Positions 1 to 38,183 of a DNA stretch of 38,183 bases are shown in pieces. Position numbers and translations under genes: made by a program. The stretch is from Candidatus Zixiibacteriota bacterium. Its GTDB lineage: Bacteria; Zixibacteria; MSB-5A5; UBA10806; 4484-95. The notes beneath the pieces were generated by a model, which was not told the origin of the DNA, did no database searches, and saw only the letters and a list, made by a program, of their open reading frames with translations. The first letter of the stretch is position 1. Each line of letters opens with the position of its first letter. The stretch is taken from the NCBI GenBank assembly GCA_029932605.1, contig JAOZPT010000006.1, positions 1 through 38,183 of the forward strand, given 5' to 3'.

Positions 1-2
1 CG

Positions 3-1028
3 GGGTTGGAAATTCCCCTTGATAGAGCGAATAACATATTTGCACGTACTTTCCTTGAGAAAAAATCGATTATTATACATGAATCGGAACTGGATGTTTC
101 GGAGTATACCGAGCTTAAAAAAAGAATTGGACGGGGTCCACTGGCGGTTGTTCCTCTGGTTGGGGAAGAATCGCTCCAGGGGATCTTGATTGCTGACAAT
201 TTTATAACACATCAGGAAATTGATAAAAACGACCTGCAACTTTTGGAAATTTTCGCTCGGTATGCAAGCGATTCTATTGAGAAGTTCAGGTTAAATGAAC
301 GATTGGGGAAAAAAGTCGAGGCCTTAAAAAGAGCTAATGAAACGATTATTCTCAGCCGGGAAAATTTGATAAAAGCAGAAAGGTTGTCTGGCCTGGCGGA
401 AATGGCGGGTCAGGTTGCTCATGAGGTGAGAAATCCGCTTACAGTAATTGGTGGATTTACCAAATCAATGCTTAATAAAATGGATGATGGAAATGAAAAT
501 TATGAATACCTCAAGATTATTATCGAACAGGTTAAAAGGATTGAGGGGGCTTTAGAAAGATTTTCCAGTCTGGTTAATTATCAGGAAAAAAATGAGCAGG
601 TCTGTGACCTCGTTGAATTGGTTAAATCGACGATGATAATTGAAAATCACAATGTGGATATTGGGAAGTTTAGCGTTCAAGCTAAAGATGCAGTATCGGT
701 AAAAATTGACCCCGATCTTTTCCGCCATGCGCTGCTAATTATTATAAAAAAAGTGGATTCATTGCAAAGATGCTCCGAAACAATGGTTCTGTTTATAAAA
801 AAGACGGTAAAAAAAGCGGTTATTGTTTTTGAACCGTCATGCCGAAAAAACTGGTTTGCCGAGGAGGCTTACAGGAGCTTTCATTCAGGTGGGAACCATC
901 GATTAAGAAGAGAGTTGTCTGTTGCTCTTGAGGTTTTGAAGTACTATGGGGGCAATATTGGTCTTGAAGTTCAAAATAACAACGATATGAAGTTTTATGT
1001 AGAATTGCCTATTTACGAGGAGGAATGA
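3..1028 (+). CDS. GAF-domain sensor histidine kinase-like protein (5' end outside window); intact HisKA box, degenerate HATPase domain
   Basis: GAF-like C-terminal strands (AVVPLVGEESLQGILIADN...DLQLLEIFA), coiled coil, H-box AHEVRNPLTVIGGF; the C-terminal domain keeps the HATPase layout (DPDLF..., GGNIGLE...FYVELP) but lacks the N, G1 and G2 box residues; the frame is open to the window edge. Confidence 0.85.
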   Translation, partial: GLEIPLDRANNIFARTFLEKKSIIIHESELDVSEYTELKKRIGRGPLAVVPLVGEESLQGILIADNFITHQEIDKNDLQLLEIFARYASDSIEKFRLNERLGKKVEALKRANETIILSRENLIKAERLSGLAEMAGQVAHEVRNPLTVIGGFTKSMLNKMDDGNENYEYLKIIIEQVKRIEGALERFSSLVNYQEKNEQVCDLVELVKSTMIIENHNVDIGKFSVQAKDAVSVKIDPDLFRHALLIIIKKVDSLQRCSETMVLFIKKTVKKAVIVFEPSCRKNWFAEEAYRSFHSGGNHRLRRELSVALEVLKYYGGNIGLEVQNNNDMKFYVELPIYEEE

Positions 1029-1384
1029 TGAGAAGGATATTGGTTGTTGACGACGAGTCGGCAATACGGAAGTTGTACCATAAAGAGTTTCTTGAGGACG
1101 GGTATGATGTGATTTTGGCTAAAAGTGGCCAGGAAGCGCTCGATAAAATTGAAAACGATAGGAATATCGACCTGGTTATACTCGATATCAAGATGGAAGG
1201 TATGGATGGGTTGGAGGTTTTGAACGAATTAAGAGTTAAAACAAAAGAGATTCCTGTTATTTTAAACTCAGCTTATTCAACCTATAAAAGCGATTTTACA
1301 TCCTGGTTAGCCGATGCTTATCTGGTCAAATCATATGATTTGACTGAATTAAAGGAAAAGGTTCAGGAACTTATTCCTGTTTAA
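1028..1384 (+). CDS. single-domain response regulator (receiver)
   Basis: ILVVDDE, LVILDIKM (phospho-Asp), LNSAY, YLVKS; ATG overlaps the upstream stop (TGATG) after the SD GAGGAGG; alternative start 1025. Confidence 0.92.
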   Translation: MRRILVVDDESAIRKLYHKEFLEDGYDVILAKSGQEALDKIENDRNIDLVILDIKMEGMDGLEVLNELRVKTKEIPVILNSAYSTYKSDFTSWLADAYLVKSYDLTELKEKVQELIPV

Positions 1385-1387
1385 GCT

Positions 1388-1765
1388 ATGGAAGAAAAAA
1401 AAGAAAATCTGATTGGCTTTATAGAATCGACATCTGAGCGGATTCAAATTCTGGCTTTAAATATTGCTGTGGTTGCAGCCAAGATGTCTTATAACAAGGA
1501 ATTGGGGTTGGATGTTAATAATAAGTTAAACCAATTGGTCAATCAGGTAACCTTAGCGGTGAAAAATATAGGGCACATTCTCCGAGCTGCTAAAACCAAT
1601 AAAATGAAAAATGATGTGTTTACAGAGGGGTACAACGTTAGGGTGAACCCCGAACTTGTAAATGACATCGAGATCGGTTTGAACAAGATCATGGAAGATA
1701 GCCAGAAAATTATGGAGATGCTTAACAAGGTCAAACAGAAATCACTTGACGGTTCTGGAGGTTAG
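1388..1765 (+). CDS. small helical protein resembling the chemoreceptor (MCP) signalling hairpin tip
   Basis: IESTSERIQILALNIAVVAAK aligns without gaps to the MCP tip motif [18 protein letters not shown]; tightly packed between two receiver genes. Confidence 0.65.
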   Translation: MEEKKENLIGFIESTSERIQILALNIAVVAAKMSYNKELGLDVNNKLNQLVNQVTLAVKNIGHILRAAKTNKMKNDVFTEGYNVRVNPELVNDIEIGLNKIMEDSQKIMEMLNKVKQKSLDGSGG

Positions 1766-1766
1766 T

Positions 1767-2156
1767 ATGGGAAGACTTGTTCTTGTGGTGGATGATGAAC
1801 GGGATGTACTTGATGTTCTTACTGATGTCCTTGATTCACTTGGGTATTCTGCTACGGGCGTAACAAGAGGTGATGAGGCTTTGAAGGTTTTAAAGAAAAA
1901 AAAGTTCGATCTTATCATCGCCGACCTGATAATGCCGGAAATGGGGGGATTGGATTTTATTAAAAAAATGAGAAAAATACGTAAGAAAACCCCGGTAATA
2001 ATTACGGCTGGTGTTGATATTAATGAGTCAAAAATCGATTTGAGGAAGTATGGCGTAAGCGATTTTATTCAAAAACCGTTTAGGATCAGTGATATTGGAC
2101 GCAAGATTGAAAACTCTATTAAGAATGAATGCATTGTTCACGGTAAAAATAATTAG
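1767..2156 (+). CDS. single-domain response regulator (receiver)
   Basis: VLVVDDE, LIIADLIMPEMGG, IITAG, FIQKPF; SD GGAGG at 1757-1761 supports ATG 1767. Confidence 0.92.
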   Translation: MGRLVLVVDDERDVLDVLTDVLDSLGYSATGVTRGDEALKVLKKKKFDLIIADLIMPEMGGLDFIKKMRKIRKKTPVIITAGVDINESKIDLRKYGVSDFIQKPFRISDIGRKIENSIKNECIVHGKNN

Positions 2157-2226
2157 AGATCTTATAAACATTGTATGACCAGTGTTTCAACTATAATAAT
2201 GGCTGGCTATAACAAGATCGTATCTC

Positions 2227-2253
2227 TAAATGAATTATGTATCGTTTCGATAA
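2227..2253 (+). promoter_or_regulatory. putative sigma28 (FliA) promoter for the receiver-fapA pair
   Basis: TAAA(2227-2230)-N15-TTCGATAA(2246-2253) vs consensus TAAA-N15-GCCGATAA, in the intergenic gap. Confidence 0.55.
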
Positions 2254-2351
2254 ATTAGAATGTTGGTAATTTACGATTTTATATTTGGATAAGAGCGTTG
2301 TTTTAATACAAGTAGGGTTACTTTTAGGTTATTTAAAAATGGAGAGAAAAG

Positions 2352-2768
2352 ATGAAAGAAGACGTGAAAATTATGATTGTGGATGATGAAGCGATAATGC
2401 GTAATCTTCTTTTGAAAATCTTAGAACAAGAAGGTTATCATGTAACGCTGGTTTCATCCGCCAAAGAGGCTATTGAAAAGCTCAATAATGAAAGGTTTGA
2501 TCTTTTGCTTTCTGATGTCAAGATGCCCGATATGGACGGATTTCAGCTTCTGAAGAAAGTTAAAAAGGAATGGCCTCAAATAGCGATAATTATGATGACG
2601 GGATATGGTGATGCCTATACTGTCAAAGAAGCTTTGATGCTTGGAGCTGATGAGTATATTACAAAACCATTTAAAAGCCATGAGATATCGCTTATCGTAG
2701 AACGTGCTTACTGGCGTTTGCTGGCATCAAAACGGAGAATTAACGAGGAATCAAAAATAGCTGATTGA
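2352..2768 (+). CDS. single-domain response regulator (receiver)
   Basis: IMIVDDE, LLLSDVKMPDMDG, MMTGYG, YITKPF; SD GGAG. Confidence 0.93.
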   Translation: MKEDVKIMIVDDEAIMRNLLLKILEQEGYHVTLVSSAKEAIEKLNNERFDLLLSDVKMPDMDGFQLLKKVKKEWPQIAIIMMTGYGDAYTVKEALMLGADEYITKPFKSHEISLIVERAYWRLLASKRRINEESKIAD

Positions 2769-4207
2769 TTAAAATGGTTCAAGTTGCCTTAAGAGAAAAT
2801 CGAATACATACTCTTAAACAAGATGGTTACCAATTTAAGATATTCTTCTGGCATAACTTAATGATTGCTCACTTAACCATTGAACAAATAGACCATTATG
2901 CGGTTTTCAAATTCACTATCGAAGATTTAATTGAGATTTTAAAAAAGGCTGGTATTGTCTATGGTATAAGAAAGGAACAGTTGGAAAAAGTAATAAACAA
3001 TACCATCTTAAATAAATCCATTGAGGTTGCCAGAGGAACTTTTCCTGAGAGGGGTAAGGATGCAGATATTGAATTTCTATTTGATACAACCAAAAGCAAA
3101 ACGCCAGTTGTTCAAAATGATGGGTATATTGATTATAAAAACTTAAATATTATCCGTAATGCCGTTGTTGGCCAACCACTCGCAAAAAAGGTTCATGCGG
3201 TTAGGGGAAAATCCGGAATTACTGTTACCGGTGAAAAAGTGGAAGGATTAATGGGGAGAGACCGGGCGCTACCGAAAGGGAAAAACACGTATATTTCGTC
3301 TGATAATCCTGATTTGCTTGTTTCAACTATAGATGGCGCTATAACTTTCAACGATAATGTAGTTTCGGTGGAGAGAAATTATAAATTACGCTCCGATGTT
3401 GACACTTCTACAGGAAATATTGAATTTGTGGGGAATTTGCATATAAGTGGATCTGTCAGAGCCGGTTTCAGAATCAAGGTTGATGGGGATGTTGAAATTG
3501 ATAAAAACATCGAGGATGCAGAGGTCATATCCGGTGGTTCAGTTGTAGCAAAAGGTGGCTTTATTGGCTCGGGAAAGGGGTTGATAAAAGCAAAGAATGA
3601 CGTTTTTATAAAATATATAGGAAACCAGCGGATTGTAGCGGGTAACAATGTCAAAATCATTGATGAGGCAATGAACGCTCAGGTGGAAGCTGGCAACGCT
3701 GTTTATCTTAAGGGGGAAGGCAGTATAATCGTAGGTGGACAGGTATCTGCATGCAATCTTGTTGATGTGAATTCCATCGGATCAGAAATGGGTATTCGGA
3801 CTCTGGTCAGAGTTGGTTACGATAAGATTTTAATGGAAAAATATACCAACGTTAAAACTGAAGTTAACAGCTTGCAAAATGATAAGGCGAAGATCGGAAA
3901 GGAAGTAAAGACGCTTCTTGGTTTGAAAAAAGATGATGAGTTAAACGAGGAACAGAGATTATTGCTTTTACAACTTAAAAAAAAACAAGCTGAGATTTCG
4001 AAAAAGATTGAAGAGATGGAGGGAAAGGGAAATGAGCTGTTAACGGAAATACAAGAAAATAAAATAGCTAAAATCGTGGTTAGAGGGAATATTTATCCGG
4101 GCACCACGATACAAATAGGCATATTGAAAAAAGAGATACCGCAAGAGTTGAAAAATATGACATTTCAAATCTACCAAGGCCGGATCATTTCTATCTCTAA
4201 CACATAG
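2765..4207 (+). CDS. FapA / DUF342 family flagellar assembly protein
   Basis: GIVYGI..., VARG..P..GKDA, IDYKNLNII, G.TVTGE, VDTSTGNIEFVG, beta-helical repeats, C-terminal coiled coil and IYPGTTIQIG; alternative start ATG 2774. Confidence 0.88.
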   Translation: MIKMVQVALRENRIHTLKQDGYQFKIFFWHNLMIAHLTIEQIDHYAVFKFTIEDLIEILKKAGIVYGIRKEQLEKVINNTILNKSIEVARGTFPERGKDADIEFLFDTTKSKTPVVQNDGYIDYKNLNIIRNAVVGQPLAKKVHAVRGKSGITVTGEKVEGLMGRDRALPKGKNTYISSDNPDLLVSTIDGAITFNDNVVSVERNYKLRSDVDTSTGNIEFVGNLHISGSVRAGFRIKVDGDVEIDKNIEDAEVISGGSVVAKGGFIGSGKGLIKAKNDVFIKYIGNQRIVAGNNVKIIDEAMNAQVEAGNAVYLKGEGSIIVGGQVSACNLVDVNSIGSEMGIRTLVRVGYDKILMEKYTNVKTEVNSLQNDKAKIGKEVKTLLGLKKDDELNEEQRLLLLQLKKKQAEISKKIEEMEGKGNELLTEIQENKIAKIVVRGNIYPGTTIQIGILKKEIPQELKNMTFQIYQGRIISISNT

Positions 4208-4292
4208 AAAAAATCACCCTTATTTAGTGAAATATTTTCCCGTTTTTTTTATTTAAATCGAATTATAGATTTTTCTTTTTCATTAGTATTAT

Positions 4293-4305
4293 AAGCAAGA
4301 AGTTA
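4293..4305 (+). promoter_or_regulatory. candidate IHF-binding site upstream of the sigma54 promoter
   Basis: AAGCAAGAAGTTA matches WATCAANNNNTTR with one mismatch, about 75 bp upstream of the -24 element in an AT-rich spacer. Confidence 0.3.
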
Positions 4306-4379
4306 CAGTAGTAACGGTAAACGTATCATTGAGTTAAAATTCGCGTATTAACCTTAAAAAAATAGTTGAACAAACCTTA

Positions 4380-4396
4380 GGGCACATTGTTTGCTT
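4380..4396 (+). promoter_or_regulatory. sigma54 (RpoN) -24/-12 promoter of the flgF operon
   Basis: GGGCACATTGTTTGCTT: GG(4381-82)-N10-GC(4393-94), near match to TGGCAC-N5-TTGC, 35 bp before the flgF start. Confidence 0.75.
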
Positions 4397-4429
4397 AATT
4401 AATATCTGAAATATTGTCTGGAGGGGATT

Positions 4430-5158
4430 ATGATTAAAGGTATTTATACATCAGCCTCGGGTATGATTCCACGCACTCTGAAACAGGAGGTGTTTGCTAA
4501 TAACATGGCTAACGCCAACACCATCGGTTTTAAAAAGGACAGAGTGTTTCTACATCAACTTAGGCGGGCAAAGAATGGCCTTATGACAGACCTTAAATGG
4601 GAAGTTCCAATGGTTGATGGTGTTTATATCGATTTTTCCCAGGGATTCACACGTCAGACCGAACGTCCCCTGGACGTGGCCATTGAGGGTAATGGATTTT
4701 TTGTCGTCTCTACACCAGAGGGAGAAAGATATACAAGGGATGGAGAGTTTTCGTTGACACAGGAAGGTGTGCTTGTAAATAAGAACGGGCATCCGGTTTT
4801 GTCCGATTCGGGTCCGATTACGATTACCGGTGACGATATTTCGATCAGTGCGGATGGCATAATTTCCGTTGACGGGTCTGAGTTGGCCAAGATTAGAATC
4901 GTGGATTTTGACAAACCCTATAACTTGACCAGGGTTAATTATGGCTATATGGCTTTGGCAAATGAAGAAATCCAAGCCGTAAATGCAGAAGGTTATAAGG
5001 TTCGTCAGGGATATATCGAGGAATCGAATGTCAATATCATCGAGCAGATGGTTGATATGCTGGTTTCTTTTCGGGCATATGAAGCTGGTCAGAAATCGAT
5101 CCAAGCTCAGGATGAAACTCTGGATAAAGCGGTTAACGACCTTGGCCGCGTGAGATAA
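4430..5158 (+). CDS. flgF: flagellar basal-body rod protein FlgF
   Basis: ANNMANANTIGFK, LDVAIEGNGFF, YTRDGEF, QGYIEESNVN; immediately upstream of flgG. Confidence 0.9.
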   Translation: MIKGIYTSASGMIPRTLKQEVFANNMANANTIGFKKDRVFLHQLRRAKNGLMTDLKWEVPMVDGVYIDFSQGFTRQTERPLDVAIEGNGFFVVSTPEGERYTRDGEFSLTQEGVLVNKNGHPVLSDSGPITITGDDISISADGIISVDGSELAKIRIVDFDKPYNLTRVNYGYMALANEEIQAVNAEGYKVRQGYIEESNVNIIEQMVDMLVSFRAYEAGQKSIQAQDETLDKAVNDLGRVR

Positions 5159-5168
5159 GGAGATAATT

Positions 5169-5957
5169 ATGATTAAGTCATTAAGAACGGCAGCCTCTGG
5201 AATGAGTGCTCAGCAGATGAATGTTGATGTTATCGCCAACAACCTTGCCAATGTGAACACTACCGGTTATAAAAAATCAAAGATAGAGTTTCAGGATATA
5301 CTTTATCAAAGACTGAGGTCTGCAGGTTCCGAGTCAGCGGCTGGCTCGACTGTGCCTATAGATCTCGAGGTTGGCTATGGTACTCGTCCCGTAGCAACAC
5401 AGCGGTTGTTTTCAATGGGTAGTTTGCAGATGACAGGTAACCCACTTGACTTATCTATAGAGGGCAATGGCTTTTTCCAAGTGCTGTTGCCAGACGGGAC
5501 TATCGGCTATACTCGTGATGGTTCATTTAAACTTTCTGCTGATGGCCAACTTGTAACATCCGATGGTTTTTACCTTCAGCCAGGGATAACTCTACCGGCA
5601 GATGCAACCGATATTAACGTTTCGACCGATGGTATTATAGCTGTATTAATTCCTGGTGAGTCAGAACCTCAGGAGATAGGCCAGATTGAGCTTGCCAAGT
5701 TCATAAACCCAAGTGGATTACAAGCAATAGGCCATAACCTGTTTACGGCTTCTGTTTCATCGGGTGAACCGGTGCTCGGTACCCCATCGCTTGAGGGTTT
5801 GGGAAGAATCAACCAGGGGTATTTGGAGATGTCTAATGTGGATATAGTAGAAGAGATGGTGAATATGATAATTGCCCAGAGAGCTTATGAAATAAATTCA
5901 AAAGCAATACAGACATCCGAGGAGATGTCGCAGATAGCAAACAATCTAAAACGGTAA
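5169..5957 (+). CDS. flgG: flagellar basal-body distal rod protein FlgG
   Basis: AASGMSAQQ..DVIANNLANVNTTGYK, FQDILYQ, YTRDGSF, LEMSNVDIVEEMVNMIIAQRAYEINSK; 262 aa. Confidence 0.97.
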   Translation: MIKSLRTAASGMSAQQMNVDVIANNLANVNTTGYKKSKIEFQDILYQRLRSAGSESAAGSTVPIDLEVGYGTRPVATQRLFSMGSLQMTGNPLDLSIEGNGFFQVLLPDGTIGYTRDGSFKLSADGQLVTSDGFYLQPGITLPADATDINVSTDGIIAVLIPGESEPQEIGQIELAKFINPSGLQAIGHNLFTASVSSGEPVLGTPSLEGLGRINQGYLEMSNVDIVEEMVNMIIAQRAYEINSKAIQTSEEMSQIANNLKR

Positions 5958-5963
5958 AATAAG

Positions 5964-6623
5964 ATGTTGGCTTATCTATTGGCATTAGCAATCGTAACCA
6001 GCCCGGTTGGAGATAAAATCGAAAGCGCAGTAAAATCCTATGTTGAAAGTAACTTTGGTAATGAAAACGTAGAATACCAGTACGATTTCCACAGAGTTAA
6101 CCTGAAACTTTTCCCCTCTGATTTTGACAGTGTCAAGGTGTTACGTATTGGCAAGAATTCAGCTATTGGTAACACGGTTTTTACACTAGGTGTTTTCAAA
6201 AATGACAGGCTTGTCAAATCTATGCCGGTTTCCATTGGTATAACGATGCTGGTGGAGGCATTAATCACCACGGTTCCAATCAATTCTGGAGAAAAATTCC
6301 GTGAAATTGATATTGCTAAAAGAGCTGTTGTAAATAATAGTCAATTACCCTTAACCGATCCCTGTGAATTATCTGGGAAACAAGCCAGGACATATATCCC
6401 TGCCGGCTCTATGATATTACCCTCAATGTGTGAAAATATACCTGTGGTCAAAGCTGGTGACAGGGTAAGTATTGTATTTGAGACTAAGACGATAAAATTA
6501 ACAGCTGAAGGTTTGGCCAGGCAGAAAGGTGGTATCGGAGATGTAATCAGGGTTGCCAATCTTGGCTCAAAGAAGGTGATAAGAGCAGAGGTAATAGATT
6601 CTACCACGGTTGCTATAAGGTAG
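5964..6623 (+). CDS. flgA: flagellar P-ring formation chaperone FlgA
   Basis: signal peptide; SAF-like region; C-terminal VVKAGDRV...GLARQKGGIGDVIRVAN..SKKVIRA; position between flgG and flgH. Confidence 0.88.
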   Translation: MLAYLLALAIVTSPVGDKIESAVKSYVESNFGNENVEYQYDFHRVNLKLFPSDFDSVKVLRIGKNSAIGNTVFTLGVFKNDRLVKSMPVSIGITMLVEALITTVPINSGEKFREIDIAKRAVVNNSQLPLTDPCELSGKQARTYIPAGSMILPSMCENIPVVKAGDRVSIVFETKTIKLTAEGLARQKGGIGDVIRVANLGSKKVIRAEVIDSTTVAIR

Positions 6624-6631
6624 GAGGATAA

Positions 6632-7207
6632 ATGAAATTGACGATGAGTTTAGTTGTGGCTTTTTGTCTTATCAATGGTGGTTGCATCATCGCTAGCGAG
6701 GTCAATCAGCGCTCGATTTTCACCGATGTGAAGGCTCACGGTGTGGGTGACATAATCACTGTCTTAATCGTTGAGGATTCCCGTGCCTCCAACAAGGCAA
6801 AGACCATAACCAAGAAAAAAACCGATGCTAAAACGGAGGGGACTGCCGGCTTGGGGGCTTTGGATTTCATCCCCTTGTGGGGAGCATCAGGTTCTGATGA
6901 GATTCAATATGACGGGCAGGGACAAACTGAAAAATCAGGAGTATTGAGGGCGAAGATGACCGTTGTTGTTATAGATGTAAGGGAGAATGGTGACCTGGTA
7001 ATAGAGGGCAACCGTGTGGTAACTGTTAACAACGAAAAGGAAACGTTATTCTTATCGGGTATCATCAGGTCTCGCGACATATCGGAGGATAACACTATTT
7101 ATTCATACCAGATTGCAAATGCCCAGATATCTTCAAAGAGTAAGGGGACCGTTACCGATGGCAATCGCCCGGGGTTTATAACAAGACTGATAAGCTGGAT
7201 ATTTTAA
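6632..7207 (+). CDS. flgH: flagellar L-ring protein FlgH
   Basis: SIFTDVKAHGVGDIITVLIVE, NGDLVIEG..V.VNNE, LSGIIR..DI..DNTI.S.QIANAQI. Confidence 0.95.
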   Translation: MKLTMSLVVAFCLINGGCIIASEVNQRSIFTDVKAHGVGDIITVLIVEDSRASNKAKTITKKKTDAKTEGTAGLGALDFIPLWGASGSDEIQYDGQGQTEKSGVLRAKMTVVVIDVRENGDLVIEGNRVVTVNNEKETLFLSGIIRSRDISEDNTIYSYQIANAQISSKSKGTVTDGNRPGFITRLISWIF

Positions 7208-7208
7208 C

Positions 7209-8309
7209 ATGAAAAGGATAATTACTTTATTAACCATTGTGACGGTTTGTGGAATTTCACTGTCTACAAAAGTAAGGGTAAAAGATATCTCGCATTTCCA
7301 GATGGAGAACTCCACGCCCTTGATAGGTTACGGCCTTGTGGTTGGCCTTGATGGTACCGGTGATTCCAAAGGTACAAGATTCACCATCCAGTCCTTGGTG
7401 AACATGATGGAAAGGATGGGTGTTACTGTTGACCAGGAACAGGTCAAGGTGAAAAATGTGGCGGCGGTGATGGTTACGGCTGAGTTGATGCCCTATATGG
7501 CAATCGGTTCTAAAATAGATGTCACGGTTTCATCGATGGGCGATGCATCCTCGCTTCAGGGAGGAACATTGCTTTTTACACCTCTTGCCGATGCTCTTGG
7601 CAATGTTTATGCAGTGGCTCAGGGACCAATTTTCATAGGTGGGTTTAATATCAGTTCCGGAGCTGGTGACCAGTTCCGCAACAATTATACTCTTGTAGGG
7701 CGTGTCCCTGGAGGAGCTAATATCGAAAAACAGGTCGAGGGTGAATTTCTTACAAATTCAGTAAAACTTCATCTTGAAAACCCTGATTATACAACTGCCA
7801 GCCGTCTTGCTGGAGTTATTGCCGATAAATTTTCAGATGTAAAAGCTATTGCTGTTGATGAAGCAAATGTAGAGGTGTTTCTTCCGGAGGCAAAAAGAGA
7901 ATCGGGGGAGATGGTTAAATTCTTCGCTGAGGTGGAGAACCTGGAGATAGAACCGGATATTCCAGCAAGAGTTGTTATAAATGAAAAGACCGGGACTATT
8001 GTTGCCGGTCAACATGTAACCATCTCATCGGTGATGTTAGCCCATGGCAATCTCAATATCGAGGTAAAATCTACACCATTGGTATCTCAACCGGAAGCCT
8101 TCTCGCAGGGGCGGACAGTTCTCACTCGTGAGGCTGATATTACAGTTGAGCCGGAGATTGCCAGAATACTGTATATGGAGCAACAGGCTAACATAGGTGA
8201 TTTGGCCAAGGCTTTAAATAGTATTGGTGCTACGCCAAGGGATATTATAGCGATTTTCCAGGCTTTGAAAGCGGCCGGGTCTTTAAGAGCAGAACTGATA
8301 ATAATGTAA
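7209..8309 (+). CDS. flgI: flagellar P-ring protein FlgI
   Basis: RVKDI, LIGYGLVVGLDGTGD, KNVAAVMVTA, SLQGGTLL.TPL, VVINEKTGTIV, IFQALKAAGSLRAEL. Confidence 0.97.
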   Translation: MKRIITLLTIVTVCGISLSTKVRVKDISHFQMENSTPLIGYGLVVGLDGTGDSKGTRFTIQSLVNMMERMGVTVDQEQVKVKNVAAVMVTAELMPYMAIGSKIDVTVSSMGDASSLQGGTLLFTPLADALGNVYAVAQGPIFIGGFNISSGAGDQFRNNYTLVGRVPGGANIEKQVEGEFLTNSVKLHLENPDYTTASRLAGVIADKFSDVKAIAVDEANVEVFLPEAKRESGEMVKFFAEVENLEIEPDIPARVVINEKTGTIVAGQHVTISSVMLAHGNLNIEVKSTPLVSQPEAFSQGRTVLTREADITVEPEIARILYMEQQANIGDLAKALNSIGATPRDIIAIFQALKAAGSLRAELIIM

Positions 8310-8321
8310 TGTTGAGCGAAG

Positions 8322-9122
8322 ATGAATATCACAGCGGTTGAAACAGCTTCCTCATGCCTTCAACCTAAAGAGACCGAGGATGAAAGCAGGAAGGCGAAGT
8401 TAGCGAAATTCAAGAAAGCCTGCCAGGATTTTGAGTCAATATTTCTTTACTATATGTTGAAGACGATGCGCTCAGCCACGGTAAAATCATCGCTTTTGGG
8501 GAATGGTTTGGGCTCTGAAATCTTCACCCAGATTTTCGATGAGGGGCTGGCGGAGAAGTTGGCCGAATCGGGTCAGCTGGGTATAAGCGATATATTGCTT
8601 AAACAATATAGTGACCTTATAACTAATACAAATGAAGAACTTGTGGAAACACTCCCGATAAAACCAAAAGTGAAAAAATCGATTCGGCCAGATAGAAACA
8701 TTTCGAAAATAAATTCACTTGATCGTTTTGATGGTATCATTAATCAGGCGGCTTTAAAACATGGTGTTGATCCCAAGCTGATAAAGGCCGTGATCTGGCA
8801 GGAGTCCGCGGGTAACCCCAGAGCCGTTTCCTCCAAAGGAGCCAAAGGATTGATGCAGTTAATGGATGGTACGGCCAAGATGCTAGGTGTTAGTGATATT
8901 TTTGATATAAAGCAAAATATTTTCGGAGGGGTTAAATATCTTGCCATTCTTTTAAAGAAGTTCGGTGGAGACATCAAAAAAGCACTAGCCGCATATAACT
9001 CCGGCCCTTCCTCTGTAGATAAATATGGTGGAATACCCCCGTATGAGGAGACAAGGGAGTACGTAAGTGATATTCTTGATAATTTAAAAACCTTATTTAA
9101 ATCCGATAAATCCCGATACTGA
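8322..9122 (+). CDS. flgJ: FlgJ: rod-binding domain fused to an SLT lytic transglycosylase domain
   Basis: N-terminal ACQDFESIFLYYMLKTMR...LGISDILLKQ (rod-binding); C-terminal AVIWQES, GAKGLMQLM, ALAAYNSG, PPYEETREYV (SLT motifs). Confidence 0.88.
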   Translation: MNITAVETASSCLQPKETEDESRKAKLAKFKKACQDFESIFLYYMLKTMRSATVKSSLLGNGLGSEIFTQIFDEGLAEKLAESGQLGISDILLKQYSDLITNTNEELVETLPIKPKVKKSIRPDRNISKINSLDRFDGIINQAALKHGVDPKLIKAVIWQESAGNPRAVSSKGAKGLMQLMDGTAKMLGVSDIFDIKQNIFGGVKYLAILLKKFGGDIKKALAAYNSGPSSVDKYGGIPPYEETREYVSDILDNLKTLFKSDKSRY

Positions 9123-9139
9123 TTAAAACGGCAGATTAT

Positions 9140-9622
9140 ATGAAAAAACTAACTGATATTTTAAACAAAGAGCTAGATTCATACAACAGGTTTTTAGTTT
9201 TACTTGATGACCAACACCAACAGCTTGCATGTAGAGACCTCGAAGGATTAAATAAGACCAATGCTGAGCTCGATTTGTTATGCAACAAAGTAAGCGAACT
9301 TGAAAGAGAAAGGCAAAAAATAGTAAAAGATATCTCAAAACGGATGGAACTATCACCGAGTAATCTGACCTTGGATGATATCCTTTCTCGTCTTGATGGG
9401 ATTTCGAATGAGTCCTTACAGCAGTTGCGCAAAGCAATTGTTGATACCCATGAGCATATCGAGGAAAAACGTAAGAGAAATGAATTCTTAATTAATAAAT
9501 CACGTCAGTTGATTACGAAATCTGTGAAGATATTAAGCAGTAAACCCTCACACGTATATGGCCAGCCCGGGCAGTCTAAAGTTAAAGCCAGGGGAGGCAA
9601 AGTAGTTAATCATGCAGTATAG
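9140..9622 (+). CDS. flgN: flagellar export chaperone FlgN
   Basis: helical protein with LERER and 'RNEFLI..S...I' plus a C-terminal 'VYG..G' motif; directly upstream of flgK. Confidence 0.8.
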   Translation: MKKLTDILNKELDSYNRFLVLLDDQHQQLACRDLEGLNKTNAELDLLCNKVSELERERQKIVKDISKRMELSPSNLTLDDILSRLDGISNESLQQLRKAIVDTHEHIEEKRKRNEFLINKSRQLITKSVKILSSKPSHVYGQPGQSKVKARGGKVVNHAV

Positions 9623-9633
9623 GGAATGATAAG

Positions 9634-11028
9634 ATGTATGGAATAAATGTTGGTTTGGAGATAGGTAAGAGAGCACTTTTAGCCCAGCAGTATTCTCTTA
9701 ACCTCACGGGACACAATATCGCTAATGTAAACACTCCTGGTTTTTCGCGTCAGCAGGCTATTATGGTTTCTTCGGTGCCAATGGCTTATATCAAAGGTAA
9801 TTTTGGAACGGGAGTTGAGGTTACAACGGTAAGGCATTTGCGAGCGATATTTTTGGATGAACAATATCGCCGTGAATCTCAAGACCTCGGTCGCTGGCAG
9901 GCTTTAGCCCAGAGCTGGAGCCATATTGAAACGATATATATGGAGCCTTCTGATATTGGTTTTTCAGCATTACTGGATAATTTTTGGAACTCCTGGCAGG
10001 ATCTATCCGCCAATCCTGATGACCAAGCGGCACGGGTAGCGGTAAAGGAACAGGCAAATCTGGTAATAAATGCTTTCCATCATTTTGATGAACAGTTGAA
10101 AGATTTCCGGGTGTCGCTTGATGAGGACATTCAAAGTAGAGTTTTAGAAATAAATAATATCGCTTTTCAAATAGCTACGTTAAATGATTCGATATCTACT
10201 GCGGAGTTATCAGGCCATTCGGCGAACGATCTTCGTGATCAAAGGGACCACCTTGTCGACGAGCTCTCCAAATATGTAAATGTTGAGGTCATAGAACAAC
10301 CAACCGGTACTTATTCGGTGCTTATAGGTTCTATGGTTCTTGTTGACCGAAATGAGGTCAGTGAACTTGAAACGGTAGTTGAGGAACAAGGAGTTAATGT
10401 TGTCCACAAAATTCAATTCAAAGACTCCAAGGTCCAACCTGATATAACAAAAGGAGAACTGGCGGGACTTATCAAGGTCAGGGACGAAGTGATTCCGGAG
10501 CGTTTGCGGGAACTTGATGAAATGGCAATATCTTTGGTTGAACAGCTTAACAGGCTACATCGTGAAGGATATGGTCTGGATGGTGTCTCTGGTAGGGATT
10601 TTTTTGATGCTAACGTCACCGGCGCTGAGGATATAAATCTTGATTATATGATAATTCAAAATGAGGGTTATATTGCCGCTTCTTTGAGCGGTGAAGTGGG
10701 GGACAATTCCAATGCACTGAGGATTGCAGCCTTGCGTTCAGAACTGACAATGAAAGGTGGAACCGCTACTTTTAGTGATTACTATAATTCAATTGTTGGT
10801 ATTGTTGGCGTTAGAACCAGGGAAGCGCAGAACATCGCTGAAAACCAGGAAACGCTAGTTTTTCATATCGAAAACAATCGGCAGGCGGTAGAGGGTGTGT
10901 CCCTTGATGAGGAAATGGCTAATATGATTAAATACCAACACGCTTACGAGGCTGCTGCCAGGGTCATTACTGCTATGGATGAAGCCCTGGATACCATAAT
11001 AAATGGCATGGGTATAGTTGGTCGTTAA
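9634..11028 (+). CDS. flgK: hook-associated protein FlgK
   Basis: GHNIANVNTPGFSRQ, ANDLRDQRDHLVDELS, GVSLDEEMANMIKYQHAYEAAARVI. Confidence 0.97.
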   Translation: MYGINVGLEIGKRALLAQQYSLNLTGHNIANVNTPGFSRQQAIMVSSVPMAYIKGNFGTGVEVTTVRHLRAIFLDEQYRRESQDLGRWQALAQSWSHIETIYMEPSDIGFSALLDNFWNSWQDLSANPDDQAARVAVKEQANLVINAFHHFDEQLKDFRVSLDEDIQSRVLEINNIAFQIATLNDSISTAELSGHSANDLRDQRDHLVDELSKYVNVEVIEQPTGTYSVLIGSMVLVDRNEVSELETVVEEQGVNVVHKIQFKDSKVQPDITKGELAGLIKVRDEVIPERLRELDEMAISLVEQLNRLHREGYGLDGVSGRDFFDANVTGAEDINLDYMIIQNEGYIAASLSGEVGDNSNALRIAALRSELTMKGGTATFSDYYNSIVGIVGVRTREAQNIAENQETLVFHIENNRQAVEGVSLDEEMANMIKYQHAYEAAARVITAMDEALDTIINGMGIVGR

Positions 11029-11049
11029 ATTTCTGGGATGGAGTAAACC

Positions 11050-11298
11050 GTGTTAATCCTGACAAGGAAGTTGGGTGAATCAATAACCATCGGCGATAAC
11101 ATTAAAGTTACCGTCCTCGGTATATACGGCAAGCAGGTTAAACTTGGTGTTACAGCACCGGATAGGGTTTCTGTTCACCGGGAGGAGATATTTTTACGGA
11201 TTCAGGATGAGAACAGGCACGCTTCGCTGGCACTAAAAGAAGACTTGCTTGAGGTGGCCAGGATTTTAAGGAGGCGGGCTATTAAGCCAAAAGAATAA
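11050..11298 (+). CDS. csrA: carbon storage regulator CsrA (FliW-binding type with C-terminal extension)
   Basis: [16 protein letters not shown]..., [14 protein letters not shown]; Asn55 and a C-terminal extension; GTG start. Confidence 0.97.
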
Positions 11299-11308
11299 AT
11301 CCCGATAA
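11282..11308 (+). promoter_or_regulatory. putative sigma28 promoter for flgL-fliW
   Basis: TTAAG(11282-86)-N14-CCCGATAA(11301-08), overlapping the csrA 3' end, before a 170-bp gap. Confidence 0.45.
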
Positions 11309-11468
11309 AAGTATTGAACAAAAAAAAGACTAAAAAGAAGCTAAAGAATAGTTGAGATTTTTTATTTTGGTTAAATCGGAGTTCTTCACTTGGAACAATT
11401 GTGTTATGTTTTCCTTAAAGTTTCCTGCTGTGAGATAGTTAAAAGTTTAAGCAAATTGGAGGAGAATT

Positions 11469-13388
11469 ATGCGAGTAACTAATAAAATGGTTACTGACAC
11501 GGTTGTTCGCAATCTTAGCCAGACGACTAAACGGTATCTACAATTACAGTCTGCTATCTCCTCAGGTAGACGTATTAATAAGCCATCGGATGACCCGCTG
11601 GGTATAACAAAAGATCTTAATTTTCGTTCAAGGCTTTCTGACATTTCGCAGTTTAATCTTAATATAACGCATTCCATTTCATGGATGTCGTATTCTGATT
11701 CAGCTTTAGATGACATTAACGGTTTGATTATTGAGGCCAAGGACTTGGCTGTGCAACTGGCTAATGATACTTACGATGAGAACGCCAGGATAGCAGGCGC
11801 CACCCAGGTGGGGGAGATGTTTAACCAGATTCTGGATGCAGTCAATTCTCAATATCTAAATAGTTATATTTTTGGTGGTTCGAAAACAAATATCCCGCCC
11901 ATTCTGGCTAACGATATTGGTGTTATCTATCAGGGTGATTACCAGGATATAATGATGGAGACCGAGAGAAATTCTTATTTGAAAATAAACACATTTGCCA
12001 GTGAATTTACTACAAGGCCGGTGAAGGTTTTGGGTGAAGGTTTTGATCTGAATCCTGGTTTACAACCTAACCTGTGGCTTTCCGATCTGAATGGTGGCCA
12101 GGGTGTAAATATGGGGGCGGGACAGATAGTTATAAATACATTAAACGGTCGCTTTGTTGCTGATATATCAGCGGCTAAAAATATCCAACAGGTCCTGAAC
12201 ACGGTTAATAATCTTGGTATACCAAACTTTACCGCTTCTATTTCTGGTGGCGGTTCGGGTCTTCAAATTGATGATACTTCCGACCATGAATTGACAGTCA
12301 ATACGCCCCTGGCACTTTTAAATAATGGAGCTGGAGTTTCTCAAGAGCCGGGGACATTTGTTGTAAGAACGGAGGACAGTTCAATTGTGGTTAATATCGA
12401 TATCTCGGCTGATGAAAATCTTGGTGATGTAATAAATAACATCAATCTCTCCCTGGCAGGTGCCGGCTTAAATAATGTGACAGTTTCGATCGATACTACA
12501 GGGAACCGCTTGATAATTGATGATTCTAATCCTATCCCTTATAGCCTTGTTATTGAAGAGGGAGGACCTAACCAGACAACTGCCGCTGATCTTGGGATTA
12601 TTGGAACGATGGAAGGTTATCTTGAGGGGAAGGAACTTGAACCGCTACAAATAATGATTGAAGAATCAGCCGATGGTGAAACTATAGCCAAAGACCTTGG
12701 TTTGTTAAAAGGCACGGAGTTTGAAACGCTTATAGGTGAGGATATCAACCCGGAGCTGAAATATTTCACCAAGCTTTCATCGTTAAACAGCAATGCTGGC
12801 ATAATGCTTGGTGTGATAAGAATCACAAATGGCTTGGATTATGTGGATATCGACCTTTCAGGTTTACAGGATGACCCCAATGCAACCATTCTTGACCTTG
12901 TCGACATGATAAACCGTTCGGGCATATATGTGAAAGCCTCTTTGAATTCTGACCGAACAGGTATAGCGGTTGAATCCTTATACGATGATAGATCGCTTAT
13001 GATAACAGAAGCAGATTCTGGAAGCACAGCCTTGAGTCTGGGGATATTCGGCTCACCGGACATTTTAGGCAATATGTTGGTTTTAGAGAAGTCTCTAAGC
13101 AGAAACAACACCGAAGAGATCCAAGCTTGTCTTGATGTATTTGACCTTGCTTTAGACCAGCTTTTGACTGTGCGTTCAAGTTTAGGATCCCGGATAATAA
13201 GAGCGGAAACCTCTCAGGTTAGGATGTTAGACCAAGATTTGCAGGTTACTGACCAACTATCACAAATCGAGGATGCTGATATGGTACGGCTTATCTCTGA
13301 GCTGGCCAGCGCTGAGGCTGTTTACCAATCATCGCTGGCTACCGCTGCCAGAGTGATTCAACCATCATTGATGGATTTTTTAAGGTAG
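11469..13388 (+). CDS. flgL: hook-associated protein FlgL with large repeated insertion domains
   Basis: MRVTNKM, ISSGRRINKPSDDP, YIFGGSKT..PP, C-terminal LSQIEDAD...YQSSL...ARVIQPSLMDFLR; 639 aa. Confidence 0.95.
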   Translation: MRVTNKMVTDTVVRNLSQTTKRYLQLQSAISSGRRINKPSDDPLGITKDLNFRSRLSDISQFNLNITHSISWMSYSDSALDDINGLIIEAKDLAVQLANDTYDENARIAGATQVGEMFNQILDAVNSQYLNSYIFGGSKTNIPPILANDIGVIYQGDYQDIMMETERNSYLKINTFASEFTTRPVKVLGEGFDLNPGLQPNLWLSDLNGGQGVNMGAGQIVINTLNGRFVADISAAKNIQQVLNTVNNLGIPNFTASISGGGSGLQIDDTSDHELTVNTPLALLNNGAGVSQEPGTFVVRTEDSSIVVNIDISADENLGDVINNINLSLAGAGLNNVTVSIDTTGNRLIIDDSNPIPYSLVIEEGGPNQTTAADLGIIGTMEGYLEGKELEPLQIMIEESADGETIAKDLGLLKGTEFETLIGEDINPELKYFTKLSSLNSNAGIMLGVIRITNGLDYVDIDLSGLQDDPNATILDLVDMINRSGIYVKASLNSDRTGIAVESLYDDRSLMITEADSGSTALSLGIFGSPDILGNMLVLEKSLSRNNTEEIQACLDVFDLALDQLLTVRSSLGSRIIRAETSQVRMLDQDLQVTDQLSQIEDADMVRLISELASAEAVYQSSLATAARVIQPSLMDFLR

Positions 13389-13397
13389 GAGGAATGT

Positions 13398-13844
13398 TTG
13401 CCAGTTGTTAAGACATCCAGGTTCGGCGAAGTTCAATATGAGGAAAGCGATGTTATAACTTTTGTCAGGGCTATACTTGGGTTTGATGACTTATGTAAGT
13501 ATTTTATAATATCCAGACCAGAATCTGAGCCATTCAAATGGTTACAGTCAATTGATGACCCTTCGGTATGTTTTGTCATCATCGATCCGATGTTGGTTGT
13601 TGATGACTACACCGTTGATATCAGCCCGTATGATATCAAGCAACTGCAAGGTAGCGGTAATAAGGATGATTACATGGTATATACAATTGTAACAGTGCCC
13701 AAAGGTAAACCCGAGCAGATGTCGATAAATCTACAAGGCCCTATAATAATAAATATTAAAAAACTGAAAGCTATTCAAGTTGTCGTAAACGACACAAAAT
13801 ATGATGTTCGTTATAGCATCCTCGCTAATCAACAAACGGTTTGA
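13398..13844 (+). CDS. fliW: flagellar assembly factor FliW
   Basis: TSRFGEV, ITF..AILGF, PFKWLQS.DDP, INLQGPIIIN; TTG start after AGGAGG. Confidence 0.95.
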   Translation: MPVVKTSRFGEVQYEESDVITFVRAILGFDDLCKYFIISRPESEPFKWLQSIDDPSVCFVIIDPMLVVDDYTVDISPYDIKQLQGSGNKDDYMVYTIVTVPKGKPEQMSINLQGPIIINIKKLKAIQVVVNDTKYDVRYSILANQQTV

Positions 13845-13979
13845 GTGTGTGTTAAGCGATGATGGTAAACCTGCAAAAGCCGAAAATAAAACGATGATTA
13901 GAAGAATTCTGATTTTTTGATGTTGTTAACTTGGATATTATTTAATGCAGTAATGTAGTTTTCTATATGGGGTATTAAA

Positions 13980-15674
13980 ATGAGCGATGAGTTTTTAACG
14001 GAAGAGAAGCCCTCTATTTTCAACGAAGTGACTGAATATCTCAAAGATGCCAATTTTGAAGAGGCCTTGAGACTTTTACAGGATCGATTACAAACCAATC
14101 CCGGTGATTTAGACACCCTGCATCTTATTGGGACTATCCATGCTAAAAAAGGAGATTATATCAAGGCGGAAAAATTCTTTAGAAAAGAGCTGGAAATTGA
14201 TCCTAACAGAGAAGAGGCCCATTTCAATCTTGGTTTGATTCATAGTAAACAGAACAGGCTTTCTGAGGCAATAGAGGATTTTGAAAACGTTGTCAGGCTG
14301 AATCCCGAGGATGTTCAGGCGTTGAACGACCTGGGGGTTATGTATTATTCAAAGGGTGTGACCGATAAAAGCCATGATCTTTTCTGTAAAGCTTTGCAGG
14401 TTAAACCAACGTATAAAGATGCCTTTTTAAATTTGTTCGAACTTTTATGGAATGCGGGGAAATATAACCAGGCTCTGGAGCATGTTTACAATTTCCTGAA
14501 AAAACTTTCACCGGCAGATTCAAATCGGATAACCCAACCAGAGGTTGAAGAAAACAAGCAGAAAGTCCAACCGGAATATTTAAAGAGGTCGCTGGAAATG
14601 CGCAAAAGAGCTCCGGCTATAATCAAGCCATCGGATTCGGAGAAACTGGATATTTTCGACAAGCATGTTCCTCAGGCTATTAAAGATAAAAAAACAGGAA
14701 TGAATATAGCGGTGGTGGCCGATTTCAATATCGCTGGTCAGCTTAGCCAGCTTTTTAGGTTGATAAATGAGAAAACCATACATCGAGCCAGGTGCATTAT
14801 CATTTATGACGATTACTTAACCTATGATAAAGATATTGTTCTTTCGCATGACAAACAGGATGATTTTCAAACCGCTGTCAAGATAATTGAAAATGCCGAC
14901 TTTTTCCATATCGGGAGATTCCCCAAGAAAGTTGGCGATTTGAATTTGTTAGATTATTTAAAACCGAACAACACAATCGTTCAATATTTCGGTAGTGAAT
15001 TGCGCCAGAAGGCCAAAGAGATTTACCAATGGCATTTGACCAATAAGATCACCGGACTATCAGCATGGGATTATACCATGTTGGAGAGTTCCCCATTTTT
15101 CTACCATATTAATATCATGTTTGACTCAACAAAAATAAAATCAGCGCCAAAACCCGAGGGAACTATAAAGATCGTACACCCTGTCACTAACCGCAATGTT
15201 AAACGGACAGATTTGTTCCTGGAGGTTGTTGACCGTTTACGTAAAAAATACGATATCGAGCCTATCCTTATAGAGGGAAAAAACAATCAGGAATGCCTTG
15301 AACTTAAAAGTCAAGCTCATATGACCTATGACCAGATATCGGTTGGAATCTACGGGCTTTCAGCTATTGAGTCGATGGCAGCTGGTCATGTCGTATTCGG
15401 TGGTATCTCTAATTTTGCAGCCAGCTATTTCCCCGATAACCCAATTGTGTGGGTTACCGAAGATGACCTGTTTGAAAAGATAGAACATTACCTTATAAAC
15501 AGAGTACAGATTCTCGATCGGGGATTGGCGGGTAAATCATGGGTAAAATTAAACCATGATCCTGACAGGATCTTACGTCAACATCTTTATATGTATGATT
15601 TTGTCAGAAATGGTCATCGCTTCTTGAGACATCCGGATGAGCAGTTATTGGGAGCGGGCTATGATAGAGGGTAA
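13980..15674 (+). CDS. TPR-repeat protein with C-terminal GT-B-like glycosyltransferase domain
   Basis: N-terminal TPRs (AHFNLGLI, ALNDLGVMY); C-terminal HPVTNRNVKRTD and DQISVGIYGLSAIESMAAG resemble the GT-B nucleotide-binding half. Confidence 0.72.
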   Translation: MSDEFLTEEKPSIFNEVTEYLKDANFEEALRLLQDRLQTNPGDLDTLHLIGTIHAKKGDYIKAEKFFRKELEIDPNREEAHFNLGLIHSKQNRLSEAIEDFENVVRLNPEDVQALNDLGVMYYSKGVTDKSHDLFCKALQVKPTYKDAFLNLFELLWNAGKYNQALEHVYNFLKKLSPADSNRITQPEVEENKQKVQPEYLKRSLEMRKRAPAIIKPSDSEKLDIFDKHVPQAIKDKKTGMNIAVVADFNIAGQLSQLFRLINEKTIHRARCIIIYDDYLTYDKDIVLSHDKQDDFQTAVKIIENADFFHIGRFPKKVGDLNLLDYLKPNNTIVQYFGSELRQKAKEIYQWHLTNKITGLSAWDYTMLESSPFFYHINIMFDSTKIKSAPKPEGTIKIVHPVTNRNVKRTDLFLEVVDRLRKKYDIEPILIEGKNNQECLELKSQAHMTYDQISVGIYGLSAIESMAAGHVVFGGISNFAASYFPDNPIVWVTEDDLFEKIEHYLINRVQILDRGLAGKSWVKLNHDPDRILRQHLYMYDFVRNGHRFLRHPDEQLLGAGYDRG

Positions 15675-16653
15675 AAGGATTTTTATAACCGGTGGCGCCG
15701 GTTTTATCGGTAGTGCTCTGGTAGGAAGGTTAGTTGATAAAAATGAAATCGTCATTTATGATAGCCTTTCACGAGATAGCCTGAAGGATACAATATATAA
15801 GAATCATAAGAATATTGAGTTAATTCGGGGTGATGTGTTAGATTATGAAAAGCTTGCTCGTAGTATGGATAAAGCGAACATAGTTATCCATTTGGCCGCT
15901 ATAGCCGGAATAGATAGTGTGATTAAAAGTCCGGTAACAACGATAAAGGTCAACCTTCTTGGAACTATCAACATGTTGGAGGCAGCTAGCCAGCAGGATA
16001 AAATAGAAAGAATCATAGATTTTTCGACCTCCGAGGTGTTTGGTTCCTATGCTTTTCGCTCGGAGGAGAATGACAGCACCTCATTGGGAGCGGTGGGAAA
16101 CGCCCGCTGGACATATGCGGTAAGTAAACTTGCCAGTGAGCATTTAACTTATAGTTATTTTACAGAAAAGAAGTTGCCGGCGTTATCCATAAGGCCGTTT
16201 AATATTTATGGACCCGGTCAGATTGGCGAAGGAGCAATACATCATTTTGTAGTTCGTGCTCTGCAAAACCAGGATTTGATTATTCGCGGTGATGGCGACC
16301 AGATAAGGTCGTGGTGTTACATTGATGACCTAGTTCACGGTATCATGTTAACACTGGAGAAGTCAGAAGCGGTGGGAAATTGTTTTAATATTGGTAACCC
16401 TAAAGGTACAATCACAATTCATGGTTTAGCCTTGGCGGTTGTGAGGGTTACTTACTCCAAGTCAAAAATAGTATATGTTCCAAAGAATTATGTTGATGTG
16501 GAGTTGCGAATCCCGAGTATTGATAAAGCAAGAAAATTGCTCGGATATGAGCCAAAGATAGACCTTGAGGAAGGGTTGAGGAGAACTGCTACCTGGTATT
16601 ATGGGAAAATCTTCGGAAATAAGGCTTACCAGACCCAATATATCACAACCTGA
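15661..16653 (+). CDS. NAD-dependent epimerase/dehydratase, UDP-glucuronate decarboxylase (UXS / ArnA C-terminal)-like
   Basis: ITGGAGFIGS, HLAAIAG, FSTSEVFG, RWTYAVSK (YxxxK), RPFNIYGP, GDGDQIRSWCYIDD; SD GGAG before ATG 15661. Confidence 0.88.
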   Translation: MIEGKRIFITGGAGFIGSALVGRLVDKNEIVIYDSLSRDSLKDTIYKNHKNIELIRGDVLDYEKLARSMDKANIVIHLAAIAGIDSVIKSPVTTIKVNLLGTINMLEAASQQDKIERIIDFSTSEVFGSYAFRSEENDSTSLGAVGNARWTYAVSKLASEHLTYSYFTEKKLPALSIRPFNIYGPGQIGEGAIHHFVVRALQNQDLIIRGDGDQIRSWCYIDDLVHGIMLTLEKSEAVGNCFNIGNPKGTITIHGLALAVVRVTYSKSKIVYVPKNYVDVELRIPSIDKARKLLGYEPKIDLEEGLRRTATWYYGKIFGNKAYQTQYITT

Positions 16654-17725
16654 GATAGAGGCTGTAACGCAGGTTTTATTGTCGGGTATGCTGGTTTCAG
16701 GCCCGGTTGTTGAACGGTTTGAGAAAATGCTGGCAGATTATCTGGGTTTACCTTATGCGGTGTGTGTTTCCTCTGGCACGGCCGCTTTGCATCTTTCTCT
16801 TTTGTCGGCTGATATCAAGCCTGGCGATGAAGTACTGGTGCCGGCTTTAAGTTTTCCAGCGACGGCTAATACTGTGGAGATAATAGGTGCTGTTCCTATA
16901 TTCATCGATTGCCAGCCGGATGGTGTGAATTTAGATGCTGAAAAACTTGAAAATAAAATAAGCCCGAGGTCAAAAGCAATAATGCCAGTTCATGCTTTTG
17001 GTATTCCTGCTGAAATGGATAGGATTTTGAGCGTTGCAAAAAAATATAACCTTGTGGTTATCGAGGATGCTGCCTGTGCCTTAGGTTCAAAGTACAATAA
17101 TGTATATTGTGGCACAATTGGCGAACTGGCCGCTTTCAGTTTTCATCCACGGAAATTATTAACAACTGGAGAAGGAGGAGCTGTTATCAGCTCTGACCAA
17201 TCGACCATAAACCTTGTTAAAAGTCTTAGGAATCATGGCTATGATGGCGATGATTTTAGATATCCCGGGTTCAACTACCGCATGACGGATTTCCAGGCAG
17301 GAATGGGATTAATGCAGCTTGAAAAGTTTTCGTCAATGCTTGAGGAAAGAAAAAAAATGGCCGCTGATTACAAATCAATGTTGCAGGATATAGAGTGGCT
17401 GAAGGTTATAGAGGCAGGTCCTGAAGCTCAACCTAATATCCAGACTTTTATAGTAAAGCTCGATAAATATGTCGATAGAAAATCGCTGATGAAATATTTG
17501 GGTATGCACGGCATTGAAACGACCATTGGTTCTTATTGCTTACCTTTAATGCGATATTATCGACTCAGGTATGGTTATCGCCCTGAGGAGTTTCCTCATG
17601 CCTTTGATAACTATAACAGGTTACTAAGCTTGCCATTATATAAAGGTATGAGTACACAGGAAATGGAAAAAGTAGTTAGGGCTTTAAAATCTTTTACTGT
17701 TAAAATCGAAAAAGTGAATGGATAA
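16601..17725 (+). CDS. DegT/DnrJ/EryC1/StrS (ArnB-like) NDP-sugar aminotransferase
   Basis: SSGTAALHL, GDEVLVP, IEDAACALG, FSFHPRKLLTTGEGG (PLP lysine), GFNYRMTD, LSLPLY. Confidence 0.95.
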   Translation: MGKSSEIRLTRPNISQPEIEAVTQVLLSGMLVSGPVVERFEKMLADYLGLPYAVCVSSGTAALHLSLLSADIKPGDEVLVPALSFPATANTVEIIGAVPIFIDCQPDGVNLDAEKLENKISPRSKAIMPVHAFGIPAEMDRILSVAKKYNLVVIEDAACALGSKYNNVYCGTIGELAAFSFHPRKLLTTGEGGAVISSDQSTINLVKSLRNHGYDGDDFRYPGFNYRMTDFQAGMGLMQLEKFSSMLEERKKMAADYKSMLQDIEWLKVIEAGPEAQPNIQTFIVKLDKYVDRKSLMKYLGMHGIETTIGSYCLPLMRYYRLRYGYRPEEFPHAFDNYNRLLSLPLYKGMSTQEMEKVVRALKSFTVKIEKVNG

Positions 17726-18707
17726 TCCGATGAATATAACTGTTGCGGGTAATACATCTTTAGCCTACTACTGCCTGGAGAAATTGTGCCGGGCTGGATA
17801 CCCTGTTAAGACAATTTTATTACCTCGAAAGGGATTTATTGAATCCTCCGATACAGTTGATTCTTCTGGTCTGGCTGGTGAATTCGATTTGAAAAAGATA
17901 CAACTTCCTTCATCAAACAATTTTAAAAATGATACTCAAACTGACTTGCTCGTTAAGCTTGAGTGGCCGGAAAATTTAAGTATTCCCATCAAACCAACTA
18001 TAACTACTATAAGCTGTAATCTATCTGGTCAATACGGAAGGGGTCGACTTTTGGATGTAGCGGCAGATATCTATAAGGGCGAATCTCACACCGAATTACA
18101 GTTATTCTCTGAATCACCACAGAGGAGAAGAGATTATCAGACAAAAGATATTGTCGATATGATTACAAGAGAGGTTCTGTCATATTCACTAATCGAGATA
18201 AATATCTTAGATGATGTTCGTTCTTTAAAAACCAAAGCCTCGGTTGTGTATTTGAGGTCATTGTTCGATTTGCTTGATAGTTTGGGTGAAAATGGGACCA
18301 TGCCGGATCCCTTTAAAAGGGAGTATGTCCTGTCCGTTGCAAATGCGAATAGGGAGATAGACTGGAAGAAAAATGTGATGGAGATTTACAATCTTGTAAG
18401 GTCATATACTCATCCTGGGCCGGGGGCATTTACACGATTCGATGAAAGAAAACTGACGGTCTGGCGCGGGCATTTTTTTGATTTTTCTGACAATGTGTAT
18501 AACGATGTTTCACCGGGAACGGTGCTGGATGTTATAGAGGAGTTGGGTATTGTGATAAAAGCTGGTGTTGGCTCGTTTTTAATTACACGTATCCAACCAG
18601 CAGGAGCGCCAGAACTTCCTGCAAGGGTTTGGGCGGATGAATTTCATATAAAACCGGGCGACAGGCTGAGTACTCATGTTAATGAGCCCGAAGAGGTCAT
18701 TGTTTGA
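17718..18707 (+). CDS. formyltransferase-like protein (Fmt / ArnA N-terminal fold) with degenerate active site
   Basis: C-terminal IDWKK...IYNLVRSYTHPGPGAFT...KLTVW...PGTVL...ITRIQPAG matches the formyltransferase C-domain; the NxHxSLLPxYRG motif is replaced by SCNLSGQYGRG. Confidence 0.7.
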   Translation: MDNPMNITVAGNTSLAYYCLEKLCRAGYPVKTILLPRKGFIESSDTVDSSGLAGEFDLKKIQLPSSNNFKNDTQTDLLVKLEWPENLSIPIKPTITTISCNLSGQYGRGRLLDVAADIYKGESHTELQLFSESPQRRRDYQTKDIVDMITREVLSYSLIEINILDDVRSLKTKASVVYLRSLFDLLDSLGENGTMPDPFKREYVLSVANANREIDWKKNVMEIYNLVRSYTHPGPGAFTRFDERKLTVWRGHFFDFSDNVYNDVSPGTVLDVIEELGIVIKAGVGSFLITRIQPAGAPELPARVWADEFHIKPGDRLSTHVNEPEEVIV

Positions 18708-18718
18708 AAGGATAAATA

Positions 18719-18991
18719 ATGGGAAAGGTGATAATTGAAAAAACCTTTGATGATAGGGATGCAGAGCGTTTAAAAACATCTGAAATGCCATACTTGTATT
18801 CGCAGTGTCAGTTGGAGGTGCCCGGTATAGGCAGAATCAGGACAGGTAAGGTTCATCCTAACTTTCACTTAACAAAAATGAGCAAACCAGAGAAGATAAA
18901 GCGCGCAAAAAAGGTTAATGTTAAAACTTGTTCTCGCGGGTCTGGAGAAAATGCCGATGTCAAAATGGAAATCGCATACAACCGGTCTTGA
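18719..18991 (+). CDS. hypothetical protein (90 aa)
   Basis: ATG preceded by AAGGA; fills the gap between two operon genes; no recognisable motif. Confidence 0.55.
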   Translation: MGKVIIEKTFDDRDAERLKTSEMPYLYSQCQLEVPGIGRIRTGKVHPNFHLTKMSKPEKIKRAKKVNVKTCSRGSGENADVKMEIAYNRS

Positions 18992-19493
18992 TTATAAAAA
19001 TAAACTTGGGCGATTGGGTAAAAATGTAGTTATCGAGGATGGGGTGCGGATATTTTTCCCGGATAATGTTGAGATTGATGAGGATGTTTATATCGGCCAC
19101 GATACTATCCTTAAGGGGTATTTCGACCAAAAATTGGTAATAGGCAGTGGTAGCTGGATTGGGCCCCAGTGTTTTATATACGCCTCGGGTGGTATTATTA
19201 TCGGAAGAAATGTCGGTATCGGGCCGGGGGTTGCTATAATGTCGTCGGCACATAATTTAGAGGTAAGGCTTGGTTCGATACTTCATACCCCCATCGAAAG
19301 GAAAACGGTGTATTTAGGCGATGGTTGTGATATTGGAGCAAAAAGTGTAATCCTCATGGGAGTGCATATCGGCCAGGGAGCACAGATAGGTGCAGGAGCA
19401 GTTGTTACAGAGGATATACCTGATAACGCCATAGCAGTAGGGGTGCCTGCAAAAGTATTGCGGTTAAGAAAGAGGGAAAAATTAAACGTGTGA
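18951..19493 (+). CDS. hexapeptide-repeat (left-handed beta-helix) acyltransferase
   Basis: IGSGSWIGPQC, IGRNVGIGPGV, SSAH, IGQGAQIGAGAVVTEDIP, GVPAKV; SD GGAG favours ATG 18951. Confidence 0.92.
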   Translation: MPMSKWKSHTTGLDYKNKLGRLGKNVVIEDGVRIFFPDNVEIDEDVYIGHDTILKGYFDQKLVIGSGSWIGPQCFIYASGGIIIGRNVGIGPGVAIMSSAHNLEVRLGSILHTPIERKTVYLGDGCDIGAKSVILMGVHIGQGAQIGAGAVVTEDIPDNAIAVGVPAKVLRLRKREKLNV

Positions 19494-19541
19494 TACCAGT
19501 GTGAAAAAACCTTACTAAGAAAAATCACTAATAATAAAAAC

Positions 19542-20012
19542 ATGAAATCACTAAGTAGATTTAGCTTTGAAAAATTTATGAAGCTTGCAAAAAACAGCTT
19601 CAAAGTTGAGAGATATTCCCGTGCAGCCGACAACTGCCGTTTAGCGGTAGAGATTGCTTTAAGGCAGAATAACCGATTACAGGCGGCTGAGGCGTTCGAC
19701 CTTTGGATAAGATCGGTTATTAAAAAGAAAAAATATTCGGAGGTTAAAAAAATCTGTTGTGAGGCCCGGAGCAAACTTGGTAATCATCTTGACCTGCTGT
19801 ATTACGAGGCTAAAGTGGCATTCTCCTCAGGGGATTACAAGGTTTTTACCAGGTTGGCAAAAGAGTATATTGAGCTTCGCAAAAAAACAAAAGTTAAATC
19901 ATCAACGATATTAAACAAATCATATGAAAGAATTGATGAAATTAAAGATTTACTAAATAAAGTAGAAAAGAAAATGGTTGAAAGACAGACCGAGGTAAAA
20001 AAGAAAACTTGA
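19542..20012 (+). CDS. TPR-like helical protein, paralog of the N-terminal domain of the downstream glycosyltransferase
   Basis: shared motifs with the N-terminus of 20009-22831 (SFK, W..S..K, A..KLG..LDL, G.YK, EY..L, L..SY...DE). Confidence 0.7.
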   Translation: MKSLSRFSFEKFMKLAKNSFKVERYSRAADNCRLAVEIALRQNNRLQAAEAFDLWIRSVIKKKKYSEVKKICCEARSKLGNHLDLLYYEAKVAFSSGDYKVFTRLAKEYIELRKKTKVKSSTILNKSYERIDEIKDLLNKVEKKMVERQTEVKKKT

Positions 20013-22831
20013 AAATGGGGAAGAGAAAAAGACAATTCCATAATATCAACATCTCTAAAACCGACAAATTTATCGAGCTTTTAAGGAAAGCTGATAAAAG
20101 TTTTAAACTAGGGGATTTTAGGAGAACAATATCTATATGCAAAAAAGCAGATGATATTTCCAATTTGAATGTCGATGGTGAATATTTTGCCAGAATTTGT
20201 TTCATATGGGTATTATCATTGATGAAACTCGGGGATTATGATTCGATTGATTATGTTATCAACAGGGCCAAGCAAAAACTGGGTACATATCTTGATTTAG
20301 TTTTCATGAAAACCATGACAACTTTTGGAAAAGGTAATTACAAAGAGGTTCTATTTGAAGTTGATGAATATGAAAGATTACATTCCAAAACCAATCCTCA
20401 TTTAGAAAGTTATCTGAAACAGAGTTATGATTCACTGGATGAAGTATTGTGGTTGGGCTCGGAGGCTGCCGGCAAGGTGTTGGATATTAAAAAGATGCTT
20501 GATTACATGGAAAGATCTTTAACGTTAAGACCTGATAATCATCCGCATCGCGTGGAATTTGCCAACTTGCTGGCAAAGCAGAATGAAGATGCAAAGGCAA
20601 TAGCGGTTATAGAAGATGGTATAAAGAGATATCCTGATATAAGGGCTTTAAAAAACGCCAAAGGTTTCATTCTGGGCGAACTCGGACGATACCAGGAGGC
20701 CGAAAAGTATATTAATGATTTGTTGCTGGAAAATCCTAAAGATACTGATTCATTAAACAACCTTGGAGTAATTTATGATAAACAGGGTTTGTATGATAAG
20801 GCAAAGGAACAATTTAAAAAAGTTTTGGAGATTGAACCGGATAATCAAAACGCTAAAAATAACCTTGATTATTTAAATGCTCACATAGATGATAAACCTC
20901 AAACGATATCTCTTTGCATGATAGTAAAAAACGAGGAAAAGTTTTTACCGGGTTGCTTAAAAAGTGTTGTAGGTTTAGTGGATGAGATAATAGTTGTTGA
21001 TACCGGTTCTACTGATCGAACGATGGAGATTGCCAGGGAATACAAAGCTAAAATCTATGAACATCCCTGGCAGAACGATTTTTCTTTACACAGGAATCAA
21101 TCTATAAGCTATGCCACGTGTGATTGGATATTGATCCTTGATGCTGATGAAGAGCTTGATCCCACCGAACACGGCATTATAAAGATGGCTACAAGGCGTA
21201 AGGATATCGATTCGATATCTTTTGTTGTATTTAACAGAATTCAACATGGCCGCATAGGATTTTTAAATTCGCACAGGATGTTTAGAAGAGGGAAGGGGTT
21301 TAAATACCATGGCATAGTCCACAACCAACTTGAGATTAAAGGTAAAACCCTTATAAGCCAATTTAAGGTGATTCACCACGGTTATGGTCTTTCCTCAGAA
21401 CAGATGGAGAAAAAGGGTAGACGCTCGGAGGCGCTTTTATTAAAACAGCTTGAGGAGTCTCCCGAGGCTATATTCCCTCATTTTAATTTGGCTCAATTAT
21501 ACCGGGGCCTTGGTGAGCCGCAGAAAAGCCTTGAACATGCCCGCATTGTCGCTGAAAGAATTGGTCCAGATAACCTTGATCGCCGTCATGTCTTTTTGAT
21601 GGCGTTAGACCAGATAGGCTGTGCTCACATAGGTCTTGAACAACTTGATGAAGCTGAAAAAACTTTTAAGAAAGCTCTTGAATATAAAAATGATTATCTG
21701 GACCCGATGTTCAACTTAGGCTTCATGTATATGAGGCAGAAAAGATATCAAGAAGCAGAAGAGATATTTTTAAGATATCTGGAAACAAGGGAGAATTACT
21801 CACCAAACAAAGAATATATAGGACTTATTTTAAATAACCTTGAAAGCCAGTTTGCCGTTTATTATAGCTTGGGTTTTATCGCTTTTTTAAGAAACGAAAT
21901 TGAACAAGCCCTGGAATATTTACATAAGTCATTGGAACAAACCGACGATTTTGAATATTTACATCATATTTTGTCCCGATGTTATCGTCGGAAGGGAATG
22001 TTTTTTAAGGTTCTTGAGCACTGTGCCAAAGCTGTTGAATTTGGACATGAAGATGCCGAGATCAGGTTAATTGAAGGCGAGGCTTTTCTCAACCTGAATA
22101 ATGCTGAATTCGCCAGGAAAAGTTTTAATAGGGCTCTTGAGCTAAAACCTGATTTTGAAGATGCAAGGTTGGGTTTGCTGGGTGCTGATTCACTGGAAAA
22201 AACACCTGAAGAACTAATTGAGTATGTGAACCGTTTTTTAGAGAAATCACCCTCCTCACCACAGGGGTTGGCGGCTAAAGGTGATGTTTTATTCAAGCTT
22301 GGCGATTACAATAAGGCGTTGAGTAGTTATAGAGAATCGGCCAGTAAGTACCCTGAAGATTACAAAGTGCTTAATAACCTCGGCAATTGTTTTCTCAAGC
22401 AGAAAAATTATGCCTCGGCGGAATTTTATTATCTTTCAGCATTGCAAAGAAACAAGGAATTTCTTCCTGGTTACCGCAATCTTGCAATTACCTTAATTCA
22501 TCAGGGCAGGGTATCCGATGCGGCCGAATATCTGGAATATTATCTGTATAAAAATCCCAATGATGGTGAGGTACATGCTACATTGGGTGACATATATTAC
22601 AATAATAAAAATTATGATAAATCCATATTACATTTCGAGAAGTATCTATTATTTTACCCTAACAGCATTGATGCCTTGATCCGTCTTTCCGATTGTTATT
22701 TCAATTCGGGCAAATTCCAGGCGGCTGCTTTGGGTTATCAAGCTGTGCTATCAAGAGATTCTGCAAACAAAACCGCAAAACAAAAATTGAAAGATTTGAG
22801 AGGGTTTTTAGAACCCGTTGTCTCGCAATAA
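20009..22831 (+). CDS. TPR-GT2-TPR glycosyltransferase, probable flagellin glycosyltransferase
   Basis: ISLCMIVKNEE, VDTGSTDRT, WQNDFS..RN, WILILDADE (DxD), HHGY, flanked by many TPRs; directly upstream of fliC. Confidence 0.9.
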   Translation: MKMGKRKRQFHNINISKTDKFIELLRKADKSFKLGDFRRTISICKKADDISNLNVDGEYFARICFIWVLSLMKLGDYDSIDYVINRAKQKLGTYLDLVFMKTMTTFGKGNYKEVLFEVDEYERLHSKTNPHLESYLKQSYDSLDEVLWLGSEAAGKVLDIKKMLDYMERSLTLRPDNHPHRVEFANLLAKQNEDAKAIAVIEDGIKRYPDIRALKNAKGFILGELGRYQEAEKYINDLLLENPKDTDSLNNLGVIYDKQGLYDKAKEQFKKVLEIEPDNQNAKNNLDYLNAHIDDKPQTISLCMIVKNEEKFLPGCLKSVVGLVDEIIVVDTGSTDRTMEIAREYKAKIYEHPWQNDFSLHRNQSISYATCDWILILDADEELDPTEHGIIKMATRRKDIDSISFVVFNRIQHGRIGFLNSHRMFRRGKGFKYHGIVHNQLEIKGKTLISQFKVIHHGYGLSSEQMEKKGRRSEALLLKQLEESPEAIFPHFNLAQLYRGLGEPQKSLEHARIVAERIGPDNLDRRHVFLMALDQIGCAHIGLEQLDEAEKTFKKALEYKNDYLDPMFNLGFMYMRQKRYQEAEEIFLRYLETRENYSPNKEYIGLILNNLESQFAVYYSLGFIAFLRNEIEQALEYLHKSLEQTDDFEYLHHILSRCYRRKGMFFKVLEHCAKAVEFGHEDAEIRLIEGEAFLNLNNAEFARKSFNRALELKPDFEDARLGLLGADSLEKTPEELIEYVNRFLEKSPSSPQGLAAKGDVLFKLGDYNKALSSYRESASKYPEDYKVLNNLGNCFLKQKNYASAEFYYLSALQRNKEFLPGYRNLAITLIHQGRVSDAAEYLEYYLYKNPNDGEVHATLGDIYYNNKNYDKSILHFEKYLLFYPNSIDALIRLSDCYFNSGKFQAAALGYQAVLSRDSANKTAKQKLKDLRGFLEPVVSQ

Positions 22832-22862
22832 AATAAGCAAGATATTAATAAAATTATATTTC

Positions 22863-22889
22863 TAATATTTTTCTTTCTGCTGTCGAAAT
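22863..22889 (+). promoter_or_regulatory. putative sigma28 promoter of fliC
   Basis: TAAT(22863-66)-N15-GTCGAAAT(22882-89) vs TAAA-N15-GCCGATAA; about 146 bp upstream of the flagellin ATG. Confidence 0.65.
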
Positions 22890-22991
22890 ATATAGTGAGA
22901 ACTTCACATAGGATTTAACGCAGTATAGGAAAAAAGGAGGTGCAAAGGGAATAAATTCTTTGCTGTAGCCAAACAGCCTAATTAATCCGTT

Positions 22992-23008
22992 CAAACAAAG
23001 GATGTTTG
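22992..23008 (+). promoter_or_regulatory. CsrA-binding hairpin in the fliC leader
   Basis: CAAACA-AAGGA-TGTTTG: perfect 6-bp stem with an ANGGA loop, 12 nt before the SD AAGGAGGA. Confidence 0.7.
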
Positions 23009-23035
23009 CTAACGTAATTCAAGGAGGAATTTTTA

Positions 23036-25291
23036 ATGGCATTAAGGATCAACCACAACATTACCGCTCTGGATGCTTGGAGAAACCTGACCGCTACCAC
23101 GCGTAAGATGGCTTCTACAATGGAGAAGCTATCGTCTGGTTTCCGGGTAAATAGAGCTGCGGATGACCCGGCAGGCTTGGTGATTTCCGAACAATTTAGA
23201 GCACAAATAGCAGGTTTGAACCGCGCTATTCAGAACTCAGAAGGGTCGATTAACATGATACAGACCGCTGAGGGAGCTTTAAACGAGATTAACAACCTGC
23301 TGGTTAATATGCGTGAACTAGCAATTCACGCAGCTAATGAAGGTTTCAATGACACCGACCAGTTGGCCGCTGACCAATCAGAAATTACAAATGCCATCAG
23401 GACCATAGACCGTATTGCTACTAACACCCAGTTTGGTACCAAGAAGCTACTTGATGGTTCTACTGCTAATGTAGCGGTCATCACATCCTCCAATACTTCC
23501 AATGTAACTCTATTTGATTCTCAACTTACAGCTGGTACACATACTTTGACCAGCGTAAAACTTACCGAATCGAGCGCTACTATTGATACTACCACTTTTG
23601 GTCTATCTAATCCAACAGGTCCTTATAACCTATCAGATGGTGTCCATAATATCGATGTTGTTCAAGCATCAGCAGGCGCTGTCAAGACAGGTAACCCAAT
23701 CAGTGCACTTGATGCTTGGGGAAATGGAATATCCATTACCGCAACCGGCGCATCGATAAGAGCAGCCATGACTGGTGCTACAACCGGTATGACCACGGTG
23801 GCTAACAATGTTCAACATACTATTAATTTCCAGATCAACTTCCAGGAAATGGGCAATAACCCTGTTGGTATGCAGACCCTAACGGTTCGCACTGATGCAG
23901 TAGCTTCAAGCGCTTTAGTTGCCAACATTGTTTCAAAGTTGAACGATGCCATCAACTCTAACACTTACCTTGCTGGTAAGGTTTATGCCACCGTCACAGA
24001 TAATGTTGGTGCAGCTGATAGCATGACAATTCGCACAACCAACACTGGTACCAAGTATTCAGTTGCAGTTGGCAGTGTAACTGCAACAAACGCCAGTATA
24101 AACTCTGCCTTAAGCGGTTTGTCCAATCAAAACGACCGTGGCCGTTCGGGTAACCAGTTGGCTATAACAGCACAATTTGCTTCCAGTTCAACTCTTACAG
24201 ATGCTTATACGAAGACTGCTACTTTCGCTATCGGTACCGGCACATTTACCACTTTGTCGGCCTTAGCGGCTACTATTAACGGTAAACTGGCTCTGGATTC
24301 AATATTTGGAACCTATAATGACACCACCGCTGGTGAAGCCCAGAAAGTATATGCTACTGTAGTGGCAGCTGGCGGTCAGGAATATCTCAAGTTGTATACT
24401 TCGGATGAAGGTTCCAAGTATTCAATACAATTAAACGAAACCGGAGGTACAGGAACCGCCCTTTATCATGTTCTGGGTATGACTGTTGACACGGTGGCCA
24501 ACACAGGTCTTGATGCGATTGTCCGGTTTGATGGTTATAACAATACTATCAATGACATCCGTTATTTCTATACTGATGCCAGTTATGACCAGAGAGTAAC
24601 TATTTATAATTCAGCCAATACTACTTCCAGAGGTTCGATTACTCTCGATAGGGAAATGGCTAAGACCAACGGTGGCATTCTCGTGGGTAACATGCTCTTA
24701 ACAGTTAAAGCCAGAACCTACTCGGTCCAACTTGATGGTGGCGCTGCTTCTGTGGTTACTGCCGGAAGGCAAATGACATTATTCAACGCTCAGCGTGACC
24801 AGTCAATCAAAGTCAGGTATTCTCTTACATCTGAAGGTGGAACTGAGAATCTGTATGTGACCGACCAGTCTCTGGTATTCCAGATTGGTGCTAATGTTGG
24901 CCAGACTGCCAAGATAGGTATTCCAAATCTTTCATCTGACCAACTTGGACGCAATATCGATAACATAATGTTCAATAACTTAGCTGAAATCGATGTCACC
25001 ACTGCTCAAGGCGCACAGGATGCCCAAACGGTAATTGATGAGGCTATTGCCGAGGTGACCAATATCAGAGGTACACTGGGATCGTTCCAGAAAAATACTC
25101 TGGAATCTAACCTGACTAACCTCCGTATTGCCGCCCAGAATCTGACTGCTGCTGAATCCACTATCCGTGACACAGATATGGCAAAGGAAATGTCCACATT
25201 CGTTAAGTATCAGATCTTGCTACAGGCCGGAACGGCGATGCTGGCTCAAGGTAATCAGGTGCCTCAGGTTGTATTGTCTCTGTTTGCGTAA
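23036..25291 (+). CDS. fliC: flagellin (751 aa, large Thr/Ser-rich variable region)
   Basis: MALRINHN, LSSGFRVNRAADDPAGL, IQTAEGAL, C-terminal FQIGAN, NLTAAESTIRDTDMAKEM, QAGTAMLAQ.NQ.PQ.VLSL. Confidence 0.98.
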   Translation: MALRINHNITALDAWRNLTATTRKMASTMEKLSSGFRVNRAADDPAGLVISEQFRAQIAGLNRAIQNSEGSINMIQTAEGALNEINNLLVNMRELAIHAANEGFNDTDQLAADQSEITNAIRTIDRIATNTQFGTKKLLDGSTANVAVITSSNTSNVTLFDSQLTAGTHTLTSVKLTESSATIDTTTFGLSNPTGPYNLSDGVHNIDVVQASAGAVKTGNPISALDAWGNGISITATGASIRAAMTGATTGMTTVANNVQHTINFQINFQEMGNNPVGMQTLTVRTDAVASSALVANIVSKLNDAINSNTYLAGKVYATVTDNVGAADSMTIRTTNTGTKYSVAVGSVTATNASINSALSGLSNQNDRGRSGNQLAITAQFASSSTLTDAYTKTATFAIGTGTFTTLSALAATINGKLALDSIFGTYNDTTAGEAQKVYATVVAAGGQEYLKLYTSDEGSKYSIQLNETGGTGTALYHVLGMTVDTVANTGLDAIVRFDGYNNTINDIRYFYTDASYDQRVTIYNSANTTSRGSITLDREMAKTNGGILVGNMLLTVKARTYSVQLDGGAASVVTAGRQMTLFNAQRDQSIKVRYSLTSEGGTENLYVTDQSLVFQIGANVGQTAKIGIPNLSSDQLGRNIDNIMFNNLAEIDVTTAQGAQDAQTVIDEAIAEVTNIRGTLGSFQKNTLESNLTNLRIAAQNLTAAESTIRDTDMAKEMSTFVKYQILLQAGTAMLAQGNQVPQVVLSLFA

Positions 25292-25301
25292 AACAAGCGA
25301 A

Positions 25302-25330
25302 AGGGAGGGTGGGCAAACACCCTCCCTCTG
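25302..25330 (+). terminator. strong hairpin after fliC (terminator or mRNA-stabilising stem)
   Basis: AGGGAGGGTG-GGCAAA-CACCCTCCCT, perfect 10-bp stem; weak U-tract. Confidence 0.7.
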
Positions 25331-25481
25331 TAAAAGGAGTAATTAACTGATTTGCGGACTCCAACTGTTAGATTTAGAATAAAGTTAAGGATAAAAGATA
25401 TTATGCGGGTTTTGTGCAGTAAAACATTTAAACACCAATGGGGAGTTGTTGTAAGTTCCTCGGATTTAAAAGGATTTTAAC

Positions 25482-27818
25482 ATGAGCGGAGCTATTGATG
25501 GTATAATATCGGGGTTTAACACCTCCGAAATAATTGATACTATAATGAGATATGAACACCAGCGTGTAGATCTTTATTCGATGAGACAGACTGAGTATAC
25601 TAATAAGCTTACAAGTTGGAAGTCTGTTGAAGCTTTACTAGTGGGGTTCAAACTTCAGGCTTCTTTGTTGTCTAATGAAAGTTTATGGTATGCTAAATCC
25701 GCCAGCTCATCTGATGAAAGCGTGATAATGGTCTCTTCATCGGCCGATGCCACTCCCGGGACATATTTTCTTTCTGTAAACCAACTTGCTACACACCATC
25801 AGGTTGCATGCCAAGGGATCGGTTCGCTTACGCAAAGTTTAGGTTCTGGAACAATCAGTATACAGGTTGGAAGTGTAAGCCCCACGATTATAACAGTGGA
25901 TAGCAGTAATAATACATTATCGGCTTTAAAAGATGCTATCAATGATTCTGATGCCGGCGTTACAGCAGCGGTAATCAATGATGGTTCTTATCATAATCCT
26001 TATCGTTTGGTGTTAACGGCTAAGGATCCAGGTGCTGATAGCCGGATAACTGTGACCACAAGTTTGAATGGTGGCACCTCTCCAGATTTCTCAACCCCTC
26101 AATTTGACTTGGCCGAGAAGATATCATGGAGCGATGAGGCTACCTCCAACCCGCTTTTAAGTTCCAGTGCCAGTTATACCGGTATGGTAAACAAAACCTA
26201 TACATTTACAGTGGGGGGAACAGGGTTGCAGACTGTTGGAAACGGTGATATAGAGGTGAACTGGACTGATGGAACCAATAGTGGCACGATAACTGTTTCA
26301 GCAGCTGATACCGATATCGCTTTGACTGGTGATGGAGCTGATGGATTAGTTGTATCTTTTTCCACCGGAGACCTGCAAGCTGGGGATTCTTTTCAGATAC
26401 AGGCTTTTGCCCCGACCATCCAGAATAGTCAGGATGCAATTGTTCAACTGGGAAGCTCTGAAAACGGAGGTTCACCAATTTTAATGTATTCATCAAGCAA
26501 TACTATAACCGATCTCATTGAGGGAGTAACTCTCGAGTTGAGGTCTACAAGTAACGGTGAACCGGTTGAGATAATCATATCGGAGGACCGCTCACAGATA
26601 AAATCACAGATTCGTGAGTTTGTTAACAAATTTAATGAATATCAGGATTTTGTCGATTCTCAGTTTTCATATGAGCTTGAGAGCAACCAGGCGGGAGTCC
26701 TTTTAGGAGATGTGTCATTGATGATGTTACATAACGACTTGAGGTCAACGATAAGCAGTATCGTTGAGGGACGTCCCGATACGATGAAAATGCTTTCCCA
26801 GGCAGGCATCAAGTTCGACTCAAACGGAAAATTAACATTTGATGAATCTATTTTTAATCAGAAGATCGAAGATAATTACAATGATTTAGTAAGACTATTT
26901 AAGTCGAGTGGAACCACCAACAATGCTCTTATCGAATATGTTTCCTCATCTGCCAGCACAAAAGTATCAACAACCGGTTACCAGGTTGATATTACTCAGG
27001 CTGCAACACGAGGTTCGTTTGTTGGAACCAGCATCACCGACCCTTCTGACGGTGGTTTAACTCTGGATTCATCAAACAATATAATAAAGGTCACAGTAAA
27101 TGGTATCGTAAGCGGTGAGATCGCTCTCACTCAGAAAACCTATACATCCGGTGATGAGCTTGCCCAGGAGATTGAGGATGCCATAAACAGTGATTCAAAT
27201 CTTTCGGGTATCGGTGTTGATGTTGAATGGGTTGATAATGAGAATACGGGTAATTTCGTGATATATACAAGAACCTATGGTTCAAATTCGACTGTTACTT
27301 TTGATTCTGCTCCGGAAAACAGCGCCCATGGTATTTTAGGATTTAGCGGGGGAGTTGCTGCCACCGGTCAGGATGTCCAGGGCACTATAAATGGCGAAGA
27401 GGCTACGGGTGTAGGACAATTTTTAACTGGTAATGACGGTAATGAAAATACTGCCGGTTTGAAATTATTGATAACGATTTCTCCTGATCAGCTGGTTGAT
27501 GGTGCTGAAGGAATCGTTTATTTCAATAAGGGAATTGCCGAAATTCTTGATGAAAAGATCTCTTTGTATATTGACCCTCATGATGGAACAATCAAGGGTA
27601 AGAAAGATGCTTTACAGAATCAGATTGATAATGTAGCCGAGCATATTGAATCAATGGAAGAACAACTTGAAAGAAAGCGTATTTCTTTATACCAACAGTT
27701 TATTGCTATGGAGGATGCGCTGGCTAAACTTCAAACGCAACAGCAATTTTTAACAGCTCAGATAAATAATTTAAACCAGATTAACCAGATGATATCGTCG
27801 ATGAATACGAACAACTAA
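25482..27818 (+). CDS. fliD: flagellar filament cap protein FliD
   Basis: GIISGFNTSEIIDTIM, VNQLA, LKDAINDSDAGVTAAVIND, SNTITDLIEGVTLEL, FVNKFN, QFIAMEDAL; followed by fliS. Confidence 0.95.
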   Translation: MSGAIDGIISGFNTSEIIDTIMRYEHQRVDLYSMRQTEYTNKLTSWKSVEALLVGFKLQASLLSNESLWYAKSASSSDESVIMVSSSADATPGTYFLSVNQLATHHQVACQGIGSLTQSLGSGTISIQVGSVSPTIITVDSSNNTLSALKDAINDSDAGVTAAVINDGSYHNPYRLVLTAKDPGADSRITVTTSLNGGTSPDFSTPQFDLAEKISWSDEATSNPLLSSSASYTGMVNKTYTFTVGGTGLQTVGNGDIEVNWTDGTNSGTITVSAADTDIALTGDGADGLVVSFSTGDLQAGDSFQIQAFAPTIQNSQDAIVQLGSSENGGSPILMYSSSNTITDLIEGVTLELRSTSNGEPVEIIISEDRSQIKSQIREFVNKFNEYQDFVDSQFSYELESNQAGVLLGDVSLMMLHNDLRSTISSIVEGRPDTMKMLSQAGIKFDSNGKLTFDESIFNQKIEDNYNDLVRLFKSSGTTNNALIEYVSSSASTKVSTTGYQVDITQAATRGSFVGTSITDPSDGGLTLDSSNNIIKVTVNGIVSGEIALTQKTYTSGDELAQEIEDAINSDSNLSGIGVDVEWVDNENTGNFVIYTRTYGSNSTVTFDSAPENSAHGILGFSGGVAATGQDVQGTINGEEATGVGQFLTGNDGNENTAGLKLLITISPDQLVDGAEGIVYFNKGIAEILDEKISLYIDPHDGTIKGKKDALQNQIDNVAEHIESMEEQLERKRISLYQQFIAMEDALAKLQTQQQFLTAQINNLNQINQMISSMNTNN

Positions 27819-27827
27819 AGGGAACTT

Positions 27828-28262
27828 ATGAATAACCATTTAAGAACATACCAGCAGATGCATATCTCCGGTCTCAACCAAAAGGAGCTTATTGTTATTT
27901 TATATTCCGGAGCCTTGAGATTTATTGAAGAAGGAAGAGTATTGATTTTGAAAAAAGACGTACCCGGGACACATGAAAAATTGAGTAAAGCCAGGAACAT
28001 TTTTATTCATCTTCTATCGACTTTAGATATGGAAACTGGAGGTGAGTTTGCTATAAAACTGTCGTCATTGTATGCTTATTTTATCGAAAAAATTACAATG
28101 GCTAATGCTACGAAGAATGTTGAGGAGTTAGATGAGATAGTCCCTTTTATTAAAGATATCAAGGAAGCCTGGGAAAAGATAGATATTGATGGTGAAGATA
28201 TTCCAGAAAGTAAAAAGATGTCGAGGATGGAACCGGTGCAGGTTTTTTCAGCAGAGGCATAG
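27828..28262 (+). CDS. fliS: flagellin chaperone FliS
   Basis: LIVILYSGALRF, KA.NI..HL.STLDME.GGE.A..L.SLY.Y, IKEAW. Confidence 0.95.
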   Translation: MNNHLRTYQQMHISGLNQKELIVILYSGALRFIEEGRVLILKKDVPGTHEKLSKARNIFIHLLSTLDMETGGEFAIKLSSLYAYFIEKITMANATKNVEELDEIVPFIKDIKEAWEKIDIDGEDIPESKKMSRMEPVQVFSAEA

Positions 28263-28679
28263 ATGTTTGAAAATGGCGTTGAAATAGAAAAGGTTCTCAA
28301 AGATAAGCTTGACATATGTTTTAAACTTCGCTTGACTTTGAAAGATATTATTAACAATCGTCGGGGTAGTGTCTGGGCTATAGAACAAGTGAATGACATC
28401 AGCAGGTATATTGATAGTATCAAGAGATTGGATGAGAGCTTGATTGGGATTGAAAGATGTAATTTTAATTTAAGCCTAAAAACCAAGATTTTATCTTATC
28501 TTGTTAATATCGAAAAGACCATGCTTGAGATAAAACATCTTCTTTATTTATTTCAGACAAGGTTAACAGGTGGTAAAGAGCTGGTTTCCAAGGAAATTAA
28601 AAACATCTTAAATGGTATGGAGATAAAAAGTTATCTGCATTATTCCAGGGTTGTTCCGTCAACGGAAGTTTGCCTTTAG
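28263..28679 (+). CDS. hypothetical helical protein (FliT position)
   Basis: ATG immediately after the fliS stop; helical composition; no specific motif. Confidence 0.55.
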   Translation: MFENGVEIEKVLKDKLDICFKLRLTLKDIINNRRGSVWAIEQVNDISRYIDSIKRLDESLIGIERCNFNLSLKTKILSYLVNIEKTMLEIKHLLYLFQTRLTGGKELVSKEIKNILNGMEIKSYLHYSRVVPSTEVCL

Positions 28680-28707
28680 TAAAGTTAAAAGTCGTTAATT
28701 CCGATAC
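28680..28707 (+). promoter_or_regulatory. putative sigma28 promoter of flgM
   Basis: TAAAGTTA(28680-87)-N12-TCCGATAC(28700-07) vs TAAAGTTT-N11-GCCGATAA. Confidence 0.6.
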
Positions 28708-28726
28708 TAACATATAGGGGTAATAT

Positions 28727-29107
28727 ATGAAAATCGAGTCAATTGGACCTCTAAATCAGCCAGATCCAAAAGGTAAAAGTGGCAGAAACTTTTTGCGCCA
28801 GGATGGTATTGCCAAAAAACACAGACAGTATACGGACAGAATAGAACTGGGCGAGGATGTAATTTCAACTGAAAAGGATGGCTATGATGGCAGTTTTAAA
28901 AAGACACCAGTTAATTATACATATGGTAAGGACTTAAAAAGAACAATCAATTCGAATTTAAACAGAAAGATTCTATCCAAACCACCTGAATTACGTCATG
29001 AAAAAATTACAGAGGTTAAAAATAAAATTGCTAGGGGTTTTTATGATAATCCAGATAATTTCGCCTCTATTGCGGATAAGATAATTGACTATTATTTGAA
29101 TCCTTAA
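28727..29107 (+). CDS. flgM: anti-sigma28 factor FlgM
   Basis: MKI start, DRIEL motif, C-terminal RHEKITEVKNKIARGFYD...IADKII typical of FlgM. Confidence 0.78.
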   Translation: MKIESIGPLNQPDPKGKSGRNFLRQDGIAKKHRQYTDRIELGEDVISTEKDGYDGSFKKTPVNYTYGKDLKRTINSNLNRKILSKPPELRHEKITEVKNKIARGFYDNPDNFASIADKIIDYYLNP

Positions 29108-29142
29108 GTATTAATTTTTGTAATTGCCAGGGGTTTTTCTTT

Positions 29143-30042
29143 ATGCCTGAAATAGATACCTCCACTGATAAAAAAATTAGACTAATTGTTAATCGTATAC
29201 ATAACCTGCCAACACCGCCAATGGTTTTTACCCAGGTGAATAAGGTGATAAACGACCCTAACGCTTCTACCTACCAGATAGGGGTGATAATTTCGGAAGA
29301 CCCCGCGCTCTCAGCAAAGGTCTTGAAACTGACGAATTCGGCTTTTTACGGAATACCACGCACCATAACCAGCGTCAAACAGGCAATAGTCATCCTGGGC
29401 TTGGATGTGGTTCGCAGTTTGGTTCTATCGGCCTCCGTTTTCGAGATTTTTTCAAAACAATATAGTGTTGACAGGGACTATCTGGACTCTTTCTGGCGCC
29501 ACTCTCTCTCGGTTGCGTTTATGGCGCGAATCATATCGAGAATGAAAAATCTGCCCTCTGTTTTAGAAGCGGAGGAGTCTTTTTCTGCTGGGCTTTTACA
29601 TGATATAGGCAAGTTGATCATATTTACTCATCTTTTCGAGGACTTTAAAAAAATACAAAAAACTATAAAGGAAAATCCTGGACGACCAGATAACGAGATT
29701 GAAGAGGAAATTCTTGGGTTTGACCATGCTTTAGTGGGTAGTTATCTCGCCCAAAAATGGAACCTTCCAGAAGAACTTGTAGGTGCCATCAAATACCATC
29801 ATAATCCTGAGGAAGATCCTGATAGTTCTACCACTCATATTATTAATGTTTCAAACTACCTCTGCCTAAAATCTGAAGAATCTGGAGATTTGAAAACCAA
29901 GAGTGATAGAAAAGCTGTGTTATGTCAGTTGTCATGGGATAGGCTTGGCCTTGATACTGAGCGGGAGAAGCAGTTAATTCAGCTCTTACAAGATGAGTAT
30001 GCAAAAGCTGAAACATTTTTGAAAATGGCTCAAGGCGATTGA
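29143..30042 (+). CDS. HDOD-domain protein
   Basis: LPTPP, DPALSAKVLKLTNSAFYG, FWRHS, AGLLHDIGK, DHA.VG..LA.KW.LP, YHH. Confidence 0.95.
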   Translation: MPEIDTSTDKKIRLIVNRIHNLPTPPMVFTQVNKVINDPNASTYQIGVIISEDPALSAKVLKLTNSAFYGIPRTITSVKQAIVILGLDVVRSLVLSASVFEIFSKQYSVDRDYLDSFWRHSLSVAFMARIISRMKNLPSVLEAEESFSAGLLHDIGKLIIFTHLFEDFKKIQKTIKENPGRPDNEIEEEILGFDHALVGSYLAQKWNLPEELVGAIKYHHNPEEDPDSSTTHIINVSNYLCLKSEESGDLKTKSDRKAVLCQLSWDRLGLDTEREKQLIQLLQDEYAKAETFLKMAQGD

Positions 30043-30422
30043 TGTCACCTCAGATAACCGAACTTCAAAAACGTAAAATAAAAGAGATGGTTGACGAGAT
30101 AATTGTCGGCCGTGGCATGCTGGCGATTGCCGACCGGCAGACCGATGTTGACGGTATGAATATCGACCAGTTAAGCCGTCTGGCTTTTAAGTATTATAAG
30201 ATGATATACCTTGGCAAAAACCCACTTGATATCGATGTTTCTGGGAATCGAATACATTATACCAGAAATCATCACTCAGAGAGAAAAAAAGGGCGATTTT
30301 GTATTGGCTGTGACCAACTTCTTACCAATGATGACATAGAGAAGGGAATGCCAGTTTGTAGCTTATGCCGCACGAAACTTAAAGCCGATTATGAGATGTT
30401 GAAAAAAATACTTGATTTGTAA
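30042..30422 (+). CDS. hypothetical protein with C-terminal C4 zinc-finger motif
   Basis: CIGC-x15-CSLC; ATG overlaps the HDOD stop (TGATG). Confidence 0.65.
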   Translation: MSPQITELQKRKIKEMVDEIIVGRGMLAIADRQTDVDGMNIDQLSRLAFKYYKMIYLGKNPLDIDVSGNRIHYTRNHHSERKKGRFCIGCDQLLTNDDIEKGMPVCSLCRTKLKADYEMLKKILDL

Positions 30423-30728
30423 TATCTTTTCGAAACTGTTTAAATAGATTTTAAAATTATACTAGCTATCTTTTGATTTATAAGTCCTGGGAGAAGGATT
30501 ATGTTATTGAACAGGTTTGTTTGGAAATAGGTTTGATAAAGATAGCCAGCGCCTATTAATCAATATTTAAATTGATCTTAATTTTCTTGACCCCAATCTT
30601 AGATAATATTGAATAACTGTTGACAGAAAGCGATTTTTTTTATGTTAAATTGGAGAATTCAAGAACTTATAAGTTAATTCTTTTAACAAACGTTGTAAGT
30701 TTTATGTTCAAACAACGAGGAGGAACAA

Positions 30729-31733
30729 ATGAAAAGAATGGGTTTAATTTTGTTCACATCGTTTTGTCTTACGGCTGTCAGCTTTGCCCAGGCGCCCCAG
30801 ATTGTTTCGGTTACACCGATACAGAATGAGCTGAATGTGCCGGTTTCAACCAACATATCAGCGACCTTCAATATTGATATGGATGAAACAACCATCAACG
30901 ACACTACTTTTGTAGTAAATGCCATGTCTACAGGGCTTCACGAAGGCGTGATTACCTACAACAGTCTGACTAAAACTGCAACATTTGACCCCATGGAAGA
31001 TTTCGAGGAAGGTGAAGTTGTAACCGTGGTGCTAACCACTGGGATAAAGTCATATCAGGGAGTTCCTCTGGATAACAGCTATATCTGGTCTTTTACCACT
31101 TTGGTAGATGATGGAACTGCCACTTTTGAAACTCACTCAATCTATACAGCGGGTGATAGTCCCTGGTCCATTTGTGCGGCTGATTTTGATGGTGACGGTG
31201 ACATAGACATATCAACAGCAAATACTTATTCTAATGATGTCTCGGTTTTATTGAACAATGGGGATGGCACCTTTGCACCTCATTCGGTTTATCCAGTCGG
31301 TGAGGAGCCTTGGTCGGTTTTTGCCGCTGACATTGATGGCGACGGTGACATTGACCTGGCAACCTCAAATCACGGTTCTGATGATGTTTCTATTTTAGAG
31401 AATATAAGCGAGTTTGGCTGTGATTACACCCCCGGCGACATCAATGGTGATGACAACGTGATGGGTAACGATGTTACATATGGTGTGCGCTATTTCAAGG
31501 GGCTTGGTAATCCCCCTCCTGACTCATGCTGGAACGATTCAACCGGAAGCTGGCTTTATTCAGCTGGTGATGCGAACGGTAGCTGCACCTTCACAGGCTC
31601 CGATGTGACCTTCTTGGTTGGATATTTCAAGGGCTACAATCCTGAGATATCATGGTGTCCGCAGACACCGCCTGTAGGTGGATTGTTATTAAGAGAGAAA
31701 GGTAATAAAACACCATCTATAATACATAAATAG
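30729..31733 (+). CDS. secreted protein: Ig-like (SbsA/Big_5-like) + two FG-GAP/VCBS repeats + dockerin-like domain
   Basis: signal peptide; PQIVSVTP...ISATFN..MD...WSFTT; two AADxDGDGDID repeats; paired GDINGD...DVTY / GDANG...DVTFLV; SD GAGGAGG. Confidence 0.85.
   Translation: MKRMGLILFTSFCLTAVSFAQAPQIVSVTPIQNELNVPVSTNISATFNIDMDETTINDTTFVVNAMSTGLHEGVITYNSLTKTATFDPMEDFEEGEVVTVVLTTGIKSYQGVPLDNSYIWSFTTLVDDGTATFETHSIYTAGDSPWSICAADFDGDGDIDISTANTYSNDVSVLLNNGDGTFAPHSVYPVGEEPWSVFAADIDGDGDIDLATSNHGSDDVSILENISEFGCDYTPGDINGDDNVMGNDVTYGVRYFKGLGNPPPDSCWNDSTGSWLYSAGDANGSCTFTGSDVTFLVGYFKGYNPEISWCPQTPPVGGLLLREKGNKTPSIIHK
31105..31404 (+). repeat. two intragenic FG-GAP-like repeats of about 49 codons
   Basis: HSIYTAGDSPWSICAADFDGDGDID / HSVYPVGEEPWSVFAADIDGDGDID, also visible at the DNA level. 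Confidence 0.75.
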
Positions 31734-31856
31734 TAACATAAACGTTTTACACCTGAATGTTAAAGGTGGTTAAAATGCCGACTTTTTTCCCTTTGTTCTA
31801 AGATAACCTAACAAGCTTAATTATAATATATCTATTTATTAATTTCTTATAAATAC

Positions 31857-31885
31857 TTGACAAAAAATATATGTTGGTATAAAAC
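31857..31885 (+). promoter_or_regulatory. possible sigma70-type promoter
   Basis: TTGACA(31857-62) followed by TGGTATAAA (extended -10; 15-bp spacer) or TAAAAC (17-bp spacer). Confidence 0.4.
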
Positions 31886-31957
31886 ATTGGTGTAGGTGAG
31901 ATATATGCTGGATGTTTTATTAGTATCGTTTTGGTGGTGGCAATTATGGTGTAGCCT

Positions 31958-34768
31958 ATGATAAAAAAGTTATGGTTTTGTTTCTTTTTGACAACATCTA
32001 TAGCTGCCGGCTCGCCAAATCTGGTGGTTTTTGACCTTGATGATGCCCGTATTATATCTACCAGGGTAGAGATAAGGGTCATACAAAAATTCGAGGGATA
32101 TGCTCTGGCGGTAGTTGATGATGATGCTCTCGATTCATTGAATCAAACAGTTGATAATATCATAGTGGTTGATGGGGACTATTCAGCGGGTTCATACTGG
32201 CTGGAGCATCGACAATGGGGATTGAAAGATTTTAATAAGGCTGTTGTTGATGTTGTATTCCAGACAGAATATTTTCGTGTTTTTAAAGCTCTGCCTGACG
32301 AGGTGGAAAACCTTCGCCGGAAGGGATTGATTATCACAGCCATTAGTGATACATCGCTTCCTCTTAAACCACATGTTAAACATCCTTTAATCGATCCGCC
32401 TGCCCGGACCATGATCAACGATCTGGACAGTTTAGTTGAGCTTGTCTCGACCGATTCTCTTAAATCGTACACCAAACACCTGCAGTATCTCCAGACTAAA
32501 TATAACCTTGCCGATAGCGATCGGGTAATTATCCGGTGGCTGGAAAACAAGTTTTATGATTTTGGCTATGATGAAGTTGAAATTCAATCTGTTGATACGT
32601 CTCTTTGCCCTGCTGTCAATATAATCTGCACCAAAGCGGGGATTATATATCCTGAAAAGCAAATTATCATAGGTAGCTGTTATAATTCAAGTAATGGCTA
32701 TGAAAACAACAACTCAGGTGGCGCTGATAATGGCGCCGGTATTGCCGTAACGCTCGAATTGGCTCGCATATCAGCTAATTATCCTCTGCAAAAGACAGTA
32801 AAATTTGTTTGTTTTTACAATGAAGACCAGAGCTTATATGGTTCGTATTATTATGTTGTTAATACCTGTAACAACGGTGATGATATAGTGCTTATGATAA
32901 ACAACGATATGGCTGGTTCTGTTAATGATAATTACCTTGATTTGAATATTTTTTCTAATGAGGAAGCGAGTGCGTATGGTGATTTGTTGGGCTCGATAGC
33001 CCGGATATATACGTCTCTTTTTCCAATTAGGCATTACAATGTTTTTGGAGGTTCAGAGCATTATTTTTTCCAGCAGTTCGGTTGCCCGGTTATAGATTTA
33101 AAAAAAAGAGATTATTCGCTTCATAATAATTCATCTTGGAATTCACTCGAGGGTTCTAATTTTGATTATATTAATTACGTAACCATTGTTAACTTGGGAG
33201 CCTTATATACAATTAATCATATACCAGGTGCAATCCGGGAATTAACCGCCGTTAATAGAGGCGACGGTTCTTCAATATTACTGAGCTGGGATTCCTCGCC
33301 AGATCCTGAACTTGCATATTACAATGTCTATATTGGTGACCATGTTTCGGATATACGATTAAAATTTTCAGCAACTTCCACTCAGGCTTTAATTGATAGT
33401 TTAAATGAGGGCAAGCTCTATTATTTCGGAGTAACCGCGGTTAATGTCGATGGTTATGAGGGCTTTATTGGTGATATAATCGAGGCTGTTCCCATGGCAG
33501 TTCCACATCGGCCTGATACGCTCATTGTTTCACCATTGTTTGGCGCTATACGAATAGAATGGTATTCTGCACGGGATCTCGATTTTGACCATTATAATCT
33601 TTACCGTGGTGAGGGGGAAAATCATGATTATGCACTTTATGCCCGACTGGAGTCTGACAACTTTTTTATCGATGAGGATGTCAATTCTGGCGTGAAATAT
33701 TATTACCGTGTATCAGCAATGGATACCACCGGCCTGGAGAGTGACCCCTCAAATGCGGATTATTCCTTTCCCGTTACGTTCGATATGGGGATATTGCTCG
33801 TGGATGAGAACGGTTGTGATGGTTATCAGGGCTTTCCTGATGATGTCCAGCAGGATTCGTTTTACCAGGCTATTTCAGCTAACTATATTGTCGAGTTCTA
33901 CGATTACAATGAGAATAACAGCCTGAGGCTGAATGATATTGGTCCATATTCCACTATTGCCTGGTTTGATGAGGATGTCATAAGCCAGAGCCTATATGAC
34001 AATCAGGAAGTATTAGCCCGGTATCTTGACTTTGGTGGTAATTTATTATTTATTGGCTGGCGAGCTTTCAATCCATTTTCTGAATACCCGGTAACTTTTA
34101 GAGAAGCAGACATACCATATCAATACTTTGGTATAAGAAATGTCAGTGCCACAGACACGGTCGATTTTGTTGGCGCTTTGGACGCCGGTCAGTGGCCTGA
34201 TATAATTCCTGATTCATCAAGGGTTCTGTCTATCTGGAATGATGCATTGCCGTTTGTTGAGGTTATAGAGCCAGTTGATGAGAGCGAGGTTATTTATCAT
34301 TATTCATCGCTTAACGGTGATACGCTGGTTGATAATAAGGCTTGCGGTCTGGTTCACCAGGGTGATAATTACAACGTGGTTTACCTGACATTTCCTCTTT
34401 ACCATGCTGGCGAGGGAACAGGCACACAGGTTTTTAAGCAGGTAATGGAGCTTTTCGGCGAGCAAACTGTTTTTATAGGGGGATTGGCTGAAAAACCTGT
34501 TATAGAGAGGATATCACTCGGTCAGAATTTCCCAAATCCTTTTAATAGAGCAACGAATATCTCATACAGAATCAACCAGGCTTGCCAGGTTAATCTATCC
34601 GTGTATAATATACTTGGCCAGAAATTATTTGAGCTTTATGATGGTTTCCAACAACCGGGACGTTATTCGGTCAGTTTCAATTCCGAAGAATTACCATCGG
34701 GAGTATATTTTTACAGGTTATCCGATAGCGAAAGCTCATTTACCCGCCGTATGATTATTTTGCATTGA
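31958..34768 (+). CDS. secreted M28-peptidase-like protein with FN3 domains and a T9SS-type C-terminal sorting domain
   Basis: signal peptide; NIICTKAG..YPEKQIIIG, ADNGAG.AV.LELAR, NNDMAG; two FN3 (LSW...YNVY...YYFGVTAVN; YYYRVSAMD..GLES); QNFPNPFNRATNISY...LPSGVYFYRL. Confidence 0.85.
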   Translation: MIKKLWFCFFLTTSIAAGSPNLVVFDLDDARIISTRVEIRVIQKFEGYALAVVDDDALDSLNQTVDNIIVVDGDYSAGSYWLEHRQWGLKDFNKAVVDVVFQTEYFRVFKALPDEVENLRRKGLIITAISDTSLPLKPHVKHPLIDPPARTMINDLDSLVELVSTDSLKSYTKHLQYLQTKYNLADSDRVIIRWLENKFYDFGYDEVEIQSVDTSLCPAVNIICTKAGIIYPEKQIIIGSCYNSSNGYENNNSGGADNGAGIAVTLELARISANYPLQKTVKFVCFYNEDQSLYGSYYYVVNTCNNGDDIVLMINNDMAGSVNDNYLDLNIFSNEEASAYGDLLGSIARIYTSLFPIRHYNVFGGSEHYFFQQFGCPVIDLKKRDYSLHNNSSWNSLEGSNFDYINYVTIVNLGALYTINHIPGAIRELTAVNRGDGSSILLSWDSSPDPELAYYNVYIGDHVSDIRLKFSATSTQALIDSLNEGKLYYFGVTAVNVDGYEGFIGDIIEAVPMAVPHRPDTLIVSPLFGAIRIEWYSARDLDFDHYNLYRGEGENHDYALYARLESDNFFIDEDVNSGVKYYYRVSAMDTTGLESDPSNADYSFPVTFDMGILLVDENGCDGYQGFPDDVQQDSFYQAISANYIVEFYDYNENNSLRLNDIGPYSTIAWFDEDVISQSLYDNQEVLARYLDFGGNLLFIGWRAFNPFSEYPVTFREADIPYQYFGIRNVSATDTVDFVGALDAGQWPDIIPDSSRVLSIWNDALPFVEVIEPVDESEVIYHYSSLNGDTLVDNKACGLVHQGDNYNVVYLTFPLYHAGEGTGTQVFKQVMELFGEQTVFIGGLAEKPVIERISLGQNFPNPFNRATNISYRINQACQVNLSVYNILGQKLFELYDGFQQPGRYSVSFNSEELPSGVYFYRLSDSESSFTRRMIILH

Positions 34769-34874
34769 TTTTATTTAAAATAAACCTTAAGACAACTTTT
34801 ATCAGGCAGAACTGACACCCCCGTATTTTTTATATTGGATAGAGGCAAACTCTATCCCTAAATTGGTTTTATTG

Positions 34875-35921
34875 TTATTTTGGGTTGTGATGGCCGGCAA
34901 GTTGTCCACAGGCTGCCGATATATCCACTCCTCTTGATTTCCTCAAGGTGATAGCCGGTGCTCGAGGATAGAGGTAGTCTCTGAAAGCTGATACTTTCTG
35001 CTCGTCCGGTCTTTGAAATTTCGAACCCTCAACGGGATTATATGTGATAAGGTTTATCTTGCAGGGTATTGCTCTGATGAAATTAGCTAAGGCTCTGGCA
35101 TCGTCAAGAGAGTCATTGATATTTTTTATAAGTAGATATTCGAAAGAAACTCGATTTCCGGATTTTTCCGCATAGTATTTAGCTGATTCTTTAAGCTTCG
35201 CTAGTGGGAATTTTTTAGCAATCGGAATTAGTTTGTTGCGTATATCATCTATTGCCGAATGAAGGGATATCGCCAGTTTTAACCCGGGCAATTCATCAGC
35301 CAACCTGTAAATACCGTCGATTAAACCAACAGTTGAAACTGTAATCTTTTTCGCAGAAATAGAGGCACCCAATTCATTGGTCAAAGCTTCTATAGCTTTC
35401 ATAACGTTGTCATAATTTAAAAACGGTTCGCCCATACCCATAAATACGATGTTGGTTATCCTGGTCTGGCTGTCGAGGGTGGATTTGGTTAATAGATATT
35501 GGTCGTATATTTCCCCTGATGACAGATTCCTTCGAAACCCGTTTAAACCGGTGGCGCAGAAACTGCATCCTAACGGACAACCAGCTTGCGATGAAACACA
35601 TAATGTCAGCCTGTCGTTATCCGGGATTAGCACCGATTCTATGTAGTTGTTGTCATCAATTTCCCATACCGTTTTGATCGTGCCATCTACTGATTTAAAA
35701 TTGTTTAAAGCAACGATCCTTCCGATATAATATCGTTTTTGTAAAAGCTTTCTGAAGGATTTGCTCAAGTCGGTCATCGCTCCAAATTCAGATTCACCGT
35801 GTTTGAAAATCCATTTGTATAGCTGGCGACCGGTATATCTTTTTTTACCGAGCCCGTTGGCAAGTGAGATCATTTCATCAAGAGACATATTTTTCAGGTT
35901 GATTTTTAAGGTATTGTTCAT
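34875..35921 (-). CDS. rlmN: 23S rRNA m2A2503 / tRNA m2A37 methyltransferase RlmN
   Basis: TLCVSSQAGCPLGCSFCATG (CxxxCxxC), FMGMGEPF, LAISLH, FEYLLI, AACGQL. Confidence 0.97.
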   Translation of the reverse strand: MNNTLKINLKNMSLDEMISLANGLGKKRYTGRQLYKWIFKHGESEFGAMTDLSKSFRKLLQKRYYIGRIVALNNFKSVDGTIKTVWEIDDNNYIESVLIPDNDRLTLCVSSQAGCPLGCSFCATGLNGFRRNLSSGEIYDQYLLTKSTLDSQTRITNIVFMGMGEPFLNYDNVMKAIEALTNELGASISAKKITVSTVGLIDGIYRLADELPGLKLAISLHSAIDDIRNKLIPIAKKFPLAKLKESAKYYAEKSGNRVSFEYLLIKNINDSLDDARALANFIRAIPCKINLITYNPVEGSKFQRPDEQKVSAFRDYLYPRAPAITLRKSRGVDISAACGQLAGHHNPK

Positions 35922-36089
35922 GTTGAAACAATACAAATTAATCGATGAAAAATCAACTTCTTGTGTTGAAGCATGTTTCAGATTAGTGTCTACCTGTTAT
36001 GGTTAGTTCAGCTGTATTTGTAGCATAATATAGTATAATGTGGTTATAATTTGCTTGATTTGTTTAAGATGTTTTTTTAAGCTGGGATT

Positions 36090-36887
36090 ATGCGCGTAGC
36101 TTTCGTTCAGAATTCCCCGGAATTCGGTAAGGTAAAAGATAATATCGATAAGGTGTTATCGTTAATGGCGAGTAAACCGGCTGACCTTTATGTTCTGCCG
36201 GAGCTTTTTGCCACCGGTTATAATTTTGTGTCAGGGAGTGAATTAGCCAAGCTCTCTGAGGAATCCCGTAGTGGTTATACATATAAAATTATCTCAAATT
36301 TCGCCAGAATAAACAAAACAGCAGTTGTTTATGGCATTGCAGAGAAAACCTCTGATGGTATTTATAATTCATCTGTTTTCGTCGATTGTTATGGCAATTT
36401 TAAATTATACCGCAAACTCCATCTGTTTTATAACGAGAAGAGGTTCTTCAACCCAGGGAACCTTCCTCTGGAAGTGTTTGATTACCATGGCGCTAAATTG
36501 GGGATGATGGTTTGTTTTGACTGGATATTCCCTGAACATGCTCGCTGTCTTGCACTTATGGGAGCTGACATAATCTGCCATCCGGCAAACCTAGTAATGC
36601 CATATTGCCAGGATGCGATGGTTACTCGGTCCATCGAAAACCACATTTTTACTATTACCGCAAACAGGATAGGTAAGGAAAATCGTGGGGATTTAACATA
36701 TAATTTTACCGGCAAAAGCCAGGTTACAGATTGTTGGGGAAATGTTATTTATCGAGCAAGTGAGGATAAAGTGGAGGTTTACTGTGCCGATATTAAAATT
36801 AAAGATGCGCGAAAAAAATATTTAAATAACCTAAATAACCTTTGGGAGGATCGCCGAGTAAAGTTTTACGGGCGCTTGAGGGAATAA
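36090..36887 (+). CDS. nitrilase / carbon-nitrogen hydrolase family protein
   Basis: catalytic triad motifs VLPELF (Glu), YRKLHL (Lys), VCFDW (Cys); ANRIG. Confidence 0.95.
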   Translation: MRVAFVQNSPEFGKVKDNIDKVLSLMASKPADLYVLPELFATGYNFVSGSELAKLSEESRSGYTYKIISNFARINKTAVVYGIAEKTSDGIYNSSVFVDCYGNFKLYRKLHLFYNEKRFFNPGNLPLEVFDYHGAKLGMMVCFDWIFPEHARCLALMGADIICHPANLVMPYCQDAMVTRSIENHIFTITANRIGKENRGDLTYNFTGKSQVTDCWGNVIYRASEDKVEVYCADIKIKDARKKYLNNLNNLWEDRRVKFYGRLRE

Positions 36888-37271
36888 ATGACTTCACAAC
36901 ACAAAGTCATGGTGATAGATGATGAGCCGGAGATAACAGATATTATCAAGGCTTTTTTAACCAATGCTGGTTACATAGTAGAGGTTGAGAACTCTTCTAT
37001 GACGGCATTGGAAAAGGCAAAAAAATTTAAACCAGACATCATTCTTCTTGATATCATGATGCCTTTTATGGATGGTTATGATGTTTGTTCACAACTTAAA
37101 AAAGACCCTCAAATCTCTCATGTACCAGTATTGTTTTTAACAGGTAAAGATGCTAAAGACGATGGTGGGATGTCTTTTAAATCTGGTGGTGACCTTTTTA
37201 TAAAAAAGCCATTTTCTTGTGAAAGACTTCTGAATATGGTGAAAATGGTCTTAATCTCGGTTAACAAGTAA
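36888..37271 (+). CDS. single-domain response regulator (receiver)
   Basis: VMVIDDE, ILLDIMMPFMDG, FLTG, FIKKPF. Confidence 0.93.
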   Translation: MTSQHKVMVIDDEPEITDIIKAFLTNAGYIVEVENSSMTALEKAKKFKPDIILLDIMMPFMDGYDVCSQLKKDPQISHVPVLFLTGKDAKDDGGMSFKSGGDLFIKKPFSCERLLNMVKMVLISVNK

Positions 37272-37406
37272 ATTTCTATACAATATATTAACTTTCATTG
37301 CTAAAGTTTTTAATATGTTGTTATAAGTTTAGATAGACTTATCGATTTCCTCAGTCCTGTATTTTTACTATTGACCGATATGTATTGAATGAATTATAAT
37401 AATGCT

Positions 37407-38132
37407 ATGAAGAAAATCACAGTTGTTTTAATCATATTATTATTAACTTCCATTGCTTGGTCGCAAAATCTGCCGCGTTATCGAGGTTATGTAAATGATT
37501 ATGCCGGAATGATAGACAGCCGTTCTGCTGCTCAGATTGAAGCAGTTATTTCCTCGATCGAAAAAAGCACCGGTGTTGAGATCGCCGTTGTAACGATAAA
37601 AAGCCTTGAGGGTCGCCCTATCGAGGAGGAGGCTTTACGTTACCTTGAGGGATGGGGTGTTGGTAAAAAAGGTACGGATAATGGGGTGGTGATTCTTGTT
37701 GACCAGCAAGGTAGGAAAGTAAGAATCGAGGTCGGTTATGGTCTTGAGGGAGTTTTACCTGATGGCCTTGCGGGCGAGATTATACGTTACGAGATAATTC
37801 CTCGTTTCAAACAGGGTGATTATGGAGGTGGTCTTCTGGCCGCAATTTATAAAATCGGGAAAATAGTTGGTGGTGAAACGGTTACTTATCCTGAAACCAA
37901 TCGGAAAAGATCGAATATCGGGGGCTTAATATATTTATTGGTAATAGTCTTTATTATAATTTCAGGATTTAGTGGTAGAAGGCGCGGTAGCCGTTTAGGA
38001 TTATTGTTTTTCCTGACAGGGTTTGGCCTTGGCAGAAGCGGTGGTTGGGGTAGTTCAAGTGGGGGATTCGGTGGCTTTGGAGGATTCGGTGGTGGAACAG
38101 GTGGTGGGGGAGGTGCTACCGGGGGATGGTAA
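37407..38132 (+). CDS. TPM-domain (YgcG-like) membrane protein
   Basis: signal peptide, YVNDYAG, EIAVVT, WGVGKKG.DNGV, RIEVGYGLEG.LPD, transmembrane helix, Gly-rich tail ending GGGATGGW; alternative start 37389. Confidence 0.93.
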   Translation: MKKITVVLIILLLTSIAWSQNLPRYRGYVNDYAGMIDSRSAAQIEAVISSIEKSTGVEIAVVTIKSLEGRPIEEEALRYLEGWGVGKKGTDNGVVILVDQQGRKVRIEVGYGLEGVLPDGLAGEIIRYEIIPRFKQGDYGGGLLAAIYKIGKIVGGETVTYPETNRKRSNIGGLIYLLVIVFIIISGFSGRRRGSRLGLLFFLTGFGLGRSGGWGSSSGGFGGFGGFGGGTGGGGGATGGW

Positions 38133-38183
38133 AAAAAGCTATATTTTTTTGCAACTATTATTGTGCAATGCACTATAATGAAT

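Follow-up and report, generated by a model that had tools for sequence, protein, structure and literature searches.

A stand-alone protein resembling the chemoreceptor hairpin tip is conserved in a flagellar operon of Zixibacteria

Introduction

To our knowledge, the one role known for the hairpin tip of chemoreceptors (MCPs) is to dock CheA and CheW and to control them. Soluble chemoreceptors that carry no sensor are full two-arm hairpin bundles of about 210 aa, and they work with CheA and CheW. Two other kinds of helical protein bear on the comparison made here. CheZ is laid out as a hairpin, a floppy linker, and a helix, with a catalytic acid-amide pair of the D..Q type, while Sda-type anti-kinases are helical-hairpin regulators of histidine kinases.

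Here, we describe a short protein, the mini-MCP, encoded near the start of a contig from a Candidatus Zixiibacteriota bacterium (assembly GCA_029932605.1, contig JAOZPT010000006.1). The window is the whole stretch of this contig that was analyzed (38,183 nt, positions 1 to 38,183 of the forward strand), and it belongs to a genome of 2.53 Mb in 101 contigs that is 99.96% complete. All genomes compared in this study were MAGs, and the genome profile searches used a first-look filter. The mini-MCP is a tip-only descendant of MCPs of about 120 aa that is conserved across the phylum, even in genomes without any Che protein. The initial annotation of this DNA knew of no named family like it; our limited literature search likewise turned up neither a stand-alone family of tip-only MCPs nor an operon like the one that encodes the mini-MCP.

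Results and Discussion

The mini-MCP gene and its predicted fold

The mini-MCP is a real, conserved gene. Its ORF lies on the + strand at 1388..1765 (ATG at 1388, TAG at 1763-1765) and encodes 125 aa. Pfam found no domain in the product beyond a weak MCPsignal match, and neither Pfam nor a Kyte-Doolittle scan, in which the maximal 19-residue mean was 1.03, indicated a hydrophobic or TM segment, a sensor, or a HAMP domain. The methylation-site motif of MCPs is [ASTG]xx[EQ][EQ]xx[ASTG]. This consensus is matched by 11 of 12 control MCPs and has no match in the window's mini-MCP; 5 of 34 family members do match it, at non-corresponding places. The initial annotation had described a protein with no sensor, TM, HAMP, or methylation bundle, and these scans bear it out.

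An AlphaFold2 monomer model of moderate confidence (mean pLDDT 73.4, pTM 0.50) predicts three helices, the first two of which form a hairpin. Helix H1 spans residues 2-35 (1391..1492, + strand, as for all parts given here) and is followed by a turn at residues 36-40 (1493..1507), which the alignment places where MCPs have their GExGRGF turn. Helix H2 covers residues 41-77 (1508..1618). A variable linker (residues 78-87; 1619..1648), recognized from the model and from alignment gaps, separates H2 from helix H3 (residues 88-124; 1649..1759), which carries the conserved pattern IE..L..I..DSQKIM.ML and aligns collinearly with the more distal part of the MCP C-arm. The linker region is predicted with low confidence (residues ~73-87, with pLDDT < 50 at residues 73-84), and its length varies among mini-MCP subfamilies, as seen from gaps in the wide alignment.

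Structure searches were run with this model. Foldseek against the PDB gave no match at E <= 1e-3, with the MCP structures 3g67 and 1qu7 reaching E values of about 1-2 at best, and a wide VIA-align search returned only generic helical bundles, the best of them with a Z of 10.8, which does not reach the level required of helical proteins. Since 3g67 was reached at a Foldseek E of only about 1, structural support amounts to nothing beyond the sequence homology described next.

Homology to the MCP signaling-domain tip

Taken alone, the mini-MCP is a weak match to Pfam MCPsignal (PF00015; E = 0.0019), with residues 6-119 aligned to positions 36-151 of the 172-column profile. Its score of 18.5 bits (20.1 in the genome scan) is below the gathering cut-off of 34.6, which a few distant members just reach (35.7 bits for an ORF in locus L036 and 35.0 for P0036). 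The relatives strengthen the case considerably. The 23 close homologs are 118-125 aa long, range in identity down to 48%, and share 32 invariant columns; MCPsignal matches 22 of them at E <= 0.1 (best 1.1e-8). The family profile in turn matches the Thermotoga maritima MCP structure 2ch7/3ja6 with an E value of 1e-5, so the profile comparison that the initial annotation had proposed as a check comes out in favor of its reading.

Alignment of profiles points the same way. When the mini-MCP family (34 sequences) was compared with 12 MCPs by hhalign, the two matched with a probability of 98.1% (E = 8.9e-14) over 121 collinear columns, gap-free across residues 1-80 of the mini-MCP and with a single 2-residue offset thereafter. 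Given homology at the level of the family, the earlier ungapped alignment of residues ~12-65 to the MCP tip was right. An exhaustive HMM search of 1.84e9 representative proteins was consistent with this, yielding 126 matches at E <= 1e-3 that comprised short proteins of the mini-MCP family and long proteins. Every one of the 17 long matches scanned was an MCP (66-193 bits on PF00015), and 9 of the 21 short matches scanned hit PF00015 at E <= 1e-3. Judged by sequence, the mini-MCP is a true homolog of the MCP hairpin tip, far beyond chance when its relatives are included, as the initial annotation had supposed in describing a stand-alone 125-aa protein like an isolated tip.

The conserved core of this resemblance is the N-helix tip motif. 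On the basis of the invariant columns and the MCP alignment, residues 19-34 (IQILALNIAVVAAKMS; 1442..1489, + strand) are the counterpart of the MCP motif with consensus LLALNAAIEAARAG in our MCP set. Among the 23 close homologs, 14 of these 16 residues are invariant, on all faces of the helix, and no part of the protein is better conserved than this motif inherited from MCPs. Across the wide family, N25, K32, and E95 are the sole nearly invariant polar residues. Mapped by spacing on the MCP consensus, N25 corresponds to the trimer-contact Asn N381 of Tsr and K32 to Tsr R388, while the counterparts of Tsr E385 (V or A here) and F396 have been lost; the Tsr identities and numbering are those given in PMC6681711. 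The alignment also agrees with the initial annotation that the GExGRGF turn has diverged.

Public databases have hardly named this family. NCBIfam holds no family for the mini-MCP, and the nearest clusters in the ESM Atlas are unnamed Zixibacteria proteins, with PF00015 assigned to 15% of the members of one 141-aa cluster. A few family members carry PF00015 in some databases, and one is named “methyl-accepting chemotaxis protein.” No longer or fused forms of the mini-MCP were found: a dedicated search, weak as evidence, gave just one 678-aa MCP (E = 2.1e-5), and the exhaustive search showed none either. An identity as an Hpt phosphotransfer domain was rejected, as the 23 close homologs have no invariant His (H63 varies) and no Hpt match was obtained.

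Origin and selection

A quick tree search on 122 columns, covering 61 short proteins together with 94 MCP segments, placed 58 of the short proteins on one side of a branch with an SH-aLRT of 100; the three others fell among MCPs. The dN/dS ratios of the three unsaturated pairs were 0.15, 0.16, and 0.23, and the six other pairs had pS of 0.78-0.87 against pN of 0.14-0.35. These values argue that the mini-MCP evolves under purifying selection. The initial annotation had named a decaying fragment of a full MCP as an outcome that would overturn its reading; conserved length, descent in a single clade, and dN/dS of 0.15-0.23 rule that out.

A conserved place in a flagellar operon

In the window, the mini-MCP lies in a run of signaling genes on the + strand. 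The contig opens with the C-terminal 341 codons of a GAF-HisKA protein (3..1028; HisKA E = 8.2e-11, weak GAF), followed by the single-domain receiver REC1 (1025..1384; Response_reg E = 7.4e-24) and the mini-MCP. Next come a second single-domain receiver, REC2 (1767..2156; E = 6.1e-26), and a CheY-like receiver, REC3 (2352..2768; E = 6.9e-34), directly upstream of FapA (2765..4207; FapA E = 1.6e-58, FapA_N E = 9e-41), which consists of FapA_N and a beta-solenoid and is the last module gene before flgF and flgG. The spacing is tight: the REC1 stop lies 4 nt before the mini-MCP start, and the mini-MCP stop lies two bases before the likely REC2 start, ATG 1767 (the mechanical ORF call begins at TTG 1746), whose GGAGG at 1757-1761 falls inside the end of the mini-MCP gene. 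The mini-MCP is thus probably translationally coupled to the receiver genes on either side.

Flagellar genes continue downstream of FapA with flgF, flgG, flgA, flgH, flgI, flgJ, flgN, and flgK, and then a flgL-like gene, fliW, flagellin, fliD, and fliS. The N-terminal half of the GAF-HisKA protein is found at the end of another contig of the same genome (G000:C66:40865-41614). That contig end encodes FlhF, FlhG, FliA, two small proteins, and a DUF2225/TPR protein, followed by a YcgR-like PilZ protein, a 196-aa protein, a REC, and a 289-aa GAF-HisKA protein. The order of the module in relatives is PilZ, (REC), GAF-HisKA, long HisKA, REC, mini-MCP, REC, REC, FapA. In many other Zixibacteria (L048-L053, L057, and others), the module starts with three consecutive ORFs matching the PilZ HMM; the window genome instead has one YcgR-like protein and then the 196-aa protein.

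We then asked how general this setting is. All 19 loci first examined contained a mini-MCP ORF of 119-173 aa in a like setting. In total, 67 loci were examined, of which 54 were non-redundant; L051 was also left out, as the ORF and kinase calls overlapped there. Neighbors were tallied from simple ORF calls with in-house HMMs built from Pfam-annotated members. Within 400 nt upstream, the 54 loci had a REC (36), a long HisKA (8), a short GAF-HisKA (5), no neighbor (3), or a contig edge (2); within 400 nt downstream, they had a REC (45), no neighbor (5), or a contig edge (4). The gap from REC to mini-MCP was -22 to +12 nt in 34 of the 36 loci with an upstream REC. In 49 of the 54 loci a HisKA-type gene preceded the mini-MCP on its strand, as a direct neighbor in 13, and FapA followed within the flank in 31. 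Since 3 of the 54 loci have no HisKA gene nearby and 2, of the f16 type, have no downstream receiver, no single neighbor is universal.

The 37 loci from the species-genome collection came from MAGs labeled Zixibacteria/Zixiibacteriota, “uncultured Ignavibacteria(les),” or GN15, or bearing no phylum label. The mini-MCP keeps a fixed place in a flagellar operon found throughout Zixibacteria, and the synteny check suggested at the outset returned a HisKA/REC/mini-MCP/REC/FapA setting, with the neighbor counts given above for the 54 non-redundant loci. Separately, near-identical DNA to window positions 900-2900, defined as half or more of the sampled words, occurred in six sequencing runs labeled as hydrothermal vent, marine sediment, or sediment metagenome, one of which may be where this DNA came from; none of the 15 runs listed was an RNA run.

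Several other features of the window deserve mention. Between fliW and the flagellin gene (15637-22831) lies a sugar-modification island, probably for flagellin glycosylation, which encodes a dehydratase/epimerase, a DegT-type aminotransferase, a formyltransferase-like protein, a hexapeptide transferase, and a 940-aa TPR-GT2 protein. The filament proteins are unusually long: a 639-aa FlgL-like protein (11469-13388), a 751-aa flagellin (23036-25291), and a 778-aa FliD (25482-27818). Directly after fliS, the interval 28727-30042 encodes a 126-aa protein with a weak match to the FlgM C-terminus (E = 1.3e-4) and then an HDOD-domain protein. Farther on, at 31958-34768, lies the gene for an M28 peptidase of 936 aa that also carries an fn3 domain and, at its C-terminus, a T9SS sorting domain.

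Chemotaxis genes in this genome and its relatives

Profile searches of the 99.96%-complete window genome found no CheW domain, CheA dimerization domain, CheR, CheB, CheZ, or CheC. They found no other MCP, leaving the mini-MCP as the sole MCPsignal-like place in the genome. Searches by tblastn with the proteins of a relative (G028) gave nothing for CheR and CheZ and only generic ATPase or receiver parts for CheA, CheB, and CheV. The unannotated operon proteins of 196 and 102 aa had no Pfam match suggesting a hidden CheW. With neither CheW nor CheA in the genome, there is nothing for the mini-MCP to titrate. The initial annotation had proposed that the protein titrates CheW/CheA, and in this genome, which lacks CheW, CheA, CheR, CheB, and any other MCP, that proposal fails.

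The same pattern extends through the order. CheW domains were detected in 13 of its 24 genomes and were absent from 11, and 9 of these 11 have the mini-MCP (G000, G079, G129, G078, G084, G105, G157, G158, and G161); the two scored without it are 69% and 86% complete. The narrow family profile under-counted, as a direct locus search found the mini-MCP in 10 of 10 “negative” genomes that have FapA, in each case as an ORF upstream of REC-(REC)-FapA.

Despite having no CheA, CheW, CheZ, or CheC, the window genome encodes a FliM (contig C66, L045 1375-2358) that starts MAKILSQDEIDDLLS, an LSQDEID-type motif. This N-terminal motif is the docking site for CheY-P. The FliM N-terminus therefore indicates that the motor is still built for CheY-type input.

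Genus g2 presents a different situation. Its genomes (G028, 98% complete, and G155) have a che operon with CheR, two CheY, CheZ, CheA, and CheB, as well as CheV. No canonical MCP was found in either, and the mini-MCP is the best MCPsignal match there. Either MCPs were missed, or the che system is being lost, or binding between the mini-MCP and Che proteins holds in this genus. Because g2 keeps CheA, CheV, CheR, CheB, and CheZ without a canonical MCP, a link to CheA in some lineages is conceivable. Faint PF00015 matches were also seen inside the CheZ gene of G028, and the N-terminal helix of that CheZ (L046 2166-2771) is 36% identical over 33 residues to H3 of the mini-MCP (1649-1741), with an hhalign probability of just 16%.

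The HisKA proteins and FapA

The long HisKA protein of the operon does not look like an ordinary kinase in most clades. Pfam detected no HATPase_c in the window's GAF-HisKA fragment even at E <= 10. In an alignment of 13 orthologs of the long HisKA protein, the N-box Asn, DxGxG, and GxGLG motifs were missing here and in most clades and were intact solely in G148 and G100, which represent two distant clades, while the H-box AHE[VIL]RNPL was kept. By these motifs, the window's long HisKA protein is a pseudo-kinase or a phosphotransferase-like protein; possible identities are a ChpT/Spo0B-like phosphotransferase and a dedicated phosphatase. Elsewhere in the genome, contig C93 encodes a paralogous pair (L042 1246-3303), a kinase whose HATPase_c is intact (103.6 bits) and a receiver of 117 aa that closely resembles REC1; this pair has no mini-MCP. 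A complex prediction with two copies of residues 100-340 of the HisKA neighbor and the mini-MCP scored 0.00, which speaks neither for nor against binding.

FapA, with which the module closes, is described in two 2026 preprints as a motor part, a stator clutch, and in H. pylori as limiting motility.

A proposed role in motor control

We tentatively favor the reading that the mini-MCP is a binding adaptor or scaffold in a flagellar motor-control module independent of CheA and CheW, not a chemoreceptor or a CheA/CheW decoy; we regard this as a serious possibility, still short of probable. An adaptor is suggested by the ancestry of the protein, because the MCP domain is a docking and oligomerizing surface, and by the tight coupling of its gene to receiver and HisKA genes. 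The second option of the initial annotation, that the protein scaffolds the neighboring kinase and receivers, would be of this kind, and the gene order fits it strongly. Binding is suggested by the invariance of residues 19-34 on all faces, which a plain bundle core does not need, and binding is favored over catalysis because the family conserves neither a catalytic-type pair nor a His. There is a counterpoint: no CheW- or P5-like domain occurs in the module to account for the retained N-helix motif, much of which could be kept for helix packing alone.

In molecular terms, the adaptor might work as follows. The near-invariant face of the N-helix would be a legacy of the surface that serves MCPs for trimer contacts and for docking; the N-helix tip motif is the CheW/P5 docking site according to PMC6681711. 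In the mini-MCP, this face would bind at least one other product of the operon, with REC1 and/or the HisKA proteins as the likeliest candidates, and the protein may oligomerize like MCP tips. It could thereby couple or gate phosphotransfer to CheY-like receivers whose targets would be FliM and the FapA stator clutch. The module as a whole looks like a CheA-independent phosphorelay that would feed CheY-like receivers, the stator clutch, and PilZ brakes. A more ambitious version, which is conceivable but to our minds doubtful, makes the mini-MCP the core of an undescribed motor pathway, present across Zixibacteria and free of CheA and CheW. In it, a chemoreceptor tip trimmed to three helices would have been rewired to phosphotransfer proteins of the HisKA type and to CheY-like receivers, and the receivers would steer FliM, the FapA clutch, and YcgR-like brakes.

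If the mini-MCP does bind its operon partners, the receptor tip would be reusable outside the CheA world. The binding would also provide a handle on the regulation of the FapA stator clutch, and a hint at the way in which the motor is controlled without CheA in a flagellated bacterium whose FliM docks CheY. If the full pathway exists, receptor-tip signaling would not be tied to CheA, and the module would form a bridge between two-component and chemotaxis architectures. The mini-MCP would, in addition, be a natural minimal tip for structural work.

Alternative explanations

Among the alternatives, the one that survives best makes the mini-MCP a regulator of the upstream HisKA proteins, acting like an anti-kinase or as an MCP does on its kinase, with its hairpin docking on their DHp helices and controlling phosphotransfer to REC1. 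It draws on the HisKA-type gene found upstream in 49 of 54 loci and adjoining in 13, and on ancestry, as the MCP domain controls a histidine kinase in the account given in PMC6681711. Against it, the ATPase domain of the partner is degenerate in most lineages, which leaves little kinase activity to control, and three loci have no HisKA gene nearby. We consider it unlikely.

Distinctly unlikely, in our estimation, is an auxiliary phosphatase of the CheZ kind, whose hairpin and tethered C-terminal helix would bind the phosphorylated form of a neighboring receiver and speed its dephosphorylation. The arrangement of genes is suggestive, with the mini-MCP between receiver genes and translationally coupled, like cheY-cheZ in the che operon of a relative, and the order of hairpin, floppy linker, and helix recalls CheZ. 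No known CheY phosphatase was detected in the window genome by searches for CheZ and CheC/FliY, and E17/Q20 and D104/Q106 are invariant in the close family. Those four residues are not kept in the wider family, however, with Q20 replaced by K in the LALNLAIYLAK subfamily. The comparison with the relative's CheZ reached an hhalign probability of only 16% over 33 columns, with no match to PF04344, and G028 keeps the mini-MCP even though it has a canonical CheZ. In addition, the motif H-E-x-x-N marks phosphatase activity in HisKA proteins, and the HisKA proteins here keep it and could supply that activity themselves.

We think it very unlikely that the mini-MCP is a generic coiled-coil flagellar protein, such as a chaperone or export helper of the FlgN/FliJ type, in which the likeness to MCPs has ceased to matter, or a decaying MCP fragment. 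Its location in a flagellar cluster, next to FlgN in f16-type loci, and the return of nothing but generic helical bundles from fold searches would fit a generic coiled coil. On the other hand, the most conserved part of the protein is the motif derived from MCPs, and in 49 of 54 loci the gene is accompanied by signaling genes, not by export substrates; the conserved length, single clade, and low dN/dS reported above exclude decay.

Extremely improbable is that the mini-MCP binds CheW/CheA (or CheV) as a decoy of the receptor tip or as a minimal receptor. In favor of this reading, MCPs use the N-helix tip motif for CheW/P5 (PMC6681711), and genus g2 has a che operon and CheV with the mini-MCP as its sole MCPsignal-like sequence found. 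Such binding is impossible in the window genome, however, and the protein persists in nine genomes of the order that have no CheW. It has also lost the counterparts of E385, the GRGF turn, and F396, and che genes adjoin it in none of the 54 loci.

Comparison with known systems

Returning to the adaptor that we tentatively favor, the mini-MCP can be set beside four known systems. It is like CheZ in being a small, all-helical hairpin encoded beside CheY-like receivers and differs from it in having no detectable homology and no acid-amide pair conserved across the family. With the Sda-type anti-kinases it shares small size, a helical hairpin, and a gene for a HisKA protein next door, although the neighbor here is mostly a pseudo-kinase.

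The soluble receptor of T. maritima (3g67) is also cytoplasmic and consists of the MCP signaling domain only. Compared with receptors of this type, the mini-MCP has a shortened N-arm, and its genome has no CheA/CheW.

The fourth comparison is with the MCPs themselves, of which T. maritima TM1143 (2ch7/3ja6) and E. coli Tsr served as example tips. The mini-MCP measures 125 aa, against 250 or more for the MCP cytoplasmic domain. Its N-arm is about 35 residues (five heptads) long, and the matching distal N-arm of MCPs is missing; the C-arm, one continuous helix in MCPs, is split by the variable linker into H2 and H3. Unlike MCPs, it is encoded in a HisKA/REC/FapA/PilZ operon, and it occurs in genomes without CheA/CheW as well. 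Like MCPs, it keeps the pattern L-A-L-N-x-A-x-x-A-A-K/R, and it is collinear with their signaling domain over a stretch that begins about 23 residues ahead of the LLALNAA motif and extends about 85 residues past it.
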